Below, one piece after another: positions 1 to 64,000 of a stretch of 64,000 bases of DNA. The DNA is from Candidatus Altiarchaeales archaeon ex4484_2 (GTDB taxonomy: Archaea; Altiarchaeota; Altiarchaeia; IMC4; QMZM01): assembly GCA_002254565.1 (NCBI GenBank), contig NJEG01000015.1, forward strand, positions 4,726-68,725, in the 5' to 3' direction. The position numbers and the translations under genes are program-made. The number at the start of each line of letters is the position of its first letter. Within the stretch, counting starts at the first letter, position 1. The notes beneath the pieces were generated by a model that searched no databases, was not told the origin of the DNA, and worked only from the letters and a program-made list of their open reading frames with translations.

Positions 1-1
1 A

Positions 2-457
2 CTATTTAATGCTCTCTTATCTAACATACAAAACGAGAATTTGAACATAGACCGATTCCATTTCATAGATGGTATCACAAAAACAGTGCTGCCTGATGTT
101 AAAGACAGCGAGAAATGCACCTACGCACCATCAGCATCCGATCTTAAGGAGCTGGCAAAATCCATAGCCCAAGAGATGAACAAGAACAAATACGATGCCA
201 TGATATTCGATTCTCTTTCGACCCTGCAGATATACAATGAAGAAAAAACGGTTATAGAATTCGTCCACAGCTTCATAGGAAGGCTGAGGATTTCCGAGCT
301 AAGATCGGGTTTCACCTGCCTGGAAGGAGATACCAACACAACCCTTATCCGGAAGCTTGGTATGATAGTGGACAAGATAATAAGAATTGAGGCGCACATG
401 ATATGGGAGGGGGACAAGAAAACAATAACCTTCGAGACGAGGTCGCCTATTGTATAA
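2..457 (+). CDS. KaiC/RadA-like RecA-superfamily ATPase, C-terminal part (5' end lies outside the window)
   Basis: The frame is open from position 2 (LFNALLSNIQ...) into the listed 41..457 ORF. It carries an MIFDSLSTL beta-strand motif typical of KaiC-like ATPases. Confidence 0.45.
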   Translation, partial: LFNALLSNIQNENLNIDRFHFIDGITKTVLPDVKDSEKCTYAPSASDLKELAKSIAQEMNKNKYDAMIFDSLSTLQIYNEEKTVIEFVHSFIGRLRISELRSGFTCLEGDTNTTLIRKLGMIVDKIIRIEAHMIWEGDKKTITFETRSPIV

Positions 458-465
458 AAAAAAAA

Positions 466-2231
466 CTATTTCCTGAAACCGACTATGTGCTCGAAGTGAA
501 CCCTCAGTAACTCAGCAATCGAACAGGAATAGGACAGATTCCCTCCAGGTCTGTGAGGCGGATCCCCCTGAAACAACTCCGAAACCGTTCCCAAGGCAGC
601 CTCCCGCATGTGCATTCTGAAGATCGGTTCGAGCAGTTTCTGGACCCTGGCTGGTTGACCCCCGTTTTTAAGGAAAGCATCGATATACGCCCCCATAAGC
701 CAGGTATAAACGTTTCCGTTGAACTTGTTTTTTGGATCATCGACCCAGTTACCAACATATCTCTCGTCTCCGGGAGAGAGGCTCCGCAATCCGAAGCTGG
801 TTAAAAGCTCCCCATCCACAGCATTCAGTATCTTCCTGGAGAGAGTCTTGTTCACAACATTAAACTCCAGCGATAGGGTAATCAGCTGGTTAGGCCTTAA
901 TGAGTCATCTACTGCAGAATCCGCCAGGAATCTACCCCTCCAATAGCGGTCAACAAAGTTTTCCTCAAACCGCTCTATTATTGCATCATACCCTATCTCA
1001 TCACTGTCATCCTCCATAAGCTTATGAAATCCGCTCATCACATTAAGGGCGTTATACCAGAGGCCCTGGACTTCAACAGCATCCACCCTCTTCCTTTTGA
1101 TGTGTTGAGAGTCCATCCAGGTGCCGCCTTTATGGTGCAGCAGGCCGTCACGTTCCCGTTCAGCGTATTTCTTCATTAAATTCTTAAGACCCCACCAGTA
1201 GGTGTGGAGCATCTTTTTCCCATCCTCCGGGCCAACACACTTCAGGTACCTGTGGAAGCGGTCTATAAGCCAAAGGGGGGTGTCCACGTCCCCGTATACT
1301 GGTTTACCGTTGATGAACTCGGAGGGAATACCCCTATAATCCATGCAATTCAGGTAATGCTCCATTATACTCTCAGCATCCTGGTATCTCCGATTTATCA
1401 GAGTAAACCCTGGAAGGGAAATCATAGCCTCCCGCCCCAGGTCCCTAGAGAATGGATAGGATGATGCTATTGTTTTCTTTGAACCAGAATCCATGATGAA
1501 ATACTCCACCGAATTAAGCAGTGACATGATGGATTCGCCCTTGCCCGAGGAAAAAATTCTGGAATCGCCCTCGGATAGAAAACAGCAGTATTCCACCGCT
1601 CATCCTCCGGCTTCTTGCTACATAAAGCAACATCAGAGCAGAGAGTCAGATAACCCCTGGAGGAGTCTATTCCAGCGATATGCTCAGAGAAAAGCCTCGG
1701 CCTCATCTCCTGAGGAGACCTAGTACCCAACCCCCTAAGATCTCTCATGTTCATATAGGGGGTTACCTTCAACCGTACCACATCATTTCTCTTATTGTAT
1801 ATCTCATAGGAAAAGATTACCGCGTTTCTGCCATGTATTGGTGTCAAACTCTTGGTTAGCTTAACACCCAACACTGAGTAGTCGAAGAATACCTTGGAAT
1901 AGTTGAAGTCGAAGTTCTGGAGAAACCTCCACCCATCAGATACATTACCACCCTCATACATATCCGATGCGAGAGAGATAGACTCATCCCCGATAATCAA
2001 CTCCTCATCAAGCTTCTGCAGGAGAACTCTCTTGTTCATAAACTCATCGGAGGAGACAAGTAGAGCATGATACTGGGAGGTGTTCATGTTTATTATAGTG
2101 GAGGAGGAGTACCCACCTAAGCCGTTAGGAATAATCCACTCCAAACCCCTGGATTCCTTCAGACCAAGGACGTTGGGTTTAAAACCAACAAAAGAGCCAC
2201 TCCTATCCGCTTTCTTTTTGAAATGCATCAA
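466..2231 (-). pseudogene. glycogen debranching enzyme (amylo-alpha-1,6-glucosidase family), split into two overlapping frames
   Basis: 1467..2231 encodes the GDE N-domain (IPNGLGGYSSST...QYHALLV). 466..1596 encodes the catalytic (alpha/alpha)6 domain (SSYPFSRDLGREAMISLPGF, WLMGAY). The two frames overlap by 130 nt, and the switch probably lies near the T-run around 1572-1585. Confidence 0.7.
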
Positions 2232-2274
2232 TCAATTAATGGAGAAATTAGAATATAAACTAAAGAAAAAAAAA

Positions 2275-2350
2275 GGGCCGGGACCGAGATTTGAACCCGG
2301 GTCACGGGCTCCACAGGCCCACAGGATAACCAAGCTACCCCACCCCGGCC
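2275..2350 (-). tRNA. tRNA-His (GTG) with genome-encoded G-1
   Basis: The reverse complement GGCCGGGGTGGGGTAGCTTGGTTATCCTGTGGGCCTGTGGAGCCCGTGACCCGGGTTCAAATCTCGGTCCCGGCCC folds as a cloverleaf. It has anticodon loop CTGTGGA, T-loop TTCAAAT, and an 8-bp acceptor stem (G-1:C73). A T-run follows. Confidence 0.9.
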
Positions 2351-2432
2351 ATGAAGAAAAAGCCATAAAATAATATCTACGATCAGAATGTTAAAAATAA
2401 CCTATATATATCCATTTACCGAATAATCAAAC

Positions 2433-3377
2433 ATGAACCAACTCAGGAAAGACTACCTTACGAACAAGTGGGTTATAATAGCCAAAGAAAGAGGTAAGAG
2501 ACCAAGCGACTTCAGGCATGAAGAAAAAAAAGAGGAGAGTAAACCTTGTTTCTTCTGCCCTGGAAAAGAGCACAGAACACCCCCTGAGATTGACAGGATA
2601 GAAAGAAATGGTAAATGGATTATTAGATGCTTTCCTAACAAGTTCCCAGCCACAACAGAAAAAAAAGAGATAACGGATAAGGGATTACTTAAGGGCATGG
2701 CCGCCTACGGCAGACATGAGGTAGTCGTTGAAACACCAATACACGGGGAAGAGCTCGGCAACCTTGCAGTGGAGCACATAGCCAAGGTTCTAAAGATGTA
2801 CACGAAAAGATTGGTTGAGTTAAAAAAAGACCCTGGCATAGAATACGTGTCCATATTCAAGAACAGAGGTAAGACAGCAGGTGCCTCACTTGCGCACTCC
2901 CACACCCAGATTGTTGCCCTCCCAATGGTTCCTGGGATAATACGGGAAGAAATGAAGATCTTACAGAAGCAGGGAGACTGTCCGCTGTGCAGGATAGGGG
3001 ATATTGAGGAGGGAAGAACTATTAGGGAAGATGATCATACCGTAGTAGTTGCCCCCTACGCCTCGCGTTTCCCCTTCGAGGCAAGGATTACGCCCAAAAG
3101 GCATGTGCCATCACTGGAGAAATTAAACAATAAAGAGATGGAATCTTTTGCCCTAGCACTTAAGGAGGTGCTTACAGCCCTCAACAAGAGCATCAACTAC
3201 CCCCCATACAACTACCACCTCCACCTGGGACCGGGGAGGGGGGACTTCCACATGTATCTGGAGCTGCTCCCCAGACTCTCAACTTGGGCGGGCTTTGAGT
3301 TAGGTAATGATATAATAATAAATACCATGCCTCCTGAGATGGCAGCAAAACACTACAGGGAAATTATTAAACAATAA
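2433..3377 (+). CDS. galT: galactose-1-phosphate uridylyltransferase-family nucleotidyl transferase (HIT superfamily)
   Basis: CFFCPG zinc motif and the active-site HSHTQ (HxHxQ) motif. The 314-aa length is typical. Confidence 0.8.
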   Translation: MNQLRKDYLTNKWVIIAKERGKRPSDFRHEEKKEESKPCFFCPGKEHRTPPEIDRIERNGKWIIRCFPNKFPATTEKKEITDKGLLKGMAAYGRHEVVVETPIHGEELGNLAVEHIAKVLKMYTKRLVELKKDPGIEYVSIFKNRGKTAGASLAHSHTQIVALPMVPGIIREEMKILQKQGDCPLCRIGDIEEGRTIREDDHTVVVAPYASRFPFEARITPKRHVPSLEKLNNKEMESFALALKEVLTALNKSINYPPYNYHLHLGPGRGDFHMYLELLPRLSTWAGFELGNDIIINTMPPEMAAKHYREIIKQ

Positions 3378-3411
3378 ATATTTAATCTACAAATTCAAAT
3401 GATTCAATAAG

Positions 3412-5142
3412 ATGGATTCAAACAAAATGATATTACCTGTCTTCATTGTTCTTGTTTTTTCAGCGACAGCATACTCAACAAGCCTTGAAAAAGAATGGTC
3501 TATAAACGTTAAAGGCAGTATACAGGACCTAATTGTTGCGGATGTTGATGGAGATAACATCCCAGAGATTGTTTTTTTCTTTAAGAACAACAACATCCAT
3601 AGAGATGACATCCTCTACGCACTGGATAATAAAGGAGGAGAGAGATGGCACCTGAATCTTGGTGATATAGAATCGGTTTATGTATCTGATTCGATGATTG
3701 AAGACCCCAGCACCCGAATCTTGGTAAGCTATGGGAAAACCAGCGAGGGGATAGAACAAGGCCATCTACTGATTCTGGATGGCGGAGGAAGGGAGGTATT
3801 GAGGTACCCCACCCCCGCGTTAGGTTCCACGCCCGTGATGTACAAGATGGAATCCGTTGACATAAACGGGAACGGATATAATGAGTTGATTGGAGGAACA
3901 AGGAAGGGTGTTTACGCCATAAACGACAGATTTACAGGGGAATTATGGACTTCAATGATCGGCCAACCTATAAGAGACTTCATACTCGAGGATATAGACT
4001 GCGACGGAATAACAGACATCATCTCTGAATCGCTTGGCGTAATCTATAATACAAACATCAAAAACGGCAGCCTTAGCTGGAAGATATCGACGGGAGATTA
4101 TATCAGCTCAGGGGATAATCAAACGACGGTAGAGAAAGATAAGGTTGTTGAAATACTTAAGGTGGGTGATGTCAGCCCACACCCTCACAAGGAGATAATC
4201 GCGGTCACATCCATGAATATATTCTTCATATACAACAGCAAGGGCAGTCTTATAAGTATTGGAGGAGACAGCAACGCAATACGGAGATATGTCAAAAACT
4301 ACAGCAATTACACCATCCATGAAGCAATAAGCGGCTACGGGAAAATAACAGCTTTAAGCCTCTATGACTTCAATGAAAACAGCCTCCAGGAATTTATTCT
4401 GGGAACAACCTCAGGGGTATATATCTGGGATATCCTCTCAGGTGAACACCAATTCAAAAACATTGGAGAAGTAAAGGCCATACAGAAAAGCCCTGATGGA
4501 CGGATATTTATATTAACAGAAAATGCAATCCATGAATTAGGCATAAACCAGGAGATAATAGAAACATATAGTTTAGGTGACAGCTATCAAAGAATCCATA
4601 TAGCTGACATTGATGGAATAGGTGGCCCAGAATTCATTTTGATAAAAGACAGGGATATATCAGTCTACTCAAAAAAAGAAACCCCAACAACAACCCTGGC
4701 TACGACAACCACAACGACCCGGGAAACCCCAACAACAACCCTGGCTACGACAACCACAACGACCCGGGAAACCCCAACAACAACCCTGGCTACGACAACC
4801 ACAACAGAACCGGAACACAAAAAGGAGGGAATAGACGCCTCAGATGTGCTGCTTGCGCTGATATCTATTGCATTGATTCTGGTGATTGCCAGACACAGTG
4901 TGGAAATCCTGAAAAAAAGAAGGAAGGTAAAGAAACCTGAGAAAGAGGAGGGTAAAAAAGAAATCGATATGCCAACGGAGGATGAGCTGAAGGCCTTGGA
5001 AAAGGAGATAGAAAAAAGAAAAAGAGAATACACAATTAAGAAATGGAAAGAGAAGGAATTAAGTGATAAAGAAAGAGAGCTAAGAGAGGAATGGGAGAAG
5101 AACGTAGATATAGTTGAAGAAGAAAAGAGAAAAAAGAGGTAA
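3412..5142 (+). CDS. surface protein: signal peptide, FG-GAP/VCBS-like beta-propeller repeats, Thr-rich linker, TM helix, K/E-rich cytoplasmic tail
   Basis: Repeated DxDGDG-type motifs (DVDGDNIPEIV, DINGNGYNELI, DIDCDGITDII, DIDGIGGPEFI). ETPTTTLATTTTTTR occurs 3 times. The hydrophobic segment LLALISIALILVIA is followed by KKRRKVKK. Confidence 0.6.
   Translation: MDSNKMILPVFIVLVFSATAYSTSLEKEWSINVKGSIQDLIVADVDGDNIPEIVFFFKNNNIHRDDILYALDNKGGERWHLNLGDIESVYVSDSMIEDPSTRILVSYGKTSEGIEQGHLLILDGGGREVLRYPTPALGSTPVMYKMESVDINGNGYNELIGGTRKGVYAINDRFTGELWTSMIGQPIRDFILEDIDCDGITDIISESLGVIYNTNIKNGSLSWKISTGDYISSGDNQTTVEKDKVVEILKVGDVSPHPHKEIIAVTSMNIFFIYNSKGSLISIGGDSNAIRRYVKNYSNYTIHEAISGYGKITALSLYDFNENSLQEFILGTTSGVYIWDILSGEHQFKNIGEVKAIQKSPDGRIFILTENAIHELGINQEIIETYSLGDSYQRIHIADIDGIGGPEFILIKDRDISVYSKKETPTTTLATTTTTTRETPTTTLATTTTTTRETPTTTLATTTTTEPEHKKEGIDASDVLLALISIALILVIARHSVEILKKRRKVKKPEKEEGKKEIDMPTEDELKALEKEIEKRKREYTIKKWKEKELSDKERELREEWEKNVDIVEEEKRKKR
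4678..4805 (+). repeat. 45-bp perfect tandem repeat (~2.8 copies) encoding the Thr-rich linker
   Basis: The unit gaaaccccaacaacaaccctggctacgacaaccacaacgacccgg sits at 4678-4722 and 4723-4767, with a partial third copy. Confidence 0.95.
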
Positions 5143-5211
5143 TTTTGTGGGAACGCAGTGGGTTTATCCTTCCCATAAAACGGTTACCCCCAATATCTAA
5201 TGAATTTCTGA

Positions 5212-5736
5212 ATGGAACACAATAACTCAATAAATCCTGCTCTGGACACCGGTCTGGTGTTTAAAAAAAGCAGGAGGGGGAATCCACTTGCTGTAGCGGA
5301 GATGGGTGGAGTGTTCTTCATACCAGCATTAAGTCTACTTGTGCTCCTATGGGATACAACAGTTTACTCAATCCTTTTGTTCATTTTATCTGTTCTGATC
5401 TCATACGAGATAGTAAAAATCATAAACAAACATGAGAGGGGAGTAGCCGTCGATGATGAGATTAAAATGCTTGCTGGGGGGGTGGTTTACCTGGACACAA
5501 AACCCCCAGCGACAATAAACTGGGATGAGATAGATAGGATAAAGATATACCAGCCAGAGATGGATAAAAGAATACCCGGCAAGGGAGATACGACAACCTC
5601 CATGAGCATCCTGTCATATATAGCAGATAAAAAAAATCAGGCATTCTTCCACCTTATAACCATGGAGGGGAGAGTATATCGGGGAGGGTTGGAGGATGAT
5701 GAAACCTTAAAGGGAACTGGAGGAGAAATGATTTAG
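5212..5736 (+). CDS. hypothetical membrane protein
   Basis: ORF with two predicted TM helices (GGVFFIPALSLLVLLW, SILLFILSVLISYEIV). I recognise no family. Confidence 0.35.
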   Translation: MEHNNSINPALDTGLVFKKSRRGNPLAVAEMGGVFFIPALSLLVLLWDTTVYSILLFILSVLISYEIVKIINKHERGVAVDDEIKMLAGGVVYLDTKPPATINWDEIDRIKIYQPEMDKRIPGKGDTTTSMSILSYIADKKNQAFFHLITMEGRVYRGGLEDDETLKGTGGEMI

Positions 5737-5740
5737 GGAA

Positions 5741-6187
5741 TTAATCATCAACCAGTGACTTCTCCACCAGATCCAGGACCCCCCGAAAAGACAATCCATG
5801 CTTCAAGGCCAGTCTCCTCACGTCATCGTACTCTGGTTTGAGTTTATACCCTGAATTCTTAACTCTCACACTCTCTTTTTCCCCGGAGACAATCACCTCC
5901 AGCTCCACTAGCTCCCTCTTGGCCTCGTATCGTTTTAGGACAGGTATAACCCTGACACCTAAGGTACCGGTCTCCTGCATGAGAATATTTGATATCCTTT
6001 CCGCGTCTTCTTCCCTGACCAAAACCCTGACCAGGAAACCCAGCCTCCCCTTTTTCATAACAGCAGAAATGACCTGTATGTCTAAGGCGTTTTCTCGCAT
6101 AACCCTCTCCATCAGGTAAGATAAAACCTCAGGTGTGCAGTCATCTAAATCAGTCTCCAGCATAATTATCTTCTCTTTCTCACTCAT
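5741..6187 (-). CDS. larC: LarC (DUF111) C-terminal domain only, as a stand-alone ORF
   Basis: LETDLDDCTPEVLSYLMERVMRENALDIQV...MKKGRLG...ETGTLGVRV matches the C-terminal domain of nickel-pincer cofactor LarC. The start overlaps the larB stop by 8 nt. Confidence 0.6.
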   Translation of the reverse strand: MSEKEKIIMLETDLDDCTPEVLSYLMERVMRENALDIQVISAVMKKGRLGFLVRVLVREEDAERISNILMQETGTLGVRVIPVLKRYEAKRELVELEVIVSGEKESVRVKNSGYKLKPEYDDVRRLALKHGLSFRGVLDLVEKSLVDD

Positions 6188-6863
6188 TTTTAATGGAATC
6201 GCATAAACGCAGAATCCTTAACGCAATAGATGCTGCACCAAACCCGTTGTCTACGTTCACAACAGCAAGGGGAGTGCATGAATTGAGCATAGTATTCAAT
6301 GCCGCAAAACCCTTCTCACCTGTCCCGTATCCCACGGAGGAGGGTACGGCAATAACCGGCTTATCCACCAGACCAGCTACAACAGACGGTAGAGCCCCCT
6401 CCATACCCGCTACAACAATAAACAGATCCACACCCGAAAGAGACTTTAGCGCATCGAAGACCCTGTGAATTCCAGCAATGCCCACGTCATAGCTTACCCG
6501 GGTCTCACAGCCCAGCTCCTTAAGGATTACCCTGGCCTCCTCAGCTACAGGAATATCAGAGGTGCCTGCAGTAATTAAACCCACTGTTCCGTAACCCATG
6601 GATTCGAGATCCTTATTCCTCAAAACCAAAGTTCCAGCCCTCTCGTTGTGTTCCAATACCACATTATCCACAGACTCGAAAGAAGCCCTGAGCTCCTCAA
6701 CCCTGGATTCATCCAGCCTGGTTATTATAACCCTCCCCTGATCCTCCAGAAAAGCTCGTGAGATATCGATTAATTCCCCAGGGCTCTTGCCTGCACCATA
6801 TACTATCTCAGGGATACCGCACCTCCCAACCCTGGCCAAATCAGGCTTTATAAAATCTTTCAT
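6180..6863 (-). CDS. larB: LarB / PurE-like AIR carboxylase-related protein
   Basis: VGLITAGTSDIPVAEEA and VVAGMEGALPSVVAGL motifs of the PurE/LarB family. Confidence 0.75.
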   Translation of the reverse strand: MKDFIKPDLARVGRCGIPEIVYGAGKSPGELIDISRAFLEDQGRVIITRLDESRVEELRASFESVDNVVLEHNERAGTLVLRNKDLESMGYGTVGLITAGTSDIPVAEEARVILKELGCETRVSYDVGIAGIHRVFDALKSLSGVDLFIVVAGMEGALPSVVAGLVDKPVIAVPSSVGYGTGEKGFAALNTMLNSCTPLAVVNVDNGFGAASIALRILRLCDSIKNE

Positions 6864-6917
6864 TTCAATTACAGGAATAGATAAATATTTATAAGCAAAT
6901 GATAATATATTATTACT

Positions 6918-7673
6918 ATGGCTCGAATAATAGGTGTTGTTTCAGGGAAAGGCGGGGTCGGAAAGACTACACTAGTTTCTAATCTAGGTGTTGCTCTAGC
7001 TCAGGAGGGTGCAGATGTAGCAATCGTTGACGCAAATCTTACTGGCGCAAATCTGGGTTTACATTTTGGGTTGATTTCCTACCCTGCATCAATACACGAT
7101 GTGATGAAAGAAAACGCTGCTCTGCCGGATGTTATGTACAAGCACCCAAGCGGGGTGGATATTATACCTTCCTCGCTCTCCATGGAGGATGTAACCACCG
7201 AACCAAAGAACATAAGAGCAGCATTCGATGAACACCTAAGTGACAAAGACTTTGTTCTCGTAGACTGCGCTACAGGACTGGACAGGGAGACACTAACGGC
7301 ACTGGAAATGTGCGATGAAGTTTTGCTGGTAACACATCCCGAGCTTCCTACCATCTCCGATGCCCTGAGAACCAAAACCCTGGCTAAAGAATACAATAAA
7401 AAGCTTTTGGGTGTGGTATTGAACAGAGTAAATAGGAGGGATGAGATGAAGATTGAAAACGTGGCATCGTTTTTCGATTTACCTGTAATAGCAGCTATAC
7501 CAGAAGACAGCTCCATAAGAAAGTCTATTGAGGCGAAGAACCCCGTAATCCTGAATAACCCAAACCACAAGGTGAGCAGGGAAATCAGGAAAGTATCTGA
7601 TTACCTCTCAGGCAAGGCAAGAAGACGGGAGAAAACCCTTACGGACAAGATAATTGACCTGTTTCGGTGGTAA
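6918..7673 (+). CDS. minD: MinD-type (ParA/MinD superfamily) ATPase
   Basis: Deviant Walker A GKGGVGKTT and archaeal MinD-like length and sequence. Confidence 0.8.
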   Translation: MARIIGVVSGKGGVGKTTLVSNLGVALAQEGADVAIVDANLTGANLGLHFGLISYPASIHDVMKENAALPDVMYKHPSGVDIIPSSLSMEDVTTEPKNIRAAFDEHLSDKDFVLVDCATGLDRETLTALEMCDEVLLVTHPELPTISDALRTKTLAKEYNKKLLGVVLNRVNRRDEMKIENVASFFDLPVIAAIPEDSSIRKSIEAKNPVILNNPNHKVSREIRKVSDYLSGKARRREKTLTDKIIDLFRW

Positions 7674-7720
7674 ATTATTGTTCTCCAGCCGTATATGAAC
7701 CATACTAAATAAGAGGGACA

Positions 7721-8341
7721 ATGGCTAAATTAATGGTTGAACTAGACGATATGCAGAAAGACATTCTCAAGGAAGTCAGCAACATAAGCTCTGGTAAAGC
7801 GCTCACCAGCCTAGAGAAATATGTCAAATCCCAGATAGTAGAGGGGCTACCCTTCATGGATATTATGATGGTTGGTAGCATACCCAACTTCCTAGGAAAC
7901 GGTAAAAAAGAGATTATTGGTATATGCTCTACCGTGGAAGGAGACCTCAACGGTAAGGTCATGACAATCTTTCCCCTTAAAAGCGCTCTGGTTCTCGTTG
8001 ACCTGGCATATGAAAAAGATATCTACTCCACGAAAGAGCTGACGGAAAAAGAAAATAACCTCATAAAGATGATGGGTGAGTCACTGTTTAGCTCCTACAT
8101 AGATGCTCTTACAGAGCTCTTGGAGATAAATGTATCACACGGGGAATCGAAGGTGCTGAAGAGTACTGGCGATAAGATAATAAAAAAGTCAGAGATGGGA
8201 AACGGTGATGAATTCGCCCTCGTACTCGAAACAGATTTCTCGGTTCCCGACTATAACTTTGAGGGGGACTTTCTTTTAATAATAAGCACCACATCAATGG
8301 ATATGCTCCTAACGTCCGTGCAAAAGAAATTCGGTTTCTAG
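7721..8341 (+). CDS. cheC: CheC-family CheY-P phosphatase
   Basis: The first-half motif D-x3-E-x2-N (DILKEVSN) followed by ISSGKALTSL is present. The second repeat is degenerate. Confidence 0.7.
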   Translation: MAKLMVELDDMQKDILKEVSNISSGKALTSLEKYVKSQIVEGLPFMDIMMVGSIPNFLGNGKKEIIGICSTVEGDLNGKVMTIFPLKSALVLVDLAYEKDIYSTKELTEKENNLIKMMGESLFSSYIDALTELLEINVSHGESKVLKSTGDKIIKKSEMGNGDEFALVLETDFSVPDYNFEGDFLLIISTTSMDMLLTSVQKKFGF

Positions 8342-9405
8342 GAGCTGATAAGCTCTAAAATTTTTTTGGATATTTCAGGTAAAGACACGACTTCATCAAC
8401 TGCACCCGATTCAAAGGCTGACTTAGGCATGCTTGATATTATCGAGGTGTCCTCGTCCTGTGATATAGTCCGCCCCCCCATCCTCTTAATCTGTTTCATG
8501 CCTTCTGTGCCATCATGTCCCATCCCCGTTAAAATCACGCCAACAACCTTCCCAGTGTATGCCTGCGCAACAGAAGACATGGTTACATCAATAGAGGGTC
8601 TCATTCCATTAACCATGGGACCCTTATCCAGCCTCATAATCCTGTGAATTCCATCATTTACCTTCTCCTTTTTTACCTTGAGATGGAAGCCTCCCGGAGC
8701 GATAAAAACCTTTCCCTTAGTCACCATTTCACCATCTCTGGCTTCCACCACGGGCAGAGAAGTCAGGGAATCAAGCCACGACGCGAGAGTCAGGGTAAAT
8801 TTGGGGGGCATGTGCTGCACAACAATCACTGCGGCATCTATTTTTGTTGGTAGTTTGGACATAATCTTGCAAAGTGTTTTCGGGCCACCAGTAGAGGCAC
8901 CTATCACCACAACATTCTCCGCCTCCACAGCCAACGGCTTCTTTTTCTTTTTCTTGGAAGACTGCTTGCACTTGGATAGTTCCGTAGACGAAAACATATT
9001 CGCTTTAGCAGACGACTTGATCTTTTTAATCAACTCCTCCTGAGCGTCCTTCATCCGGAAAGAAACCCGCCTCCTATCAGGTTTAGTCACGAAATCAACC
9101 GCCCCAGAGTTCAGGCTCTTGATCGTTTCCTCCGCCCCATCATAGGTGAATGCGCTTACCATTATCACCGGCTTAGGGTCTACCTTCATTATATGTTTTA
9201 ATGCGGTTATGCCATCCATCAAAGGCATATCGAGGTCCATGGTAACAACATCAGGGTCTAGAGAAGAAACCTTGGCTAAGGCTTCCCTGCCATCAGCTGC
9301 TGTACCTACAACCTCTATCTCAGGGTTAGAGGATAACATATCAGAAATAATCTTCCGCATAAAAGCTGAGTCATCAACAACCAAAACCCTGATCTTTTTC
9401 ATCAT
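8338..9405 (-). CDS. cheB: chemotaxis response regulator protein-glutamate methylesterase
   Basis: An N-terminal receiver domain (VLVVDDSAFMR...DLDMP) plus the CheB methylesterase domain (IGASTGGP, GMGHDG). Confidence 0.9.
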   Translation of the reverse strand: MMKKIRVLVVDDSAFMRKIISDMLSSNPEIEVVGTAADGREALAKVSSLDPDVVTMDLDMPLMDGITALKHIMKVDPKPVIMVSAFTYDGAEETIKSLNSGAVDFVTKPDRRRVSFRMKDAQEELIKKIKSSAKANMFSSTELSKCKQSSKKKKKKPLAVEAENVVVIGASTGGPKTLCKIMSKLPTKIDAAVIVVQHMPPKFTLTLASWLDSLTSLPVVEARDGEMVTKGKVFIAPGGFHLKVKKEKVNDGIHRIMRLDKGPMVNGMRPSIDVTMSSVAQAYTGKVVGVILTGMGHDGTEGMKQIKRMGGRTISQDEDTSIISSMPKSAFESGAVDEVVSLPEISKKILELISS

Positions 9406-9603
9406 AATAATATCTCAAATATTCTGAGTAATAAATAAACGACATATACCTATAAACCAGATAACGAAGCCTGAAACCTTAAGAAACCACTTAAGAGCAC
9501 CAACAACAGGATTAACTACTACGATTTAGTGTGATAGTATAACCTGCATAATACATAGAAAAAGAGATATGATTCACTGAATATACTCTTTTTTCTGTTG
9601 CAT

Positions 9604-10263
9604 TTATTTTTTTGGGGTAGACTTCTTGCTCTTCCCGCCAGATCTCTTTTTCTTCACAGCCTTCTTCACAGCCTCAGGCTTCACAGCCTTCTTCACAGCC
9701 TCAGGCTTCACAGCCTTCTTCACAGCCTCAGACTCCGTGAGATCTTTGACCCCTGCCGTCTTACCATGGTCTTCGGCTACAATCAAACCCCCCCACTCCT
9801 CCTCAGAGAATAATTCATCAACATCCAGGAGGATGATAAACCTCTCCTGATCTTCCAGTATCACAATCCCATGGATGTAATCAGCATGTATATTCTTTGT
9901 TATTATATCCGGCGGCTCCTTAATGTGGTCGCTATCCACCCTCAGGACATGGGATATGTCATCCACTATAACCCCAAGCATCCGACCCCCAGTCTCCACC
10001 AGAATTATGTGGGTGCCATCTTCATCCCTGCCCAGATTAAACCTCTCCTTGAGGTCAACGACAACAACAATCTTACCCCTGACGTTGATGATGCCCTTAA
10101 TAACAGCAGGCGTTCTAGGCACAGGAGTGATGCTGGACATCCTAATTATTTCCCGTACCTTATGTATCTCGAATGCGTGTTCCTCATCACCCAACTTGAA
10201 CACCACAATCTGAACTTCCTCGCCTGACTTCTTCTCATCCGTCTCATAATTTGCTAGAGCCAT
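9604..10263 (-). CDS. cheW: CheW coupling protein with a C-terminal Lys/Ala/Pro-rich repeat tail
   Basis: CheW domain (VVFKLGDEEHAFEIHKVREI...INVRGKIVVVVDL), followed by AVKKAVKPE 3 times and then KKKRSGGKSKKSTPKK. Confidence 0.85.
   Translation of the reverse strand: MALANYETDEKKSGEEVQIVVFKLGDEEHAFEIHKVREIIRMSSITPVPRTPAVIKGIINVRGKIVVVVDLKERFNLGRDEDGTHIILVETGGRMLGVIVDDISHVLRVDSDHIKEPPDIITKNIHADYIHGIVILEDQERFIILLDVDELFSEEEWGGLIVAEDHGKTAGVKDLTESEAVKKAVKPEAVKKAVKPEAVKKAVKKKRSGGKSKKSTPKK
9652..9731 (-). repeat. 27-bp tandem repeat (~3 copies) encoding the CheW basic tail
   Basis: The plus-strand unit cttcacagccttcttcacagcctcagg repeats at 9652, 9679 and 9706. Confidence 0.9.
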
Positions 10264-10373
10264 CTTTAAGTTAAACTAGCCCCCCATTCTCAGGTTTCTC
10301 CTTATTCTGTTGCTTGGAAATCTTGAACTTAGCTGTATTCCTGTTTAAGTCATCAGCTAGGTCGCGGAACTCT

Positions 10374-11834
10374 TCAGATATCGGTAATTTCCGAGATTAT
10401 CCCAACAACCTGCTGCGCTCCACTGGACTGCTCCTGCGCACCAGCTGAAAGCTCCCCCACCTGCGTTGAAACATCAGCTATGGAGTCACTTATCTGCTCA
10501 AGAGACTTCAAGGCTCTGCCAACAACCTCCGTTCCCTCCCTCACCTTTAACGTGCTTTTCTCCATACTATCCACGCTCTTGCTTGTCGAATCCTGCATTC
10601 CCTCAATAAGCCCGGATATTTTATCAGCTGCCTCAGCGCTTGACTCAGCGAGCTTTCTAACCTCATCGGCAACAACAGCGAATCCTCTGCCCGCATCACC
10701 TGCTCTCGCAGCCTCTATAGTAGCGTTTAACGCCAGAAGGTTGGTTTGCTCGGCTATATGCGTTATGGTGCTGACAATCTTCCCAATCTCCTGACTCTTC
10801 TCGTTGAGGCCGGATATGCTTGCAGCAGACTCATCAACACTGTTTCTGATTTCAGCCAGACTCTCCAAACCCTTACCGGCGCTTTCACCACCCTCTTGTG
10901 CGACCTTGTTCACTTCGCTGGTTTTCTCCGCTGCCGACTCTATGCTCCTAGCCATCTGGTCTAATGTGGATGACATGTCCACAACCGTCTTCCTAGCCTC
11001 TTCCGTCTTCTCGGACTGCTCCTGAGAACTCTTGGATATTCCCTGCGTGGTCTTTGATATCTCCTCAGCCATGTCACTGACCTGCTTAGCGTTATTTAAT
11101 AACTGCTCCCCACCAGTTGCTAATGATGTGGAGGTGTCGGTTATTCCAGCAATTAAATCTGTGAAGTCTCCAATCATAACGTTTATGTTCTGTGCCAGAC
11201 TCTTAATGTATGAATTCTTGATGTCTTCATTGGCTCTTAGAGTTAAGTCCCCGGCTCCTGCGCCCTGGGTCACATCAATAATCGAGGCTATTCCGGTAGC
11301 CAGTTCCTTGTTGGTTTCCTCTATCAGCTCGACCTTCTCCGCTAGGCTTTGAGCAACGAGGTTGATGTCTTCTCCCAGCATCTTCACCTCAGGAACATCT
11401 ATGGCATCGGTGTCTGCTCTGGCTTTATAGTCTCCCTCCGATACCTTAGCGAGAGTGATGGAGAGTTTATTAATTCCCTCCTTCATGCTCCTGGAATTAT
11501 GTAACAAAGTCGCTGCGGCATCATTAATGTCCATGCCCAGCATCTTCACCTCAGGAACATCTATCTCGTTAACATCCACCTGGCTCTCATATTTGCCATC
11601 GATTATCTTAGCCAGGACAGCGGAGAGTTTGCTGACCCCAATCTCTATATCCTTTTTATTTTTAAGCAACTGTTTCTCCTTATTTTTCAGTTCAGTTATG
11701 TCGGTTACATACTCCAATGCCCCAATGATGTTCCCATCATCATCCTTAATCGGCGCGCCAGTGTATCTAATCGGCAGATCCTCTCCCGTTGCGCGAGAGA
11801 TGGTTTCAGCAGTGAACGTATCATCTTTGTCCAT
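10374..11834 (-). CDS. methyl-accepting chemotaxis protein, C-terminal part: second half of a PAS domain, two HAMP-like modules, signalling domain. No TM helix.
   Basis: Conserved MCP hairpin region ([36 protein letters not shown]). The frame stays open upstream of the ATG to ~11879 ([19 protein letters not shown]...). Confidence 0.85.
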
Positions 11835-11842
11835 AGCCTGCT

Positions 11843-12436
11843 TCAGACGACATTCATCAGTACCATAATGGGAGTAGGTACCCGGTTGAGGTAGTCCACC
11901 TTCTCGCCGGCGTCCTCAAGCATTTTCTCAAGTGTCTCCGAGATAACGTCTAAGGCAATATTGATGTCCTCACCCAGCATCTTCACCTCAGGAACATCTA
12001 TCTCGTTAACATCCACCCTGACATCATAATCACCACTAGCTACCTTAGCCAGAGTATTAGATAGTTTATTAACCCCCTTCTGTATCTCATAAGTGTTGTT
12101 CTCTAAGACCTTGACGGCGTCGTTGATGTCTTCACCCAACATCTTCACCTCAGGAACATCTATCGCGTCAACATCCACCTTAGCCTTATAGTTCCCGGTA
12201 GCTATCTTAGCTAAAATGTTGGAAATTCGATTAATCTCTACATCAAGCTTTCTCTTTTCTGTAGCTGCTTTTTTATCTGATTTTTTATCCATTTTCTCCC
12301 CTAATTGCTCATTGGTTTCGGAGGCGGGAGCCTTATCTTTCCCTTCTATGCTCTCCCCTCGTTTATCAGATTCTTCCCTCTCAAAGAACTTTTTTCTACC
12401 CTTCTTTTCACCCTTCTTCTTAGCCATTTTATGCAA
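11843..12436 (-). CDS. N-terminal fragment of the same MCP: basic tail, two HAMP-like modules, start of a PAS domain
   Basis: [16 protein letters not shown] tail. Modules share [14 protein letters not shown] with the downstream ORF. It ends in [10 protein letters not shown], the start of a PAS domain, 8 nt before the next ORF and in a different frame. Confidence 0.7.
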
Positions 12437-12519
12437 TACATTAAACTAAATGAACCTGAAAAAAAAACAATGAGAGGCTGCCTTGATTAAAGGACAACCA
12501 CCCATCCAAGATAACCCCA

Positions 12520-12738
12520 CTAATCAGCCGTTAGGCTTTCATCAGTGCTACCATCTGGTAGAAGAGTAATTGGTGCTTTCTTATCCTTCAGAGACAACTG
12601 GTATCGAGCACAAGCCTCGTAATTACCCTTACAGTAGTGTCTGGTCCAGATTTGCTTTGCAGCATCCCCACTGAATTTCTCAAATATCGGGCACTCATCC
12701 AACTTAGGGCAGTTTTCCGCCATAGCATTCACCTCCAC
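12520..12738 (-). CDS. small conserved-looking 4-Cys protein (72 aa), function unknown
   Basis: Cysteine pattern CPKLDECPIFEKF...YCKGNYEACARY. It sits in the same orientation between parA-like and the MCP. Confidence 0.5.
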   Translation of the reverse strand: MEVNAMAENCPKLDECPIFEKFSGDAAKQIWTRHYCKGNYEACARYQLSLKDKKAPITLLPDGSTDESLTAD

Positions 12739-12785
12739 TATTTTTTTAGATAAACTATCTTATGGACAATCTATCGATTTAATTA

Positions 12786-13628
12786 TCATGTTCCATCCAG
12801 CAACCCGCTGCTAATCTCCTTGTATATGCGGTTTATGCCATGCCCCGGGTTGTAGTAACACAAGGGCAGGCCCGCTGACTGGGCATTATATATCTCGGGA
12901 GAGTAGGGTATCACATGCAGGTTTTCCCCAAATGACTTGTTTATTGATAAAAAAATCTGCACATTATCCTTCACATCCAACGACGGATGCCTGTAGGAGG
13001 ATATAAGATTTGACAACATACGAGAGAACCTGTAGGATAATGAATCCTGGGGCACGGTTAATGTTACAGCATGGATGTTTATGTCAGAGCTAAGCTCCTT
13101 CTCTATGTCACCAAGCAAGGTGGTGAAGTCCCTGATACTTTCCATGGTGAAGGCTCCAGTATCCAAGGGGAGGATAATACGGTCAGCAGCATAAACCGAA
13201 TTAATAAGAAAGTAACCATAGCTTGGGGGGGTATCCACCAAAACAAAATCATAGAAACCCCTTATTCCATCCATTGAATCCCTCAACACAGTAAAGGGAT
13301 TGTCTGCCTTATGTATCTGGGTCAGTATCCCTGATAAGTCCAGGGTTGCTGGAGCTATATCCAGATTTTTTACCTCAGTGGTCAGAATCACATCCTCCAG
13401 CAGGGTTTTTTCATCGCCAGTGCATCCACTCAACAGGACGTCATACATGCAGGCATCTATCTCCTCGCCATCTAAACCCAAAGCTGATGTTGCATTACCC
13501 TGAGGATCTGAATCAACAACCAAAACATTCCTGTTATTCCTCGCTAACTCACCAGCAAGATTCACACACGATGTTGTCTTCCCCGTGCCGCCTTTATGGT
13601 TAGCGAAAACAACACACTTACCCTCCAT
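12786..13628 (-). CDS. ParA/Soj-family ATPase
   Basis: Walker A NHKGGTGKTT and the VVDSDPQGNAT motif. Confidence 0.8.
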   Translation of the reverse strand: MEGKCVVFANHKGGTGKTTSCVNLAGELARNNRNVLVVDSDPQGNATSALGLDGEEIDACMYDVLLSGCTGDEKTLLEDVILTTEVKNLDIAPATLDLSGILTQIHKADNPFTVLRDSMDGIRGFYDFVLVDTPPSYGYFLINSVYAADRIILPLDTGAFTMESIRDFTTLLGDIEKELSSDINIHAVTLTVPQDSLSYRFSRMLSNLISSYRHPSLDVKDNVQIFLSINKSFGENLHVIPYSPEIYNAQSAGLPLCYYNPGHGINRIYKEISSGLLDGT

Positions 13629-13633
13629 TTTAC

Positions 13634-13685
13634 CCTGTTAGATATTAATACACTAACCAATATAAATGTGCATGTATCTAACAGG
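13634..13685. promoter_or_regulatory. 11-bp perfect inverted repeat in the divergent parA-like/cheY intergenic region (candidate operator)
   Basis: CCTGTTAGATA at 13634-13644 and TATCTAACAGG at 13675-13685, with a 30-nt AT-rich spacer. Confidence 0.35.
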
Positions 13686-13784
13686 TTATATACTGACATT
13701 TATTAATTGTTATAATTTATCAGCAAACTATTTATTTGATGATGGAGAATATAATATAAACAGAACTAAAAGAGGAGATTCATC

Positions 13785-14147
13785 ATGAGTAAAATATTAA
13801 CCGCGGACGATTCTGTATTTATGAGGAAGATATTGATTAAGATACTCAACAAGATGGGACATAAAGATATCATTGAGGCAGAGAACGGAGATGATGCGCT
13901 TAGGATATTCAAGGAGGAAACGCCCGATCTTGTCTTGCTCGATATTGTCATGAAGGGTAAATATGGAATAGACGTACTAAAGGACATAATGAAAATCAAC
14001 CCTGATGCTAGGGTAATCATGGTTTCTGCAGTGGGACAGGAGAGTATATTACATGAGGCCAAGGATATAGGAGCGAAGGATTTCATAACCAAGCCCTTTA
14101 AGGAAGAAATGGTAATCGAGACAATAAATAGGGTTCTTAAGTCATAA
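13785..14147 (+). CDS. cheY: chemotaxis response regulator CheY
   Basis: A 120-aa single receiver domain (ILTADDSVFMR, LVLLDIVMKG, KDFITKPF). Confidence 0.9.
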   Translation: MSKILTADDSVFMRKILIKILNKMGHKDIIEAENGDDALRIFKEETPDLVLLDIVMKGKYGIDVLKDIMKINPDARVIMVSAVGQESILHEAKDIGAKDFITKPFKEEMVIETINRVLKS

Positions 14148-14195
14148 CTGCCGGTTTCAGTAGTTCTAGGATTATTCCAGTAACTGCACCATAAA

Positions 14196-15782
14196 ATGAC
14201 TGAAGACATGCGGGAGTATTTAGATTTATATCTAAGCGAAGCCGAAGACCTGCTGCAGTCGCTGAATGAATCCCTTCTAGAGTTCGAGAAAACCCCCGAA
14301 AAGAAGGAGTACATAGATGAAATACAAAGATGTGTTCACACCCTGAAAAGCAGCTCTGCCTCTATGGGATTCAACCAGATTTCTGAACTATCCCATTGCA
14401 TGGAGGATGTGTTGGGAGGTATGAAGAAGGATGAGATTGAGATAAACGACTATGTTGTTGATATAATATTCGAGTGCTTTGATGTCTTGGAGAGAGGCGT
14501 GGACAACGTCAGGAAAGGTAAAGAGGAGCCTGACGTATCCAACGTCCTCAAGCATCTGGATAAGATAAAGGAGGGTAGGATTGATTCACTGGAGGAGGAT
14601 GTTGAGGGTGGAGAGCTGGCTGATAAACCCCATACACTGAAGACTGTGCACTCCATAAAGGTTAACGTAGAGAGTCTGGATAAACTCCTCGAGCTGGTTG
14701 GTGAACTATTGATTGCCAAGATGAGACTCCAGAACATCAACAGCCATATAGATGATGCGGACCTTGATGAGTTAACAACACTCCTTAGCCGGTTGATAGA
14801 GGATATACAGTACCAGATCACCGAGGCCAGGATGATTCCCGTCGACCACATATTCTCTCGATTTCCCCGGATGGTGCGGGATATCGCGAAAAGAGAGGGT
14901 AAAAGGGTTAGTTTCGTAATAAAGGGCAGTGAAATCAAGCTGGACCGGACCATACTAGACAAGATAGGTGAGCCCCTGATCCACCTTCTGAGGAATGCAG
15001 TAGACCATGGGATAGAGATGCCTGAGGAGAGAAAAGATAGGGGTAAGCAGGAAACGGGAACCATAAAGCTCACAGCCAGAAGGGAGAGGAACAAGGCAGT
15101 AATAGAAATCGAAGACGATGGAGAAGGCTTTGATGCAGAGGCTATAAAAGATGTAGCTGCTAGAAAGGGGTTGTATTCAAGGGAACAACTTAATTTGATG
15201 GCCGAGAAGGATCTATTTAATCTGCCTTTCCAGCCCAACTTCAGCACCTCCAAAAAGGTCACGAACGTCTCGGGCAGAGGGGTTGGGTTGGATGTGGTTA
15301 AAACCAGGATAGAGGAACTCAACGGCACAGTAAAAATGGAGTGTGAAAGAGACAAGGGCACCAGGTTCACTATCACCCTGCCTTTAAGCCTTGCCATAAT
15401 AAAGAGCCTGCTGATTGATGTATGCGATGGAACCTACGTAATCCCCATCTCTAACGTGATGCGGATACTGCCCTCCAGGGACGCCCACATAAGACATATT
15501 GAAGGAAGCGAGTGCATTGTATTAGACAATGAGACAATACCCATCATCAGAATCAAGGATAAATTCAATATCAAAGGAGAAAGCCCCGACAAAAATTTTG
15601 TAATTATCATAGAAAAAGGTAGCGAAAAAATCGGGCTGGTGGCCGACAGGATAGTGGGACAGCAGGAGATAATGATAAAGAACCTGGACAAAGAGCTTAG
15701 AGAGTTGAAGGGCATAGCTGGAGCCAGCATCCTAAGCGACGGGAATCTTGCTTTGGTCATCGACATTTCAGGGATAACATGA
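14196..15782 (+). CDS. cheA: chemotaxis histidine kinase CheA (short form, no obvious P2 domain)
   Basis: Hpt site HTLKSSSASMGF, an HATPase_c domain (LLRNAVDHGIE, GRGVGLDVV), and a C-terminal CheW-like domain. Confidence 0.9.
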   Translation: MTEDMREYLDLYLSEAEDLLQSLNESLLEFEKTPEKKEYIDEIQRCVHTLKSSSASMGFNQISELSHCMEDVLGGMKKDEIEINDYVVDIIFECFDVLERGVDNVRKGKEEPDVSNVLKHLDKIKEGRIDSLEEDVEGGELADKPHTLKTVHSIKVNVESLDKLLELVGELLIAKMRLQNINSHIDDADLDELTTLLSRLIEDIQYQITEARMIPVDHIFSRFPRMVRDIAKREGKRVSFVIKGSEIKLDRTILDKIGEPLIHLLRNAVDHGIEMPEERKDRGKQETGTIKLTARRERNKAVIEIEDDGEGFDAEAIKDVAARKGLYSREQLNLMAEKDLFNLPFQPNFSTSKKVTNVSGRGVGLDVVKTRIEELNGTVKMECERDKGTRFTITLPLSLAIIKSLLIDVCDGTYVIPISNVMRILPSRDAHIRHIEGSECIVLDNETIPIIRIKDKFNIKGESPDKNFVIIIEKGSEKIGLVADRIVGQQEIMIKNLDKELRELKGIAGASILSDGNLALVIDISGIT

Positions 15783-16144
15783 GAGTCATAAACAAGACCA
15801 AAGGCTTGATCATATCCCATGAGTGTTCACTAGCCGGAAGCCTCTCCTCGAGAATGAGAGGACTTATTCTCTCCGATAAAAAGGATCTTGTTCTTGCCTC
15901 GCCCAGAGAGGATATACGGTCGTCGAGCATACACATGGCCTTCATGCAGTACCCGATTGATGTTTTGTGGCTGGACTCCAACATGAGGGTTGTTGATCTA
16001 CGAAGAAACATCCAGCCCCTTAATCCCCTGATCAAAGACACCTGGAGAGTATATAAACCCAGAGAGCCCGCGAAATATGTAGTAGAGTTAGGTAAAGAGA
16101 ATATAATAGAAACAGATATAGGGGATGAGATAGAGTTCCGCTAG
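15779..16144 (+). CDS. DUF192-family protein
   Basis: MRGL...S.IHM..M.YPIDVLWLDSNMRVVD...AKYVVEL pattern of DUF192/COG1430. An ATGA overlap links it to the cheA stop. Confidence 0.65.
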   Translation: MRVINKTKGLIISHECSLAGSLSSRMRGLILSDKKDLVLASPREDIRSSSIHMAFMQYPIDVLWLDSNMRVVDLRRNIQPLNPLIKDTWRVYKPREPAKYVVELGKENIIETDIGDEIEFR

Positions 16145-16180
16145 ATGAGATAAAAACCTAAAATAACATATTCTTCTTGT

Positions 16181-16933
16181 ATGAAACCATCACCCAATGC
16201 AGATTTATGCAATCAACTGAACAGGGACCTTGAGGAAAGGAAACTCATCCAGATAGTCTGCAGCTGCAGCATAGAATACGATGGCAGATCCAAATCCAGC
16301 ATCGGGGAGGGGCACAGGATAATAATCATAAAACCCGACTCCACTCTCTTGATTCATAGCATAAGCGGCTTTAAACCGGTTAACTGGATGCGAGCCCCGA
16401 CAGAAACCATTGCTGAATATGTTAAGAGAGGTGGAGAGGAGATAATCCTACGCAGCGGTAGAACAAAGAAACCCTACGAGGACCTGAGTGTTCACATATA
16501 TGAAGTCCTTGACCACAGGACATACAGCAACCTGCAGGACAGGGAGGCGTTGGATTTAAGGCACACGGAAAAGGATTTACAGGACCATCTGGTCAGGAAC
16601 CCCAAACTCGTTCATCCAGAATTCCGTTTGAAGTCCAGAGAGTACCAGTCCCCACTCGGCTTCTTCGACCTCTACGGCAAGATAGGTGACTCCTATGTTG
16701 TGGTCGAGTTGAAGGTGGAAAGAGCGGGATTACCTGCTGCCCTGCAGATTAAGAGATACAGGGACTGGCTTCAACAGCATATGGAGAATTCCGGGGGGAT
16801 ACTTGTGGCTCCGAGCATAACGCCTAATGCAAGAATACTATTGAGGAAAGAGAATATAGAGTTCAAAAAAATCAGGGTCCAGGACCTGGAGATGGAAAGG
16901 AAAAGAACCAAGAAACTCAGTGAATGGTGCTGA
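16181..16933 (+). CDS. nucS: endonuclease NucS/EndoMS
   Basis: An N-terminal beta-barrel region plus the RecB-like nuclease core (FFDLYGKIGDSYVVVELKVERAG). Confidence 0.8.
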   Translation: MKPSPNADLCNQLNRDLEERKLIQIVCSCSIEYDGRSKSSIGEGHRIIIIKPDSTLLIHSISGFKPVNWMRAPTETIAEYVKRGGEEIILRSGRTKKPYEDLSVHIYEVLDHRTYSNLQDREALDLRHTEKDLQDHLVRNPKLVHPEFRLKSREYQSPLGFFDLYGKIGDSYVVVELKVERAGLPAALQIKRYRDWLQQHMENSGGILVAPSITPNARILLRKENIEFKKIRVQDLEMERKRTKKLSEWC

Positions 16934-16936
16934 ACC

Positions 16937-17431
16937 CTATTCTTTTCTCAGGCAAATCCCATCCCTGCAGCCGTAACGGCAGTTGTAGTAGATAGATTTT
17001 ATTTCACCTTTCTCGCAATAATACTCCCTTAACATATCCCCCTCACATATGTCGTTGACCACCCTCCCGTCCCTGTGGATTACTGTGCCATGTATGTGGT
17101 ATTCTCTGCCCCCATCAGTGTCTCTACACTCCAGAAGGGTTGTTGTTGTAGAGGATGTTGTGGTGGGTGAGGTTGTTGTAGAGGATGTTGTGGTGGGTGA
17201 GGTTGTTGTAGAGGATGTTGTGGTGGGTGAGGTTGTTGTAGTTATGTAGTAGATTGTTGTGGTATATGCTGTTGACGTGGAGATGGTGGGAGCAGTTGAT
17301 GTGGTGGAAATGCTAAAAGAGGATGTTGTGGATGAGGACTTGGGGGGTTGTTCAGGAGTCTCCACGATACAACCAGTAAACAACAATAGAGATAGTGTAA
17401 GTACCAGAATGATGTGGTGATTTTTTTCCAT
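16937..17431 (-). CDS. secreted, possibly lipid-anchored protein with a Thr/Ser-rich repeat and a C-terminal Cys-rich domain
   Basis: Signal/lipobox-like LLLFTGC, TTSPTTTSST 3 times, then a CRDTDGG...DICEG...YYCEKG...CRYGCRDGIC domain. The start is taken at the MEKNHH methionine. Confidence 0.55.
   Translation of the reverse strand: MEKNHHIILVLTLSLLLFTGCIVETPEQPPKSSSTTSSFSISTTSTAPTISTSTAYTTTIYYITTTTSPTTTSSTTTSPTTTSSTTTSPTTTSSTTTTLLECRDTDGGREYHIHGTVIHRDGRVVNDICEGDMLREYYCEKGEIKSIYYNCRYGCRDGICLRKE
17138..17242 (-). repeat. 30-bp tandem repeat (~3.4 copies) encoding the Thr/Ser-rich linker
   Basis: The unit ggttgttgtagaggatgttgtggtgggtga is perfect at 17171-17200 and 17201-17230, with variant copies flanking. 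Confidence 0.9.
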
Positions 17432-17460
17432 GGATATATATGGATTTATCCGGTAATTAA

Positions 17461-18780
17461 TCACATCCCTATGTTACCGCCCATACGCTTCATCAATCTG
17501 CGGAGCTTTCTCTCATCGCCCATGGACTTCATCATCTTCTTCATTTTCTTATAGTATACTAATAGTTCCCTGACCTCCTCTGGCTTGCTTCCGCTGCCTT
17601 CAGCTACACGCCCCAGGCGGTCTTTTTTGATGATGGACGGATCCTCCATCTCCTTCCCGGTCATGGAGTCCATGATAACCTTCCACCTTTGCATCTTACC
17701 CTCCTGCATATCAAGCATTTCCTTGGGGATTTTAGCCTGAAAAGGCATCAACTCCATAATCTTCTTCATGGAGCCCATCTTCCCAACCTGCTCTATCTGG
17801 GTGTAGACCTCGTTGAGTGTGAATTTCCCTGACATAATCCTCTTAGCGGTTTCCTCGTCTAAGTCAGCCTCCTGAGCTCTCTCCAACAAACCCTCAATAT
17901 CCCCGAAACCAATAAGCCGGGAAACAAAACGCTCTGAATCGAATTCCTCGAAGTCCTCAACATGCTCTCCAACCCCTACGAAATAGACAGGAGCTCCTGT
18001 AGCAGCGCATGCGGAGATTGCGCCCCCGCCCTTGGCTGAACCATCCAGCTTAGTCAGGATAACCCCGTCCACCTGGCTATGCTTCCTGAAGGCCTTCGCC
18101 TGCTCTCCAGCCTGCTGTCCGGTGGTGGCATCCAGGACCAGAAAAGTCTTATCCGGCTTTATTTCAGAACATATCCTACCTATCTCGTCCATCAACTCCT
18201 TGTTCATTTTATGCCTTCCCTCGGAGTCGATGATGATAACACCCTCATCCTTGAATTCCTTCAAGCCGTTTTTTATTATGGAAAGAGAGTTTTTCCCCTC
18301 AGGGCTGCCGTAAAATGGGACGTTTATCTGCTCCGACAGCTGCCTCAGCTGATCGAATGCAGCAAGCCTGAAGGTGTCGGCACAAATCAGTTTAGGGTTT
18401 AAGCCCTTCTTTTTGATGTATCTGGCAAGCTTCGCGGCAGTGGTGGTCTTACCGGAGCCCTGGGTCCCCACCAGAAGGATTCTATCGTTTTCATTTAGCG
18501 GGATTTTCTCCCCGGCACCCAGTAGTTTAACCAGCTCATCATAGGTTATCCTTATAAGATTCTCTCCCCTGGACAAGGCCCCCGGGGGTTTCTCCAGCAA
18601 ACCTCTTTCTTCAATATTCTTTGAGAGCGCAAACACCAGCTCCACATTAACATCAGAGGAGATAAGAGTCTTCTGTATGTCCTTCGTGTACTCCTTCACT
18701 GTTTTCTTGTCTACAACAACCGCCTTCCTCAGACTCGTTACAGCACCCTGCAAACCATCCCTGAGCTTATCTAAAACCAT
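17461..18780 (-). CDS. srp54: signal recognition particle protein SRP54
   Basis: NG domain (GTQGSGKTTTAAKLA, DTFRLAAFDQL, TKLDGSAKGG) and a Met-rich M domain. Confidence 0.95.
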   Translation of the reverse strand: MVLDKLRDGLQGAVTSLRKAVVVDKKTVKEYTKDIQKTLISSDVNVELVFALSKNIEERGLLEKPPGALSRGENLIRITYDELVKLLGAGEKIPLNENDRILLVGTQGSGKTTTAAKLARYIKKKGLNPKLICADTFRLAAFDQLRQLSEQINVPFYGSPEGKNSLSIIKNGLKEFKDEGVIIIDSEGRHKMNKELMDEIGRICSEIKPDKTFLVLDATTGQQAGEQAKAFRKHSQVDGVILTKLDGSAKGGGAISACAATGAPVYFVGVGEHVEDFEEFDSERFVSRLIGFGDIEGLLERAQEADLDEETAKRIMSGKFTLNEVYTQIEQVGKMGSMKKIMELMPFQAKIPKEMLDMQEGKMQRWKVIMDSMTGKEMEDPSIIKKDRLGRVAEGSGSKPEEVRELLVYYKKMKKMMKSMGDERKLRRLMKRMGGNIGM

Positions 18781-18839
18781 TATATATCTATTTAGTCTAT
18801 GTTTTAATAACTATCACCCCCTAAGGATCCCAACAAAAG

Positions 18840-20114
18840 ATGAACAGTCTACATATAGGTCTTGTTTATGCATTATGGTTTTTTGTGACCTTCTTTTTCA
18901 TGGTCAAGAACAGGGATGAATTCTTTAAAGAACCTAAATCGCTAAGTGAAAAAGAAAAGATAACAATACTAGTTCCCGCATTCAACGAAGAAGAAACCAT
19001 AGCCGACACGATAGAATCCATTCTCAGGCTTGAGTATCCCAAAAACCTGCTGGAGATTATCGTGGTAAACGACGGCTCCAGCGACAGATAGAATCCATTC
19101 TCAGGCTTGAGTATCCCAAAAACCTGCTGGAGATTATCGTGGTAAACGACGGCTCCAGCGACAGGACAGGGGAGATAGCGAAGAGGTACTCCGATAAAGG
19201 GAGTATAAGGTTAATAGGGAATCCATGAAGCGAGAGGGGAGTTGATTGCTACAATAGACGCTGACACCGTTATAGAAGGTGATACATTAGAGAAGGTGTG
19301 CGGCTACTTCAGGGAGGAGGATATTGGAGCGGTTATCGTAAGGGTTAGGGTAAAAAACCCCAGTAACTGGCTGGAGAAAATCATCGAGATGGAATATAAC
19401 ATGGGCCTAGGATTCTACCTCAAACTACTCTCCTTCCTCAACTGCCTCTACCTGACACCCGGACAGTTCAGCATATACCGGAAAAGGGTTTTAGAGGATT
19501 TAGATGGCTTCGACGTAAACAACATAGTTGAGGATACTGAAATAGCCTACAGGATGCAGAAAAAGGGATACCGGATAGCCTGCTGCCTCTCAGCTTACGT
19601 TTACACCAAGGTGCCCAACAACGTGCGCTCCTTCTACTACCAGAGAAGGAGATGGTACTCTGGAACCATACAAACAATACTAAAACACAGGGACGTGTTC
19701 TTCAACAGAGAGCTGGGCAACTTCGGGATGTTCTTCATGCCAGTGAACTATGGAGGAATCATCATCGGGACACTACTTTTCCTCTCCACGATATACCTGA
19801 CAGCCCAGACAGTATATGATTATATCATATACTACAGCCTCATAAACTTTGACATCATAGGCTCGACCGTAAACATCATACAGACCGCTGAAATAGACCC
19901 CCTGATGATAAGCATATTCTACTTCCTGGGCATAAGCCCCTTCATAATGAACGCCCTAATCAACTTCTACGCTCTGAGAAAGATGGGTGAAAGCTTCAGG
20001 GAATCCTTCTTCGGATTCATATGCTTCCTGTTCTTTTTCATACCATACAACACCCTCTGGATTATCTGTGCCTATGTAGTAGTAAGAAACAAGCAAATAA
20101 AATGGCGAGAGTAG
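18840..20114 (+). pseudogene. family 2 glycosyltransferase with a multi-TM C-terminus, disrupted by a 77-bp tandem duplication and a second frame break
   Basis: The N-terminus ILVPAFNEEETI...VVNDGSSD runs into a stop created by the duplication. The frame breaks again at ~19215-19240, where the GKA.ALN segment is missing. It then continues as ARGELIATIDADT...EDTEIAYRMQKKGYR. Confidence 0.75.
19011..19164 (+). repeat. exact 77-bp tandem duplication (2 copies) inside the GT2 gene
   Basis: 19011-19087 and 19088-19164 are identical (atagaatccattctcagg...ggctccagcgacag). Confidence 0.95.
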
Positions 20115-20830
20115 ACCTTAAGACGATAATACAGGCGGCCATCCTCACCCTAGCAATATTCGTGAGCATATATTTCCTGAACACGATAATGGAAGGCAAG
20201 CGAGAGAAAACAATAACCAGCAGGATGGATGAAATAATATCCGACTTCGGGGAGATAGAGACCACCTACTACCTGATGGAATACATGCAAGAAAAAAGGG
20301 AATTAAGAAACAACACCTGCCAGGTGATGAGAAAAGAGCTTGAGTATCTGGAAGGCAAGCTCTGGAAGCTGGATATGAAAATCAGAGACTACCGGCAGGT
20401 TACGAAAGACTTCATGAACGACGAATTCTACATAAGAGAGAAGGCCCACCTAAACAGGCGCGAGATTATACACTTCACCATGCTGGAGAGGATGAAGGAA
20501 AAATGCAACTACAGGCACCTTATAATACTATACTTCTACGGCGAATGCGACGTGAACAAGCAATGCGACGACCAAGGTTTCGTATTGACTTACATAAACC
20601 AGCAGATAGACCCCGAAATCAGCATCTTCTCCTTCGACATGGATCTAGGGCTTTCTTCTGTTAACGCACTAGCTGAGATATACAACGTCACAGAACTCCC
20701 CTGCATAGTGGTTGAAGGAAAAGCATACTGCGGAATGCACAACAGGGCCGAGATAACGGACATACTCTGCAGACACGGTAACGTCTCCATCTGCAGCGGT
20801 GAGCAGATTATTAATGCTGAATCCACATAA
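20102..20830 (+). CDS. hypothetical single-pass membrane protein with Cys pairs (possibly a thioredoxin-like fold)
   Basis: The ORF probably starts at MARVDLKTIIQAAILTLAIFVSIYFL. It carries GECDVNKQCDD and PCIVVEGKAYCG motifs. I cannot assign a family. Confidence 0.4.
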   Translation: MARVDLKTIIQAAILTLAIFVSIYFLNTIMEGKREKTITSRMDEIISDFGEIETTYYLMEYMQEKRELRNNTCQVMRKELEYLEGKLWKLDMKIRDYRQVTKDFMNDEFYIREKAHLNRREIIHFTMLERMKEKCNYRHLIILYFYGECDVNKQCDDQGFVLTYINQQIDPEISIFSFDMDLGLSSVNALAEIYNVTELPCIVVEGKAYCGMHNRAEITDILCRHGNVSICSGEQIINAEST

Positions 20831-21989
20831 TCAATTAAAGACGAAAATGATTGAATTAATCCTATCTCTCTTTTTTATAGCGATGATATTACTATATACC
20901 TCATGGCTCATACTGGTGCTCATGCCTAGAAAAGAGATACGCGGTGAAACCACTTACCCTCATCTTTCGGTCATACTACCAGCACACAACGAATCCCACA
21001 TCATAAGGGAGACACTCAACGCCCTTTTCAGGACGGAATACCCCGGCAGCAGGGAGATTATTGTGGTAAACGACGGCTCCACAGACGGGACGCGGGAGAT
21101 ACTTAAAGAACTGGCCCTAAAGAATAAAAGCCTGAGATATACCAACACAAACCACTTAGGTAAGGCGAACGCCCTAAACGAAGGAGTTAAGAACGCTAAG
21201 GGAGAAATTATCGTCTCCCTGGATGCGGACTCGAAGGGGTGGAGGTATGCCCTCAACAGAGCTAATTCCACATACATCTTCCCTGGTTTTGCAGCATATC
21301 GGAGGGAAGCCCTTAAGGCTGTAGGCGGGTTCAAGGAAGACACCCTGGCTGAGGACTTCGACATAGGAGTCAGACTCAGAAAGAAAGGCTACAGGCTGGT
21401 GATGTCTAATGCTGTGATATACACCAAAATGCCTGAGACCCTGAGAGGCCTTATGAGACAGAGGATGAGGTGGGGCAGGGGGACGCTCCAAGTGATAAAG
21501 AAACACCCTGATGTTCCGTTCAACAAAAGTTATGGAGCAACTGGCATTTATGGCATACCCTCCCAGATGTACTGGTTCCTCCATAGTTTCGTGGTAATAC
21601 CCTTAACATTCTACCAGGTCTTCGAAGGCTACCTTAGATGGTTTGTAAACTACAACGATTATCTGTCCATGAACGTCGCTAAGTACATTTTCAACTGGTT
21701 CTCGGTTTATGGGATGATAGATTACACGCAGAAGACGCTTACAGGCCAGTACGAGTTCACCCACCTCTTCCTGTTGTCCCTAGTCGTATTCCTCCTAGGT
21801 TTACTGTACAGCATCGCAGTTATCTCCAGAGTATCGAGGATGCATTTAAGGTATCTTTTCGTGATATTCTTCTTTTTCCCGTATTCCGTGTTTACTCTGG
21901 CATCCTACAGCTTCCCCTTGATTATAGAGCTGTTCCCCCACCGAAGGGAATCCAGCGTCAGGGTGAATGTATGGGAGAAGAACAGATAA
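20799..21989 (+). CDS. family 2 glycosyltransferase with a multi-TM C-terminus, paralog of 18840..20114. The likely true start is M at 20847.
   Basis: SVILPAHNE, VVNDGSTDGT, LGKANALNEG, LDADS and EDFDIGVRLRKKGYR motifs. Confidence 0.7.
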   Translation: MSRLLMLNPHNQLKTKMIELILSLFFIAMILLYTSWLILVLMPRKEIRGETTYPHLSVILPAHNESHIIRETLNALFRTEYPGSREIIVVNDGSTDGTREILKELALKNKSLRYTNTNHLGKANALNEGVKNAKGEIIVSLDADSKGWRYALNRANSTYIFPGFAAYRREALKAVGGFKEDTLAEDFDIGVRLRKKGYRLVMSNAVIYTKMPETLRGLMRQRMRWGRGTLQVIKKHPDVPFNKSYGATGIYGIPSQMYWFLHSFVVIPLTFYQVFEGYLRWFVNYNDYLSMNVAKYIFNWFSVYGMIDYTQKTLTGQYEFTHLFLLSLVVFLLGLLYSIAVISRVSRMHLRYLFVIFFFFPYSVFTLASYSFPLIIELFPHRRESSVRVNVWEKNR

Positions 21990-21990
21990 A

Positions 21991-22599
21991 ATGGAGACCA
22001 GCTATTTTTTTGAGGTGAAGAGACAACTGGTGCATTTAATAGTTGGAGTATGCATAACCTTCGGAGTCTATGTCTTAGAGCCGCTGGTAGGTAAAGTGAT
22101 TGTGCTGCCTTTGATGCTCTCGGTGGTGGTTATGCTCGTACTCCCTAGGATAGGGGGGGAACTGAAGGTACACAACCACCTGCTCGTCCACTTTGAAAGG
22201 CCCAAGGATATACGAAGTTTACCCTACAGGGGGGCGATATTCTATTGTCTGGGGATTACGCCAGCCATCCTCTTACTGGATATTAACACCGCCTGCGCAA
22301 TAATAGCCATATTAAGCATAGGGGACTCCACCTCCACAATAGTAGGTAGAAAATACGGGAGACACCGGATAGGGCATAAGAGCATTGAGGGATCCATTGC
22401 CTTCGTATTCTCCTCCTTCTTCGGCGCACTGTTTTTCCTGCCAGATGACCTGATTAAGGCGGCCGTGTTCGCACTACTGGGCGGCCTGACGGAATTATCC
22501 AACATCCGACACGACCACCTACTACTGGATGATAATCTCCTGGTGCCCATAGCGTTGACCCTGGTTGCATTACTAACCCGGATACCTCCATTTATGTAA
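21991..22599 (+). CDS. polyprenol (dolichol) kinase-like / CdsA-superfamily membrane protein
   Basis: Multi-TM protein with SIGDSTSTIVGRKYGRHRIGHKSIEGSIAF, which resembles the CTP-transferase/dolichol kinase motif. Confidence 0.5.
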   Translation: METSYFFEVKRQLVHLIVGVCITFGVYVLEPLVGKVIVLPLMLSVVVMLVLPRIGGELKVHNHLLVHFERPKDIRSLPYRGAIFYCLGITPAILLLDINTACAIIAILSIGDSTSTIVGRKYGRHRIGHKSIEGSIAFVFSSFFGALFFLPDDLIKAAVFALLGGLTELSNIRHDHLLLDDNLLVPIALTLVALLTRIPPFM

Positions 22600-22629
22600 A
22601 CCTAATACAAAATATTTTAATCGGGTTCA

Positions 22630-22704
22630 GGGCCCGTAGCCTAGTCTGGATAGGGCACCGGACTTCTAATCCGGAGATCGTGGGTTCGAATCCCGCCGGG
22701 TCCG
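22630..22704 (+). tRNA. tRNA-Arg (TCT)
   Basis: GGGCCCGTAGCCTAGTCTGGATAGGGCACCGGACTTCTAATCCGGAGATCGTGGGTTCGAATCCCGCCGGGTCCG folds as a cloverleaf with anticodon loop CTTCTAA. Confidence 0.9.
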
Positions 22705-22772
22705 CTCCGCCCTTTCTTTTGTAAAAGAAAGGGTAGGTTACCCAAAGAAAACAATTACTTTGGGAAAAAAGT

Positions 22773-22861
22773 AAGGATCGGATGGGTTGCCTTTCCTGGT
22801 CAGGAGACTGGGTATAAGGGTGGGGAAAGCACCCTTACCTAGCAATCCCATCGGGTCCGCT
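22773..22861 (+). other. structured tRNA-linked module A. It ends in a second, 16/18-identical copy of the tRNA-Arg 3' end.
   Basis: Starts with AAGGATCGGATGGGTTG. Contains the hairpin AAGGGTG-GGGAAAG-CACCCTT. Ends with CCCTTA...AATCCCATCGGGTCCGCT, versus AATCCCGCCGGGTCCGCT in the tRNA. Confidence 0.6.
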
Positions 22862-22934
22862 ATCAAGCCCTTATCCCACCAGGGGGACTTAGAAAAGGCT
22901 TGATCCAAAAAAAAGAAAAAATAGGTGGTTTAGC

Positions 22935-24089
22935 ATGTTGGATAGGAGAGTTGTGTTCGATAACCTGAGAAGATATGATTTAGGTAAAGTCAAGGTTGGT
23001 GTGTTAGCCTCTCACTCGGCCCTGGATGTGGCTGATGGGGCAATAGAGGAAGGATTCAGGACTAAACTCTACTGCCAAAAAGGCAGAGAGAAAACATACA
23101 CGGACTACTTTAAATCCAGAAGAGTGAACGGGAAAGTGGTTAGGGGTGTGGTGGATGAATACAGGGTCTACGACAGATTCAAGGAGATAATGGAGGAAAA
23201 AGAGCAGGAGAATATGCTGGGAGAGAATATCCTGTTCGTGCCAAACCGGTCCTTCACATCATATGTAGACCTCACCAGGATAGAGGATGAATTCAGGATT
23301 CCAATGGTGGGCAGCAGGAACCTTCTCAGGAGCGAGGAGAGAGGTGAGGAAAAAGATTACTACTGGCTGCTGGAGAAAGCAGACCTCCCATACCCCAAAA
23401 GAATAGACGACCCGGTAGATATAGACGAGCTGGTGGTGGTGAAAATGCACCACGCGAAGAAGAAACTAGAGCGGGGATTTTTCACAGCCGCAAGCTATGA
23501 GGAATACAAGGAGAAATCAGGTAAGCTGCTGGATCAGGGTGTCATAACAGATGAACTACTAAAGAACGCGAGAATAGAGGAATACATCATCGGGCCAGTT
23601 TTCAACTTCGACTTCTTTTACTCGCCCATAGAGCAGGAGATGAACCCAATAGAGCTTTTGGGGGTGGACTGGCGCTTTGAGACCTCGCTGGACGGCCACG
23701 TCAGATTGCCTGCAACACAACAGTTAACCTTGAATGATAAGCAAAAAGTGCCAGAGTATACGGTATGCGGGCACAACACCGCAACAGTGAGGGAGAGCCT
23801 GCTGGAGAAGGGCTTCCAGCTTGCTGAGAAATACGTTAAGGCCACAAAGGAGTACTATAAGCCAGGGATTATCGGACCGTTCTGCCTTCAGACCTGTGTT
23901 GATAAAGACAATAACTTTTTCATATATGACGTAGCCCCACGGGTGGGGGGAGGTACAAACGTCCACATGTCAGTGGGTCATCCATACAGTAACACACTAT
24001 GGAGGACTAATGTTTCAACAGGCAGGAGGCTGGCTATGGAAATAAAGAGGGCTATAAAGGAGGATAGGGTGGAGGAGATAGTCACCTGA
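22935..24089 (+). CDS. purP: FAICAR synthetase PurP (5-formaminoimidazole-4-carboxamide ribonucleotide synthetase)
   Basis: ATP-grasp PurP family (VLASHSALDV, FVPNRSF, IIGPFCLQ). Confidence 0.85.
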   Translation: MLDRRVVFDNLRRYDLGKVKVGVLASHSALDVADGAIEEGFRTKLYCQKGREKTYTDYFKSRRVNGKVVRGVVDEYRVYDRFKEIMEEKEQENMLGENILFVPNRSFTSYVDLTRIEDEFRIPMVGSRNLLRSEERGEEKDYYWLLEKADLPYPKRIDDPVDIDELVVVKMHHAKKKLERGFFTAASYEEYKEKSGKLLDQGVITDELLKNARIEEYIIGPVFNFDFFYSPIEQEMNPIELLGVDWRFETSLDGHVRLPATQQLTLNDKQKVPEYTVCGHNTATVRESLLEKGFQLAEKYVKATKEYYKPGIIGPFCLQTCVDKDNNFFIYDVAPRVGGGTNVHMSVGHPYSNTLWRTNVSTGRRLAMEIKRAIKEDRVEEIVT

Positions 24090-24096
24090 GCAAGAA

Positions 24097-25170
24097 ATGG
24101 TTACCATAGGGGATATAGGTGAGGTCCTGGAGGGGTATGATCCAGATAATATAGAGATATGTACCTTGGGCAGTCATACCGCGTTGCAGATTACGAAGGG
24201 GGCAAGAGATGAAGGCTTCCGCAACCTACTGATATGCACCGAGAAATCAGCTAGATTCTATAGGCGTTGGCCTGTGGTGGATGACATAATAATAGTAGAC
24301 CACTACAGGGACATCCTAGACCAGGAAATGCAGGATATGCTACTTGCGAGGAATGCCGTTCTAATACCACACGGCTCATTTATAGAGTATGTTGGCGCAA
24401 AAAACATCATAGAAAAGCTGAAGGTTCCCATGTTAGGTAACAGAATGGTTCTTGAGTGGGAGTCCAACAGGAAGAAAGAAAAGAAGTGGTTAAAGAAATC
24501 AGCTTTGAAAATCCCGGGAGAATTCAAATCCCCGAAAGACATAGACAAACTGGTTATCATAAAATTCCCTGGAGCGAAAGGTGGGGAAGGATATTTCCTG
24601 GCTAAAGACGAGGAGGAATTCCATAGAAAGCTGGAAAAGATAAACCTGCCTGAGGATGTGAAAAAGGAATACACCATCCAGGAGTACGTTATAGGCACCA
24701 GGTTTTATCCACACTTTTTTTACTCTCCACTGGATGATGAGGTAGAGCTTTTGGGGATGGACATCAGGTACGAGTCCAACATAGACGGTCTTGCGAGGCT
24801 GCCTAATGTCATCCAGAAAGAGGTTGATGTTGAGCCATTGTATGTTGTCACAGGGAATCTGCCGGTTATACTGCGGGAGTCACTCCTGCCTGATCTGATG
24901 AAATTGGGCCGGAACCTTGTGGAATCATCCAAGAAGCTTTTTAAACCCGGGCTCATAGGGCCCTTTTGCGTGGAGATGATATGCACTCCAGAGCTGGAGT
25001 TCGTATGTTTCGAGATATCAGCGAGGATTGTTGCAGGAACCAACCTGTTCATACACGGATCAACCTACTCCAAGATACTTTATGATGAACCGATGAGCTG
25101 TGGCAGAAGAATCTGTAGGGAAATCAAAACAGCAGGGGAAAGAAATAAATTAGATAAAGTAGTATATTAG
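24097..25170 (+). CDS. purP: PurP paralog
   Basis: Same family (TLGSHTALQI, LIPHGSFIEY, LIGPFCVE), in tandem with the first copy. Confidence 0.8.
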   Translation: MVTIGDIGEVLEGYDPDNIEICTLGSHTALQITKGARDEGFRNLLICTEKSARFYRRWPVVDDIIIVDHYRDILDQEMQDMLLARNAVLIPHGSFIEYVGAKNIIEKLKVPMLGNRMVLEWESNRKKEKKWLKKSALKIPGEFKSPKDIDKLVIIKFPGAKGGEGYFLAKDEEEFHRKLEKINLPEDVKKEYTIQEYVIGTRFYPHFFYSPLDDEVELLGMDIRYESNIDGLARLPNVIQKEVDVEPLYVVTGNLPVILRESLLPDLMKLGRNLVESSKKLFKPGLIGPFCVEMICTPELEFVCFEISARIVAGTNLFIHGSTYSKILYDEPMSCGRRICREIKTAGERNKLDKVVY

Positions 25171-25175
25171 ATAAT

Positions 25176-25418
25176 ATGGCATCATCAAAGGATCGGGTTG
25201 CTATCCGGCTGGATGTTATAGCAGACATAATAAAACACCTGGATGAGGATGAGGAACTGCAGGAAATATTTGGGAGACCGGTCTCTAAGTCTCTGATTAT
25301 AGTAGCAGACAACAATGATCTAAGAATAGAGGAAGGTGGTGGGAAAGAGCTGAGTGAGAAGGAGAGTGAGAAGTTTCTTGAAGTCCTCAATAAAGCCGTT
25401 AAGAGATATACCACATAA
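25176..25418 (+). CDS. hypothetical small acidic protein
   Basis: ORF only. It is tightly spaced after purP. Confidence 0.3.
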   Translation: MASSKDRVAIRLDVIADIIKHLDEDEELQEIFGRPVSKSLIIVADNNDLRIEEGGGKELSEKESEKFLEVLNKAVKRYTT

Positions 25419-25430
25419 ACTGTTTACAGA

Positions 25431-25706
25431 ATGAAGGAGACTAGAGAAGGTATTCTTGTCGATGTGAAGGTTATACCAAATGCTACCAAAGAGGGTTTGT
25501 TCTATGACCCTGCCAAGAACTTATTAAAGATTAAGGTTTCCAAACCCCCCATAAAGGGCAAAGCCAACAAGAGAGTTATCGAGTTGGTTACTAAAGCACT
25601 AGGGGAATGCGAGATAATATCGGGGGGTAAAAGAAGGGAAAAAACCCTTTTATTAAAGAACACAACACCCGAAGAGTTCAGGGAAAAAATAGATTTCATT
25701 ATTTAA
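25431..25706 (+). CDS. DUF167 (YggU/UPF0235) family protein
   Basis: VKVIPNATKEG...LKIKVSKPPIKGKANKRVIELV pattern. Confidence 0.7.
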   Translation: MKETREGILVDVKVIPNATKEGLFYDPAKNLLKIKVSKPPIKGKANKRVIELVTKALGECEIISGGKRREKTLLLKNTTPEEFREKIDFII

Positions 25707-25915
25707 TAAGAAAATCTATATATCTATAGTTAGAAGGGATTATAGATTATATCACACTTACCAGTCAAGAACAAACATACTCCAAATGTATTCACGAAAT
25801 AACCAATGAATGCATAAGCAGGGGGCTTTACAGCACCCATATTTTCTGGAGTAAACCATGTCTTGAGCAGTGGATGTAATCTGTTTTTCAGTATTTTTTT
25901 GATGAGGTGATTTAA

Positions 25916-27052
25916 ATGGCAAAAGCACCAGTGGATACTATCAAATACAACATCTATGCAAATATTATAATAGACGGTGTGGTTGAGAAACCAGACGTTG
26001 TGGGAGCGATATTCGGACAGTCCGAGGGACTTTTAGGAGAGGATTTGGAGCTGAGAGAGCTGCAGAAGACGGGAAGAATAGGTAGAATCGAGGTTGACAT
26101 AGAAACCAAATCCGGGAAATCAAAGGGCGAAATCATCATACCCTCCGGCCTGGGTATGGTAAAGACAGCTATTGTAGGAGCAGCTATAGAAAATGTGAAC
26201 CGGGTCGGACCCTGCAACGCCAATATAAAGATAAAAAACATAGAGGATGCCAGAAGCGTTAAGAGAAAGAAGGTCGTGGATAGGGCTAAAAACCTCCTAA
26301 AAAAAATCATGGACGAAAGTGTTCCTGACACAGAAAAGATTACGGAAGAGGTTAGAAAATCCGTCCAGCTGGCGGGCATAACAGAATACGAGGGTCTACC
26401 AGCAGGTCCGGGAGTGGATGAAGCAGATAGTGTGATTCTAGTGGAAGGCAGAGCTGATGTCCTCAACCTCCTAAGGTTTGGGATCAAGAACGCTGTCGCC
26501 GTGGGAGGCACAAACATACCCCCTGCTGTTGTTAAACTCGCCAAAGAAAAAACCACCATAGCCTTCGCGGACGGGGACAGAGGAGGGGGAATGATACTTA
26601 AGGAACTCTTTCAGGTAGCGGACGTGGACTTCATCGCTGAAGCTCCTAAAGGCAAGGAAGTAGAGGAACTGGGTAAGAAGGAGGTTATAATGGCTTTAAG
26701 GAGGAAGGTCCCGATTAGCCAGATGAACAATAAAAAAGGGGAAACTTATGAAAAAAAGAGAGCTGAAGACAGGGACAGGAGAAATGAATTAATGGATTTC
26801 CTCAAGGAGGTGAAGGGAAAACTCAGTGCCAGACTCTACGACAAAGACCTGGAGCTTATCACAGAGATGGAGATAAAAGACCTTATTGATTCACTGGCTG
26901 ATGTACAACCCTATGCAGTAGTATTCGATGGTATAGTAACACAGAGATTGGTGGATGTGGCAGAGGATACTGGAGTGAAATACCTGGTAGGCGTTAACCG
27001 TTCATCCATATCCAACATCAAGAAAGCCAGAATCCTGACAGAGAAGAAATAA
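25916..27052 (+). CDS. dnaG: archaeal DnaG (TOPRIM) primase-like / exosome-associated protein
   Basis: N-terminus GVVEKPDVVGAIFGQSEGLLG and a TOPRIM core (VILVEGRADVLNL, FADGDRGG). Confidence 0.85.
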   Translation: MAKAPVDTIKYNIYANIIIDGVVEKPDVVGAIFGQSEGLLGEDLELRELQKTGRIGRIEVDIETKSGKSKGEIIIPSGLGMVKTAIVGAAIENVNRVGPCNANIKIKNIEDARSVKRKKVVDRAKNLLKKIMDESVPDTEKITEEVRKSVQLAGITEYEGLPAGPGVDEADSVILVEGRADVLNLLRFGIKNAVAVGGTNIPPAVVKLAKEKTTIAFADGDRGGGMILKELFQVADVDFIAEAPKGKEVEELGKKEVIMALRRKVPISQMNNKKGETYEKKRAEDRDRRNELMDFLKEVKGKLSARLYDKDLELITEMEIKDLIDSLADVQPYAVVFDGIVTQRLVDVAEDTGVKYLVGVNRSSISNIKKARILTEKK

Positions 27053-27107
27053 TTCTTCTCCTATCTTATTTTTATGGGGTGAATAGGAATATTTTTAGTT
27101 AAGGGTA

Positions 27108-27115
27108 TTTATAAA
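27108..27115 (+). promoter_or_regulatory. candidate TATA box (TTTATAAA) upstream of rpoH
   Basis: An AT-rich box ~50 nt upstream of the rpoH start. Position-only inference. Confidence 0.3.
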
Positions 27116-27161
27116 GAGAAAATACTAGGTTTTAATTCACACTTTTTCTAGAGGCGATAAA

Positions 27162-27383
27162 TTGGATAATGAGTTAGTCCCAAAACATGAGATATTAGAT
27201 GAGAAGGAAGTTGAGAAGTTGCTTCAGTTGTACAATGTAACACCCCGACAACTGCCAAAGATAAAGGAAGGCGATCCAGGAATCATGGGATTGGATGCGA
27301 AAATTGGGGATATAATCAAGATAACCAGGAATGAACTAGTAGTAGGTAGAAACATTTACTACCGCGTTGTTGTGAGAGATTAA
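27162..27383 (+). CDS. rpoH: DNA-directed RNA polymerase subunit H (Rpo5)
   Basis: VPKHEIL...QLPKI...DP...GDIIKITR...YYRVV. Apparent TTG start. Confidence 0.85.
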   Translation: MDNELVPKHEILDEKEVEKLLQLYNVTPRQLPKIKEGDPGIMGLDAKIGDIIKITRNELVVGRNIYYRVVVRD

Positions 27384-27407
27384 GATCGTGTAAATAGAAA
27401 AAAAAAA

Positions 27408-30400
27408 ATCGAGCTGGATATTGAAGACTACACCCTGGAACTTGGTAAAATAAGAATCAAGAAACCTGTTGTCAACGAGGCCGGCCAGGGACCGGAGACA
27501 AGGCTTCCATGGGAATGCCATGTTAGAAACCTGACCTATTCAGCCCCCATAATTCTGGAATTCATCGAAAAAGGCACCCCCGTCGAGGTGGAAATCGGTC
27601 ATCTGCCGATAATGCTACGCTCCAAGGCATGTTTACTGGCCGATATGAGCGACGAAGAGCTTATTAAGGCAGGGGAAGACCCCCTTGATTTAGGTGGATA
27701 CTTCATCATCAACGGAACAGAGAGGTCCCTGATTATTGTAGAGGATTTAGCTCCCAACAGGATAGTAACCACCAGAGAGGTGGTTTCAGGCAAAGATTGT
27801 ATAATCGGAAAGGTCTTCTCCCTAAGACAGGGATTCAGATCAAGGATTACTGTGGAGAAGTGGCCTGGGAAGAAAAACGGCACCCTCTTTGCCACACTCC
27901 CTGGAATACCCAAGAGGTTACCCCTGACTGTCCTGATGAAAGCCCTTGGGTTAACCAATGAAGAGATACTTGATATGTTCCACAAGGAAGACCAGCTTGA
28001 AATACTGCTCAACCTGGAACTCAATGATATGACAGAAGAGGAAGCCTTCGAATACTTCGGCAAGAGAGCTGGAGCTGGACACGCTAAACAATACCAGCCG
28101 ACGAGGGCTATGCAGGTAATCAACAACTTCCTCCTGCCACATATAGGAAACGACGGGGAAGACTGGAGAACCAAGGCCATATACCTTGGAATAATGGCCA
28201 GGAAAGTGCTTGAACTGGCTTCTGATAAAAGAGAGTCAGACGACAAAGACCACTACTCAAACAAGAGATTACGGCTTGCCGGGGATCTGATGCAAGAACT
28301 TTTCAGAGTAAGCTTTAACAAGATAGCCAGGGACATTAAATACCAGCTGGAGAAACAGAACGCCAGAAACAGGGTGGTTAACGTAAAAACCGCCGTGAGG
28401 AGCTATAATCTAACTGAAAGCATATGTTATGCACTGGCTACCGGAAACTGGACTGGAGGCAGGAACGGTGTAAGCCAGGTCCTGAATAGAACAAACTATC
28501 TCTCGTCGATAGCGCACAAGAGAAGAGTATCCTCCCTTTTAAGCAGGAGCCACCCCCATTTCGAGGCCAGAGACCTGCATGCTACCCAGTGGGGGCGGCT
28601 TTGTCCAAACGAGACCCCTGAGGGGCAAAACTGTGGATTAGTGAAGAATCTGGCTATATGCGCTCACATAACAACAGGTATAAAAGAGGAAAGTATAGAG
28701 AAATACCTCCAGGAGTTTGGAATCCAGAAGGGCATTGCTAAAGCCGAAACATATGTGAACCTCAACGGCAGGTTGCTTGGAGGACACTCCAACCCCAAGA
28801 AACTGGTGGAGAAACTGAGAAACCTCAGGAGAGAGGGAAAGATTCCAGCTACCGTATCCCTCACGTACAGGAAAGAGAACTCGGAGATACAGGTCTACAC
28901 CGACAGGGGCAGAGTTCTCAGACCCCTGATTGTGGTGGAAGACGGTAAATCCAAACTGACAGACGAACACATTAAGGGGTTGGAGGAAGGAAAAATAAAA
29001 TTCAAGGATCTGTTGAAGGAAGGCGTGGTTGAATACGTTGACGCGGAAGAAGAGGAAAACGCCTACATAGCCATGGACGAGAAAAGCCTGACTAAAGATC
29101 ACACACACAGGGAGATAAGCCCTTCCATAATCTTGGGTGTTCCTTCAAGCTTTGCACCATATCCAGAGCACAACTCATCCCCTAGGGTTACTATGGCAGC
29201 CTCCATGGCCAAACAGAGCCTGGGGTTGTATTCAGCTAACTACCACATGAGATTCGACAGCAGAGGGAATGTCCTCAACTACCCGCAGGTTCCGTTGGTG
29301 AAGACGGATATAACAGACAGCATCAAATTCGAGAAAAGACCTGCCGGGCAGAATTTAGTCGTGGCAGTGATGAGTTTTGAAGGCTACAACATGGAGGACG
29401 CAATAATCATCAACAAGAGCTCTATAGACAGGGGTCTTGGAAGATCAACATTCTATAGGACATACATGGCCGAAGAAAGGGGTTACCCAAGCGGTCAATA
29501 CGATAAATTCGAGATACCTGATGAAAAGGTAGAAGGCTACCAGTCAGATGAGACATACCTCAAACTAGGTGAGGAGGGACTGATACTTCCAGAGACTGAT
29601 GTGAAGGCAGATGATGTTTTGATAGGTAAGACCTCACCTCCAAGGTTCCTGGAGGAGATTGGACCATACGGTATAATCGAGGAAAAGAGGAGGGAGAACT
29701 CCACGACAGTGAGGCATATGGAAGCTGGCACAGTTGACCAGGTTGTCTTGACCGAGACTATAGAGAAAAACAAGCTGGTGAAGGTAAGAGTTAGAAGCCA
29801 GAGGATTCCGGAACTGGGGGACAAACTCGCTTCAAGGCACGGGCAGAAGGGTGTTATCGGCCTATTGGTCCCTCACGAGGACATGCCATTCACCAGAGAC
29901 GGGGTTGTGCCTGATCTAATAATAAATCCTCACGCTATACCATCCAGAATGACAGTGGGTCACGTTCTGGAGATGATTGGGGGTAAAGTATCTTCACTTA
30001 ACGGCAGATATACTAACGGTACCGCGTTCAACAATGATGGAGAGGAATACCTTAGAAACGAGCTTAATTCCTTTGGCTTCATGGACAACGGAAAGGAAGT
30101 GTTATATGACGGGTCGACAGGTGAAAGATACCGGGCAGAGATTTTTGTGGGCGTAATTTACTATCAGAAGCTCCATCACCAGGTAGCTAACAAGATACAT
30201 GCAAGAAGTAGGGGACCTGTGCAGATGCTTACCAGACAGCCCACTGAGGGAAGAGCCAGAGAGGGTGGATTAAGGTTTGGTGAAATGGAGAGAGACTGCC
30301 TTATAGGCCACGGTGCCGCCATGTTGCTGAAGGACAGGCTTCTTGATGAATCAGACAAGGTGGTGGTGCATGTATGCTCTAAGTGCGGGCTGATAGCTAT

Positions 30401-30551
30401 AAGAGATGTTGAGAGGAAGCAGATATACTGTCCGATATGCGGCGAGGTCACAACGCATCCCATAGAGATAGCCTATGCCTTCCAGCTTTTGCTTAATGAA
30501 TTGATTGGTATGTGCATTTATCCAAAACTTATCTTAGGTGATAGAGTCTAA
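27408..30551 (+). CDS. rpoB: DNA-directed RNA polymerase subunit B (unsplit), apparently lacking ~45-50 N-terminal codons and a start codon
   Basis: The listed ORF (27588) extends in frame back to 27384 ([20 protein letters not shown]...[10 protein letters not shown]), directly after the rpoH stop and an A11 run. The conserved N-terminal SFN-type helix region is absent. Confidence 0.9.
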
Positions 30552-30552
30552 A

Positions 30553-34159
<3,607 letters not shown>

Positions 34160-34160
<1 letters not shown>

Positions 34161-34465
34161 TGGATGAAATGGCAGATATTAAATCAGAGATTAAGGGCGT
34201 GGTGAAGAAAGGCAGAGTAGTATACGGCTCCAGAAGTGTTGTGTCGGGTTTATTAAATGATAATCCAAAATTAATAATCATAAGCAGTAATTGTCCTTCA
34301 GAGAATAGAGAGGAAATCATATACTACAGCAAACTTTCGAATACACCCTACGAGTCGGTAGATATAGACAGCATAGAGTTAGGTTCCATATGCGGAAAAC
34401 CATTCCCCGTTTCCGTTATGGGAGTAATAGATGCTGGTGAAAGCAATATATTAAATGAAGTATAG
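34160..34465 (+). CDS. rpl30e: ribosomal protein eL30 (L30e)
   Basis: Canonical position after rpoA'', with L7Ae/L30e-fold sequence. Confidence 0.85.
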
Positions 34466-34477
34466 TGAGGAGCAAGT

Positions 34478-34912
34478 GTGGGTAAAATCAGACTAAACAG
34501 TGAAGAGATAAAGTACATAACCCTGTTCGAGACACTCACCGGGGCGATAGTGAAGGACTGCGTGAGCGTTCAGGATATGATGGCATTCCTCATAAAGAAG
34601 GGGGACATGGGGCTGGCTATAGGAAAAAACGGCTCCAACATAGAGAAGGTGAGAGATGCAATAGGTAAAAGTGTCGTTGTGATGGAGTTTTCAGATAATA
34701 CAGAGAACTTTATTAAAAATCTGTTCCACCCGACCCGGATAAAAAAGGTGAGGATAAACGGAGGGGACAACGATAAGATAGTTGACATCGAGGTAAACAA
34801 ACCCGACCGGAAAAAAGTCATAGGCCACAATGGCGTCAGGATAAAAATCGCCAAAAAACTGGCGAAGAGACACTACAACATAAACAATATAAACGTTAAC
34901 ATATCCAGATAA
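34478..34912 (+). CDS. nusA: archaeal NusA-like KH-domain transcription factor
   Basis: Two KH motifs (IGKNGSNIEKV, IGHNGVRIKI), a GTG start, and canonical position. Confidence 0.85.
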   Translation: MGKIRLNSEEIKYITLFETLTGAIVKDCVSVQDMMAFLIKKGDMGLAIGKNGSNIEKVRDAIGKSVVVMEFSDNTENFIKNLFHPTRIKKVRINGGDNDKIVDIEVNKPDRKKVIGHNGVRIKIAKKLAKRHYNINNINVNISR

Positions 34913-34915
34913 ATA

Positions 34916-35344
34916 ATGGCTAAAGGAGAATTCACATCCAAGAAGTTGATGGACAACAGGAAGAAGTTCAAATGGAAGAAAGCAGATTACTCCAGGAGAG
35001 TCCTTAGACTGAAGGAGAAACACGACCCACTTGAGGGCGCTCCACAAGCCAAGGGTATAGTGTTGGAGAAGGTGGGTATTGAAGCAAAACAGCCTAACTC
35101 TGCTATAAGAAAATGCGTCAGAGTGCAGCTCTTAAAAAACGGGAGACAGGTTACCGCCTTCTGCCCGGGAAACAAGGCCATCACCTTCATCGAAGAACAC
35201 GACGAAGTAACTATTGAGGGAATCGGCGGGAGGAAAGGCCGTTCTATGGGGGATATCTCAGGGGTTCGATACAAGGTTATCAAAGTAAATGATCTCTCAC
35301 TTAATGAACTGGTTCGCGGACGTAAAGAGAAACCCAGAAGATAA
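34916..35344 (+). CDS. rps12: ribosomal protein uS12
   Basis: [15 protein letters not shown] motif. Confidence 0.95.
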
Positions 35345-35440
35345 GGTAGTTTTTTGGGGGGATATGGCTTCTCCGCATTTTTAAGTCTTAAGTCTATTAA
35401 ATTTACTCTAATAATTTTTATTTACTCAAGTGATGTCAAA

Positions 35441-35830
35441 ATGATGCATGACCTAATAAACGACGCGGTAACTAACATAAGGAACCACGAGAGGGTGGGG
35501 AAGAAAAAATGCGTCCTGAAGCCGGTATCCGGGCTATTGATAAACATACTGAAGATATTTCAGAGGGAAGGTTACGTCGGAGAATTCGAGCTGGAGGAGG
35601 ACGGGAGAGGGAACAACATCAAAATCAAATTAATTCATCGCATAAACAACTGCGGTGTTATAAAGCCAAGGTATCCCATCAAAAAGGATGAGTATATTAA
35701 ATGGGAGCAAAGATATCTCCCGGCCAGAGATTTCGGGATACTTGTTGTCTCAACACCCCAGGGGGTAATGAGTCATACAGAAGCCAAGAAAAACGGGTTA
35801 GGTGGTAGGTTGTTGGCCTATGTTTACTGA
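35441..35830 (+). CDS. rps8: ribosomal protein uS8
   Basis: [15 protein letters not shown]...GRLLAYVY. The start is taken at the internal MM of the listed ORF. Confidence 0.9.
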
Positions 35831-35832
35831 AG

Positions 35833-36378
35833 ATGGAGAAAAAACGGGAATTGGAGATTGAGGTGCCTGAAGGCGTTGAGGTAGAGATAGTAGACAATCA
35901 GGTTATAGTGAAAAACGATTCAGGCCAGGTAACCAGAAAATTCTCATCATTCCACGTGGACATGGAGAAAAAAGATAACAGGATTATCTTATCCAGTAAA
36001 GCCAGTAACAAGAGGGTCAAGTCTTTGGTGGGAACAGCAAGAGGCGACTTATCTAACATGATCAAGGGCGTTACCGAGGGTGTGAGCTATAAACTGAAGA
36101 TTCTCTACTCGCACTTTCCCATGAACGTTAAGGTTCAGGGACAAAACGTGATTATAGAAAACTTTATCGGAGAGAAGTATCCCCGAAAGTCAAGGATTCT
36201 TGATGGTGTTAATGTGGAAATCAATGGACAGGATATTACTGTGTCAGGCATAGATAAAGAAAATGTTGCTCAGAGTGCAGCTAATCTGGAGCAGGCTACA
36301 AAGATATCCAAACTAGACCCCCGGGTTTTCCAAGACGGCATATATATTGTGGAGAAAGACGGTAAACAGATATCTTAA
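35833..36378 (+). CDS. rpl6: ribosomal protein uL6
   Basis: Position and sequence (YSHFPMNVKV, two L6 repeats). Confidence 0.9.
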   Translation: MEKKRELEIEVPEGVEVEIVDNQVIVKNDSGQVTRKFSSFHVDMEKKDNRIILSSKASNKRVKSLVGTARGDLSNMIKGVTEGVSYKLKILYSHFPMNVKVQGQNVIIENFIGEKYPRKSRILDGVNVEINGQDITVSGIDKENVAQSAANLEQATKISKLDPRVFQDGIYIVEKDGKQIS

Positions 36379-36379
36379 G

Positions 36380-37060
36380 ATGAGTGTGGAAGAGAATATA
36401 ATAAAGGGCACGGTAGGTGATGTTAAAAAGGAAATCGGGAAACTGGATAGCGTAGACTACGAAGCCCTTATAGAAGCAGAAAAAAAAGGTAAGAACAGGA
36501 AAACACTGATTGAATGGTTTGAACTCAAGAAACAAGAGTCCGGGGAGAAGGTAGAGGAGAAAGCGAAACCAGAGGAGAAAAAAGAGGAACCAGAGAAAAA
36601 AGAGAAAATAAAAAAAGAGATCCCAGTGGAGAAGATTATGTTCCATGAGAGGAAGAAGCTCTCCAAGGATGAAGAGAGGATCTACAGGATAAGGTTTCGG
36701 GAGAAAAAAGCCATTCCAAATTTCATGAGACAGGAGCTCACTAAACGTAAGAGATTGAAGGCTGTGTGGAGAAAGCCTAAAGGTGAGGACTCCAAGCAGG
36801 CTGAGGGGAAGAGAGGTAAGCCCAGAAATCCGGGTATAGGCTACAAGAAAAAGAAGGAAACACGAAGACTTCACCCCTCAGGTTTCTACCCACTCAGGGT
36901 CCACAACGTAGTTGAGCTGGAGATGATAGACCCTGAAAAAGAGGCTGCAATAATAGCAGGCTCCGTTGGCAGGAGAAAAAGAAACGAAATAATAAAAGTC
37001 GCTAACAAGAACAGGATCACTATACTTAACCCGAGAAGAGGGGAGATACAGAAGAAATGA
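36380..37060 (+). CDS. rpl32e: ribosomal protein eL32 with an N-terminal add-on module and a K/E-rich linker
   Basis: C-terminal L32e core (WRKPKGEDSKQ...HPSGFYPLRVHN). The N-terminal [33 protein letters not shown] duplicates the RpoA'' tail. Confidence 0.85.
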   Translation: MSVEENIIKGTVGDVKKEIGKLDSVDYEALIEAEKKGKNRKTLIEWFELKKQESGEKVEEKAKPEEKKEEPEKKEKIKKEIPVEKIMFHERKKLSKDEERIYRIRFREKKAIPNFMRQELTKRKRLKAVWRKPKGEDSKQAEGKRGKPRNPGIGYKKKKETRRLHPSGFYPLRVHNVVELEMIDPEKEAAIIAGSVGRRKRNEIIKVANKNRITILNPRRGEIQKK

Positions 37061-37500
37061 ATCTGAATAGCCAGAAGAGGATGGCAGCGGAACTGCTTGA
37101 TGTAGGTGTTAACAGGGTTAAGATAAACCCTGAAGCAGTGGATGATGTATCAACAGCCATAACCAGAGATGACATCAGGTTTTATATAAACAACAAACTC
37201 ATTACTGCAGAACAAGAGAAAGGCATCAGCAAGAGCAGGCTGAAGCATAAAAACACACAAAAGAAAAAAGGTAAGAGAAAGGGATATGGGCACCGGAGAG
37301 GGACCCGGAATGCTAGAAACAACACTAAAAGGGAGTGGATTAGGAAAATCAGGGCTTTAAGAGATGAGTTAAGGAAGCTTAAAGCAGAGGGTGGAATCAC
37401 CAGGCCTGAATACAGAAAACTTTATTCCCAAGCCAAGGGTAATCTTTTCCATTCAAGAAGACATCTTAGAGAACATATAGAGAGGATGCATAGAAAATAA
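37057..37500 (+). CDS. rpl19e: ribosomal protein eL19
   Basis: QKRMAAELLDVGVNRVKI...GHRRGTRNAR. Confidence 0.9.
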   Translation: MNLNSQKRMAAELLDVGVNRVKINPEAVDDVSTAITRDDIRFYINNKLITAEQEKGISKSRLKHKNTQKKKGKRKGYGHRRGTRNARNNTKREWIRKIRALRDELRKLKAEGGITRPEYRKLYSQAKGNLFHSRRHLREHIERMHRK

Positions 37501-37502
37501 AA

Positions 37503-38018
37503 ATGGCTAGGAAGGTATCTTACGTAGTCCAGTATAAACGGAAGAGGGAGGGGAAAACCGACTACAAGAAAAGATTCTCTCTGCTGAAGTCAAGAAAGCC
37601 CCGGTTGGTCGTAAGAAAATCAAATAAAAACATGAACACTCAAATAGTAGGCTATGCGGTGGATGGAGACAATGTCATAGCCTCTGCTAACTCAAGGGAA
37701 CTTGAGGGATACGGTTGGAAGCTTGCTAAATCCAATATACCCTCAGCCTACCTCACAGGGTATATGTGCGGTAAGAAGGCTATGGTTAAAAAAATAGATT
37801 CCGCTGTGGTTGATTTGGGACTGCAGCCCGTGGTTAAATCATCCAGGTTATTCGCTGCGGTTAGGGGAGCGATTGACGCTGGTTTAGATATTAAAGCAGG
37901 CGATGATATTTTCGAGGACAATAACAGGCTTATGGGAGGACACATAAAAATAGATAAACTAGACATACCTAAAGAGATTGATAAAATCAAAAAGAAAATC
38001 GATAAAAAAATTAAATAA
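37503..38018 (+). CDS. rpl18: ribosomal protein uL18
   Basis: KRKREGKTDYKKR...PRLVVRKSNK. Confidence 0.9.
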   Translation: MARKVSYVVQYKRKREGKTDYKKRFSLLKSRKPRLVVRKSNKNMNTQIVGYAVDGDNVIASANSRELEGYGWKLAKSNIPSAYLTGYMCGKKAMVKKIDSAVVDLGLQPVVKSSRLFAAVRGAIDAGLDIKAGDDIFEDNNRLMGGHIKIDKLDIPKEIDKIKKKIDKKIK

Positions 38019-38020
38019 AA

Positions 38021-38713
38021 ATGTGCACCAGAAAAGAAGATACTGAGGGTGGAAATAGTAGTTTGCCAGACCATCTTAACTCATGGAAACCTAAGACAGA
38101 ACTCGGTCACAAGGTGAAATCTGGTGAAATTACATCCATCCATGAGGTTTTTATGCTCCCCACTCCCATAAAGGAGTTAGGTATAATAGAGACATTGTTC
38201 CATGACCTCGGTGAGGAGGTTATTGAGGTCAGGAGAGTTCAAAGAGTTACTGACTCCGGCAGGAGGATGCGTTACAGGGTTGTTGCTGCCGTAGGAAACA
38301 ACAATGGCTATGTTGGTATCGGTCAGGCAAAGGGTAAGGAAGCCGGACCCACCATAAGGAAGGCCATCATGAAGGCCAAACTGAACATAAAAGAAATCAA
38401 GAGAGGATGCGGTAGCTGGGAATGCGGGTGCGGGGAACCTCACTCTGTCCCCTTCAAGGTTGAAGGTAAATGGGGTAGCGTTAATGTTAAGATTCTTCCA
38501 GCACCAAGAGGAACCGGACAGGTTAGCGGTGATATAGGCAGGAAGGTTCTGTCTCTGGCTGGTGTGAAAGATGCATGGGTTCATACCGAGGGATACACCA
38601 GAACCAACATAAACTTCGCTTACGCCGTAGTCGACGCCTTAAATAACACGAATACAGTCAAGGTTGACAAGGACAGCTCAGAGAAATTAGGTATCAAGAC
38701 AGGCATGGTCTGA
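38021..38713 (+). CDS. rps5: ribosomal protein uS5
   Basis: RVQRVTDSGRRMRYRVVAAVGNNNGYVGIG. Confidence 0.9.
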   Translation: MCTRKEDTEGGNSSLPDHLNSWKPKTELGHKVKSGEITSIHEVFMLPTPIKELGIIETLFHDLGEEVIEVRRVQRVTDSGRRMRYRVVAAVGNNNGYVGIGQAKGKEAGPTIRKAIMKAKLNIKEIKRGCGSWECGCGEPHSVPFKVEGKWGSVNVKILPAPRGTGQVSGDIGRKVLSLAGVKDAWVHTEGYTRTNINFAYAVVDALNNTNTVKVDKDSSEKLGIKTGMV

Positions 38714-38720
38714 ATCCGAA

Positions 38721-39221
38721 ATGGTAAAAAATAAAGAAGATAAAAAGGGTTTGAAGAAAAAAATCGCTGTAGTCCGCGTCAGGGGTAGAATACACATCAG
38801 AGAGGATATTAAATCAACACTAAAGCTTCTTAACCTTAACCGCATAAACCATTGTGTTATTATAGAAGACACACCCCAAAATAGCGGCATGGTAAACAAG
38901 GTAAAGGATTATGTTACGTGGGGGGAAATAGACGTTGAGACACTAACCAAGATGCTTGAGAAAAGAGGGCGGCTTCCCGGCAACAGGAGACTTGATGAGG
39001 GATATATGAAGAAGACAGCCTATAAGTCTATAAAAAAATTTGCTGACGACTTCATGGAATCCAACGCCGATATTAAATCAACAGATATTAAGCCTGTATT
39101 CCGACTCAGACCACCTAAGAAGGGCTACGAGAGATCTGGTGTGAAAAAACCCTTCTCTGTGGGCGGGGCTCTTGGATACAGGAGAGAGGAAATAAACAAT
39201 CTGCTTAAGAGAATGATTTAA
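38721..39221 (+). CDS. rpl30: ribosomal protein uL30
   Basis: Position in the operon and the IAVVRVRG...TLKLLNLNR motif. Confidence 0.85.
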   Translation: MVKNKEDKKGLKKKIAVVRVRGRIHIREDIKSTLKLLNLNRINHCVIIEDTPQNSGMVNKVKDYVTWGEIDVETLTKMLEKRGRLPGNRRLDEGYMKKTAYKSIKKFADDFMESNADIKSTDIKPVFRLRPPKKGYERSGVKKPFSVGGALGYRREEINNLLKRMI

Positions 39222-39677
39222 ATGGCTCATAAAGACCGGAAATACCATAAACACAGGGGCCAGAGGAACCAGGGTTATGGAAGCCCCCATAACCATAGAG
39301 GAGCTGGTAGTAGGGGAGGCAGAGGAAATGCCGGAAGCAAGAAACACAAGTGGTTCTGGTTTTCAAAAAACAAGCCAGGTTATTTCGGGAGACGGGGTTT
39401 TAAGAGACCACAATGTATTGTTTACCAAGACAGGGTGATAAATGTCGGTAACCTGGATAGCAACCTTGAAAGATTAGAAAAAGAGAAGATGGTGGAGTCC
39501 AAGGGGAAGAAATACTATATCAACCTCCAAGAGTTAGGTTTTGATAAACTCCTTGGCTCAGGTAAAGTGAGGAACCAGCTTGTAATCAAGGTGGACAAAT
39601 ACAGTCCCAAGGCTTTGGAGAAGATTGAGGACGCAGGCGGTAAGATAGATTCTCCTGCAGACTCATCTGCGGAATAA
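39222..39677 (+). CDS. rpl15: ribosomal protein uL15
   Basis: HRGAGSRGGRGNAGSKKHKW. Confidence 0.9.
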   Translation: MAHKDRKYHKHRGQRNQGYGSPHNHRGAGSRGGRGNAGSKKHKWFWFSKNKPGYFGRRGFKRPQCIVYQDRVINVGNLDSNLERLEKEKMVESKGKKYYINLQELGFDKLLGSGKVRNQLVIKVDKYSPKALEKIEDAGGKIDSPADSSAE

Positions 39678-39681
39678 TAAA

Positions 39682-41100
39682 ATGAATCTTGAGTTCATAA
39701 GACCACTCATTAAATACCTCCCCGAGGTGAAGATTCCAAGAAAACACATCTCCTTCAAGGAGAAACTCATGTGGACTTTTTCTGTTCTGGTTTTGTTTTT
39801 TATTATGGGGGTGGTATACCCCACAGGGGTCTCCCGGGCGGATATACCCGAGGCTTTCCAGATATACCAGATTATTTTCGCCAGCAACATGGGTAGTCTA
39901 ATATCCGTAGGAATCGGCCCAATTGTTACATCGTCTATTATATTGCAGTTGCTGGTTGGCTCTAAGATGATAGACCTTGACCTTGGGAAACCTGATAATC
40001 AGGCACTGTTTCAGGGTACACAAAAGATTCTTACTGTATTGATTGCCGTATTTGAGGCCGCTGGAGTGGTTGTCGGCTTCCAGCTTGGAGGGAGTTTTCT
40101 GGGTGAGACATGGAGCATGTTCCATCCGTTGGTCTTATTTATTATTTTCCAGGTTGCTATGGGTTCTATCCTGCTGATGTTTCTGGACGAGGTTGTCTCA
40201 AAATGGGGTATCGGTTCAGGTATTGGACTTTTCATAGCTGGAGGTGTCTCGCAGAAGATTATGGCCGCATCACTCAGCTTTTTGACGACCGAAACAGGCT
40301 TCGTGGGCCGGATTCCCTATACCATAGTCAGTTTCCTTAACGGATCGGTGAGTTTCTTCGGTCTTTTCTCATCCGATTATCTGTTTCCCATGATAGCCGT
40401 TGTGATAGTGTTTCTGGTTGTTGTCTTGGGAGAGTCCATGCGTCTTGAGATTCCACTGTCTTATGGGGGTGTGAGAGGTGTTGGAGGACGCTATCCCCTG
40501 AAGTTTTTCTATGTCTCCAATATTCCGGTTATATTAGCTGCTGCATTACTTGCTAATGTACGCATGTGGGCGCAAATTGTTGGTGTGAACATAAACAACC
40601 CACCACCCAACCCTGATGTTATTCAGGAGATCGTTTATCAGGTAGGCCATAATATAACCCTAGGTAATCTTTATGGCCTGTTGAGTCCAGACAACCTTGG
40701 AATGTTTCTGGAACCGAATATAATATCTCACCTGTTTTTTTACACTATATCTTTTATCGGCTTATGTATTATCTTCGGTAAGTTCTGGGTGGAGACCACC
40801 GGTTTAAGTGCCGAGAACGTTGCGGACCAGATTCAGGGCGGTGGCATGCAGATCCCTGGCTTCAGGAGGGATAAGAGGGTTATCGAAAGAGTCCTGAACA
40901 GATACATTCCGCAGATTACCATAATCAGTTCCGTGGCTGTTGGCTTGCTGGCTTTAATAGCTGACTTGATGGGAGCCTTCGGCTCTGGCACAGGCATTCT
41001 CTTAACTGTCGGTATACTACATAACTTATACGAACAGGTACAGCAGGAGCAGATGAGTGAGATGCACCCGGCGTTCAGGCGATTCATGGGCAAAGCATAA
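39682..41100 (+). CDS. secY: preprotein translocase subunit SecY
   Basis: A 10-TM protein with SNMGSLISVGIGPIVTSSIILQLL, at the end of the ribosomal operon. Confidence 0.95.
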   Translation: MNLEFIRPLIKYLPEVKIPRKHISFKEKLMWTFSVLVLFFIMGVVYPTGVSRADIPEAFQIYQIIFASNMGSLISVGIGPIVTSSIILQLLVGSKMIDLDLGKPDNQALFQGTQKILTVLIAVFEAAGVVVGFQLGGSFLGETWSMFHPLVLFIIFQVAMGSILLMFLDEVVSKWGIGSGIGLFIAGGVSQKIMAASLSFLTTETGFVGRIPYTIVSFLNGSVSFFGLFSSDYLFPMIAVVIVFLVVVLGESMRLEIPLSYGGVRGVGGRYPLKFFYVSNIPVILAAALLANVRMWAQIVGVNINNPPPNPDVIQEIVYQVGHNITLGNLYGLLSPDNLGMFLEPNIISHLFFYTISFIGLCIIFGKFWVETTGLSAENVADQIQGGGMQIPGFRRDKRVIERVLNRYIPQITIISSVAVGLLALIADLMGAFGSGTGILLTVGILHNLYEQVQQEQMSEMHPAFRRFMGKA

Positions 41101-41102
41101 GA

Positions 41103-41912
41103 TTATTTACGGACTTTGCATCCGCATCCACCTGATTTTATTGCTTCAATACAGTTTTCTCTATCTTCTTTGTTTGTTATTTTCTCGCATATGCCGGAGT
41201 CTTCCGTGAGTATGGCTACTTTTGCATAGCATTCGTTTCTGTAGATGTTGTTTATTTTCTCGCAGAGTGAGGTATCCCTCTTCTTCAAGGCAAGATTCAG
41301 ATAGCATTCATCCAGGTAATAATGTTTTATTTTAATGCCCTTACATGTGGTTATGTAGAAAAAGGATTTGTTGCTTATTTCAGCGCATATTCCTGGTTTA
41401 TTCTGGCGTATGGCCGTGTACGTGAAGCATTTATCCCGCATATTCTGGTTCTGGATTATCCTGCATGTTGCTAGCTGGATGAATTCCGGCAGGGATTTTT
41501 TCCATGCGATAATATCCAGGAAACAATCGTCTTTAAGGCTCTGATTTTTTATTATCTCACATTCATCGAACTCGCTAACTGATTCCAGACTCGTCTTGTA
41601 TGAATCTCTCTCCCTGATGATATCCTTAAGCTCTGATTCAAGGATTTTTTTTTCTTTGGTTAGGTTCTGGACTTCTCTGCTGAGATTAAACATCCCGTTA
41701 AATGTTTTGTTCAGTTCATCCCCACATTCCATCAGCTCCATATTGCATGATTTGCTGTCTAAACCGCTTCGCCAGACCTTGTTTTTTTGTTCAATTAATC
41801 TGTTAGTGCATTCACCAAGTTTATTGCTGTTTTCGGAGTAATAGAATGCTGCAATAGAGAAAACAATCAAGGTAAATGCGAGATATAACGTGAAAGCCTT
41901 TTCTAAATCCAT
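41103..41912 (-). CDS. hypothetical membrane-anchored protein with a coiled coil and repeated Cys-pair motifs
   Basis: An N-terminal TM helix, a coiled-coil stretch, then repeated C-x(n)-C units (RDKCFTYTAI...ICAEI, LCEKINNIYRNECYAKVA, ICEKITNKEDRENC). Confidence 0.4.
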   Translation of the reverse strand: MDLEKAFTLYLAFTLIVFSIAAFYYSENSNKLGECTNRLIEQKNKVWRSGLDSKSCNMELMECGDELNKTFNGMFNLSREVQNLTKEKKILESELKDIIRERDSYKTSLESVSEFDECEIIKNQSLKDDCFLDIIAWKKSLPEFIQLATCRIIQNQNMRDKCFTYTAIRQNKPGICAEISNKSFFYITTCKGIKIKHYYLDECYLNLALKKRDTSLCEKINNIYRNECYAKVAILTEDSGICEKITNKEDRENCIEAIKSGGCGCKVRK

Positions 41913-41963
41913 AAAAGAATATAATACGGGATGTTATTTATCTATGCAGGGAAGGGAGCTGGA

Positions 41964-43307
41964 CTAGATTAAGAGGAAATCTTTCAGGAATAACAGATAG
42001 CTTTTATCTCTCAATTCCAGCACCTCGACACCCTCCTTTATCTCAACTTTAGCTTCCTCACGTAGGTTTCGACCGAATCCCCTCCTCTCTGCTGTGATTT
42101 TTTCTATAAGCTGCCTCGCCGTTTTATATTCCCTCTCAGCGTCGGCCATCCATCTACCGTCTTCCAGATAGGTTTTCCCGTATTTATCCCTGAATCTCTT
42201 CTGGTCTCCTCCTTTTTTATCTGCCGGCGGACCAAGTCTTTTCTCGATCACAGGCAGAGCGTGCACCTCCAGCTCAAAGAGGATTATGGAAAGATTTACC
42301 TCATTCGTCCAGTACCCGGATTTCACAAACCTGAATCCCCGCTCCTCCATTAATAATTCAGTTGCCTTCAGGGTCTTCCTCAACTGAGAATGCAGGCTGT
42401 TGACGTTGATTGCAGGATGATTGAATTCCATTAAAAGAAACCTTGTGCCCCTGGATTCCATAGCCCCCTTTATTTTAGGGATGGGTGGAGCAGTTCTATC
42501 AGGGGGGAAAAAATATTCCCTGCCTGGTTTCTCCAGGAATCTTTCAGCCTTGAACTTGAACAATGCGATCCTCTGCCTGGAGACAGCAGCAGCAGCATTC
42601 CTGTATCTGTCCACCGGGTCGATTATTACCAGATCGGATTCAGGGAACAGGCATCTTATCTCCTGCCTGGAAGCCCATGAATCTTCTGGGTCAAGTATTT
42701 CACCGAAATGCCAGTCAACAGCCGCCTCCAAAACCCCCCTAAAGGAGCCATAGTTCAAAACCAGCAACTCCACCAAGTAACCAGAGAAACCCTGAGTCTT
42801 GGTTTCAGCCCCATACACACGTATACCCTTCATGAATTGCTTCAAAAGTAGGATTTCATCTCTTAATCCCCTGTCCTGCCTGAGTTTTCTCTTAATGTAG
42901 TTGGTATGGTGTGGCGTTCTATCAACAGCCGACTTGATATGTTCCATATCAACTTTATAGCAGGGTACCACGTCCACATCATATCCCCCATAGAATCCCA
43001 CCACATAAGGATGCTCTGCATAGTCTATCTCGTATTTCGCATTCAGGGAATCAAAGGCCTTCTTCCCGGCTTCAACACCCTCTTCCTCGAGTGTTTCTCT
43101 GCTAACTGACTCATCAAATAAAATAAAGAGGTCTATATCCTTATCTGCTCTCAGGTCTGTTTCCTTAGCTAAAGAACCTACCAGGAGCGATTCCATTCCC
43201 AGTTTCTCAAGCTCCCCTTTTACTTCACCTATTATACGCTTCTCTCTGGTGCGCTCCTCTTTTGTGGGTTTTATCTCCTCCAGCATAGACTTCAATAGTT
43301 CATCCAT
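41964..43307 (-). CDS. cca: CCA-adding enzyme (archaeal class I tRNA nucleotidyltransferase)
   Basis: GSLAKETDLRADKDIDLFILF nucleotidyltransferase motif, with archaeal CCA length and body. Confidence 0.9.
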   Translation of the reverse strand: MDELLKSMLEEIKPTKEERTREKRIIGEVKGELEKLGMESLLVGSLAKETDLRADKDIDLFILFDESVSRETLEEEGVEAGKKAFDSLNAKYEIDYAEHPYVVGFYGGYDVDVVPCYKVDMEHIKSAVDRTPHHTNYIKRKLRQDRGLRDEILLLKQFMKGIRVYGAETKTQGFSGYLVELLVLNYGSFRGVLEAAVDWHFGEILDPEDSWASRQEIRCLFPESDLVIIDPVDRYRNAAAAVSRQRIALFKFKAERFLEKPGREYFFPPDRTAPPIPKIKGAMESRGTRFLLMEFNHPAINVNSLHSQLRKTLKATELLMEERGFRFVKSGYWTNEVNLSIILFELEVHALPVIEKRLGPPADKKGGDQKRFRDKYGKTYLEDGRWMADAEREYKTARQLIEKITAERRGFGRNLREEAKVEIKEGVEVLELRDKSYLLFLKDFLLI

Positions 43308-43822
43308 TATAGCTTAACCCTGTCCACCCGGTAGTAGGTTATGTCCCCCTCCCCGTCAACCAGGGCGTAAATCATCTCCTTGTTCACGTTCTGGGAGAGC
43401 CTTACCGCTCTGGCCAGCTCCGGGAAAGAGCAGGTGTATTCCTCAGGTACTACATGGACCATATAATCAGAGTGCCCTGTTTTTATAGAAACCCCCCTGC
43501 CATAGACCCTATAGTCTGACCCGAATTTCAGGCCTGTTCTAACCAGAAGACCTCTCTCCCTTAGATCACTATAGACAAGGTACTTTGAGTAGAAATCTTT
43601 TTTTATCCCATTCCCTTCATCCACCAGATCATTGAAGGAAAAGTTTTTTTTGCCGTCGCTGACCTGCATCTTTTCTTTCTCCACCAGATAGATTGCCTCA
43701 ACCAGCGACAGCTGCTGCCTGCTGCCCTCCTCCTCACCGAAGCCCTTATCCCTCAGGAAACTCTTCAGGTCACTGTCTACTACAACAACCTTGGAACCGG
43801 AAAGCAGACCCGTGTTAGCCAT
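43307..43822 (-). CDS. endA: tRNA-splicing endonuclease (short, homotetramer-type subunit)
   Basis: YLVYSDLRERGLLVRTGLKFGSDYRVY...HSDYMVHV. Its stop overlaps the cca start (TAATG). Confidence 0.85.
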   Translation of the reverse strand: MANTGLLSGSKVVVVDSDLKSFLRDKGFGEEEGSRQQLSLVEAIYLVEKEKMQVSDGKKNFSFNDLVDEGNGIKKDFYSKYLVYSDLRERGLLVRTGLKFGSDYRVYGRGVSIKTGHSDYMVHVVPEEYTCSFPELARAVRLSQNVNKEMIYALVDGEGDITYYRVDRVKL

Positions 43823-43855
43823 ATAATTCTATTATATCTAAATAATAAGAATAAG

Positions 43856-44620
43856 ATGATTTCGCTTGGACTGGAGGGCACGGCACATACCCTGGGGGTT
43901 GGTATAATGGATGATAAGAGGGTTCTAGCAGACCGGAGAGCAATCTACCAGCCCAGAGAGGGCATACACCCCAGAGAGGCGTCGAGGTTTATAGCAATGT
44001 TGACTTGTTCACGTTCTCCCAGGGTCCCGGTTTAGGCCCCTGCCTGAGAACCGTGGCTACCGCGGCGAGAGCGCTCGCCCTCCACTACAGGAAGCCCGTT
44101 ATGGGAGTGAACCACTGCATAGCCCATATAGAGATAGGCAGACTGGTCTGTAAAAAAACAAACCCCCTGGTTTTATACGTCTCCGGAGGCAACACCCAGA
44201 TACTTAAGCTGAGGGAAAGAAGATACTGTATCTACGGCGAAACACTGGATATAGGGGTGGGTAATATGCTGGATAAATTCGGCAGAACGGTTGGTTTAAA
44301 GCACCCGGCAGGTCCAAAGATAGAGGAACTGGCCGGGGAAGGGAATAAGTTCATAGAGATCATTAGCACACCTTAAGGCTGATGAACTGCTTCTGGTGGG
44401 GGGTGTGGGAAACAACAGAAGACTCCGGGATATGCTGTCCATCATGTCGGGAGAGCATGGATGCAGCTTCTGTGTTCCTGAAGAATACTGCAGTGACAAC
44501 GGGGTTATGATTGCCCACACCGGCCTGTTGATGTATAATTTTGGAGTAAGAATGAAGGTAGGAGATACAGTAGCCAGGCAGAGATACAGGACAGATGATG
44601 TGGATGTGGTCTGGCAGTAG
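43856..44620 (+). pseudogene. kae1: Kae1 (tRNA t6A synthase subunit), broken into three frames with two internal holes
   Basis: MISLGLEGTAHTLGVGI...GIHPRE, then (frame change) VEVYSNVDLFTFSQGPGLGPCLR...VNHCIAHIE...LYVSGGNTQ...GPKIEELA, then (frame change) RSLAHLKADELLLVGGVGNNRRLR...CSDNGVMIA. Confidence 0.85.
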
Positions 44621-44698
44621 AATATTTAAATCTCAACATCGTAGATATATATGTCAACTATTTCTTAAACTAGTAGGTGCCGTTGGCCTAGATGCACT

Positions 44699-46621
44699 AT
44701 GGATGAAATCAACGAGGCTGAAAAGGATGCTGTGGGTAATAGCGTAAACAAGAGGGATATCACAGAGTTTGAGTCTTGGGAGGATTTCGAGTCCACAGAC
44801 CAGATTAAGATCCCTGAAAGGCTTATAGACCAGGTTATAGGACAGGATAAGGCGGTAAGCAAGATAAAGAAGGCCGCCAGACAGAGAAGGAATATCCTGC
44901 TCATAGGGGAGCCGGGCACCGGTAAATCCATGCTGGCCCTGGCCATGGCCCAGCTTCTACCCTCCGAGGAATTGGTTGATGTCCTGGTATACCCCAACGA
45001 GGAGGATGAAAACAACCCCCACATAAAAACCGCCCCGGCAGGGGAGGGAATCAAGATTATAAGAAAGGAAAGAGAAAGACGGGGGGATATGAAAAAACCC
45101 AACACAAACCAGTTCTTCCTGCCGTTCATTGTTTTCATGTCAGGGGTTATGCTTGGTCTGTTAACCGATGAGGACCTGATAGCTCTGGGGATTATGGGCA
45201 TGAGTTTCCTTTTGTTCATTATCTCGGGATTGAATCTGAGGTTTATGATGTCCTCCCAGAGCGGGCATGATATTCCAAAGATGATAGTGGATAATGCCAC
45301 GAAGAAAAAATCTCCATTCTATGACGGTACCGGCACACACGCCGGCGCTCTATTGGGGGATGTGAAACACGACCCCCTGCAAAGCGGGGGACTTGGGACT
45401 CCAGCACACCAGAGGGTTGTCTCAGGACTGATACATAAAGCCAACAAGGGCGTATTGTTCATAGACGAGATAGCGACACTAGGCAGGACACAACAGGATT
45501 TATTGACAGCTATGCAAGAGAAGCAGTTGTCCATAACAGGCAGGAGCGAGATGAGCTCTGGGGCGATGGTTATAACAGACCCTGTGCCGGCCGACTTCAT
45601 TCTTGTCGCCTCAGGCAACCTATCCGATGTGCAGAGCATGCACCCCGCCATGAGGTCGAGAATCAGAGGCTACGGGTATGAGGTATATATGGATGACACA
45701 ATAGATGATACGGAAGAAAACAGGAAAAAGCTTGTTCAGTTCGTAGCACAGGAAGTGAACAATGACGGGAAGATTCCGCACTTCACAAAGGATGCTGTGG
45801 GAGAGATTATAAGAGAAGCCAGGAGAAGAGCTGGCATGAAAAACAAGATGACCCTAAAATTCAGGGAGCTTGGTGGCATAGTAAGAGCTTCAGGGGATAT
45901 AGCCCAAGAAATAAATCATGAATACGTCACCGCAGAGGACGTTATCGAGGGTAAGAAGGCTGCGAAATCCCTGGAACAACAAGTAAGCAACGTCTACCTG
46001 GAGAGAAAGAGGGAATATAACATATTGATCACAGAAGGGGGGTTTGTTGGCAGAGTCAACGGATTAGCTGTTTTAGGTGAGGGAGGTACCGTGCTGCCTA
46101 TTGAGGCAGAGGTAACCCCCGGAGGTAAGAAGTCAGAAATCATTGCCACAGGCAAACTGGGGGATATAGCCAAGGAGGCTATACAGAATGTCTCAGCTGT
46201 TATAATGAAAATCTATGGAGAGGATATCAAGGAGAAATACGACATATTCGTGCAGTTCCTGCAGACCTACGAGGGAGTGGAGGGTGATTCCGCCTCTGTG
46301 AGCGTTGTCGTGGCCATGATTTCCGCGCTAAAGAATATCCCCGTGGACCAGAGCGTGGGCATGACCGGATCACTGACTGTTAGAGGAGAGGTTCTTCCCG
46401 TGGGAGGTGTAACCCAAAAGATTGAGGCGGGGATAGATGCTGGATTAAAGAGGGTTATCATACCCAAATCCAACGAGAAAGACGTTCTCTTAGAGAAGAG
46501 ATATGAGGGTATGATCGAGATCATGACCGCTGAAACCCTGGTTGATGTTTTAAGGCATTCCCTCATAGGAGGAGAGGATGTGTTGAAGCGGATGGAATAT
46601 ATCGAAGAACAGTCTGGATAA
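44699..46621 (+). CDS. lonB: archaeal membrane-bound Lon protease (LonB)
   Basis: Walker A GEPGTGKS, a TM insertion ([17 protein letters not shown]...), and the protease Ser motif DSASVSVV. Confidence 0.9.
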
Positions 46622-46665
46622 ACACTTCTTCTCTTTTAATTATGAATACCTAAATAATATCCACA

Positions 46666-47595
46666 ATGGAGATAGAGGATTTATCTGGCGTAGGTGATAA
46701 GGTAGCGGAGAAACTCAGGGGCGCAGGTTTCTCCACGGTTGAATCAGTGGCAACAGCATCCGTCGGAGAGCTTAAGGCGGTTGGCCTAGGGGAAGCATCA
46801 GCAATTAAACTAATAAATAGTGCTCAGGAAGGCATAAACATGGGCTTCGAGACAGGCATGGACTTCAAGAAAAAAAGAGAGGCGATAGGGAAACTGAGCA
46901 CAGGAAGCAAGGAACTGGACACCCTATTGGGTGGGGGTGTTGAGACACAGGCCATAACAGAATTATTCGGTAAATACGGTTCAGGTAAAACACAGATAGC
47001 TCATCAGCTGGCGGTGAACGTCCAGCTACCCAAAAAGGAGGGGGGACTAGATGCTAACGCGATATACATTGACACGGAAAACACCTTCAGGCCGGAGAGG
47101 ATTATTCAGATGGCAGAGGCTAAAGGCTTGGACCCGGATGAAGTCCTGAAGAATACGCAGGTTGCGAGGGCATACAACTCAGACCACCAGATTATTCTAG
47201 CAGAGAAGGCAGCTGAAATAGCTGATGAACACAAAATCAAGGTTTTGGTCGTGGATTCATTGACTTCACACTTCAGGGCGGAATACACGGGAAGAGGCAG
47301 TCTGGCTGAGAGACAGCAGAAGCTGAACAGGTTCCTTCACCTGCTGCAGAGAAGCATTGGAGACCTCCATAATACTGCAGTTATAGTAACAAATCAGGTA
47401 ATGTCCAGACCAGATATAATGTTTGGAGATCCTACTACCCCAATCGGGGGGCATATTGTAGGACACACATCCACATTCAGGATTTATTTGAGGAAGGGTA
47501 AGGGAGAGCATAGAGTAGCTAAATTAATTGACTCACCTAATATGCCGGATGGGGAGTGTATATTTAGGATAACAGGGAATGGGATCGAGGATTAA
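46666..47595 (+). CDS. radA: DNA repair and recombination protein RadA
   Basis: An HhH N-domain ([12 protein letters not shown]) and Walker [10 protein letters not shown]. Confidence 0.95.
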
Positions 47596-48350
47596 TCCAG
47601 TCTAAACATATCCAGCATATCTTTCTCGGTGAAATGCAATTCTCCTGGAACAACCAAGGAATGAGGGGGTCTGCCGAAATCCAAGTCCAACAATTCTTCC
47701 AGGGTACCCACCCGTATAAGGGAATCGCCTCCCAGCCTAGCGATACCCACAAGAGATAAATCATCTACTATTAACCTCTTTTTCTTTTCATCCTCCATTC
47801 TCAGCAACAACCTTAATCCCTCATTAACGGTCATGAACCTAGTTTCTTCTGACTTAACATCCAACAAAACCAGTGAATGCAACCCCAAATCATGATTATT
47901 CTTTATCACATCATAGGGTGATGTGGGGAAATAATCCCCCTGGGGGAAGGGTAATGTTGTTGTCTTACCAAACTTGTATATCTGCAATCCTGTTTCAGCG
48001 ACCGCAGAGTATATTGAGGATGAATGGATTATCTTAACCTCAACGCCCTTCTTCCTAGCCCTTAATATAACATCAGCGTGTGTGGTGGCAATCAGGGGAT
48101 CCCCACAGACAAGCAAAGCAACATCCTTGTGGGGGTTGGATAAAACATTTCCATCGATGTCTTCCTCTAGATCATATCTCCCCAGGACATTGATTTTTTT
48201 ACCAGCCCATTTCTCTATAACAGACAAGTCGCCGTTAAAGAAGCTTGTGTATAACTCTGCATAGACCACATTTACCTTCTTTAGTGTCTCAATGGCTTTA
48301 ATGCTGACATCTCCCTCGTCATGAATCCCTAGACCGATGAGATAAAGCAT
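47592..48350 (-). CDS. dph5: diphthine synthase
   Basis: MLYLIGLGI...[15 protein letters not shown] tetrapyrrole-methylase-fold pattern. Confidence 0.85.
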
Positions 48351-48403
48351 TTTTGTAGATGGGACTGAAAATTAATAAAAAAAAAGAAAAAAGAAAGGAG
48401 ATT

Positions 48404-51400
48404 TTAGTGTGCGTTCTCCTTCAACCACTGTATCAGCTGATCTCCTGCTTCTCTGGTGTCTGAGGCCAGGTAACCGGCAACCATAATCTTGTTACCGTCC
48501 TTGCTGACAATGTATTTGTCAGGGGATGCCTCAAGTTCTTCAGGGGTAACGGTGGACATTCCGTTCACCACAGGACCTCCAACGATTACGAGGTTCTTGG
48601 TGGTGTCGGCTCCTATCTCACTCACTACCAGGTTTCCGACGTCGTTAACAGTCACCTTGGTGTAGGACTCAGTGCCGTCTCCTCCAGATGCTTCCATGGT
48701 AAAGTTGCTTACCGTGAACTCACAGCATCCGGCTGATATTGTGTTCCCTACATCGGCTTCTGTTATCTCATCGTATACCACTGTCTCCTCTTCCTGCGTA
48801 CCGATAAAGAAGGTCGAGTCCACTGCAGACTGCGGGTGACATATCTCAACAGATGTTATCTCGTTGTCGGTTCCCCAGTCAATGGTGTAGGTATCTCCCC
48901 CTTCAGGTACGTAGAGGATACTGTCCTGGTCGTCGTCTATTACTTTAGTCGTTATAACATTGCTGTATATGTCATCCTGTAGAACACAGTCACTGAAGGA
49001 CACGTTGGTACAGTTGTAGGTTTTGTTCGTTGCCGGGTCAGCAAATACACACTCGTTAGCAGAGCCACCGTTGCTTCCGTTGACCAGACACTCTGTGGTG
49101 TATACTCCAACAGAGTGGGAATAGTCATCGTCTCCAAAGTCACCCTGACTTCTCTCTGACATGTCGATAACCACTCTCTCCCCGTCCTCGTTTTCTGCAT
49201 ATATAAGCAGGTCGTCTAAGTCTTCGTCATCGTTTATGTCCACACCTTCACTATCACCACATGCGGTTATGTTGTATATGTCTAGGTCAAGCTCTCTTTC
49301 AACCCACAGGTCCAGTTCGCTTCCGGAGTTCTCGAAGTCGTCGAAGGTAGATACTACCCCATCTTTAATTGGTGTCGCCAGATCAGGGTCAACAAGCAAC
49401 AGCGGCTTCGTGTGGTTGTATGCTGACGTACCCCACGGGTTTTTGAGAGACATTATTATGTCATCGTCACCAGCGTCGTAGATCAAAACCATCTCCACAT
49501 CGTTTACGGTTACATTAGCCCAGAAAAGATCGGATGCATCTTTCTCAACCTCTTCATCGCCAGCTTTGTTCAGGCTGCAGTCATCGTCGTTGAATGCATC
49601 AGACAAGGCAACAGTCCTGAAGACTACCTCATCAATCTCTTCACAGCTACAGGGCTGATTGGCTGCATCGTATTCGCCTGGATCTGTACCTGCGTCTGGC
49701 TGACCGTTGGTTAGACCCACATTACAGGCATACGCATTAGCGCTTTCATTATCAGTTTCAGTGTCGCACATGTGGTACAACGTGATCTCCTGCTTCGATC
49801 CAGAGCCTACTGGCTTGAGGTCAACCTCATAGGTATCAAGATTATCGTCGTCTTCGTCGTCAAGAGAAACGTCTATGAACTGGTACATCTTGCCGTTTAT
49901 GAGGAAGGCATCTTCATCACCGCTTTCCTCGAATGGTCCGTTGTCCAGTCTCAGATCATATCTGTTGTTTTTCTCGTCCGTTAAGCCCACAACAACCTGA
50001 TAAGGCTCTTCACCGGGAGCTACTACTATGTTTCCTTCACCGTCACCGGAGCAAACAGCCTCCCTGAACGCGGAACTCATATATCCCTTGAAGGTTAACT
50101 TAAAGTCTCCGGGAATATCGAAGTCGTCTCCGATTCTCAGTGCATGCCATAGCTCGTCATCCTGTCCCTCATCTACGTCCTCTGTTAGGGTTACAGTAAC
50201 CTGATCCAACACTAGATTGTTGTTTGCACCCAAGCCCTTATACTGGGTTATGTCTGTTTCGCAGTCGTTTGAACCATTGCATGGCACAGCGTCAACGCCT
50301 ACTTTCCAACCAGTCCAGGTTTCGTCTCCGATGGTAAGGAATTCATCGTCCTCAAGAACCAGCTGGTTCTCTATGTCGTAGACTATGATGGATGCTGTCT
50401 CAACTCCGCCTGAGGACTCCGCATATACTCCGGAAATCTCCAGCTGATCTACCACAGCGTTACCCATCTTGGATATCTGCCTCTGCACTTCCGTCCCATC
50501 TGGTTTCTGTACAGTCAACAGGATACCTGCCACAACATACTCTCCAGAGTATATAAGGTGGTCTATCTTAAACTTGTACCCTTTGTACTCGGAGGTGTAT
50601 CCTTCGCTTGTTATGTCATCCAGCCTGGCACCGTCAGCCAGTATTATCTTGTCTTCACCGTCTATCTCTTTCACGTAGTACTCCTTGCCGAAGAATAGCA
50701 TCTTACCCCTGTACTCGAAGTCAACCCAAGCATCACTGCCTGTTCCACTAGCACTAATCATTTTCTGCATGGGGATCCATCCAGCCTTCAGTATGTACTT
50801 TATGGATTGTTCTTCAAGTGCCATCTCCAGGTACTCTGGATCATCCTTACCTATGCCGTTCTCATAGTACCACATGCTGCTGGGGTCTATGTAGAGCTTT
50901 TCCTTCATAGTGTGGGATGGGTTCTCCAGCGCCTCCAGACACAATGTATGACAAAACAAACAGTGTATGTTGTTGGAGGACATGGTCTGTAGAACTGTTG
51001 CCTCAGAAAGCTCCTCGGTATCACAGGATATAGCGTACTGTGTGAAGTCGCCTGGCTCATATGTCTTGCTGCTGTCGCTGAACTGGTACTGTGGGAACGC
51101 ATCGTCCTGATCATAGAAGTCCGCGCTTATTTCAACATCGGTATCCTGTATGTATTCACCGATTGCTCCGAGAGCTGCTGTCTCAATCAAGACCTTGCCT
51201 GTTGCTCCAGCTGCTCCTCCTCCTGCAGTAGCTGCCTCTTCCATGTAGGCCAGGTTTCCGACGGTTGCAGCAATGTTTCCTGCTGTCACAAAGTCGTCTG
51301 GTCCTCCTGCATTGGCTTTCTCTCCAACTACTATCTGCACTTTGGGCATGTAGCTGCTGTCATAGAAAAAGCTCGTGTCTATTCCTGTGGAATCCATTCC

Positions 51401-51487
51401 CGCAAGAACTGGTGTAACAAGTGAAGCTCCTATCATCGCTGCTCCAGCTGCTACTGTTCCTATCTTCTTAAAGTCCATAGATTTCAA
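48404..51487 (-). CDS. S-layer protein (Methanococcales/Thermococcales-type N- and C-terminal domains), very acidic and Cys-containing
   Basis: N-terminus KKIGTVAAGAAMIGASL...VQIVVGEKA...AGNIAATVGNLAY. C-terminus LVIVGGPVVNG...IMVAGYLASDTREAG..L. Confidence 0.75.
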   Translation of the reverse strand: MKSMDFKKIGTVAAGAAMIGASLVTPVLAGMDSTGIDTSFFYDSSYMPKVQIVVGEKANAGGPDDFVTAGNIAATVGNLAYMEEAATAGGGAAGATGKVLIETAALGAIGEYIQDTDVEISADFYDQDDAFPQYQFSDSSKTYEPGDFTQYAISCDTEELSEATVLQTMSSNNIHCLFCHTLCLEALENPSHTMKEKLYIDPSSMWYYENGIGKDDPEYLEMALEEQSIKYILKAGWIPMQKMISASGTGSDAWVDFEYRGKMLFFGKEYYVKEIDGEDKIILADGARLDDITSEGYTSEYKGYKFKIDHLIYSGEYVVAGILLTVQKPDGTEVQRQISKMGNAVVDQLEISGVYAESSGGVETASIIVYDIENQLVLEDDEFLTIGDETWTGWKVGVDAVPCNGSNDCETDITQYKGLGANNNLVLDQVTVTLTEDVDEGQDDELWHALRIGDDFDIPGDFKLTFKGYMSSAFREAVCSGDGEGNIVVAPGEEPYQVVVGLTDEKNNRYDLRLDNGPFEESGDEDAFLINGKMYQFIDVSLDDEDDDNLDTYEVDLKPVGSGSKQEITLYHMCDTETDNESANAYACNVGLTNGQPDAGTDPGEYDAANQPCSCEEIDEVVFRTVALSDAFNDDDCSLNKAGDEEVEKDASDLFWANVTVNDVEMVLIYDAGDDDIIMSLKNPWGTSAYNHTKPLLLVDPDLATPIKDGVVSTFDDFENSGSELDLWVERELDLDIYNITACGDSEGVDINDDEDLDDLLIYAENEDGERVVIDMSERSQGDFGDDDYSHSVGVYTTECLVNGSNGGSANECVFADPATNKTYNCTNVSFSDCVLQDDIYSNVITTKVIDDDQDSILYVPEGGDTYTIDWGTDNEITSVEICHPQSAVDSTFFIGTQEEETVVYDEITEADVGNTISAGCCEFTVSNFTMEASGGDGTESYTKVTVNDVGNLVVSEIGADTTKNLVIVGGPVVNGMSTVTPEELEASPDKYIVSKDGNKIMVAGYLASDTREAGDQLIQWLKENAH

Positions 51488-51669
51488 TTTTCTTCATCAC
51501 CTTTGTTTTTTTATTTGTTATAGACCCGTATCTCAGATCTATACTAAATAAGAAAGTATTCAGATTATATATATGTGTAAACGAACAATAGAGGGCTTAT
51601 CTGGTGATTTATTATTTTAAACGTTCGGTTACACTTTAATTGGATATTAAACGTTCATATAGCTTTTAT

Positions 51670-52611
51670 TTAGCCAAAAACCCATTTTTGAAGCTTTACC
51701 CACTTAGTTCTCCCGTCTTTGCGTCTTTTTAGTATATTCCGCCTCTCTAAACGGTTTATTACTTCTGAAAGTGTTGATTTAGGTATTCCAGTTGATTTAT
51801 AGATGTAAGCTTGAGTTATCTCATCATTAGAGGACTCGAGCATCTCGACTATTCTGCCCTCGTTTTCATCCAGTGTATTCTTTATAGAATCCATCACCAT
51901 AAAGCCCTTAATCTGCTCCCTGCCAGTTACCAGATCCTCCAAAGAATCAGTGTCCTGCCCGCTACCCCGTATCCAGAAAAACAATACTAACACAATCAAA
52001 ACCAAAAAACCCAGAACAATATGAAACTCATTTAATGTTGTTAGAGTAGTGGAATTTGTCTGCTGCAGTTCATAATTTATCCTGAAAGAAAACACATCAG
52101 AATCAGGATATACCAGTAAACCGTTCTCTATAGGAGAGAATAGGATGTCCCCCGAGAGAGGTAGTATCTTTGTGGCAGGGGGAAAATGCAGGTATATCAA
52201 GGTATGTCGCTGATTAGCTGATGTTGAATAACGCACAGTCCACTTGGAACCGTTCTTTCCCACTAAATGATCGGTTGAGTAATAAAGACGCACCTGATTC
52301 CCTTCACCACCCAGAAACTTAACAAACACCCTATCCCCCATACTCTCAGTAGTATAGATCAGTTCCTCATCATTGACCCCAACCACTCTTAAATCATCCA
52401 CTGGACAGGGAATAACCGCCCCTGCTGTTTCATCACTTAAGGTTAAGGCCTTCTCCACATCAACAAACCCGTTTTCCTTAATATCAAGGCTTATGTAATC
52501 AACAGAAGAGATTCCAAACTCATTAGAATACACGCCAAGATTAGAGACCTGAGCAAGGGATAAGTGCACAAAAAAAAGGGTAATCAATAAGTATCTTATT
52601 ATGGATTTCAT
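51670..52611 (-). CDS. single-pass membrane protein with an extracytoplasmic domain and a cytoplasmic winged-HTH domain
   Basis: Signal-like MKSIIRYLLITLFFVHLSLA, TM helix FHIVLGFLVLIVLVLFFWI, and a C-terminal wHTH (ITQAYIYKSTGIPKSTLSEVINRLERRNILKRRKDGR). Confidence 0.55.
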   Translation of the reverse strand: MKSIIRYLLITLFFVHLSLAQVSNLGVYSNEFGISSVDYISLDIKENGFVDVEKALTLSDETAGAVIPCPVDDLRVVGVNDEELIYTTESMGDRVFVKFLGGEGNQVRLYYSTDHLVGKNGSKWTVRYSTSANQRHTLIYLHFPPATKILPLSGDILFSPIENGLLVYPDSDVFSFRINYELQQTNSTTLTTLNEFHIVLGFLVLIVLVLFFWIRGSGQDTDSLEDLVTGREQIKGFMVMDSIKNTLDENEGRIVEMLESSNDEITQAYIYKSTGIPKSTLSEVINRLERRNILKRRKDGRTKWVKLQKWVFG

Positions 52612-52627
52612 GTTTCCTTCATCAAGT

Positions 52628-53128
52628 TTACATGCTACGACCTTCATCTGCCTCGCTGAGAATCTTTTGGTAAAGCCTTTTTCTTTCATCATCCTTTAAG
52701 AGAGACATAATCTGCGAGGCATAAGACTGACTAACCTCGGAAACATCAGCCAGTATGGAATGCATCTCATCCAATGACAGGCTTACACTATGTGGTTCAA
52801 TTATTTCAATAGCAGAAGGCCCATATCTCATAACAATTGAGATAAACCATCTGAAATCCCTCACCAGAAATTTTATCTCCGCAACACCTGAAAAGTAATC
52901 ACCTGATTCATCCTTTTTTATGTCAAAAAACCGCACCCTCAAGACGTCAACATATTTCTCCCCCACCAGATTACCGAATATTGTGGTCTCAAGCGCCTTC
53001 TCAGCAGCCTCCTGGTCGTTGCCCTGAACCTCGATATATGCTCTCCCCAGAATAAACCCCCCACTCAACTTCTTGGACAAATCAATATCTTCATTGAATT
53101 TCCTGTCAATCAACGGTTCATTGCTCAT
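52628..53128 (-). CDS. hypothetical cytoplasmic protein
   Basis: ORF only. It is co-oriented and tightly spaced with the wHTH membrane protein. Confidence 0.35.
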   Translation of the reverse strand: MSNEPLIDRKFNEDIDLSKKLSGGFILGRAYIEVQGNDQEAAEKALETTIFGNLVGEKYVDVLRVRFFDIKKDESGDYFSGVAEIKFLVRDFRWFISIVMRYGPSAIEIIEPHSVSLSLDEMHSILADVSEVSQSYASQIMSLLKDDERKRLYQKILSEADEGRSM

Positions 53129-53160
53129 TGTTCAATGTATTGTATTTCAATGTAAAAATA

Positions 53161-53877
53161 TTATCCAGTGTTTTCTATTAACTCCTTCAGAGCCGCAACC
53201 CTCTCTCTCCTGATGGAGCCATCCACCCTGTCCCCCCGGGAGCAGACAGCACCCCTAACCCCCAGTATATCAATACCGGCATCAAGGATGGCTTTAACAT
53301 CTGCTCCATCCAGCGAGCCGCCTACCGCAACCAGAAGACCTCTCTCATGTGCTACACCAGCTAATCCGGCTAAATCCCCGCAAGACAGGTGGTCAAAGAG
53401 ATTCCTGCCATCCTTTAAGGCAGTGTCAAGCATGTAAACATCAGCTCCTGCCTTAACAGAGGCCCTCAGAACATCCTTAGGGGATATTGAATCAATCAGT
53501 TCATAGTCTGCATAACCTGCAACAACAACCTTCGCATCAGTATTACACCCCCTAACTGACTTTACAACAGATGATGCAATATCCAAACCCTGGGAGAAAT
53601 TTTTAGCACCATATAATCCTATTTTCACGTAATTCACTCCCAGAGACGCAGCACCCCTAGCAGCCAGTGAAGCTGTTCCAGGCAGGTAGGGGAAATCACC
53701 TACGGCAGCGCTTACCTCCCTTGCTGCCGGAACCACCCCCTGGATTTCAGATATAACCCAGGGGTAATTAGCACCCAACGAGCCCTCATCCGGGTTTTTG
53801 ACATCTATTATATCCGCACCACCCTGAACTGCTTCCACCGCCTCAGCCCTGTTTCTTGGACTAACCAAAAGCCTCAT
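53161..53877 (-). CDS. mfnB: (5-formylfuran-3-yl)methyl phosphate synthase MfnB (methanofuran biosynthesis)
   Basis: MRLLVSP...GGADIIDVKNPDEGSLGANYPWVI...YVKIGLYG...MLDTALKDG...GVRGAVC closely matches my memory of the MJ1099 family. Confidence 0.85.
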   Translation of the reverse strand: MRLLVSPRNRAEAVEAVQGGADIIDVKNPDEGSLGANYPWVISEIQGVVPAAREVSAAVGDFPYLPGTASLAARGAASLGVNYVKIGLYGAKNFSQGLDIASSVVKSVRGCNTDAKVVVAGYADYELIDSISPKDVLRASVKAGADVYMLDTALKDGRNLFDHLSCGDLAGLAGVAHERGLLVAVGGSLDGADVKAILDAGIDILGVRGAVCSRGDRVDGSIRRERVAALKELIENTG

Positions 53878-53919
53878 TTTTAGAAACCTCAACCATAGTA
53901 ATAATATAGGTGTTTATCT

Positions 53920-54372
53920 ATGAATTTGCTTGCTGATATAAGACTCAGGTGGTATGATGACAGCAGCCTTATGCTTGAGGACGAGAGAGAGCTTATAGCG
54001 TTGTTCCTTGACACCCTAGGGGTTAGCAGGGAGACAGCGATTGATATATTCGAGGCCCTTCTTAAGGCAAAGAAAAGGGATATGGGATTAACAAGCGATG
54101 AGTTAAGGGATGAAATAATCAGGTTGAGAGAGAATAGGGGAAAAAAGAACATAGAGAAGGGTTTAACTATGAGGAACCTGCAGATTTGGCTGAGGTTTTA
54201 TAGGGATATAGAGCTCGTGGAAAGGTTTGGTTCAAGATACAGGTTCGCTAAAAACAAGAAACCAAGCCAGGCATTCAGGGACTACACCAAGCCGGAGGTC
54301 ATAGATAAAAGCTCTGACTTCATGTACCGCCTTCTAAAGGAGATAGAGAATAGATATGGAGTCAAAAAATAA
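53920..54372 (+). CDS. hypothetical protein (possibly DNA-binding), overlapping the start of the ttuA-like gene
   Basis: ORF only, with a 17-nt overlap onto the downstream gene. Confidence 0.35.
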   Translation: MNLLADIRLRWYDDSSLMLEDERELIALFLDTLGVSRETAIDIFEALLKAKKRDMGLTSDELRDEIIRLRENRGKKNIEKGLTMRNLQIWLRFYRDIELVERFGSRYRFAKNKKPSQAFRDYTKPEVIDKSSDFMYRLLKEIENRYGVKK

Positions 54373-55300
54373 GTGCTCCAGATGCAACAGGGATTCTGTT
54401 ACAGAATTAAGCTACCTCGGGGAATCGCTTTGCAAAAGATGCTTCAGCCAGCTATTTGAGAAGAGGGTGAAGAAGACGGTGAGGTTGAATAAGCTCTTGG
54501 CGCGAGATGATAGGATAGGTGTTGCCTTATCAGGGGGAAAGGATTCTGCCGTAGCACTCTACATAATGAAAAAGCTGGTGGACAGTGTTCCCTCCTCGGA
54601 GTTGGTTGCTTACAGCATAGATGAGGGTATTGAAGGCTTCAGGGATAAATCAATTAAGGCAGCATCCGGATTATGTGAACAGCTTGAAATAGAGCATCGG
54701 GTTTATTCATTCAGGGAGAGTTACGGGTTCACCATAGACGAACTCGTTGGGAAACCAGGCCCAGATAAGAGAGCGCCCGTATGCAGCTATTGTGGTGTCT
54801 TAAGGCGGAAGCTTCTAAACGAGAAGGGCAGGGATTTAAGCCTGGATAAGATTGTTACAGGTCATAACCTGGATGATGAAGTACAGACCTCGCTTATGAA
54901 CTACATCAGGGGGGATTTAGAGCGTATAGAGAGGATGGGAGCCAACGTCGGGGTTCTAAAAGATGCCGGCTTTGTTCCGAGAATTAAACCTTTAAGGGAA
55001 TGCCCTGTAGAGGAAATCCTTGAATACGCCAAGATAAAGGAGATACCCTTCTATTCTAAAAGATGTCCCTACTCAGGGGAGGCGTTCAGACAGACTATCC
55101 GAAAGGTTATTGATTTATTGGAGGATAATCACCCAGGCAGCAGGTTCCAGATACTCAACTCCACCGACAACCTCACAAAGAAGCTTAAGGCGAACAGAGT
55201 ATACGGTAAAATAAACCAGTGCATCATATGCGGGTACCCTACCTCAAAAGAGAAATGCAGGGCCTGCCAGATAGCAGAGGAACTCGGATTAGACAACTAA
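54356..55300 (+). CDS. tRNA 2-thiolation PP-loop ATPase (TtuA/NcsA family)
   Basis: N- and C-terminal CxxC zinc fingers, the PP-loop SGGKDS, and the GHNLDDE motif. Confidence 0.8.
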   Translation: MESKNKCSRCNRDSVTELSYLGESLCKRCFSQLFEKRVKKTVRLNKLLARDDRIGVALSGGKDSAVALYIMKKLVDSVPSSELVAYSIDEGIEGFRDKSIKAASGLCEQLEIEHRVYSFRESYGFTIDELVGKPGPDKRAPVCSYCGVLRRKLLNEKGRDLSLDKIVTGHNLDDEVQTSLMNYIRGDLERIERMGANVGVLKDAGFVPRIKPLRECPVEEILEYAKIKEIPFYSKRCPYSGEAFRQTIRKVIDLLEDNHPGSRFQILNSTDNLTKKLKANRVYGKINQCIICGYPTSKEKCRACQIAEELGLDN

Positions 55301-55318
55301 AACATACCCCCCATACCG

Positions 55319-55543
55319 TCAATAGGGGGTGGGAAGTGGCCTCTGCATCATGTAAAAGAGGAGGAATACCACACATAAGACCATGAAAACGAAGGATGCC
55401 AGACCATACATTAATCCAAGGATTAAACCAGAACGGTAGATGTTCACCTGCTCTGTCTCCGCAACTAAGGTGAATGCAGTAGCCATAAATAACATTACCA
55501 CAAGCATGATTGGTATAATCACCAAACCTATAGCACTCATCAT
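55319..55543 (-). CDS. small hypothetical membrane protein
   Basis: A 2-TM ORF with start/stop overlap to the upstream membrane ORF. Confidence 0.3.
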   Translation of the reverse strand: MMSAIGLVIIPIMLVVMLFMATAFTLVAETEQVNIYRSGLILGLMYGLASFVFMVLCVVFLLFYMMQRPLPTPY

Positions 55544-56055
55544 TAAAAAAAAGTTAAATAATCAGAGTAAAAAAAGAAACCCAAGCTCTTCAAAGTCGCA
55601 CCTATAGTGCCAGAGACTGATCCTACAACAGATGTTACCACAAACATGACACCATAAGATATAGCACACAGTATAACAAAACAGCTACCAATGAAACCCA
55701 GAATACCGCATTCCTCGCTAAACGAACCACTGCCCTTGAAAACAACCGAGGCAACCCTCATGAACGCTGTTGAAACAAGCAGTATAATAACCAAGGCCAG
55801 TGGTGCGCCAACAAGAAAAATAGCCCCAGAAATCAAGAGACTTATCAATCCAGCCATTAAATCCCCTAAAGCAGCGATCAGGGAAAAAAGTGAAAAAAAC
55901 AGAAAAGCAATCAAACCCAAAAGGAAACCAACATAGGCAGTAGACAATATACCCTCCCTCAGATCCGGCTTCCTTGACCTGAATTCTTCAACAACAGACT
56001 CCGGCTTAAACAAAAGCCTGAACCAGATGATTAGATAATCAATTAAAAAAGACAT
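55543..56055 (-). CDS. hypothetical multi-TM membrane protein (Yip1-like topology)
   Basis: Hydrophobic ORF of 170 aa. Confidence 0.35.
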   Translation of the reverse strand: MSFLIDYLIIWFRLLFKPESVVEEFRSRKPDLREGILSTAYVGFLLGLIAFLFFSLFSLIAALGDLMAGLISLLISGAIFLVGAPLALVIILLVSTAFMRVASVVFKGSGSFSEECGILGFIGSCFVILCAISYGVMFVVTSVVGSVSGTIGATLKSLGFFFYSDYLTFF

Positions 56056-56080
56056 TTTAACCGGTTAATTGATTGCATAA

Positions 56081-58162
56081 TCAACTAGTTATATCTGATA
56101 TCTCGGTCTTTATTTTCTCGGCTGTTTTCCTGCCCACGACAGATGCAAGCCCTTTGATGTCTGCCTCCCCCAGGTCAGATGGTTTCTGATATCCCCTGTT
56201 GTATAAACGTCTAGCCCTGACCCTGCCAATACCCTTTATTCTTATTAAGGGAACAAGCTCTTCCCTGATGCCGTTACGGAGCCTTAACTCCATCTTGCTC
56301 ATCTCTCCCGCTGACTTCTTCAATTCAAGGATTCGCGCAATCTCGGAAGCAGAGTAAGCAAGCCACTCAGCCACCGAAGTCCTCCGGTAAAGCATTCCGG
56401 GAGGAATATTAAAGTGCTCGTATATAAACTCCTCCGATTCCTCAGAAATCCACGACTGAAGAAGACTGGCCGTCCGGTACCGTTCCAGGAAACCATAATC
56501 CAGGTCAAAGCCGTCCAGATCCCTTAAAAGCTGCCCCGAGTTCTGGAAAGCATCCTCCCACAGCGTCTGCTCATTCTCTTTCTTCACATACAACAAAGGC
56601 AGCTCATCTGAATCACACAGCATCTCCAGCAAACCAAGAGATGGAAAGCTACCCCCCTCTTCCGCTTTCTGCATCAGGTTAATGTAATTGAATGCAGTCT
56701 TGGGGTCGATATATAACTCAGAAACCCGCTTGCCCAAATCCGTAGGCAACAATAGATCATTCACGCCGGTCTTGATGAAACCCCAGAGCTCAAGCTTATC
56801 CAACACCGTCTCCAGCAGTGAACTAAAACCCTCGATACCATACTGGAATCCGAAGAAGGTGGACTGAAAGAACTCCGTCAGGGAATTCTCTGTTCTCGTG
56901 AATGATGAAGCAATCGAAGCCAGCACATGACACCTGAGGACCGGCTCCACGCCAAGCGCCGAATGTATGGATTCAATCTCTCCATTAACGTATTTCTCGA
57001 AAACAAAATCTGCCTCCGACTCGCTTCTAGCTATGGAATACGCCAAACCGACCCTGTCATATTTAGGTCTCCCTGCCCTGCCAACCTGCTGCTTGTACTC
57101 CAGAACAGGGATATATTTCGAGCCAGAGCCAGTATACCTGGTTAAATCCCGCACGATAACAGTCCGGGAGGGGAGGTTTACTCCCGCAGCAAGCGTCGGA
57201 GTCGCTGCGATAACCTTCAGCAACCCATCCCTGAAGGCGTCCTCAATCAACGTCCTCTGCCTGCCGGTAATACCCGCGTGATGGAATACTACACCATGTT
57301 TGGCGCACGCAGAAAGCCTCTTGCACTGCTCTGTGGGAGAGCTCAACGCGTTAAGTATCTTTTCACCCAAATCCTGTAGTTCAACACCACAATCTAGGCT
57401 GAGATCTGACCCAAGCTTCTTCGCCACAGACTCAGCACTCCTTCTGGAGCTGACGAAAACAAGAGTCTGCCCCCCATCCACCAGCGACTCCCTCACAAGC
57501 TCAACCAGTTTCCGGTTCTTATCTGCTCCAACAGCAACCTTCTCCGTTAACTTTACAGGCCTCCATTCAGAGGATACGAGCTCTGCATCAAGCCATCCGG
57601 AAAGCTCCTGGGGGTTTCCTACTGTAGCTGACAACGCCAGAATTTGCATCTCACTGAACAATTTCCTGAATTTCACAGCCAGTATCTCATACACAGGCCC
57701 CCGATCTGATGCTATCAAGTGCACTTCATCCAGGACCAGCATGCCGGTGTTCTCAAACCACTGCGGCCTGGACCTCAGAATGGAATCACATTTCTCTGCC
57801 GTGGAAACAAGAACATCGAAGTCCAGGCTTTTCCTGTATCTGGAGGAATCAAGGTCTCCCATCTCAATCCTGACCCTGAAGCCGAGTTTCTCGTATTTTT
57901 TGAAGTCCCGGTATTTCTCGTAGGCTAAAGCCTTCAATGGCACTATATAGACTATCTTTTTACCCTCCGACAGCTTCCCAGCCATCAACAACTCCGCTGC
58001 GAAGGTCTTGCCGGATGCTGTGGGGGTCGATAAAACAGTGTTCCTACCCTCCATGGCCTTACTTTCCACGAGCAGATTCTGGGGGGGATAGAGTTCCACT
58101 ATACCCTCAGAGCTGAACAAGTCCCTGAATCTCCCGGGGATGGGTGTATCATCCAAGTGCAT
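56081..58162 (-). CDS. hel308: Ski2-like DNA helicase Hel308
   Basis: Helicase motifs PTASGKT, DEVH, SAT and VIAATPTLAAGVNLP, plus a C-terminal HhH-like domain. Confidence 0.9.
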   Translation of the reverse strand: MHLDDTPIPGRFRDLFSSEGIVELYPPQNLLVESKAMEGRNTVLSTPTASGKTFAAELLMAGKLSEGKKIVYIVPLKALAYEKYRDFKKYEKLGFRVRIEMGDLDSSRYRKSLDFDVLVSTAEKCDSILRSRPQWFENTGMLVLDEVHLIASDRGPVYEILAVKFRKLFSEMQILALSATVGNPQELSGWLDAELVSSEWRPVKLTEKVAVGADKNRKLVELVRESLVDGGQTLVFVSSRRSAESVAKKLGSDLSLDCGVELQDLGEKILNALSSPTEQCKRLSACAKHGVVFHHAGITGRQRTLIEDAFRDGLLKVIAATPTLAAGVNLPSRTVIVRDLTRYTGSGSKYIPVLEYKQQVGRAGRPKYDRVGLAYSIARSESEADFVFEKYVNGEIESIHSALGVEPVLRCHVLASIASSFTRTENSLTEFFQSTFFGFQYGIEGFSSLLETVLDKLELWGFIKTGVNDLLLPTDLGKRVSELYIDPKTAFNYINLMQKAEEGGSFPSLGLLEMLCDSDELPLLYVKKENEQTLWEDAFQNSGQLLRDLDGFDLDYGFLERYRTASLLQSWISEESEEFIYEHFNIPPGMLYRRTSVAEWLAYSASEIARILELKKSAGEMSKMELRLRNGIREELVPLIRIKGIGRVRARRLYNRGYQKPSDLGEADIKGLASVVGRKTAEKIKTEISDITS

Positions 58163-58246
58163 TCTCCAACATACATATACGATTCAGCGAATGAAATAAT
58201 CACCTATATTTTGATGTGGATTCCATATATTATATACTCAACGAAA

Positions 58247-58406
58247 GGGGCTGTGGGGTAACCAGGCATCCTAGCGGGCTCCAGAATCAATGGAGCGCTG
58301 ATTTCCCGCAGGGGAGAGATGACGAAAAACAGGTCAGAGACCGATAAGTCTTGAAGAAACTGGATGGAGTGACCTGCCGATGGGGGTTCAAATCCCTCCA
58401 GCCCCA
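58247..58406 (+). tRNA. tRNA-Trp (CCA) with an ~87-nt intron at the canonical 37/38 position (intron ~58285-58371)
   Basis: Exon 1 is GGGGCTGTGGGGTAACCAGGCATCCTAGCGGGCTCCAG. Exon 2 is ACCTGCCGATGGGGGTTCAAATCCCTCCAGCCCCA. The anticodon stem GCGGG/CCTGC forms only after intron removal. Confidence 0.85.
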
Positions 58407-58440
58407 AGACTTTATTTTTTTATATGATAGGTGATAGAGA

Positions 58441-58917
58441 ATGGAATGTGAGCTCTGCGGTAGAAGCATGATAGAAGGCAGGAAGGTGAAGGTAGAGGGT
58501 TCTATTGTAACAGTCTGCGACCAGTGCTCGGAATACGGGGAAGTAGTTAAGCCGGTACCGGTAATTCTGGATAAACCAAGAAAGCCAGAAAAGAAGAGGA
58601 GATATGATTTCAGCCTGAACATCCAGGAGGAGTTAATAGAAGACTATGGGATAGAGGTGAAGAAAGCTAGAGAGAGAAAAAACATGAAACAAGAGGAGCT
58701 GGCTAAGAAGATAAATGAACCCGCATCCATGGTAAAGAAGATAGAGTCAGGGAAGATGAAGCCGAGCATAAAAATAGCGAAACGGGTAGAAGGCATCCTT
58801 GGAATAAAATTAATTGAAAAAATAGGGGAAAAAGAGATAGATAAATCGGATAGCGGGGAAAGAAAAGAGATAACCCTGGGGGATGTCATAACCATAAGAA
58901 AGAAAAAAAGAGGCTGA
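58441..58917 (+). CDS. archaeal multiprotein bridging factor 1 (zinc ribbon + XRE-type HTH)
   Basis: CELCG...CDQC zinc ribbon and the HTH MKQEELAKKINEPASMVKKIESGK. Confidence 0.85.
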   Translation: MECELCGRSMIEGRKVKVEGSIVTVCDQCSEYGEVVKPVPVILDKPRKPEKKRRYDFSLNIQEELIEDYGIEVKKARERKNMKQEELAKKINEPASMVKKIESGKMKPSIKIAKRVEGILGIKLIEKIGEKEIDKSDSGERKEITLGDVITIRKKKRG

Positions 58918-58918
58918 A

Positions 58919-60403
58919 ATGGGGTACTGGATCATATTCCTGATAACATTTATTGCAGGGACTGCGGTGTTAATGCAGACCAAATATGAAAGGCATCTGA
59001 AAATAATCTTTCTCATAAGGACACAGCACTTTATTAACGCAATAGATTTTGTCTCGAAAATAGCTCCAAGATTCTGGCTCTTTCTCGTGGACGCAGCACT
59101 GCCTCTCTTCTTCGGCGGCGTAGGATTCGCCTATCTCTCAAAACAAGAGGAGTCACATAGAAACCTGAACATATTACTTGCCTTCAGTGGATTCATAACT
59201 GCATTAGTCATATCCCCTGACATTATAACGTTTCTGGTAATTTCCCTGCTAATGGTACTCGGGCTACACAGCCTGAAGAAGAGAAACACGTCAGCTGACT
59301 TCATCACAGGCTCCATATTTGTAACCATCATCACGTTGAAGATTCTTGGGGGTTTATCACTGCTCGGACTCTCAATAAATCTTCCGACAGAGTACATATA
59401 CCCTCTTGCATTAATTGAGGGGACATTAGGCATAGTTCCGCTGATGTTCATCGCCTTCATAGCCCAGGCATATGATATCGTATTTGAGGGTTCGCAGAGA
59501 CCCGGCGTTTCCCCTGCTCTGCCTGATGTGAGGGATGGTGAGCTAGGTCTGAGTTTCCCGGGAACAGACATATTCATTCCATTCATATATGCATTAATCG
59601 CCGTTGCTACAGTACTCTTCCCCCATGAATTCGCTCACGGAATAATCGCGAGAGTGCATAAGCTCAAGCTGAAATCAACAGGCCTGTTAACCCTGGGCAT
59701 CCTGCCCATAGGGGCGTTTGTCGAGCCCGATGAGGAAGAGATTAAGGAACGACCAAGCCTGCAGAAGACGCAGATATTTATCGCAGGCTCCTTCGCCAAT
59801 CTCCTGGTTTCCCTGCTGGCCGTGGTTTTACTGGCTTCTATCTCTCCAATCTATCTGGCAATGAGTTCTGAGGGTGTGGAGATAACAGACTTCGACTCTA
59901 ATTCAAGCCTGAAGGGGAATATTGCTGTGGGAGAAATACTTTGTGAAATAAACAATCACCCAGTAACCAGTATAACAAGTTTCAAGGAGGTTGCATCCCA
60001 TCTAATGCCGGGGGATAACGCCACACTCACCACAAACAAGGGCTCATACACGGTAACGTTGGCTGAGCACCCGGAAAACAGTAGCAGAGGGTATATGGGG
60101 ATAATAGTAAGACCCTACAACAGCATTATCGGATACAGAATAATTGACTTCATCACTACCGCATTATTCTGGATATGGTTCTTCAATTTCAACATCTGTC
60201 TTGTGAATCTACTTCCTATAGTGCCATTCGACGGCTGGCGTATTCTTGAGGAATTAACGAAAACCTTCCGAGTAAACCAAAAAGAAGCTATGAAGATAGT
60301 CAAGGGTGTGGTAGCTTTCTCCCTGTTCCTGTTGCTCCTGAATGCACTACCACTCTTGACCCAGGCCATCAACTTGTTTATAGACCTATTAAGCAAAATC
60401 TAG
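58919..60403 (+). CDS. site-2 protease family (M50) membrane metalloprotease with a PDZ-like insert
   Basis: HEFAHG (HExxH) in a TM helix and a second motif NLLPIVPFDG. Confidence 0.8.
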   Translation: MGYWIIFLITFIAGTAVLMQTKYERHLKIIFLIRTQHFINAIDFVSKIAPRFWLFLVDAALPLFFGGVGFAYLSKQEESHRNLNILLAFSGFITALVISPDIITFLVISLLMVLGLHSLKKRNTSADFITGSIFVTIITLKILGGLSLLGLSINLPTEYIYPLALIEGTLGIVPLMFIAFIAQAYDIVFEGSQRPGVSPALPDVRDGELGLSFPGTDIFIPFIYALIAVATVLFPHEFAHGIIARVHKLKLKSTGLLTLGILPIGAFVEPDEEEIKERPSLQKTQIFIAGSFANLLVSLLAVVLLASISPIYLAMSSEGVEITDFDSNSSLKGNIAVGEILCEINNHPVTSITSFKEVASHLMPGDNATLTTNKGSYTVTLAEHPENSSRGYMGIIVRPYNSIIGYRIIDFITTALFWIWFFNFNICLVNLLPIVPFDGWRILEELTKTFRVNQKEAMKIVKGVVAFSLFLLLLNALPLLTQAINLFIDLLSKI

Positions 60404-62047
60404 AACCTTACCCATGTAAACACCTTCCCTTCTGTAACCAAATTTCCTGTAGTAGTTTCTCGCACCAATACCGCTTGTCACAAGAACCTGCTTCATGTCG
60501 AACTCCTCCCTGCTAATCCTCTCCGCTTCAGATAAAAGCTCTCTACCGTAGCCCCTGTGCTGCCACTCGGACAACGGCTTCTCCCCCACCTCAACCATCG
60601 GTCCATAAACGTGTAGCTCCCTTACCAGGGCAGTGTGTTCATCGATCTCAGGCCTGAAGGGTTTGGATGGAATCCGCAGCCTCAGGAAACCGATGAGAAT
60701 ATCCTTTCTCCGGTCCTCGAAGGATAGAAAGATTTCCCTGCCCCCGCTGGCAGTATACTCTATTCTGCTGAGTTCTATGTCATCAATTCCTGGCTCAACC
60801 CCCCTGGAAAGGAATCTACCAACCTCCCTGCACCGTATACACCTGCATTTCACGCCAAGCTCACTCATCCTACGGTAGAGTAATTCCCCCAGATTGCTGG
60901 CCTTAATACCAGCCTCTACCAGATTAGATGGTATGTCTCTCATAATCCTCATAGTCCTAATCCATGGAGGCATTACCTTCTTGACCTTAACCAGCAAATC
61001 CACCGCATCATCTGTCTCAAGCGGATGGAATAAACCTCCCCTCCACATTTTGTAGTACTCAGTGCCCTTGATTACCAGACAGGGATATATTTTAAGCATA
61101 TCCGGCTTGAATCTCTCCTCATTAAACACCATCTCGAAGCCCCTCAAGTCCAGTTCAGGTCTGTTGCCCAGAAGACCTGGCATCATGTGATAAGAGACCT
61201 TCAAACCCGAATCCTTCATCTCTCTGGTGGATTCAACAACATCATCCACCCTATGACCCCGGTTCACCCTGTGGTATATGAAATCAAAGGGATTCTGAAC
61301 TCCAGTCTCCACCCGGGTGACCCCGAAAGAAAGCATCCAGTTAATCTGTTCTCTCCTAGCCCAGTCAGGTCTCGGCTCGAAGGTTAAGCCAACACACCGG
61401 ACCATTGAGCTCTCATTTTCTCGCTGAATATCCTCCCTGTATCTGAATCTTTTTTCTCCGGAATTGAATCCCTTAACGAAAACATCCTCCCCATTTCGTT
61501 TTATGCTTTCATGGTTTGATTCGAAGTCGTTCATCGCCCTAAGGCATTCCTTCACAAACCAGTCCTGATAGTCTATGCATTGAGAAGTCAGGGTTCCCCC
61601 CATCACAATCAACTCCACCTTGTCCACCGAATGCCCTATGCTCTTGAGCTGATGAAGGCGGAACGTGGTCTGCAGATAGGGATGGAAGGAGTACTGGATT
61701 GCTCTCCTGGCAGCAGGTTCCTTGCCAGTGTAACTTTGGGGGGTGTTTATTTCAGGGCCACCTGGACAGTAACCGCATCTACCGTGAGGGCATCTATGCG
61801 GCCTTGTCATCACAGCAACAACAGCCACACCAGAGAGTGTTCTAGAGGGTTTCTTCCTCAGAAGCTCAAGGAATCTCTTCCTTCCACTAGGACCCAAGCG
61901 GTCAAGTATCTCGGAATCCCGGGGTATGCTCTCAAGACTGTAACTGCATGAGACCTTGATTTTAACCCTGTTTAGATCATCCTTGGAGGATATCCCACCT
62001 TTTTTGAGAAGAGAGATTATCTCTGAGAGAGCTTTATCTGATTCCAT
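60389..62047 (-). CDS. elp3: Elp3-family radical SAM/GNAT tRNA U34 modification enzyme
   Basis: Radical-SAM cluster CPHGRCGYCPGG and a C-terminal GNAT domain (WQHRGYGRELL). Confidence 0.9.
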   Translation of the reverse strand: MESDKALSEIISLLKKGGISSKDDLNRVKIKVSCSYSLESIPRDSEILDRLGPSGRKRFLELLRKKPSRTLSGVAVVAVMTRPHRCPHGRCGYCPGGPEINTPQSYTGKEPAARRAIQYSFHPYLQTTFRLHQLKSIGHSVDKVELIVMGGTLTSQCIDYQDWFVKECLRAMNDFESNHESIKRNGEDVFVKGFNSGEKRFRYREDIQRENESSMVRCVGLTFEPRPDWARREQINWMLSFGVTRVETGVQNPFDFIYHRVNRGHRVDDVVESTREMKDSGLKVSYHMMPGLLGNRPELDLRGFEMVFNEERFKPDMLKIYPCLVIKGTEYYKMWRGGLFHPLETDDAVDLLVKVKKVMPPWIRTMRIMRDIPSNLVEAGIKASNLGELLYRRMSELGVKCRCIRCREVGRFLSRGVEPGIDDIELSRIEYTASGGREIFLSFEDRRKDILIGFLRLRIPSKPFRPEIDEHTALVRELHVYGPMVEVGEKPLSEWQHRGYGRELLSEAERISREEFDMKQVLVTSGIGARNYYRKFGYRREGVYMGKVLDFA

Positions 62048-62073
62048 AGTTAAAGAATCTGATAGGATGAAGA

Positions 62074-62274
62074 CTACAGGACCTTTGTTTCCTTCTGCCT
62101 CATTGAACGGCTTATTTGTCCAGCAATCTTGTTCCTCATAGACTTGCTCTGTATATCACTGTATTCCTGCACCTTCACTTTGTTGTTGTCGAATTCTATA
62201 TTGAATTCATCAGGATACTCGTCCACTAAGCCCTCTGCAATCCTCTTCAGGAAATTTTGTTTTATTCGACCCAT
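62074..62274 (-). CDS. rps17e: ribosomal protein eS17
   Basis: MGRIKQNFLKRIAEGL...RNKIAG. Confidence 0.85.
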   Translation of the reverse strand: MGRIKQNFLKRIAEGLVDEYPDEFNIEFDNNKVKVQEYSDIQSKSMRNKIAGQISRSMRQKETKVL

Positions 62275-62284
62275 TTTTTTGTGT

Positions 62285-63172
62285 TCAGAGGTTTTGATAG
62301 ATATCTAATATGGAACCGAAGTTAAAAATATCGAACAGTGTTCTCTGCCTTTCCACCACCCTAACTATATCGGGCTCACCCCATATCTCTCCAAGCTCTT
62401 TCGCTTTATCAACCGCATCGTCCATGTTCCCCAGCTGATCAATCAGTCCGTAGTCTCTTGCATCGCTCCCCAGATAGATTGAGCCATCCGAGAGATTTCT
62501 TGTGTAAGAGTAGGAGAGGTTTCTGTTGGCTGCCACATCAGAGATGAAATTATGGTATATTTTATCCACCATGTGCTTTAGTTCCTCTTTTTCTCCCTCC
62601 TCCATAGGCCGGTAGGGGCTGCCTATATCTTTACTATCCCCTGATTTAATCACGGTTACATTAATCCCAAGTTTATCATATAATCCATAGTAGTGCTGTA
62701 GGCTCATTATAACACCTATGCTACCTGTCATGGAGTCCTGGTATGCTATAATCCAGTCTGCTGCTGAGGCAGCATAGTATGCTCCGGAGGCACCTACCTC
62801 ACCTATCCTTGCAACAACAGGTTTCCTGGTTTCCCTGACAGCCTCCATGAGTTCCCGGCTGGCTGAAACACCACCCCCGCCGGAGTTTATGTCCAGTATC
62901 ACTGCCTTGATTTCGTTGCTGGAGTCAGCGTACTCCAGTTTTCTCTTGATGTCGTCTACCTTGGCGCATGCTGGCACACCGGTCAGGAAGCTTCCGCTGC
63001 ATCCCTCCATCGTTATCTGGCCCTTCACGGGAATAACCAGGATTTTCTGACCTACCAGGGGCAACTGGTTCAGGTCCATCAACTCATCTACCATGAAATA
63101 CACCCCAACAGCTCCCAGAATAAGGAAACAAAGCATACCAGCAGCCAATAAAATCTTCCACCTGCGTTCCAT
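62285..63172 (-). CDS. sppA: signal peptide peptidase SppA (S49 family, 36K type)
   Basis: An N-terminal TM helix and S49 motifs (INSGGGGVSAS, GASGAYY, GSIGV). Confidence 0.85.
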   Translation of the reverse strand: MERRWKILLAAGMLCFLILGAVGVYFMVDELMDLNQLPLVGQKILVIPVKGQITMEGCSGSFLTGVPACAKVDDIKRKLEYADSSNEIKAVILDINSGGGGVSASRELMEAVRETRKPVVARIGEVGASGAYYAASAADWIIAYQDSMTGSIGVIMSLQHYYGLYDKLGINVTVIKSGDSKDIGSPYRPMEEGEKEELKHMVDKIYHNFISDVAANRNLSYSYTRNLSDGSIYLGSDARDYGLIDQLGNMDDAVDKAKELGEIWGEPDIVRVVERQRTLFDIFNFGSILDIYQNL

Positions 63173-63198
63173 TTTTTTTTATTTGAAGTCTTGGTTTT

Positions 63199-63312
63199 AT
63201 GCGGCTGTCGGGATTTGAACATAAGGGCGCCTTCCCCGCCCTCGCTCATCCCCCAGGGGGGATGGCGCGCAGAGAGCTTTGCTCTCTCGCGTATCAACCC
63301 ATCCGAGCCTTT
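63199..63312 (-). other. structured tRNA-linked module B. It ends in a perfect 22-nt second copy of the tRNA-Gly 3' end.
   Basis: On the minus strand it starts AAGGCTCGGATGGGTTG. It contains GC-rich hairpins, including GAGGGCG-GGGAAGG-CGCCCTT. It ends CCCTTATGTTCAAATCCCGACAGCCGCAT, and 63199-63220 equals 63333-63354. Confidence 0.6.
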
Positions 63313-63333
63313 CTCTCTCAAGAGATAGTTCGA

Positions 63334-63407
63334 TGCGGCTGTCGGGATTTGAACCCGAGTCGCTGGCTTGGCAAGCCAGAGTGATAACCAGACTACACTA
63401 CAGCCGC
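63334..63407 (-). tRNA. tRNA-Gly (GCC)
   Basis: The reverse complement GCGGCTGTAGTGTAGTCTGGTTATCACTCTGGCTTGCCAAGCCAGCGACTCGGGTTCAAATCCCGACAGCCGCA folds as a cloverleaf with anticodon loop TTGCCAA. Confidence 0.9.
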
Positions 63408-63642
63408 TTATCCGAGGATGATATTATCGTTCCTCCTCTGCATTATGTCTAAATTAATTGGTTTCAGGAAATAAATAGCCGTAAACATGACTGCTAAGAG
63501 TCTCAGAGACTATTGTTTCTGTCTAAAAAATACGGGGTGATAAGATATGTATTTTTTGCGTTCTGTTGGAGGGTAGAAAACAGGTATGTATTTTTACGTG
63601 GAAGTTAAAAGATATTATTTAAAGCTTAGTGGGTGATGGATA

Positions 63643-64000
63643 ATGGTTGAGAGAGTTAAAACGGGTGTTGATGGTTTAGATGGTTTGGTTGATGGTGGGT
63701 TCCCGGAAGGTTCTTGTGTCTTGGTTTCTGGTTCCCCGGGTACTGGGAAAACTATTTTTGGGTTGCAGTTTCTTGTGGAGGGTGCGTTGAATGATGAGCC
63801 TGGAATCTATGTTACGTTTGAGGAGTCTAGGGAAGCAGTCATTAGCCAATGTCAGGGATTTGGGTGGGATCTAGAAAAATTTGAGGGAGAGAATAAGATA
63901 AGGATTAATTCTGTTGACCCTATGACTCTCAAACAAACCCTTGAGAAGGTAGAGAAAGAGAAGGAGGAGATTAATGCTAGGAGGTTGGTGCTTGATTCCC
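63643..64000 (+). CDS. KaiC/RadA-like RecA-superfamily ATPase, N-terminal part (runs off the window end)
   Basis: Not in the ORF track. ATG at 63643 gives MVERVKTGVDGLDGLVDGGFPEGSCVLVSGSPGTGKTIFGLQFL..., with a Walker A motif and ...RRLVLDS at the window edge. Confidence 0.7.
   Translation, partial: MVERVKTGVDGLDGLVDGGFPEGSCVLVSGSPGTGKTIFGLQFLVEGALNDEPGIYVTFEESREAVISQCQGFGWDLEKFEGENKIRINSVDPMTLKQTLEKVEKEKEEINARRLVLDS

Follow-up and report, generated by a model that had tools for sequence, protein, structure and literature searches.

Within a 64,000-nucleotide stretch of the genome of Candidatus Altiarchaeales archaeon ex4484_2, an archaeon from hot marine sediment, positions 7721–15782 are part of an Altiarchaeales chemosensory gene set (all positions refer to this stretch, hereafter the window), and every che-block gene named in the original prediction proved to be a genuine gene located where predicted. 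On the forward strand lies a CheC-like phosphatase of 206 aa (7721..8341; Pfam CheC, 25.7 bits against a cut-off of 22; NCBIfam CheC_Thtogales, E = 1e-16, under that model's cut-off), which is kept at 71% identity in the Altiarchaeota locus L010. A leftward operon on the reverse strand then encodes, reading from its right end, a ParA-type ATPase, a small protein with four cysteines (4-Cys protein), a methyl-accepting chemotaxis protein (MCP), CheW and, as the final gene, the methylesterase CheB with its receiver domain (8338..9405; Pfam CheB_methylest 221 bits, Response_reg 83 bits). By gene coordinates, 156 nt (13629..13784), presumed to be a promoter region, separate parA from the rightward cheY-cheA operon, an arrangement shared with L007. 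This second operon, on the forward strand, encodes CheY (120 aa, 13785..14147; Pfam Response_reg, 91.9 bits) and the histidine kinase CheA (528 aa, 14196..15782; NCBIfam CheA_Halo, E = 1e-141), the counterparts of which in Altiarchaeal relatives are all 525–530 aa long. CheA comprises domains P1, P3, P4, and P5 (Pfam Hpt, H-kinase_dim, HATPase_c, and CheW), with no P2 domain between Hpt (residues 7–106) and the dimerisation domain (152–209).

The set continues beyond the window, as seen in one of two other assemblies of ex4484_2 (L001 and L013). L013, which contains the same contig and extends left of the window, carries a second cheC, cheD, and cheR 7–9 kb upstream of minD, and cheR ends roughly 400 nt before the window begins. 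The earlier statement that cheR, cheD, and cheF are missing in or next to the block is thus correct inside the window and incorrect just outside it; cheF and archaellum genes, which were also to be located, were not found in a search of the window.

Two further genes on the forward strand flank the che block. To the left is an archaeal MinD of 251 aa (6918..7673; TIGR01969 minD_arch, 225.7 bits against a cut-off of 201.75), whose C-terminus, KIIDLFRW, has the appearance of a MinD-type amphipathic membrane-targeting helix, and to the right is a DUF192 protein of 121 aa (15779..16144; identified by Pfam DUF192 and synteny), which shares 4 nt at its start with the end of cheA. Both had been counted as island genes, in a model in which the ParA-like and the MinD-like ATPase are each dedicated to the array and jointly position it. 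The position of minD, 47 nt upstream of cheC in both the window and L010, would be consistent with this model, as would the effect of Haloferax MinD4 on chemosensory array placement (cited in PMC11407121 and PMC10241942). However, in two other Altiarchaeota (L011 and L012) minD directly adjoins a DUF192 gene, whose product is 55% and 41% identical to that of the window, and che genes are missing from these sites; the che clusters of L003, L008, and L009, which are more distant Altiarchaeota, have no MinD within 10 kb. The window protein also fits the general archaeal MinD model and is 65–87% identical across Altiarchaeota, against approximately 40% for ParA over the same relatives. minD and DUF192 therefore represent a conserved housekeeping pair between which the che block lies, and not components of it. 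While MinD4 of Haloferax volcanii is likewise an archaeal ParA/MinD-family ATPase, and influences both array and archaellum placement, it is membrane-associated and encoded outside the che cluster, whereas the window MinD is the general Altiarchaeal MinD with its DUF192 partner. As a genomic association, joint positioning by ParA and MinD is thus largely refuted, and we consider this model very unlikely.

The receptor gene (10374..12427, reverse strand; Pfam MCPsignal 163 bits, PAS, and HAMP) appears in the window as two pieces (10374–11834 and 11843–12427). This split is an artefact: blastn junctions against the other assemblies place a loss of 121 nt at 11861/11862, inside the PAS domain, and another of 85 nt at 10382, near the 3' end, and both L001 (11202–13571) and L013 (16495–18864) contain an intact ORF of 789 aa. 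The full-length protein is organized as a basic N-terminal peptide, two HAMP-like repeats, a PAS domain, two further HAMP-like repeats, and the MCP signalling domain. Because its 19-residue Kyte-Doolittle mean peaks at 1.01, compared to 2.64 for the SecY of the same window, it has no transmembrane (TM) segment, so the predicted absence of such a segment extends to the part of the gene missing from the window. Receptors found beside a che-linked ParA had no TM segments in every case examined across lineages. The basic N-terminal tail had also been called correctly (net charge +5 over 20 residues in the window), although the probable start is the ATG at 12427 and not the TTG used originally; beyond residue 15, Altiarchaeal tails are mixed or acidic.

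The ParA-type ATPase (280 aa, 12786..13628, reverse strand; Pfam AAA_31 150 bits, plus CbiA) belongs to an archaeal che-linked subfamily characterized by the Walker A signature HKGGTGKTTSC, as opposed to NQKGGVGKTTT in bacterial Soj, with the deviant motif FANHKGGTGKTTSC in the window protein. A rough neighbor-joining tree also sets che-linked ParA apart from bacterial Soj. Among solved structures, ParA 8RAY and Helicobacter pylori Soj 6IUB are the nearest in sequence, and the top fold matches of an AF2 model (pLDDT 84.9) are Soj, ParA, and McdA (TM 0.75–0.82), with MinD ranked lower; no C-terminal amphipathic or membrane-targeting helix was found. The protein is acidic (pI 4.6; net charge −1 over the C-terminal 100 residues), and DNA binding is not evident from its sequence because, apart from Walker A, a 13-sequence alignment shows no invariant basic residue. 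The sole candidates are semi-conserved R/K residues at positions 200 and 203, near a Soj DNA-contact position.

This ParA subfamily adjoins che genes in every related locus with enough flank, across Altiarchaeota (L007, L010, L164, L008, L003/L004, and L009, with adjacency persisting down to ~40% ParA identity), Methanomicrobiales (L018, L019, and L020), and an ANME-1-like clade. Gene order is parA-mcp-cheW-mcp-cheR in Methanoregula boonei, and the ANME-1-like cluster includes parA, a soluble MCP, a TM-MCP, cheW, cheY, a cheX-like gene, and cheB. The gene directly after parA is a hydrogenase or hypothetical gene, not a receptor, in L003/L004, L009, and L008, where the MCP bearing the N-terminal motif described below is 3.5 kb off or out of view. 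Bacterial Soj-like loci from the same scan (28–37% identity) did not include any che match. An ordinary chromosome or plasmid partition parA located by chance beside che genes would explain why chromosomal Soj and ParA give the best matches in both sequence and fold, and why no family-specific NCBIfam model is matched, but this is exceedingly improbable considering that three archaeal lineages retain the linkage, in at least 13 loci altogether, although the surrounding genes are rearranged. Other features against a chance association are the distinct Walker A signature, the conserved motif of the neighboring receptor, and the lack of parB, which was found in none of these archaeal che-linked loci (neither parB nor segB adjoins parA). 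ParA beside a membrane-free PAS/poly-HAMP receptor is a core module common to Altiarchaeota, Methanomicrobiales, and ANME-1-like archaea. The proposed genetic coupling of a soluble receptor to a dedicated ParA-type ATPase is thus borne out by conserved adjacency, by the TM-less neighboring MCP, and by the motif at its N-terminus.

This motif, GR[KR]x[FL][FY], lies within the first 15 codons of the window MCP (12383..12427, reverse strand), identified by motif scan as a putative ParA-binding and ATPase-activating peptide. Among 3057 ORFs from all loci, only 14 carried it within their first 22 aa, and all 14 were MCPs beside a che-linked ParA; it is further present in L221/L222, L164, the second MCP of M. 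boonei, and L019. A similar pattern, GLG[RK]GLxAL[FL], is seen at ParB N-termini taken from bacterial soj-parB loci, and activators of ParA/MinD ATPases have in common short, positively charged N-terminal extensions (PMC7993993; PMC10241942). Judging from these sequences, a role for the basic N-tail in contacting ParA and activating its ATPase would fit no less well than one as a DNA tether: since a specific motif is kept across phyla, beyond charge, a protein–protein contact appears to fit better.

The case for a DNA tether comes from FrzCD of Myxococcus xanthus, a TM-less receptor reported to bind DNA directly and non-specifically via a basic N-tail of ~30 residues, conserved among relatives in charge but not in sequence, and with no role for ParA (PMC5716589). 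By analogy, the array would bind the nucleoid through the basic MCP N-tail and a histone-H1-like CheW tail, with ParA dispensable for localisation or limited to a minor partition role. The window CheW (219 aa, 9604..10263, reverse strand; Pfam CheW 127.6 bits, residues 18–155) does have the predicted Lys/Ala/Pro tail: the CheW domain is followed by 59 residues (~9607–9783) ending in Lys/Ala/Pro repeats and a polybasic stretch, encoded in part by an exact 27-nt repeat present three times at 9652–9731 (100% matches), and the last 25 aa have a net charge of +11. Together with the charge of the MCP N-terminus, this is consistent with direct binding, as are the CheW tails of L010 (+15) and, weakly, L008 (+3), which are basic despite unrelated sequences. 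Methanomicrobiales and the ANME-1-like clade, however, retain the ParA linkage although their receptor peptide is weakly basic (e.g., MIDKPGRKALFTGP) and CheW of M. boonei and the ANME-1-like clade has no basic tail. The window receptor resembles FrzCD in being TM-less and in its N-terminus, which is positively charged and probably disordered, but it differs in the conservation of a specific short motif, in the adjacent ParA gene, and in a strongly basic stretch of only ~15 residues, the Altiarchaeal tail being mixed or acidic thereafter. Binding of this type, with ParA secondary, would accordingly have a modest chance of being the main mode of localisation. The Lys-rich CheW tail is an Altiarchaeal twist on the module, and of the co-occurrence across relatives that the original prediction had proposed to check, the parA-che linkage is upheld, the basic CheW tail extends to L010 and, weakly, to L008, and the 4-Cys protein does not follow.

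The closest characterized system is that of Rhodobacter sphaeroides CheOp3, in which PpfA partitions a cytoplasmic cluster over the nucleoid; PpfA is encoded beside the receptor TlpT and acts via the TlpT N-terminus "in a ParB-like manner" (PMC3964821). Common to both systems are a ParA-type gene beside a TM-less receptor gene in a che cluster without parB, a basic N-terminal extension on this receptor, and a Soj-like ATPase fold without a membrane helix, while the present module differs in its archaeal host, HKGGTGKTTSC subfamily, PAS and several HAMP-like units, and polybasic CheW tail. We consider a che set with a core ParA–receptor module for PpfA–TlpT-like positioning of a cytoplasmic array to be the best explanation, with a somewhat better than even chance of being correct. 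Under this paradigm, the receptor, CheW, and CheA would build a cytoplasmic array, and ATP-bound ParA dimers would occupy a large matrix, for which the nucleoid is the most likely candidate given the Soj/McdA-like fold and the lack of a membrane-targeting helix. The disordered basic peptide of the receptor (GR[KR]x[FL][FY]) would contact ParA and stimulate its ATPase, as ParB N-termini do, and arrays would thereby be spaced and segregated at division. In Altiarchaeota, the polybasic CheW tail may in addition adhere directly and non-specifically to DNA (cf. FrzCD) or to another polyanion. Array formation, the ParA–peptide contact, the nature of the matrix, and the tail function are all steps that we infer.

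Alternatively, ParA could act independently of the nucleoid and anchor arrays at, or recruit them to, a cell pole or the motility apparatus, similar to the ParC–ParP system of Vibrio and other gammaproteobacteria, in which ParC, also a ParA-like ATPase encoded in che operons, controls array placement through polar landmarks (PMC10241942; PMC11407121). The acidic ParA with no evident conserved basic patch and the "flagellar" genes reported for Alti-2 Altiarchaeales (PMC4975002) would be compatible with this scenario. Yet ParC operates with ParP, an adaptor with a CheW domain and an N-terminal region that binds ParC, and none of these archaeal loci showed a partner of this kind; the candidate partner peptide in this case is located on the soluble receptor, as in PpfA–TlpT, and the ATPase, which lacks a membrane-targeting helix, is closest in fold to Soj, ParA, and McdA, all of which use the nucleoid. 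Landmark targeting therefore seems rather unlikely.

While the original prediction presented such a system as not described in archaea, by 2010 a total of 77 species, including four archaea, had been found to encode PpfA homologues within che operons (PMC2829493); supplementary file 5 of that study lists M. boonei, Methanosphaerula palustris, Methanoculleus marisnigri, and RC-I. These Methanomicrobiales/Methanocella cases, listed by Hamer et al. in 2010 (PMC2829493) and never analysed or tested, represent the same subfamily and the same module, with a ParA 34% identical to that of the window, and one of the MCPs of M. boonei, which is soluble, starts with MTEQRPGRKALF. The Altiarchaeal module differs from the methanogen one in that its N-tail is more strongly basic, its CheW bears a tail, and its genes are ordered differently, with cheY-cheA divergent. 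The ex4484_2 module is thus a good candidate for a cytoplasm-positioned chemosensory cluster, and not unprecedented, since the arrangement is known from bacteria and catalogued in methanogen genomes.

Finally, the 4-Cys protein between parA and the MCP gene (12520..12723, reverse strand; identified as an ORF and by family search) is present as predicted, with a length of 67 and not 72 aa. A role as conserved che partner was not supported: the gene is present in L001, L013, and L164 but is absent between parA and mcp in two related lineages (L007 and L010), and of 115 metagenome loci containing a family member, just one had che genes nearby. The protein is a lineage-specific, recent insertion and belongs to a large family without che linkage, comprising 376 unannotated representatives (E ≤ 0.001), some of which are fused to ankyrin repeats, with C5, C11, C31, C38, R40, P56, and G58 as invariant residues.

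In the window, a parA-like gene (12786-13628, -) lies within the che cluster, without parB, and the same arrangement recurs in at least 13 related loci distributed over three lineages of archaea, namely Altiarchaeota, Methanomicrobiales, and an ANME-1-like clade, which bears out the original prediction that this gene accompanies che genes in relatives. Among Altiarchaeal relatives, parA adjoins che genes at 84%, 83%, 57%, and about 40% ParA identity. A ParA alignment scan with one genome per GTDB species returned Methanomicrobiales as the best among the matches listed, and no Altiarchaeota among these listed matches. In Methanomicrobiales, CheW, MCP, and CheR genes were found at most 6 kb from parA in 3/3 loci with enough flanking sequence, with the order parA-mcp-cheW-mcp-cheR in M. 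boonei, while the ANME-1-like clade combines parA with a soluble poly-HAMP MCP, a TM-MCP, cheW, cheY, a cheX-like gene, and cheB. The parA gene of M. formicica first appeared to lack a che link; its contig stops 570 nt past parA, and the start of the cut ORF downstream looks similar to that of M. boonei MCP1 (by eye, unaligned). Bacterial Soj-like loci, which served as a control set, contained no che genes among the scan matches listed and mostly had parB after soj, and no parA was found in the che regions of a plasmid collection retrieved through a CheA search (Phaeobacter, Deferribacter, and Cupriavidus inspected). We consider it quite probable that this ParA is functionally coupled to the chemosensory array.

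Sequence and predicted structure place the ATPase closer to ParA than to MinD. It matches a 'Candidatus Altiarchaeales archaeon ex4484_2' protein at 100% identity and carries a deviant Walker A motif with signature lysine (xKGGxGK[ST]; FANHKGGTGKTTSC), in which K12, G13, G14, G16, K17, T18, and T19 are invariant among 13 aligned relatives. The che-linked archaeal ParA proteins share F-x-[NH]-HKGGTGKTTSC where Soj has NQKGGVGKTTT, and a rough NJ tree places them apart from the Soj proteins. In Foldseek comparisons, the AF2 model (pLDDT 84.9) best matched HpSoj (6iub), ParA (8ray), Soj (2bek), and McdA (6nop), with TM-scores of 0.75-0.82 vs. 0.65-0.70 for MinD. Soj, ParA, and McdA are nucleoid-using ATPases. 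At the C-terminus (...YKEISSGLLDGT), neither an MTS-like end nor an amphipathic membrane-targeting helix was detected. The 13-sequence alignment contained no invariant basic residue outside the Walker A motif; two semi-conserved R/K positions (200 and 203) lie beside the aligned position of HpSoj K199, and the pI of the protein is 4.6. The nucleoid is a serious candidate for the matrix used by this protein, at slightly less than even chances.

Based on ORFs and domain searches, the remainder of the island (6918-16144) encodes MinD (6918-7673, +), a CheC-like protein (7721-8341, +), CheB (8338-9405, -), CheW (9604-10263, -), the receptor (MCP; 10374-12427, -), a 67-aa protein with four cysteines (4-Cys; 12520-12723, -), CheY (13785-14147, +), CheA with P1-P3-P4-P5 domains and no P2 (14196-15782, +), and a DUF192 protein (15779-16144, +). 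A 156-nt spacer is the origin of two divergent gene strings, one consisting of parA, the 4-Cys gene, mcp, cheW, and cheB, and the opposite one of cheY, cheA, and the DUF192 gene. In the P2-less CheA, only about 45 residues separate the Hpt from the dimerisation domain, and all Altiarchaeal CheA proteins seen were 525-530 aa long. With regard to a possible horizontal acquisition of the island, base composition is unremarkable.

The receptor gene is split in the window, and the same locus in other public assemblies of this organism (scaffold_261 in L001/L014, scaffold_146 in L013) provides the explanation. Compared to both L001 and L013, the window is short of about 154 nt at 1572/1573, 85 nt at 10382, 121 nt at 11861/11862, and 137 nt at 21237, with another absent segment at about 19087-19222, and it has a join at 4705/4706 where L001 shows 100 N. 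The absent segments measure 85-154 nt each and are present in two independent assemblies, while the window contains zero N. We infer that gaps were stripped from the window sequence, and therefore that the split of the receptor gene is an artefact, as are several further apparent frameshifts, including those in a glycogen-debranching gene (466-1596 / 1467-2231) and in glycosyltransferase genes. A true receptor pseudogene is ruled out by the intact ORF and by the junctions of the missing segments in the other assemblies.

In its intact form, found in both L001 (11202-13571) and L013, the receptor comprises 789 aa, in which a basic N-terminus leads into a region of mixed charge, a PAS domain with two HAMP-like repeats on either side, and a signalling domain (PF00015; 163.3 bits for the window gene against a Pfam cut-off of 34.6). 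The highest 19-residue hydropathy mean of this complete ORF is 1.01, vs. 2.64 for SecY from the same window, indicating that the receptor has no membrane segment, including in the part missing from the window, as had been predicted from the split gene. Its first 20 residues bear a net charge of +5, so that the protein combines the two features expected of an MCP resembling FrzCD, the DNA-binding receptor of Myxococcus: no TM segment and a basic N-terminal tail. Archaea commonly have soluble PAS receptors, and 44% of their MCPs are cytoplasmic (PMC9680633). The segment absent at 11861/11862 encodes the PAS core (residues about 218-235 of the L001 protein), where a C-x8-HC-x4-C motif (KCYSLFKTDHCETDEC) suggests a metal or redox cofactor.

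The basic N-terminus belongs to a conserved pattern among soluble MCPs encoded beside parA. One 16-letter sequence is shared by the window and two other Altiarchaeal loci (L007, L164), and the corresponding N-termini read MTKKKGRKEFYKK in Altiarchaeal ex4484_96 (L010), MMVTTGRKAGRRALYA in the distant Altiarchaeal locus L008, MIDKPGRKALFTGP in L016 and the Methanomicrobiales locus L018, MTEKMGRKALFMG and MTELPGRKALFTG in two further Methanomicrobiales loci (L019 and L020, respectively), MTEQRPGRKALFVG in M. boonei, MEKNKVRKPGRKALFED in L017, and MVKDKIRKPGRKALFED in two additional loci (L221, L222). In a scan of N-terminal 22-residue segments that covered every ORF of 100 aa or more in the window and the retrieved loci (n = 3,057 ORFs), GR[KR].[FL][FY] matched 14, all of which (14/14) were soluble MCPs beside a che-linked parA; other MCPs of the same loci lacked it. 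ParB proteins from bacterial soj-parB loci begin with a K/R-rich stretch followed by GLG[RK]GLxAL[FLI], of which the archaeal receptor motif looks like a shortened form.

The MCP adjoining parA thereby resembles PpfA/ParC-type cargo, with no TM segment and a basic start peptide containing GR[KR]x[FL][FY]. In Rhodobacter, the PpfA gene adjoins that of the cytoplasmic receptor TlpT, and PpfA works via the TlpT N-terminus 'in a ParB-like manner' (PMC3964821), TlpT being counted among the ParA/MinD activators with short, positively charged N-terminal extensions (PMC7993993; PMC10241942). By analogy, the ParB likeness and this literature suggest that the basic tail may be a ParA-contact peptide rather than a DNA tether, or may serve as both; MTEQRPGRKALFVGAQ is one candidate MCP peptide of this type. 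The tail may instead bind DNA directly, as does the basic N-terminal tail of FrzCD (PMC5716589), a precedent that would suit a TM-less receptor of this kind. We regard the chances that the receptor peptide contacts ParA as evenly balanced.

A second basic tail is found on CheW, which in the window terminates in three identical copies of EAVKKAVKP plus KKKRSGGKSKKSTPKK, giving a net charge of +11 over the last 25 residues. Its counterparts end with RKKKKKRKSKSKKKKK in L010 (+15) and KKRSRKKQTPVV in L008 (+3), and no basic tail was present on CheW from Methanomicrobiales and ANME-1-like loci. Judging from these sequences, Altiarchaeota added this tail and have preserved its charge, not its sequence. 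This pattern suggests binding to a polyanion, for which DNA would be the obvious candidate. That the MCP and CheW tails bind DNA is nevertheless a tentative proposal, and one we consider rather unlikely.

Other neighbours of the che genes appear to have been drawn into the proposed system by adjacency. The MinD-like protein matches the archaeal MinD model (TIGR01969, 225.7 bits, cut-off 201.75) and is 65-87% identical across many Altiarchaeota. It had been proposed as a dedicated ATPase of the island, a role rejected on grounds of synteny: in two che-less Altiarchaeal loci, L011 (a 1.56-Mb contig) and L012, the gene order is LarC-LarB, MinD-DUF192, then SRP54 and glycosyltransferases, with a gap of 0-2 nt between MinD and DUF192 and no che gene at the site. 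In the window and L010, the che block sits between these same two genes, whereas the distant Altiarchaeota L003, L008, and L009 have their che genes at another location, with no MinD found in these 20-kb loci. We therefore regard MinD and DUF192 as genes brought next to the che block by rearrangement and not as components of the system; a dedicated MinD component is highly improbable.

The 4-Cys gene was likewise expected to co-occur with parA and che in relatives, an expectation that failed. It lies between parA and mcp in ex4484_2 and one close relative (L164), and is absent from this position in L007 and L010. A word-indexed search yielded only one 97%-identical variant; an exhaustive search revealed a large family (376 representatives, no Pfam or NCBIfam model) with invariant C5, C11, C31, C38, R40, P56, and G58 and the consensus C-x5-C-P-x-F...W..YC-x6-C-x-RY...VP.TLLPNG. 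Stand-alone members of 60-90 aa are frequent, and fusions to ankyrin repeats occur in some bacterial ones. A degenerate DNA pattern retrieved 120 metagenome loci, 115 of them with a family member, and che genes were nearby in a single one of these 115, the close Altiarchaeal relative L164, which rules out the 4-Cys protein as a conserved che partner. At this locus, gene adjacency alone (minD, DUF192, 4-Cys) over-called the system, and an assembly artefact produced an apparent pseudogene.

Additional che genes lie beyond the window. The block had been described as having no cheR, cheD, or cheF nearby; cheF and archaellum genes are indeed absent from the window, but L013 encodes cheC (228 aa), cheD (159 aa), and cheR (274 aa) to the left of the window start, followed by a 200-aa KaiC/ArlH-like gene and then the glycogen-debranching gene that opens the window, with cheR ending about 400 nt ahead of position 1. 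'Flagellar' genes have been reported in Alti-2 Altiarchaeales (PMC4975002). In distant Altiarchaeota, cheR, cheD, and cheC are contiguous with cheA, cheY, and parA (CheR | CheD-CheC-CheA-CheY-CheY | CheC-ParA), and the window che genes therefore look like a rearranged part of this ancestral cluster. The 200-aa protein adjoining cheR, which has weak KaiC/ArlH-like similarity (DUF7504; window 41-457, +; L013:5930-6532; L003:2918-4132), is conserved in Altiarchaeota, and distant lineages encode two such paralogues and a 202-aa CheC-like protein. It may represent an uncharacterised che-associated component.

Almost nothing is known of how archaea place large cytoplasmic assemblies. Cytoplasmic arrays have reportedly been imaged in Methanoregula formicica, and Haloferax MinD4 is the only archaeal ParA/MinD protein known to have been tied by experiment to chemosensory arrays. 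In gene content, the window locus shows the genomic hallmarks of PpfA-TlpT systems and is a candidate member of this kind, and this locus and its relatives offer a concrete, testable candidate for PpfA-like cargo partition in archaea, with a short, well-defined candidate contact peptide. Hamer et al. (2010) listed PpfA homologues in the che operons of 77 species, including the archaea M. boonei, M. palustris, M. marisnigri, and RC-I, and tied them to cytoplasmic receptors (PMC2829493). The statement that such a system was undescribed in archaea is therefore valid for experiments only, and not for gene listing. What appears new is the extension of the ParA-che association to Altiarchaeota and the ANME-1-like clade, the HKGGTGKTTSC subfamily signature, the conserved receptor N-terminal motif, and the CheW tail. 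In its fullest form, which we consider speculative and doubtful as a whole, the proposal would be that a two-gene module not analysed before is common to at least three archaeal lineages, pairing an HKGGTGKTTSC ParA with a soluble chemoreceptor that imitates, in its first 10-20 residues, the peptide by which ParB activates ParA (GR[KR]x[FL][FY]). A cytoplasmic signalling organelle would then have the receptor as its 'centromere-binding protein', and Altiarchaeal CheW would have gained a histone-H1-like tail gluing the array to the nucleoid. If true, this would be the first case in archaea of a protein cargo that is scaffolded on the nucleoid and actively partitioned.

Several further features of the window lie outside the island. 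A 160-nt Rfam tRNA match (58247-58406, +; 36.7 bits), uncalled by ARAGORN, is probably an intron-containing tRNA, and a tRNA-splicing endonuclease gene is found at 43307-43822. Thr-rich tandem peptide repeats (TTTLATTTTTTRETP; TTSPTTTSSTT), likely glycosylated stalks, are carried by an FG-GAP surface protein and by a small, Cys-rich protein that looks secreted (3412-5142, +, and 16937-17464, -). Finally, the product of 48404-51487 (-), 1027 aa long, has an S-layer-like outer domain (PF05124) and may bear on the S-layer/hamus question in Altiarchaeales.

Follow-up and report, generated by a model that had tools for sequence, protein, structure and literature searches.

The window, a stretch of 64,000 nucleotides of the Candidatus Altiarchaeales archaeon ex4484_2, carries most of a chemosensory gene cluster. 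The genome is a 1.40-Mb MAG of 53 contigs (83% complete) that contains one CheW, one CheA and one receptor (MCP). The cheR gene lies immediately upstream of the window. On the forward strand, the locus is flanked by genes encoding an archaeal MinD-type ATPase (6918-7673; NCBIfam minD_arch, 225.7 bits, over the cut-off) and CheC (7721-8341; Pfam and NCBIfam). On the reverse strand, cheB, encoding a REC and a methylesterase domain (8338-9405; Pfam), lies downstream of cheW (9604-10263), which is itself preceded by the only mcp gene (10374-12436). A Soj/ParA-type P-loop ATPase of 280 amino acids (12786-13628, reverse strand; Pfam AAA_31/CbiA/MipZ), which among PDB entries matches ParA and Soj best (E = 1e-33 to 1e-22), belongs to the same operon as cheW and is separated from it by mcp and by a small Cys-rich ORF of 67-72 amino acids without family match (12520-12738, reverse strand). 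The genes cheY (13785-14147) and cheA (14196-15782), both on the forward strand, are divergent from this parA-mcp-cheW-cheB unit. The order ParA, MCP and tailed CheW is found in every related locus that reaches far enough (L001, L003, L005, L006 and L007), and the small Cys-rich ORF has a 67-aa counterpart in each of L005, L006 and L007.

The MCP has no transmembrane segment, and its basic N-terminus carries a GRKxF[FY]xK motif common to its relatives. The gene is split in this assembly into a part encoding the basic N-terminus and HAMP-like units (11843-12436, reverse strand) and a part encoding a PAS remnant, HAMP-like units and the signalling domain (10374-11834, reverse strand). In a first lesion, within the PAS domain, about 112 bp are missing and the reading frame is shifted, and a second, near the 3′ end, combines a deletion of about 84 bp with three single-base indels. 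The same gene is intact and encodes 789 amino acids in a contig that is 99.8% identical (L005). With its receptor gene disrupted in this assembly, the chemosensory system may be decaying in this strain. CheW is found in only 5 of the 61 species genomes of the phylum Altiarchaeota, and neither archaellin (PF01917) nor CheF (PF04283) was detected in the five CheW-bearing Altiarchaeota genomes, two of which are at least 90% complete.

The cheW ORF encodes 219 amino acids and ends with the sequence DLTESEAVKKAVKPEAVKKAVKPEAVKKAVKKKRSGGKSKKSTPKK. The protein is a bona fide CheW: the Pfam CheW domain (PF01584, E = 3.4e-37) spans amino acids 18-155 (9799-10212) and covers positions 1-137 of the 138 of the profile, while the NCBIfam CheW model matches under its equivalog cut-off (E = 2.9e-26). 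The mcp, cheA and further che genes around it are the expected setting for a CheW coupling protein, and a search of the genome's own proteome found cheW to be single-copy. The domain is 89-94% identical to that of its closest orthologues and the region from amino acid 1 to 155 is strongly acidic, with a net charge of -13. Two antisense ORFs on the forward strand (9598-9813 and 9626-9850) were discarded, as they mirror the low-complexity repeat of cheW, itself a well-supported gene, and Rfam gave no RNA element at the cheW site.

Downstream from the domain, amino acids 156-172 (9748-9798, reverse strand), starting with SEEEWGGLIVAEDHGK, are predicted to form a helix, which in the alignment carries the clade-wide motif S-E-x-E-[WL]..AE.HG. 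AlphaFold2, run with a shallow alignment of 7 sequences, returned the CheW fold with a helix at amino acids 154-180, the block-mean pLDDT dropping from about 80 for residues 151-170 to about 43 for residues 171-180. The pLDDT remains below 50 across amino acids 173-219, hence a predicted disordered tail of about 47 residues (9607-9747) that consists of a spacer and a basic tip.

The region following the domain reads ...SEEEWGGLIVAEDHGKTAGVKDLTES-EAVKKAVKP-EAVKKAVKP-EAVKKAVK-KKRSGGKSKKSTPKK. The spacer is encoded by three 27-bp tandem units at 9652-9731, coordinates given in the earlier note and recovered identically by Tandem Repeats Finder (period 27, 3.0 copies, 100% matches, 0 indels). The third EAVKKAVKP unit has a lysine in place of the final proline because the array, of 2.96 copies, runs into the basic tip. 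This tip, KKKRSGGKSKKSTPKK (amino acids 204-219, 9607-9654), has 16 residues and a net charge of +9, is composed of K, R, S, G, T and P only, contains no hydrophobic or aromatic residue and finishes on an S/T-P-K-K sequence. In its coding sequence, the lysine codons are broken up by codons for S, G, T and P, and an origin of the tip by poly-A slippage was rejected for this reason.

The description of a genuine CheW domain followed by an unusual lysine-rich tail thus stands. The enrichment in lysine exceeds what chance would give. Lysine makes up 43% of the last 30 amino acids of CheW, while the proteome mean is 6.7%, and the net charge of the last 16 amino acids ranks third among 1383 ORFs (genome mean 0.4, SD 2.36). 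Only about 10 of the 1383 ORFs have a lysine-rich C-terminal tail, which rules out a proteome-wide trait. Four of the nine other ORFs with such a tail encode nucleic-acid binders, namely uS4, eL24, Rpo7 and an NYN nuclease. No Pfam or other family model matched the tail when it was searched alone, and the literature searched for lysine-rich or C-terminally extended CheW proteins described no such tail.

The repeat is not an assembly artefact, since a second assembly (ENA ERZ2433807, contig NODE_254 of 72,681 bp, about 99.8% identical to the 68,946-bp contig that contains the window) has the same repeat unchanged and encodes an identical CheW protein. The perfect units had been taken to imply a recent expansion. 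This holds in part: the array was homogenised recently in this lineage by slippage or conversion. However, the three-unit array itself is old and predates the lineage split, because the corresponding site of an orthologue that is 84% identical (L006, L007) is occupied by three 27-bp units that have diverged. The copy-number variation that had been suspected was not seen, as both assemblies, and both lineages, have three units. A metagenome scan for further cheW alleles recovered one locus, identical to L006. Two further young in-frame arrays are present in the same window.

The habit of the genome has to be considered here. It contains 120 tandem arrays, of which 93 have a period divisible by 3 and are thus in frame, and 16 near-perfect arrays lie inside ORFs. 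Because young in-frame minisatellites are habitual in this genome, the perfect CheW repeat weighs less as evidence, and part of the tail may be neutral, given the many in-frame low-complexity repeats that the genome makes. Replication slippage could even have created the whole tail as a low-complexity extension that the protein tolerates, its lysines reflecting mutational or compositional bias. The fast evolution of the tail sequence fits this explanation, as do relatives in which the tail is short or non-basic (P0008 to P0011, L011 and G020). However, lysine-rich C-terminal tails are rare in the proteome, the lysine codons of the tip form no simple poly-A run, and the conservation of the tip described below would not be expected of a neutral sequence. 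The absence of a specific function is therefore regarded as unlikely, although it is not the least likely of the alternatives considered.

The earlier note had asked whether close orthologues share the tail, and they do: P0002 to P0007 and P0144 all have a charged C-terminal tail that ends in a basic tip. In P0002 to P0006, the tail body has 35-75 amino acids and a net charge of about 0 to -8, while the last 16 amino acids have a charge of +5 to +14. The more distant P0007 and P0144 have a tip charge of +3. Tail identity is 70% in the closest orthologue, P0002, and 21-43% in P0003 to P0007; in P0003, for example, identity falls from 89% in the domain to 30% in the tail. The spacer is unalignable across orthologues, in which it is neutral or acidic, and the tail body is often made of lineage-specific repeats, such as three units of about 18 amino acids in P0005 or AEKEKAEKEAKEK units in P0006.

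Conservation is higher in the tip than in the spacer, and substitutions in the tip keep its charge. The closest pair of alleles, P0001 and P0002, is distinguished in the tip by R>K, S>R and P>R, each yielding a basic residue, plus two synonymous changes, and by nothing else, whereas the spacer contains charge-reversing K>E changes. In addition, lineages whose CheW domains share only 48-59% identity likewise have a spacer that terminates in a basic tip, and the same kind of tip ends multi-domain CheW proteins. None of the orthologues has a hydrophobic, aromatic or amphipathic element in its tip. On this comparison of sequences, the conserved element is the polybasic tip on a flexible spacer and not the EAVKKAVKP repeat, and the polybasic tip is probably the functional element.

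To place this tail among CheW proteins, 80 GTDB loci with the nearest CheWs were surveyed. About 70 of these 80 CheWs have 16 residues or fewer after the domain, in agreement with the view that CheW proteins are normally bare. Among the 80 loci, long tails are confined to archaeal MAGs. They are found in Altiarchaeales, in an uncultured archaeon (the P0005 group), in a MAG labelled Woesearchaeota (86 amino acids, ending in ...KPKKVKKKVR), in a MAG labelled Nanoarchaeota (lysine-rich tip), in a MAG labelled Thermoplasmatota (ending in ...KLKKNKK) and in a Methanosarcinales MAG (ending in ...KPAKKAVKKK). Over the close orthologues and these other archaeal CheWs, the basic tips range from +3 to +14. 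Another Woesearchaeota CheW (L011) has a 230-aa acidic tail without basic tip. In the representative library, several CheW proteins of 3-5 domains end in a linker and a lysine-rich tip, for example P0043 (...APAKAKAPAKAPAKKKKPKTKKRKSLKKADE), although the all-against-all search of this library was dominated by such 3-5-domain proteins and says little on single-domain tails.

The K-tipped CheWs of the Woesearchaeota, Nanoarchaeota, Thermoplasmatota and Methanosarcinales MAGs adjoin transmembrane MCPs, and no ParA- or MinD-like gene was found within 10 kb of them. Similarly, across the 80 loci, the tail showed no co-occurrence with ParA-like genes, archaeal MinD-like genes or soluble receptors outside the Altiarchaeales clade. 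The tail is thus not specific to cytoplasmic, ParA-linked arrays, because K-tipped CheWs also adjoin transmembrane receptors where neither ATPase is encoded.

Several known proteins resemble this architecture in part. The tails of histone H1, AlgP and mycobacterial HupB consist of 50-150 amino acids of acid-free KPAA, AKKA and PAKK repeats attached to DNA-binding domains. The likeness to these tails proposed in the earlier note holds for composition, as all are rich in K, A, P and V, repetitive and disordered, and the CheW tip ends in an S/T-P-K-K-like sequence. It does not extend further: CheW has only three 9-aa units (27 amino acids), each with a glutamate, and a 16-aa tip, all on a signalling adaptor, and the family models detected no homology to the H1, AlgP or HupB tails. 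DNA or polyanion binding nevertheless appears a reasonable inference. CheV also combines a CheW domain with a C-terminal addition, which in CheV is a folded REC domain and here a disordered tail. Since Pfam found no Response_reg match in the protein, and it thus lacks a REC domain, it is not a CheV.

The closest documented precedent is the basic tail of FrzCD rather than histone H1. In Myxococcus xanthus, the receptor FrzCD has a positively charged N-terminal tail of 30 amino acids, which binds DNA independently of sequence and thereby makes the nucleoid the scaffold of the Frz array (PMC5716589). Its sequence differs between species while its charge is always positive, and deletion of residues 7-27 leads to the loss of both DNA binding and cluster formation (PMC5716589). 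The nucleoid-scaffolded Frz array was still termed unique in a paper of 2025 (PMC12077210). The two tails are alike in that each is a short, positive and disordered appendage on a core protein of an array whose receptor is cytoplasmic, and in that charge is kept while sequence varies; the mode proposed for the CheW tail would likewise be sequence-independent DNA binding. They differ in that the FrzCD tail, of about 30 amino acids, sits on the N-terminus of the receptor and was shown to bind DNA, whereas the CheW tail, a putative tether, sits in an archaeon at the C-terminus of CheW, behind a 30-aa repeat spacer. A further contrast is that the MCP encoded next to cheW separately has a basic N-terminus.

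By this analogy, the CheW tail is probably a tether that attaches a cytoplasmic array to DNA or to some other surface of negative charge. That its target is the nucleoid, as for FrzCD, is a tentative reading to which we give somewhat less than an even chance. The disordered tail would project from the CheA/CheW baseplate of the cytoplasmic array as a flexible tether, and the multivalent lysine tips could bind a polyanion, most likely the DNA of the nucleoid, and use it as a scaffold for the strongly acidic array. Given the net charges of the CheW domain (-13), MCP (-48) and CheA (-25), the array would come near DNA only by means of a basic appendage. The ATPase of Soj/ParA type, encoded two genes upstream, might then position or partition the nucleoid-bound array. 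The spacer would be relevant for its length and flexibility only, which would explain why it evolves by repeat turnover. While the anatomy of the tail, its predicted disorder, the conservation of its architecture but not of its sequence, its rarity in the proteome and its gene context are seen directly, we infer DNA as the binding partner and the role in positioning.

The tether is supported by the only MCP, whose N-terminus is basic and which lacks transmembrane segments, and by the Soj/ParA-type ATPase encoded in the operon in conserved synteny. In addition, the tip is kept in composition only, and it resembles the lysine-rich C-terminal tails that the genome places on uS4, eL24, Rpo7 and the NYN nuclease. 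Tips made of K, R, S, G, T and P without hydrophobic or aromatic anchor are typical of DNA-binding and not of membrane-targeting sequences. The main weakness of the tether is that K-tipped CheWs also accompany transmembrane receptors in the absence of ParA. Furthermore, a ParA-organised array can do without such a tail, because the CheWs of Bacteroidota loci with the same order of ParA, soluble MCP and CheW are bare. The acidic tail of L011, the many in-frame repeats of the genome and the disrupted receptor gene likewise speak against the tether.

The ATPase gene raises another explanation, in which the tail would be the partner peptide that activates the ParA-type ATPase encoded here, so that the array would be linked to ParA and not directly to DNA. 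The tail would then correspond, at the C-terminus, to the disordered and positively charged N-termini of ParP, TlpT, ParB and McdB. Partners of ParA/MinD-type ATPases act by such a terminus, which in chemotaxis arrays belongs to ParP or to the receptor TlpT, and the partner of ParC is a CheW-type protein (PMC10241942, PMC5706961). The likeness to ParP of Vibrio and Pseudomonas and to the TlpT-PpfA pair of Rhodobacter sphaeroides includes a CheW-type domain with a disordered charged extension, a ParA-like ATPase in the locus and the logic of array positioning. ParA is encoded in the same operon in all Altiarchaeales loci that are long enough, and it is acidic (-16). A bacterial lineage (P0012 to P0015 and L095) offers a further parallel, as its CheWs, encoded directly after a ParA-like gene, start with a conserved basic peptide, MALGKNVKKDKLIP, followed by a K/A/P-rich linker of the AKKPAAKK type.

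However, the extensions of ParP and TlpT, like all known partner peptides, are N-terminal, and they contain a conserved interaction peptide, whereas the tail described here is C-terminal and its tips are alike in composition only, with no motif. The CheW of this locus has only a short acidic stretch of 17 residues before its domain; lacking an N-terminal extension, it is not a ParP. The GRKxF[FY]xK motif suits the partner role better, which makes the MCP the better candidate, because the conserved N-terminal peptide sits on the receptor; if the ATPase has an activating partner, the basic N-terminus of the receptor would be likelier than the CheW tail. In the Bacteroidota, where loci of the ParA-partner type encode a ParA, a soluble MCP starting with MA[IL]GKNLKKEKV and CheW, it is again CheW that is bare. 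Conversely, the K-tipped CheWs of the other archaeal lineages occur in loci without a ParA or MinD gene, and the negative co-occurrence outside the Altiarchaeales clade led us to mark this explanation down. It is considered decidedly unlikely, more so than a tail without function.

The absence of membrane segments in the receptor also leaves room for the tip to bind anionic lipids and thereby recruit the array, soluble without it, to the cytoplasmic membrane. Polybasic patches are able to bind acidic lipids, a membrane-proximal array with such a receptor would need another anchor, and the archaeal MinD-type ATPase that flanks the locus has a possible amphipathic C-terminus. However, the tips of all orthologues are devoid of hydrophobic, aromatic or amphipathic elements. 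The tail is also kept in relatives with transmembrane receptors, in which the CheW baseplate is situated at the receptor tips farthest from the membrane. Membrane binding is thus judged very improbable.

A role inside the array would also account for tails that accompany transmembrane and soluble receptors alike. The tail could contact acidic surfaces of MCP, CheA or a neighbouring CheW, either by stabilising or condensing the lattice in a coacervate-like manner or by tuning kinase coupling. The negative charges of these partners are large, and K-tipped tails are also found on multi-CheW scaffold proteins. However, most CheWs are bare despite equally acidic partners, and the literature searched held no precedent. 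We therefore give an action within the array as slim a chance as membrane binding.

Returning to the electrostatic tether, its strongest form would be that a DNA anchor resembling a histone tail is carried by CheW instead of the receptor, that it scaffolds a cytoplasmic array on the nucleoid, that this array works without an archaellum, given the absence of archaellin and CheF hits in the five CheW-bearing genomes, and that the K-tipped archaeal and multi-domain CheWs are the sign of a class of nucleoid arrays that is widespread but has gone unrecognised. This extension is doubtful, clearly more so than the tethering of this one array to the nucleoid.

Chemosensory arrays are normally organised at the membrane, and the Frz array of Myxococcus is the only documented array scaffolded on DNA. 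The lysine-rich CheW tail may act in the manner of the FrzCD tail, although it belongs to CheW instead of the receptor, is C-terminal instead of N-terminal and occurs in an archaeon instead of a bacterium. Should the tail prove neutral, it would be nothing unusual, a low-complexity addition in a genome with many minisatellites in its coding regions. The tail recurs in several archaeal lineages, and here it belongs to a locus that combines a membrane-less receptor with a ParA-type ATPase in a genome without recognisable archaellum. The CheW tail could show how archaeal cytoplasmic arrays are localised and whether nucleoid scaffolding of chemosensory arrays is more general than the Frz system.

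CheW is confined to five of the 61 species genomes of the phylum Altiarchaeota, and none of these five (G000, the genome of the window, and its relatives G014, G015, G016 and G020) yielded a match to archaellin (PF01917) or to CheF (PF04283). The Altiarchaeota che system is one without a recognisable archaellum.

In the window, the sole MCP gene (10264-12436, minus strand) is disrupted when compared with positions 629-2998 of L005, a contig of 99.8% identity. A first lesion, located within the PAS domain between VPTPIMV and TDECRLKQ, removes about 112 bp and shifts the reading frame, while a second lesion within the final 130 nt combines a deletion of about 84 bp with three 1-nt indels. In L005, by contrast, the MCP is intact, encodes 789 aa and stops 2 nt ahead of cheW. 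Either the gene is a pseudogene at strain level, or the disruption is an artefact of the MAG consensus.

An archaeal MinD-type ATPase (6918-7673, plus strand) adjoins cheC and is kept beside che genes in L005 and in two further che loci, L001 and L094. It ends in ...DKIIDLFRW, which is possibly an amphipathic terminus for membrane targeting. In Haloferax, chemosensory arrays are positioned by MinD4 (bioRxiv 10.1101/2020.04.03.021790).

Among the relatives in the representative library, the best scores belong to proteins with 3-5 tandem CheW domains (P0025, P0029, P0042, P0043, P0053, P0091 and P0113), several of which likewise end in a low-complexity linker followed by a K-rich tip. Lysine-rich C-terminal tails are also carried in the window organism by the ribosomal proteins uS4 and eL24, the RNA polymerase subunit Rpo7 and an NYN-domain protein (contig positions C22:838-1455, C43:4758-5132, C6:5834-6430 and C19:13946-14479). 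The MCPs of relatives have K-rich C-termini as well.

Units resembling the CheW spacer occur elsewhere in this genome (C44:18720-19229 and C48:1-2450): KEPVKSV, repeated in tandem 5-8 times with a period of 21 bp, and KEPEVEPG. Since they lie at contig ends, such repeats probably break the assembly. Other repeats were found within the window. Three copies of a 45-bp repeat, 97% identical (4678-4813, plus strand), encode ETPTTTLATTTTTTR three times inside ORF 3412-5142, where they form the Thr-rich stalk of an FG-GAP-repeat surface protein; a transmembrane segment at the C-terminus and a tail rich in K/E are further features of this protein. A perfect 30-bp repeat of 3.3 copies (17142-17241) encodes a T/S/P-rich segment inside ORF 16937-17464 (minus strand), whose 175-aa product has no Pfam match. 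Directly upstream of ORF 19242-20114 lies a 77-bp direct repeat (19004-19164; 2.1 copies, 98% identical), the period of which is not a multiple of 3. Elsewhere in the window, an Rfam tRNA match (58247-58406, plus strand; 36.7 bits) spans 160 nt, suggesting that this tRNA gene contains an intron.

The soluble MCPs share a conserved basic motif at their N-termini (window 11843-12436, minus strand; L001 1140-2714; L003 5223-7994), with sequences including ..SRKPGRKAFFKK. The motif is a candidate for the partner peptide that activates ParA. In bacterial che loci (L078 7129-10480, L079 6028-9757, L085 6875-10522 and L095 5235-6834), a ParA-like gene is followed by a gene whose product starts with MA[IL]GKN[LV][KR]K[ED]... 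This product is a soluble MCP in the Bacteroidota loci, while in another bacterial lineage (proteins P0012 to P0015) the same start belongs to a CheW with a long N-terminal linker of the AKKPAAKK type. This start looks like a common ParA-partner peptide that has been moved between MCP and CheW.

Follow-up and report, generated by a model that had tools for sequence, protein, structure and literature searches.

In the account of Williams from 2002, tyrosine-recombinase integrases reportedly use the T loop as a sublocation within tRNA genes, and Fujishima et al. are said to have described in 2010 both non-canonical bulge-helix-bulge tRNA introns and an "intron transposition" in Archaea. Among the described systems that come closest to the one considered here, duplications of attachment sites at archaeal tRNA genes are documented (PMC3293823, PMC5495485), casposons duplicate 14-35 nt where they enter at the 3' end of a tRNA and leave solo TIRs as remnants (PMC4779613), and the introns of archaeal tRNA genes have been reviewed (PMC4090602, PMC4033280). 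GC-rich palindromic mini-elements of AT-rich genomes are represented by the GC clusters of yeast mitochondria (PMC4478555) and by the Rickettsia palindromic elements and MITEs (PMC11602168).

This work deals with two hairpin-rich modules, one downstream of a tRNA-Arg gene and one downstream of a tRNA-Gly gene, both located in the window, i.e., the whole 64-kb stretch of DNA that was analysed. The genes flanking them are two purP paralogues, ELP3, S17e, and sppA, and among proteins named Candidatus Altiarchaeota there are some that equal the purP product or come close to it. Two results are solid, namely the core sequence family to which the modules belong and the polymorphism of the tRNA-Arg locus. 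The reading of the modules that we prefer, and hold with middling confidence, is that they are miniature non-autonomous insertions at a T-loop att-like site.

An initial annotation, made from the window alone, knew of no described family with this architecture, and none was found in Rfam or in the literature searched, i.e., papers on Altiarchaeota tRNA introns, DPANN non-canonical introns, archaeal tRNA MITEs, and att remnants. At the gathering threshold, Rfam matches in the window, both modules included, and in 16 further loci are to tRNA and rRNA families only. At E-values up to 10, tRNA and mascRNA-menRNA matches fall on real tRNAs and none on the modules; what overlaps the modules is limited to weak matches, below threshold, with families of other kinds.

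Two tRNA-linked modules and their core family

The features of both loci are collected in Table 1, in which R1 is the covariance model of the family and numbers with the prefix L denote loci outside the window.

Table 1. Features of the tRNA-Arg and tRNA-Gly loci in the window
Feature	Position	Strand	Basis
tRNA-Arg(TCT), complete, uninterrupted	22630-22705	+	ARAGORN; Rfam tRNA 69.1 bits
Arg direct repeat copy 1, AATCCCGCCGGGTCCGCT, from T-loop A58 to 1-2 nt beyond the tRNA end	22689-22706	+	repeat search
Arg insert, left part: two hairpins, very strongly conserved	22707-22774	+	inverted repeats; identity to L007, L009
Perfect 11-bp hairpin containing TTTCTTTT, Arg insert left part	22710-22733	+	inverted repeat
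Second hairpin, Arg insert left part	22738-22767	+	inverted repeat
Orphan copy of the family 5' motif, GGATCGGATGGGTTGC	22775-22790	+	exact 12-mer; R1 partial match 22773-22792
Degenerate, complete core: diverged 5' motif CTGGTCAGGAgacTGGGTA plus hairpin	22796-22839	+	R1
Hairpin AAGGGTG-GGGAAAG-CACCCTT in the Arg core	22816-22836	+	sequence; pattern match 22817-22837
Arg direct repeat copy 2, AATCCCATCGGGTCCGCT, displaced tRNA-Arg 3' end, 16/18	22844-22861	+	repeat search
Hairpin ATCAAGCC...GGCTTGAT after the second Arg copy	22862-22904	+	inverted repeat
tRNA-Gly(GCC), complete	63334-63407	-	ARAGORN; Rfam 68.7 bits
Gly direct repeat copy 1, 22 nt, from T loop to 1 nt beyond the tRNA end	63333-63354	-	repeat search
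Gly trailer with small hairpin TCTCTC/GAGAGA	63310-63332	-	comparison with L018
Gly 5' motif GGCTCGGATGGGTTGAT, family consensus	63293-63309	-	zero mismatches to GGNNCGGAWGGGTTGAT; R1 match 63261-63311
Two variable hairpins between 5' motif and conserved hairpin	63243-63292	-	predicted fold
Conserved hairpin AGGGCGGGGAAGGCGCCCTTA, family consensus	63222-63242	-	pattern match; R1 26.6 bits
Gly direct repeat copy 2, displaced tRNA-Gly 3' end, 22/22	63199-63220	-	repeat search

The 3' end of tRNA-Arg had been claimed to recur downstream of the gene beyond a chain of hairpins, and this description holds: the two copies, AATCCCGCCGGGTCCGCT and AATCCCATCGGGTCCGCT, are spaced 155 nt apart and all of the hairpins listed at the time are present, those formed by CCCTTTCTTTT/AAAAGAAAGGG and TTACCCAAAGAAA/TTACTTTGGGAAA being recovered by an inverted-repeat search. 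In the orthologous locus L007, the second copy is decaying differently and reads AA-CCCACCGGGTCCGCT. The hairpin that follows it in the window, probably the original tRNA-Arg trailer, is also found in L007 and L009 and, in a similar form, in L040; purP starts at 22935, downstream of the module. For the stretch 22773-22861, the folding energy is -43.2 kcal/mol (z = -3.9; none of 200 shuffles equals it), and the predicted fold includes the closing helix of the 5' motif with the 3' copy. When the left, middle, and right parts of the module were compared by BLAST with all loci, matches were found in orthologues only. A minus-strand ORF of 56 aa (22738-22908) was considered and rejected because L007 carries a 19-nt deletion within it and the conservation pattern is non-coding.

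At tRNA-Gly, the repeat (ATGCGGCTGTCGGGATTTGAAC) is longer than the one at tRNA-Arg and exact, and it measures 22 nt in the window, 20 nt in L018, and 16 nt in L070. The sppA gene starts at 63172, 27 nt past the second copy, and the interval from tRNA-Gly to sppA is without a T-run. The module folds at -54.4 kcal/mol (z = -3.1). It consists of the family core, whose motif and conserved hairpin are separated by two additional hairpins, an architecture that is also seen in L009, where two hairpins of unrelated sequence occupy the same place.

The two loci had been proposed to be homologous on the grounds of a 17-nt motif, AAGG[A/C]TCGGATGGGTTG, and of a terminal hairpin with a T:A pair at one locus and a C:G pair at the other. 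Both similarities were confirmed, the motif with its one variable position, and a pattern scan of metagenomes together with model R1 places the two loci in a larger family. The 12-mer TCGGATGGGTTG is exact in the orphan motif of the Arg module and at 63295-63306 in the Gly locus. Regarding the alternative that the likeness of the two loci and the repeats of the tRNA ends are due to chance, or to ordinary intergenic hairpins, this 12-mer, with up to two mismatches allowed, does occur 10 times in the window for 4.7 expected. However, the hairpin pattern AGGGYGGGRAARGCRCCCTTA has an expectation of 0.00 in window shuffles and was found exactly twice, each time adjoining a tRNA, dozens of near-identical copies exist elsewhere, and the repeats are exact over 20-24 nt; we regard this explanation as refuted.

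The family core measures about 39 nt and is made of GGNNCGGAWGGGTTGATA abutting the hairpin AGGGCGGGGAAGGCGCCCTTA, which has 10 bp and a 7-nt loop. Scanning metagenomes for the hairpin pattern gave 59 loci, of which about 55 are real and about four are chance matches in GC-rich coding DNA, and an alignment of 41 distinct minimal cores has a mean column identity of 92%. Building a covariance model and searching with it for further copies, as had been suggested, gave about 50 full copies above 59 bits in these loci; in the 64-kb window it recovered the two copies already known and no others. When one genome per species was scanned strictly for both motifs, the single true relative recovered was L007, at the orthologous tRNA-Arg/purP locus, in addition to seven chance matches in bacterial or coding DNA. 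The stem of the core hairpin is real and under constraint: at pair 18-42, 25 of the distinct copies have AU, 7 have GC, and none is unpaired, a result that 0 of 500 shuffles reach. Depending on the copy, stem substitutions create G-U pairs on the sense or on the antisense strand. The 5' motif varies (GGCAC, GGTTC, GGCTC, GGATC) independently of the host tRNA. According to model R1, the Arg module is composed of the orphan 5' motif followed by the degenerate complete core, aligned over model positions 1-43 with 26.0 bits (E = 9e-5), and serial or nested copies of the core occur in L018 and L069 as well. Box C/D and H/ACA guides, a K-turn, and an internal promoter were looked for in the core by eye and dropped, their consensus elements being absent.

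Insertion polymorphism at the tRNA-Arg/purP site

The tRNA-Arg/purP locus was compared in eight further Altiarchaeota lineages, fetched via their purP homologues. One insertion is common to the window, L007, and L009, while different sequences occupy the site elsewhere: a 60-nt insert between 24-nt repeats in L010, a 113-nt insert with a 20-nt repeat in L073, which also has a 31-nt 5' fragment of tRNA-Arg upstream, and a hairpin-rich 235-nt insert with a 21-nt repeat in L079. In L011 and L077/L078 the site is empty, with purP directly after tRNA-Arg; the module is thus absent from these orthologous sites, a comparison that the initial annotation had recommended. In L075, a 38-nt hairpin module lies inside the anticodon stem, and the same module is found in the tRNA trailer of L073.

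Every long repeat runs from a point in the T loop to 0-5 nt beyond the tRNA gene. Their lengths go from 16 to 24 nt across the tRNA-Arg and tRNA-Gly loci, with values of 18, 20, 21, and 24 nt at tRNA-Arg, differences that could come from different elements. Insertions of 60-235 nt, differing in content, have occurred independently at the tRNA-Arg site at least four times, and only the window-type insert carries the core; therefore, insertions that regenerate the tRNA 3' end are a general process in these genomes, the core being one of the cargoes carried. Of the three explanations originally offered, i.e., a family of small tRNA-mimicking RNAs, a miniature element that targets tRNA 3' ends and duplicates its target, and the scars of decayed integrating elements, the second fits best: at one and the same tRNA-Arg site, L011 and L077 have no insert, and L010, L073, and L079 have different ones.

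In the third of these, the modules would be remnants of larger tRNA-integrated elements, either att scars of a tyrosine integrase or solo terminal repeats of a casposon. In its favour, elements that integrate at tRNAs have as their signature a direct repeat that spans the T loop and the tRNA end. Casposons leave duplications and solo-TIRs of the kind introduced above (PMC4779613), and the 5' tRNA-Arg fragment upstream of the L073 insert recalls the Caldiarchaeum case (PMC3293823). We nevertheless judge this origin unlikely. All four tRNA-Arg inserts and all tRNA-Gly inserts are at most 235 nt long, and random deletion of kilobase-sized elements would not give so short a product every time. Moreover, the flanking genes are syntenic in all eight relatives, the inserts have no ORF, gene fragment, or coding capacity, and thus integrase remnants, which had been named as the observation that would overturn the idea of a separate module, are not what surrounds it. 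No full-length element with the same ends was found in the loci or in IMG/VR, and the cores are conserved, not decaying.

We return to the reading that we prefer, that of a miniature non-autonomous insertion. A short non-coding insert would enter the tRNA gene at the T loop and bring its own copy of the 3' part of the tRNA, so that the gene stays intact, and the displaced original 3' end would be left downstream as a direct repeat, in the manner of attL and attR. The insertion may proceed by site-specific recombination at the T-arm or, alternatively, through a staggered cut between the T loop and a point shortly beyond the gene end, and the recombinase or nuclease would be supplied in trans in either case. 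Parts of the module would later have come under purifying selection in the host, with a putative role in the tRNA trailer or in the leader of the gene that follows. Core sites of tyrosine recombinases classically have 5-bp inverted repeats on either side of a 7-nt spacer; the T-arm has this geometry, and likewise the core hairpin, with 7-bp inverted repeats around 7 nt.

Some observations run counter to an insertion of this kind. Inserts of 60-160 bp are too short for the double-stranded circles of classical integrase synapsis. In the surroundings of the cores, 92 ORFs within 1.5 kb include no recurrent integrase, transposase, or Cas1 among the 25 most frequent Pfam families. Searches of IMG/VR gave zero matches for the hairpin, the core junction, and the 20-mer of the tRNA-Arg 3' end, i.e., neither a free nor a viral copy. 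Finally, neither the inserts nor the isolated cores have ends that are inverted repeats of one another, and around isolated cores there is no consistent repeat or target duplication.

Constraint on the modules and their contexts in two lineages

The initial annotation had also seen in the module a conserved minihelix resembling the acceptor and T-arm of a tRNA, with two GC-to-AT substitutions in the 3' copy that restore pairing with the 5' motif. The compensation exists in the window sequence and does not extend to L007, which reads CCCACC with a deleted T at the 3' copy, nor to L009, which keeps CCCGCC with the motif GAAAGGG; it is no general rule. In the register of a tRNA, the motif and the 3' copy form 11 of 12 pairs in the window and 10 of 12 in L007, and only 7-8 of 12 in seven other copies (L009, the Gly module, L070, L018, L035, L056, and L040), where three of the pairs are the invariant GGG:CCC. 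In addition, the motif of the Gly locus would form 10 pairs with the Arg copy and only 7 with the copy at its own locus. These comparisons show that no tRNA-like helix is conserved across family members; a tRNA-like minihelix was therefore rejected as a family feature, the helix being kept in the window and L007 only, with no co-adaptation.

What is conserved is found in other parts of the modules. Positions 22706-22814, which take in the hairpins of the left part as well as the orphan and degenerate motifs, are identical in the window and L007 (109/109), whereas the two agree at 73-76% of third codon positions in the flanking genes and differ by 3 changes in tRNA-Arg itself. The left part of the Arg insert agrees at 69/69 positions with L007 and at 66/68 with L009, against 73-84% for third codon positions. 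At the Gly locus, the motif and variable hairpins agree at 64/67 positions with L018 (47/49 for the hairpins alone), compared to 73% for third positions in sppA; the trailer (17/24) and the stretch before sppA (12/26) look neutral. The conserved hairpin and 3' copy of the Arg module are its least conserved parts (21/24 and 18/22), and L007 has two uncompensated stem changes and a deletion. This pattern therefore indicates selection at the level of the host on parts of the modules and not on the tRNA-like helix. The earlier suggestion of a conserved RNA structure thus stands in so far as parts of the module are constrained and falls in so far as a tRNA mimic was meant, and parts of both modules are, judging from sequence comparison, probably functional now. 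Such strong conservation of orthologous copies is unexpected for a purely selfish or neutral insert.

The loci belong to two lineages and, within each of them, the core has a characteristic setting. In Altiarchaeota loci (L018, L070, L059, L048, L062, L036, and L071), whose proteins are 60-89% identical to those of the window, the core always lies downstream of a tRNA (Gly, Trp, or Ser), in sense orientation, and is followed by a co-oriented ORF, which in L062 and L036 starts 3-8 nt past the core. A copy of the tRNA 3' end often comes after the core, and the same arrangement of repeats is present at other tRNAs in L035, L056, L040, and L071. The tRNA-His and tRNA-Trp genes of the window are without a module.

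The remaining loci come from a second, low-GC archaeal lineage (34-50% GC), with proteins 26-45% identical to those of the window and an arginyl-tRNA synthetase whose closest named relatives, DPANN-type and other archaea, are about 40% identical. The lineage is deeply divergent and co-occurs with Altiarchaeota. Here, the core is always antisense to the RNA gene and has four settings: the T loop of many tRNAs, the intron position in the anticodon loop of tRNA-Gln(CUG), the sequence immediately 3' of tRNA ends, and the apex of a hairpin within a 23S rRNA intron that adjoins LAGLIDADG ORFs. A strict orientation of this type, sense in Altiarchaeota and antisense in the other lineage, is not predicted by an orientation-free insertion of DNA.

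Six simple T-loop cases, read on the tRNA strand, are made up, in this order, of the T-stem, UUCR, AAA, UAAGGGCGCCUUCCCCGCCCUUAUCAACCCWUCCGNNCC, 0-15 nt, NGAA, ANU, and the 3' strand of the T-stem. The T-loop cases may be introns at 59/60, a proposal modelled on a hand-drawn bulge-helix-bulge in which the T stem and UUCR:NGAA flank the bulges AA|A and AN|U and splicing would yield the canonical loop UUCRAAU. On unconstrained folding of the six introns, the 5' strand of the T-stem pairs with AACCC of the intron and the hand-drawn form is not obtained. Inspection of the window modules revealed no bulge-helix-bulge, and ARAGORN found no interrupted tRNA in most loci and made one tmRNA call.

The settings and the conservation together bear on the possibility that the modules are functional structured RNAs, or cis-elements, derived from the tRNA transcript, with the copy of the 3' end as part of the RNA. 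Such an RNA might be a small RNA released by the tRNA-processing enzymes, or an element for processing or stability that sets the tRNA apart from the co-oriented mRNA of purP or sppA. Conservation far over the synonymous level at both loci, folds that beat shuffles, variable segments of the Gly module and L009 that are unrelated in sequence and are still hairpins, and the perfectly covarying pair of the core all favour it, as do the sense orientation of every Altiarchaeota core ahead of a co-oriented ORF and the interval without a T-run between tRNA-Gly and sppA. However, the helix of 5' motif and 3' copy that was supposed to define the RNA is not conserved, the conserved hairpin and 3' copy of the Arg module are those that change most, and the module is dispensable, as seen from the empty sites and from the tRNAs of the window that lack it. 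Likewise, the core lies on the opposite strand of RNA genes in the second lineage, Rfam has no match, and the G-U substitutions of the stem fall on either strand. Overall, we consider this explanation possible and rather improbable; it stays alive because lineage-specific orientation and conservation are not explained by purely selfish DNA.

A reading that covers both lineages can be formulated, tentatively and with the admission that it is unlikely: a T-arm-specific mobile module common to Altiarchaeota and the divergent lineage would act as an intron body in the latter and as an insert with a replacement 3' end in the former, would be moved by an enzyme acting in trans, and would have given rise to trailer or leader elements adopted by the host. 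Units of the form "tRNA end - insert - tRNA end" would then grow serially, formally like repeat-spacer-repeat arrays, and the candidate enzymes would include a T-loop recombinase and a casposase-like integrase, with an RNA-mediated route as another option.

Significance and comparison with known systems

Model R1 and its 39-nt core provide a compact, searchable marker of recent rearrangements of tRNA genes in uncultivated archaea, and the tRNA-Arg locus offers natural filled and empty alleles for working out the mechanism of insertion. The strong conservation of parts of the modules points to a function in the tRNA trailers or mRNA leaders of Altiarchaeota. From a practical point of view, tRNA finders miss interrupted genes, and downstream copies of tRNA 3' ends can be mistaken for integrated elements. 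The arrangement also joins two phenomena that are usually kept apart, namely the duplication of tRNA 3' ends by insertion and the gain of non-canonical introns.

As with the attachment-site duplications of tRNA genes, the tRNA is left intact, the repeat goes from the T loop to the 3' end or just past it, relatives with empty sites exist, and a 5' tRNA fragment is present once (L073). Unlike the elements that make those duplications, the inserted DNA is 60-235 nt long, non-coding, and rich in hairpins, with no integrase gene or fragment, and no matching free element was found. Casposon remnants share with the modules the duplication of a tRNA end, short non-coding remnants, and accumulation in tandem; they differ in that, here, the length of the repeat varies at one site (16-24 nt), the left boundary is always the T loop, and neither a Cas1 gene nor inverted terminal repeats were seen.

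The resemblance to transposed tRNA introns is confined to the second lineage, where the core, read on the tRNA strand, is the body of putative T-loop and anticodon-loop introns, near-identical in many tRNA genes. The modules of the window, in contrast to archaeal introns, lie outside the mature tRNA, in the opposite orientation, have no bulge-helix-bulge, and carry a long flanking repeat. Like GC-rich palindromic elements, the family comprises tens of near-identical short hairpin copies that are non-coding and also occur in RNA genes; unlike these elements and MITEs, it has neither terminal inverted repeats nor a short target duplication of fixed length, and its association with the T-arm is specific. 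Regarding mascRNA-type RNAs, stretch 22775-22861 of the window can be drawn as a 12-bp acceptor/T-like helix (11/12), but this helix is not kept in other members of the family, and there is no T-loop consensus and no Rfam match to tRNA or mascRNA. The arrangement described here departs in at least one defining test from each of the attachment-site duplications, casposons, introns, and palindromic mini-elements, while sharing with every one of them the traits listed above.

Duplicated, split and rearranged tRNA surroundings

In L073, a locus fetched from a relative of the window organism, the complete tRNA-Arg is accompanied on its downstream side by a 3' copy and, about 130 nt upstream, by a 31-nt copy of its own 5' end that extends as far as the anticodon stem. 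The trailer of this tRNA is nearly identical to a 38-nt palindromic module (CAAACTTTTAAAAAAGTTTGATC...) that, in the relatives L075/L076, splits tRNA-Arg itself within the 3' strand of the anticodon stem and has ATCCGG repeats on both sides. The tmRNA that ARAGORN called over this split region is surely a false call, as the host is an archaeon.

Another small family of repeats flanking tRNAs, the second after that of the core, is represented by the 25-mer CCTTAGTCGTCGGCTAACTCCGACC, which occurs in identical form in the insert downstream of tRNA-Arg in the relative locus L010 and, in inverted orientation, in the Altiarchaeota locus L062, where it lies immediately 5' of tRNA-Trp. In addition, sppA is preceded in two further Altiarchaeota loci, L059 and L048, by tRNA-Trp and the core (the family unit of about 39 nt) and not by tRNA-Gly and a module; the comparison with the window indicates a rearrangement whose breakpoints are at tRNA/module junctions. 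The window's purP paralogues, two genes in tandem with products of 384 and 357 aa, keep their order in every Altiarchaeota locus examined.

Coordinates of the features discussed
Feature	Locus	Positions	Strand	Score
tRNA-Arg 5'-end copy and tRNA-Arg region	L073	585-615 and 753-829		
tRNA-Arg split by the palindromic module	L075/L076	1277-1396		
25-mer	L010	2900-2925		
25-mer, inverted	L062	6318-6342		
Regions compared with L059/L048	window	58247-58440 and 63172-63407		
Tandem purP paralogues	window	22935-25170	+	
Core with flipped loop	L055	341-383		
Tandem 48-nt unit	L069	1150-1245		
Nested copy	L018	2820-2886		
rRNA gene regions with large insertions	L023; L031	1-2325; 455-1718		
tRNA-Trp(CCA)	window	58247-58406	+	Rfam 36.7 bits

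Variant cores and the second lineage

Individual cores also vary. In one core, in L055, the 7-nt hairpin loop is flipped: given the direction of the 5' motif it should read CCTTCCC, but it reads GGGAAGG, as though the loop had inverted across the perfect 7-bp inverted repeat. Immediately 5' of a protein gene in L069, a 48-nt unit made of spacer and core is tandemly duplicated. Its junctions fall within the hairpin that comes before, on the 3' strand, a placement shared with the nested copy in L018.

Regarding the second lineage, that of divergent low-GC archaea, the antisense core is the basis of introns interrupting the T-loop of tRNA genes, apparently at position 59/60 (L020, L027, L034, L044, L058, L017, L031, L038), and ARAGORN detected no T-loop-interrupted gene in these loci. 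The same genes often carry additional introns, and complex introns enclose pseudo 3' ends of other tRNAs (GGAAAUCCUUCCCUGCACCC). Moreover, the 23S and 16S rRNA genes (L023, L031, L024, L037, L063) contain large insertions; in L023, 2325 nt cover about 800 model positions. LAGLIDADG ORFs are present among these loci, and one 23S intron holds the core at a hairpin tip.

tRNA-Trp and its intron

The tRNA-Trp(CCA) of the window, missed by ARAGORN, has no module downstream. Its intron of about 89 nt, arranged in the same way in L059 and L062, contains box C/D-like elements (CTGA, GATGACGA), and box C/D elements are known from euryarchaeal tRNA-Trp introns.

Follow-up and report, generated by a model that had tools for sequence, protein, structure and literature searches.

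Archaeal tRNA genes can be interrupted by bulge-helix-bulge (BHB) introns outside the canonical position, and "intron transposition" from one tRNA gene to another is known from work on Thermoproteales. Split tRNA genes are found in Nanoarchaeum, Caldivirga, and Staphylothermus, and permuted tRNA genes in Thermofilum pendens. Permuted tRNA genes were also reported in the red alga Cyanidioschyzon (PMC3978253), and EndA types and tRNA gene disruption in DPANN have been described (PMC5829648). How archaeal tRNA genes came to have introns or to be split has long been debated. Most favoured is the view that they recombined with mobile elements bearing tRNA-like att sites, for which there are very few natural examples. 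Both tRNA fragments and introns have been suggested to stem from the integration of mobile elements (Sugahara et al. 2012, PMC3293823), and PMC8371274 summarises the related notion that an attP with an intron could serve as a vehicle for introns. Att sublocations at the T-loop and the 3' end are documented (Williams 2002, summarised in PMC8371274), and integration often targets tRNA-Arg(TCT) (PMC8371274).

Here we describe two modules, A behind tRNA-Arg(TCT) and B behind tRNA-Gly(GCC), in a 64,000-nt stretch of DNA from Candidatus Altiarchaeales archaeon ex4484_2 (hereafter the window). They resemble tRNA-targeting attL/attR sites in having a repeat that runs from the T-loop to past the tRNA 3' end, an intact upstream tRNA, empty sites, and a tRNA-Arg(TCT) target. 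They and the similar cases in relatives differ in an interior of just about 62-193 nt that is non-coding, contains no integrase, and in most cases shares a small conserved hairpin unit. The Caldiarchaeum case (PMC3293823) is similar in that a tRNA fragment and intron-type sequence lie by a complete tRNA, with heterogeneity in close relatives, and recombination at the tRNA gene was also the proposed cause there. However, that case comprises a 1.8-kb recombinase-encoding element, a 5' fragment, and one population, whereas a 3' part, a tiny insert, and a unit spread across phyla are found here. A stand-alone tRNA 3' fragment after a GC-rich helix is a feature shared with split and permuted tRNA genes. 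Unlike in split tRNA genes, a complete tRNA lies directly upstream, the fragment extends from positions 53-58 only (to 76), and there is no orphan 5' partner. The module may shed light on the spread of tRNA introns and fragments.

The tRNA-Gly 3' end is repeated around a non-coding insert

The coordinates of both modules are given in Table 1. The sequence ATGCGGCTGTCGGGATTTGAAC was found in the window only at the two repeat positions of module B, even when up to three mismatches were allowed, and no occurrence was expected in shuffled sequences. Its coding-strand form, GTTCAAATCCCGACAGCCGCAT, consists of G53, the 7-nt T-loop, the 5-nt 3' strand of the T-stem, the 7-nt 3' strand of the acceptor stem, the discriminator A, and one trailer nucleotide. 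The preliminary description had located this perfect repeat exactly, but it had assigned two trailer nucleotides, the discriminator A having been counted as one of them. The insertion has a period of 134 nt when one repeat copy is included, and the tRNA-Gly in the window is complete without module B. The first in-frame ATG of the SppA ORF (63172) lies 27 nt downstream of repeat copy 2, and the SppA gene is called from a later ATG at 63148.

Table 1. Positions of the features of modules A and B in the window
Feature	Position	Strand	Evidence or remark
tRNA-Arg(TCT), host of module A	22630..22705	+	ARAGORN; Rfam
Module A repeat copy 1, AATCCCGCCGGGTCCGCT, from A58 to the 3' end plus 2 nt	22689..22706	+	
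Module A insert, 137 nt	22707..22843	+	Exact empty site in L138
Module A trailer hairpins, two	22710-22733 and 22741-22764	+	
Module A 5' motif without its hairpin	22773-22789	+	
Module A degenerate complete unit	22795-22838 (hairpin 22816-22837)	+	
Module A repeat copy 2, AATCCCATCGGGTCCGCT, then native flank ATCAAGCC...	22844..22861	+	
tRNA-Gly(GCC), intact, no encoded CCA	63334..63407	-	ARAGORN; Rfam tRNA match, 68.7 bits
Module B repeat copy 1, inside the functional tRNA-Gly, from G53 to the discriminator plus 1 nt	63333..63354	-	Exact match
Module B, inserted, non-coding, 112 nt between repeats	63221..63332	-	Empty site in L132 and alignment
Small trailer hairpin TCTC-TTGA-GAGA	63314..63325	-	Poorly conserved; stretch 65% identical to L131
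5' motif AAGGCTCGGATGGGTTGATA of the unit; AAGGCTCGGATGGGTTG(ATA)	63292..63311	-	Predicted pairing with repeat copy 2
GC-rich hairpin CGCGAGAGAGC-AAA-GCTCTCTGCGCG	63266..63291	-	Specific to module B; identical in L131
Hairpin CATCCCCC-CT-GGGGGATG	63247..63264	-	Bears the only two core differences from L131
Conserved unit hairpin GAGGGCG-GGGAAGG-CGCCCTTA	63222..63243	-	Sequence match to module A and the family
Module B repeat copy 2, displaced tRNA-Gly 3' segment	63199..63220	-	Exact match

No credible ORF was found between the repeats of module B (112 nt) or module A (137 nt), and no extra tRNA 5' halves were present in the window. A 77-aa ORF that runs through module B (63088-63321) was treated as spurious. 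The neighbour genes of the two modules are GT2, PurP, KaiC, SppA, and S17e, and the neighbouring ORFs in the window included no integrase fragment or mobile-element gene.

All the sub-elements of module B that had been listed in the preliminary description were present at 63222-63325. The 5' motif resembles the antisense of the tRNA acceptor and T-stem 3' strand. The module core was 76/78 identical between the window and the related locus L131 and thus much better conserved than neutral sites, with 73% identity at SppA third codon positions and 65% in the trailer. One of the two core differences lies in a hairpin loop, and the other is a stem A>G change that keeps a U.G pair. This high conservation fits purifying selection on function as well as homogenisation of a repeated element.

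A related module follows tRNA-Arg

The sequence TCGGATGGGTTG occurred exactly in the window only at 22778-22789 and 63295-63306, and the terminal hairpin only at 22816-22837 and 63222-63243, with no occurrence expected by chance. A covariance model of the unit found nothing else convincing in the window. Thus the proposed homology between the two modules was confirmed, and tRNA-His and tRNA-Trp indeed lack a module. The layout common to the two tRNAs, namely tRNA, short hairpin(s), 5' motif, GC-rich variable core, conserved hairpin, and copy of the host tRNA 3' end, was also as described. The core of module B is made up of two unrelated hairpins set between the 5' motif and the unit hairpin; the "variable core" of module A was found with the covariance model to hold a second, degenerate unit.

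The upstream repeat copy of module A is identical to the tRNA of the empty site, and the downstream copy differs from it by GC>AT, a change that makes its pairing with AUGGG of the 5' motif perfect. Such a mismatch between the copies would be expected if the crossover had fallen within CGGGTCCGCT and the donor had brought a tRNA-like fragment of its own. Both substitutions improve the pairing of the 5' motif, and they could reflect selection for the helix and not donor origin.

Empty, filled, and altered sites are found in relatives

The synteny of tRNA-Gly and SppA was conserved across Altiarchaeota, with tRNA-Gly directly upstream. In locus L132 (72% SppA identity), tRNA-Gly lies 17 nt from the SppA start, which represents an empty site. 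For module A, locus L138 (90% PurP identity) provided an exact empty site that reads ...GGGTCCGCT|ATCAAGCC..., in which the ATCAAGCC after tRNA-Arg is the sequence found after the second repeat copy in the window. Locus L142 likewise had no insert after tRNA-Arg, and L141 carried a different 62-nt insert at the same tRNA-Arg, flanked by a perfect 23-nt repeat. In L098, a non-orthologous locus, an A-type module follows tRNA-Met, whose end is repeated over 17 nt; the A-type trailers were about 98% identical behind different tRNAs in different genomes. The module B site was also polymorphic: L129 (91% SppA identity) lacks most of the module, both hairpins and repeat having been lost, and L131 (89% SppA identity, from another project) contains a nested extra unit and a 3' copy shortened to 20 nt, which starts at position 59 and has lost the T-loop part.

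The repeats were 22 nt (B), 18 nt (A), 17 nt (L098), 23 nt (L141), and 20 nt (L131) in length. Apart from that of L131, they start in the T-loop (positions 53-58), and they end 1-5 nt past the tRNA end. A fixed-length target-site duplication was rejected on the basis of these differing lengths and end points. In all five independent cases, about 62-193 nt of non-coding sequence lay between the repeats, and in four of the five the unit was kept right beside the downstream repeat. The alignments with relatives show that the modules are insertions and not fixed accessories of these tRNAs, because empty sites exist at tRNA-Gly (L132) and at tRNA-Arg (L138 and L142). The earlier interpretation of the module was partly borne out, in the homology, the layout, and the reality of the repeat. 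Module B appears to be a dispensable insertion and not part of tRNA-Gly function.

The unit belongs to a family found in many archaeal MAGs

The unit is a contiguous sequence of about 43 nt, consisting of the 5' motif GGNNNGGAWGGGTTGATA and a 9-bp hairpin with the loop GGGAAGG. A genome scan and the covariance model yielded at least 44 exact-hairpin instances in 38 sources (the window and 37 loci of about 18 archaeal MAGs); the genome scan demanded an exact hairpin, so this census is biased and the counts are lower bounds. The unit recurs in MAGs named Aenigmatarchaeota, Micrarchaeota, Iainarchaeum, Thermoplasmata, Hydrothermarchaeota, Methanobacteriota, and Altiarchaeota. Among the matches listed, the stem of the 44 instances was 99.5% paired, and two of the pairs showed compensatory changes. 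Directly after 23 of these 44 hairpins came a tRNA T-loop or 3' end, sense or antisense, and most of the others among the matches listed were also in or beside tRNAs. At least seven unit loci were found in the MAG AUK182, and tandem arrays in L026, L042, and L072. With standard ARAGORN, 22 of the 38 sequences (37 archaeal loci and the window) yielded no tRNA, and the unit family accounts for the many tRNAs that tRNA finders overlook in DPANN MAGs.

The family was then compared with known sequences. In Rfam 15 only tRNA matched, even at permissive thresholds, the best other family scoring 19.9 bits where its gathering threshold is 65.7. The module had no BLAST match in phage or plasmid collections. 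A scan of viral contigs with TCGGATGGGTTGN{25,55}GGGGAARGC gave three matches, all due to chance and located in coding or high-GC phage DNA, and a scan with the hairpin pattern gave two, both due to chance. A metagenome scan for the hairpin followed by 6-7 nt and AATCC returned just two contigs, both of the L050/L109 lineage and ending in the repeat. No paper was found when the hairpin sequence was used in a literature search. No transposase, integrase, or recombinase was shared near the units of the 37 loci. The ORF families common to the unit loci were RNA polymerase, ribosomal proteins, and similar. Matches in bacterial genomes were discarded as unrelated; their N positions were non-complementary, and they lay inside a conserved alphaproteobacterial coding region.

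Like MITE and REP-like elements, the unit is short, non-coding, multi-copy, hairpin-forming, and sometimes tandem or nested. However, it has neither the usual terminal inverted repeats nor a fixed short target duplication, no cognate transposase was found, and it is strictly associated with tRNA T-loops and 3' ends. Several further assignments were rejected. A K-turn/L7Ae reading of GGGUUGA...UUUUGAACCC exists only with an antisense T-loop flank. An IS200/IS605-PATE reading (TTGAT beside a hairpin) was discarded on the grounds that the left flanks differ by orientation and a single hairpin is conserved. For an integron attC site, the order GTT...AAC is the reverse of R''...R', and for a Xer/dif site, ATAA/TTAT do not lie next to the spacer and there are many copies of the element (PMC2958812).

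The unit occupies intron-like positions elsewhere

In one MAG (L118), the unit fills a 48-nt intron at the canonical position 37/38 of tRNA-Gln. The MFE fold of this gene showed the anticodon stem, a 3-nt AAA bulge, a helix between the anticodon loop and the intron 3' end, and the unit hairpin; it is the canonical hBHBh' structure only if two further G-C pairs are opened. In DPANN MAGs (L113, L104, L059, L026, and L015), the unit splits tRNA T-loops in either orientation, and its deletion from the T-loops restored valid tRNAs for Leu, Phe, His, Val, and Thr. When read by eye, the T-loop copies of AUK182 showed UUCA:UGGA pairing with AAA and AAU bulges, and the antisense T-loop copies showed 3-4 bp only. 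Several of the T-loop copies had just three of the four central pairs. No flanking repeat of 8 nt or more was found at the DPANN T-loop copies. We infer that the DPANN and Thermoplasmata copies are actually spliced. No bulge-helix-bulge could be drawn at module B in the window.

One unit sequence was thus present in four states: as a canonical intron, as a T-loop intron in either orientation, in tandem arrays, and as "intron + 3' exon" behind an intact tRNA. Similarity to archaeal BHB introns is seen in the BHB-compatible fold at the canonical position in L118 and in the splitting of the T-loops of many tRNAs within one genome by near-identical sequence. Unlike such introns, the unit in the window is outside the tRNA, has no need of splicing, and is accompanied by a 3'-exon duplication, and members of the family lie in either orientation and in several phyla.

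Discussion

The reading that we prefer, which we give about an even chance of being correct, is that recombination in the 3' part of an intact tRNA set an intron-family module and a 3'-exon copy behind it, in a manner similar to the model of attP as an intron vector. The 134-bp insertion at tRNA-Gly has two components, a hairpin-rich non-coding module with a copy of the unit as its core and a second copy of the tRNA from the T-loop to just past the 3' end. In Altiarchaeota, the module would have come to lie beside the tRNA and not inside it, through recombination between the T-loop and the 3' end, and the module in the window needs no splicing. The likely event would be a Campbell-type or att-type exchange with DNA bearing an intron-type module and a tRNA 3' part. 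Such an exchange would regenerate a complete tRNA upstream and leave the module and the displaced 3' segment downstream, like attL/attR. The insert encodes no protein, and therefore any recombinase would have to act in trans. We infer both this mechanism and the trans-acting enzyme from the arrangement of the sequences. No recombinase, integrase, or circular or donor form was found in the window or the fetched loci, and inserts of 62-155 bp are very small for a double-stranded circular intermediate, which counts against the preferred reading. One mechanism may also not account for all contexts, given the DPANN T-loop copies without a flanking repeat of 8 nt or more. An excised or empty allele of module B would read ...GACAGCCGCAT joined straight to AAAACCAAG, and a circular junction would read CCCTTAT-GTTCAAAT...GCAT-CGAACTA. 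Empty and filled sites exist in close relatives, and the model is therefore testable.

A wider proposal, possible but doubtful in our judgement, is that the 43-nt unit is a pan-archaeal, horizontally spreading BHB-intron element that moves as DNA with a mimic of the tRNA 3' exon, the place of the crossover setting the outcome. At one position it would create a new intron in the T-loop or anticodon loop, the state seen in the DPANN and Thermoplasmata MAGs; further 3' it would leave the tRNA intact with "intron + 3' exon" behind it, the state seen in Altiarchaeota. The 9-bp arms with the asymmetric 7-nt spacer could be the core site of a putative recombinase. If this proposal is true, the window catches an intermediate predicted by mobile-element models of tRNA introns and split tRNAs.

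The main rival reading, which we regard as rather unlikely, is that the modules are functional, tRNA-like structured RNAs. The module and the second 3' copy would form a multi-hairpin RNA closed by a tRNA-like acceptor/T-stem minihelix and co-transcribed with tRNA-Gly and SppA-S17e-Elp3; it could be an RNase P/RNase Z processing or punctuation signal, or a stabilising or regulatory element. The MFE folds of A, B, L098, and L050 had z-scores of -3.1 to -4.1 and were all closed by a helix of the 5' motif with the 3' fragment, and in this helix A-U to G-C and related changes between A and L098 track the host tRNA. The perfect AUGGG pairing gained by copy 2 of module A, the near-identical core of L131, in which both changes are compatible with the hairpin, and the conserved position of tRNA-Gly upstream of SppA are further points in favour of an RNA function. 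However, the module is absent in the close relatives L129 and L138, the closing helix is weak in B (about 4+3+2 bp), and a G>A change in L131 removes one of its pairs. In addition, L098 has no co-oriented downstream gene, Rfam gave no match, and the unit lies in both orientations inside tRNA genes elsewhere, which argues against a strand-specific role of the conserved loop.

Repeats of this geometry with an intact upstream tRNA are the textbook mark of att sites, and tRNA-Arg(TCT) is among the preferred targets (PMC8371274). The module might thus be the decayed scar of a large virus or plasmid integrated by a tyrosine integrase, with the interior mostly lost and only attL/attR and a few hundred bp left; it would then have no identity of its own. 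The different insert contents at the same tRNA-Arg in the window and L141 agree with such decay. However, all five independent cases are tiny, and the same unit lies by the downstream repeat in four of them, whereas random decay would produce varied sizes and contents. In other phyla, the unit also lies inside tRNA genes without repeats. Neither integrase fragments nor mobile-element genes were seen, and phage, plasmid, and viral-contig searches gave no match. A scar is improbable on this evidence. The repeat and the unoccupied site of an att signature were both found, and element genes between the repeats were not. The residue of a known integrated element, named as a danger in the preliminary description, is recognisable only in kind, by the tRNA att-site geometry; no known element, integrase, or published sequence matches.

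An active intron with an alternative 3' exon would require the tRNA body to be paired with the downstream 3' copy and 134 nt to be spliced from the T-loop. The two copies of B are identical and either could complete the tRNA, and relatives of the unit are found at T-loop intron positions. However, the upstream copy already completes a tRNA of 68.7 bits, the junction CCCUUAU|GUUCAAAU has no purine tract (UGGA or GRR) of the kind that pairs with UUCA in the DPANN copies, and the second copy in L131 has lost its T-loop part. Together with the BHB that could not be drawn, this makes an active intron highly improbable. A purely local duplication, by a replication or repair error (fold-back or template switching) at the near-palindromic T-arm and with no transferred element, is also very unlikely. 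The inserts do open with antisense T-arm-like sequence and close with sense T-arm (GGGATTT...GAATCCC in L141, the 5' motif in A and B), but the unit is near-identical across many phyla and loci, and the A-type trailers agree closely after different tRNAs in different genomes. Some related contigs (L109, L127, and L128) end inside units, but the chance of an assembly repeat-resolution artefact, raised in the preliminary description, is negligible: L131 from another project has the homologous structure, and the 510-nt region spanning both repeat copies is 100% identical in contigs of three independent assemblies (ENA ERZ23491052, ERZ23491060, and Logan SRR6301444).

The repeat behind tRNA-Gly and the module it encloses

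The 22-nt sequence ATGCGGCTGTCGGGATTTGAAC occurred in exactly two copies in the window, one on either side of the insert behind tRNA-Gly (module B). Both copies are exact, none is expected in shuffled sequences, and no further copy was found in the window at up to three mismatches. On the minus strand the repeat reads GTTCAAATCCCGACAGCCGCAT and spans G53, the T-loop, the 3' strands of T-stem and acceptor, the discriminator and 1 trailer nt. The repeat and module noticed in the preliminary description were thus confirmed, its layout of the tRNA module was right, and every element it listed was present in the 112 nt separating the copies. The homology that it proposed with the insert behind tRNA-Arg (module A) was also found in the 5' motif and the terminal hairpin, which do not recur elsewhere in the window. 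The repeat-module region was 100% identical across contigs of three independent assemblies, which excludes an assembly artefact as the source of the repeat. A 77-aa ORF was open across all of module B and the second repeat, and one reading frame of the compact unit was likewise open; the ORF was treated as chance.

Features with their positions (L-numbers denote loci fetched from other archaeal MAGs)
Feature	Sequence	Position	Strand	Remark
tRNA-Gly(GCC)	window	63334-63407	minus	ARAGORN and Rfam
22-nt repeat	window	63199-63220; 63333-63354		
Module B	window	63221-63332	minus	
77-aa ORF	window	63088-63321	minus	
tRNA-Arg(TCT)	window	22630-22705		
Module A	window	22707-22843	plus	
5' motif of module A	window	22773-22789		
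Terminal hairpin of module A	window	22816-22837		
Degenerate complete unit of module A	window	22795-22838		covariance model
tRNA-Trp(CCA)	window	58247-58406	plus	87-nt intron at canonical position; Rfam 36.7 bits
tRNA-Trp/MBF1-like gene spacer	window	58407-58440		
Second compact unit, ACAACACAGGGATCGGATGGGTTGATA plus hairpin	L131	1740-1815		nested in last hairpin of module B homologue
62-nt insert at tRNA-Arg(TCT)	L141	1355-1450		
Insert upstream of tRNA-Arg	L142	1205-1395		
tRNA-Gly/SppA spacer sequence	L135	1381-1500		
tRNA-Gly/SppA spacer sequence	L137	1285-1500		
Cas4/Csa1-type gene	L137	2680-3459		Pfam
Single compact unit	L023	7360-7460		
Unit with flipped loop	L036	150-190		

Insertion with target duplication

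The tRNA-Gly module is an insertion with target duplication. The order tRNA-Gly, SppA, S17e was kept across the Altiarchaeota examined. In L132 (SppA 72% identical), 17 nt separate tRNA-Gly from the SppA start; in the window, repeat copy 2 lies in the native position immediately before SppA, whose first in-frame ATG is 27 nt away. The evidence for insertion is cleaner for module A. The tRNA-Arg site of L138 (PurP 90% identical) reads ...AATCCCGCCGGGTCCGCT/ATCAAGCCTTTATCCC...TTAGAAAAGGCTTGA, which is exactly the window sequence minus 22707-22861, and L142 (82%) was also without an insert behind tRNA-Arg. At this tRNA-Arg, L141 (84%) carried another insert, between copies of the perfect 23-nt repeat CGAATCCCGCCGGGTCCGTGGTA; the insert did not match the unit model, and its fold was no better than those of shuffles (z = -0.6). 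A non-orthologous locus (L098, Altiarchaeota MAG234) had an A-type module behind tRNA-Met in which 17 nt of the tRNA-Met end were duplicated; over its initial 58 nt, the trailer of this module matched that of the window at about 98% identity. Therefore, small insertions that duplicate the segment from the T-loop to the 3' end (plus 1-5 nt) are recurrent and independent in this clade.

The tRNA-Gly module locus is in flux among relatives. In L129 and L130 (SppA 91%) a trace of the 5' motif is all that remains, with neither the hairpin nor the 3' copy. L131 (SppA 89%) kept module B, with an extra unit placed exactly after ...GGAAGGCGC; its second copy is without the T-loop part, the repeat there is ATCCCGACAGCCGCATCAAA, and the ancestral repeat probably measured 26 nt or more. 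The nested unit, although within a module B homologue, has a 5' motif of the kind seen in module A (GGATCGG), which suggests that recombination may proceed unit by unit. The tRNA-Gly module appears to be a dispensable insertion rather than a fixed tRNA accessory.

L141 represents a different species, from the window's own sample series. In this clade, small insertions have a general hot spot in the spacers beside tRNAs. L142 had an insert of about 190 nt upstream of tRNA-Arg. Unrelated hairpin-rich sequences of 120-215 nt occupied the tRNA-Gly/SppA spacer of other Altiarchaeota (L135, L137), and in L137, from a distant Altiarchaeota relative, a Cas4/Csa1-type gene adjoined the SppA-S17e pair.

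The unit family

The conserved unit of about 43 nt, NNNGGNNNGGAWGGGTTGATA-AGGGNG-GGGAAGG-CNCCCTTAT, belongs to a tRNA-associated, cross-phylum, previously undescribed family, other copies of which lie in intron positions. When one genome per species was scanned with the pattern AGGGNGGGGAARGCNCCCTT, in which an exact hairpin was required, at least 117 loci were obtained. Bacterial matches were rejected as unrelated, their N positions being non-complementary and inside a conserved coding region. In the archaeal matches the N positions were complementary (C-G, A-T, T-A, T.G); those listed came from Aenigmatarchaeota, Micrarchaeota, Iainarchaeum, Altiarchaeota, Thermoplasmata, Methanobacteriota, Pyrohabitans (Hydrothermarchaeota) and 'uncultured archaeon' (names as written in the MAG records), and the majority had the 5' motif directly upstream of the hairpin. 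The 9-bp stem was 99.5% paired, with compensatory changes at two pairs, and its paired cells exceeded those of all 500 shuffles.

The covariance model of the unit (R1) gave 58 matches from 42 sources and, in the window, nothing convincing beyond modules A and B. By this model, module A consists of a 5' motif without its hairpin and then a degenerate complete unit, and module B of a 5' motif, two unrelated hairpins and the unit hairpin. Among the matches listed, 44 hairpins were exact; a sense T-loop or 3' part followed the hairpin in 11, an antisense T-loop followed directly in 9, an antisense tRNA 3' end followed in 3, and the remainder were mostly in or beside tRNAs as well. No Rfam family matched the module, and the literature search found no published paper containing the unit sequence.

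Some copies differed in setting. In L023 (Iainarchaeum AUK092) a single compact unit lay between perfect 20-nt direct repeats, TTGCTGGAGATGATAAGAAC, in which neither Rfam nor ARAGORN found a tRNA; the repeat ends ...AAGAAC/C within a further hairpin, and three copies of ATAAGAACCCGCT lie close by. In L036 (MAG AUK050) the loop was flipped relative to its flanks, with ATCAACCC after GGGAAGG, the reverse of the usual, so the palindrome spacer can evidently invert. Three units of the same MAG, named Thermoplasmata (L049, L061, L090), lay in intergenic regions dense in short repeated hairpins, including CCCCTTTTCTAAAGGG, CTTTCTTTCTAAGAAAGG, GCAACCGAAGGTTGC and GCCTCGCAGAGCGAGGC; these look like composite miniature repeats without a tie to tRNA.

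Units in intron positions

In L118 (MAG AUK189) a 48-nt intron at 37/38 was filled by the unit, antisense to the tRNA. The host has a Gln-type acceptor, and cutting after position 37 gives the anticodon CUG; the ARAGORN call 'Pyl(cta)' was a placement artefact. In the MFE fold, anticodon-loop nucleotides pair with the 3' end of the intron (CUCUGG:CCGGAG) beside a 3-nt AAA bulge. With the last two G-C pairs opened, the geometry is canonical hBHBh', with 4 bp (CUCU:GGAG), a GGA bulge and GGU:ACC stacked on the unit hairpin.

Deletion of the unit from the T-loop gave ARAGORN-valid tRNAs in Aenigmatarchaeota and related MAGs: Leu-TAG (49 nt removed), Thr (55 nt), Phe (60 nt), His (88 nt) and Val (126 nt, three tandem units). 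Orientation was lineage-specific, sense in AUK182 and antisense in B50_G15 and two 'uncultured archaeon' MAGs (SRP141552/SRP141559). At the borders, T-loop U54-U55-C56-(R57) pairs with UGGA or a G/A-rich tract just before 'AAU' and the 3' strand of the T-stem, with the unit hairpin directly against the other bulge. Since these borders were read by eye, we infer that they may fit a relaxed bulge-helix-bulge (BHB) motif. Unit copies in these positions would be removed as introns. Broad-specificity EndAs and unexplained missing tRNAs have been reported in DPANN (PMC5829648).

Several tRNA genes of Aenigmatarchaeota AUK182 (L026, L042, L072, L102) had one and the same array in their T-loops, about 126 nt long and made of three units whose hairpin loops all differ; the whole array behaves as the repeated element in that genome.

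Predicted folds and mechanism

That the Altiarchaeota-type module may be a functional RNA was kept as a live alternative. The predicted folds of modules A and B, L098 and L050 were all closed by a helix of the 5' motif with the downstream tRNA fragment, resembling an acceptor/T-stem minihelix (z-scores -3.1 to -4.1), although this helix is weak in B. The second copy in module A has AT for the GC of the tRNA, which gives perfect pairing with AUGGG; its empty-site relative L138 has GC. The core of module B was identical between the window and L131 at 76 of 78 positions, in comparison with 73% for SppA third codon positions, 65% for the trailer and 53% for the upstream spacer. However, the closest relatives are without the module, and elsewhere the unit is predicted to function both ways round.

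Insertion by recombination is the mechanism that we infer. The modules match the geometry of attL/attR in T-loop/3'-end tRNA integration (PMC8371274), in which an intact tRNA precedes the module and the displaced 3' segment comes last, beside the native flank. In module A the upstream copy is host sequence and the downstream copy differs, a pattern that would fit a crossover within CGGGTCCGCT between the host and a donor bearing its own tRNA-like fragment. L050 has a tRNA-Ser unit and, after it, the 3' end of a tRNA-Arg with native tRNA-Arg flank, an arrangement that unit-by-unit recombination could produce. In the closest published model, an intron and fragment are gained by recombination with a mobile element that has an intron-bearing attP (PMC3293823; PMC8371274). 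For the window, such a model would place the crossover 3' of the intron-type module, so that the tRNA would stay intron-free and the module and 3' exon would end up as a downstream appendage. No recombinase gene near the units was common to the loci, and viral contigs, phages and plasmids had no match to module or unit. The module family relates to known kinds, namely tRNA att duplications and mobile BHB introns.

Genomic context

The window DNA is archaeal. It carries two PurP paralogues, Elp3, a Hel308-type helicase and an intron-containing tRNA-Trp, and the named homologues closest to its SppA and PurP were in Candidatus Altiarchaeales/Altiarchaeota MAGs. The genes adjoining modules A and B are housekeeping genes, with no integrase, transposase or virus-like gene among the neighbours. 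The tRNA-Trp/MBF1-like gene spacer of the window is without any unit; the orthologous spacer of Altiarchaeales B52_G2 (L053) holds 2-3 degenerate units. ARAGORN detected tRNA-Trp in intron mode only. Archaeal tRNA-Trp introns are known to carry a C/D-box guide and, as expected, the intron in the window holds GATGACGA and CTGA-like boxes.
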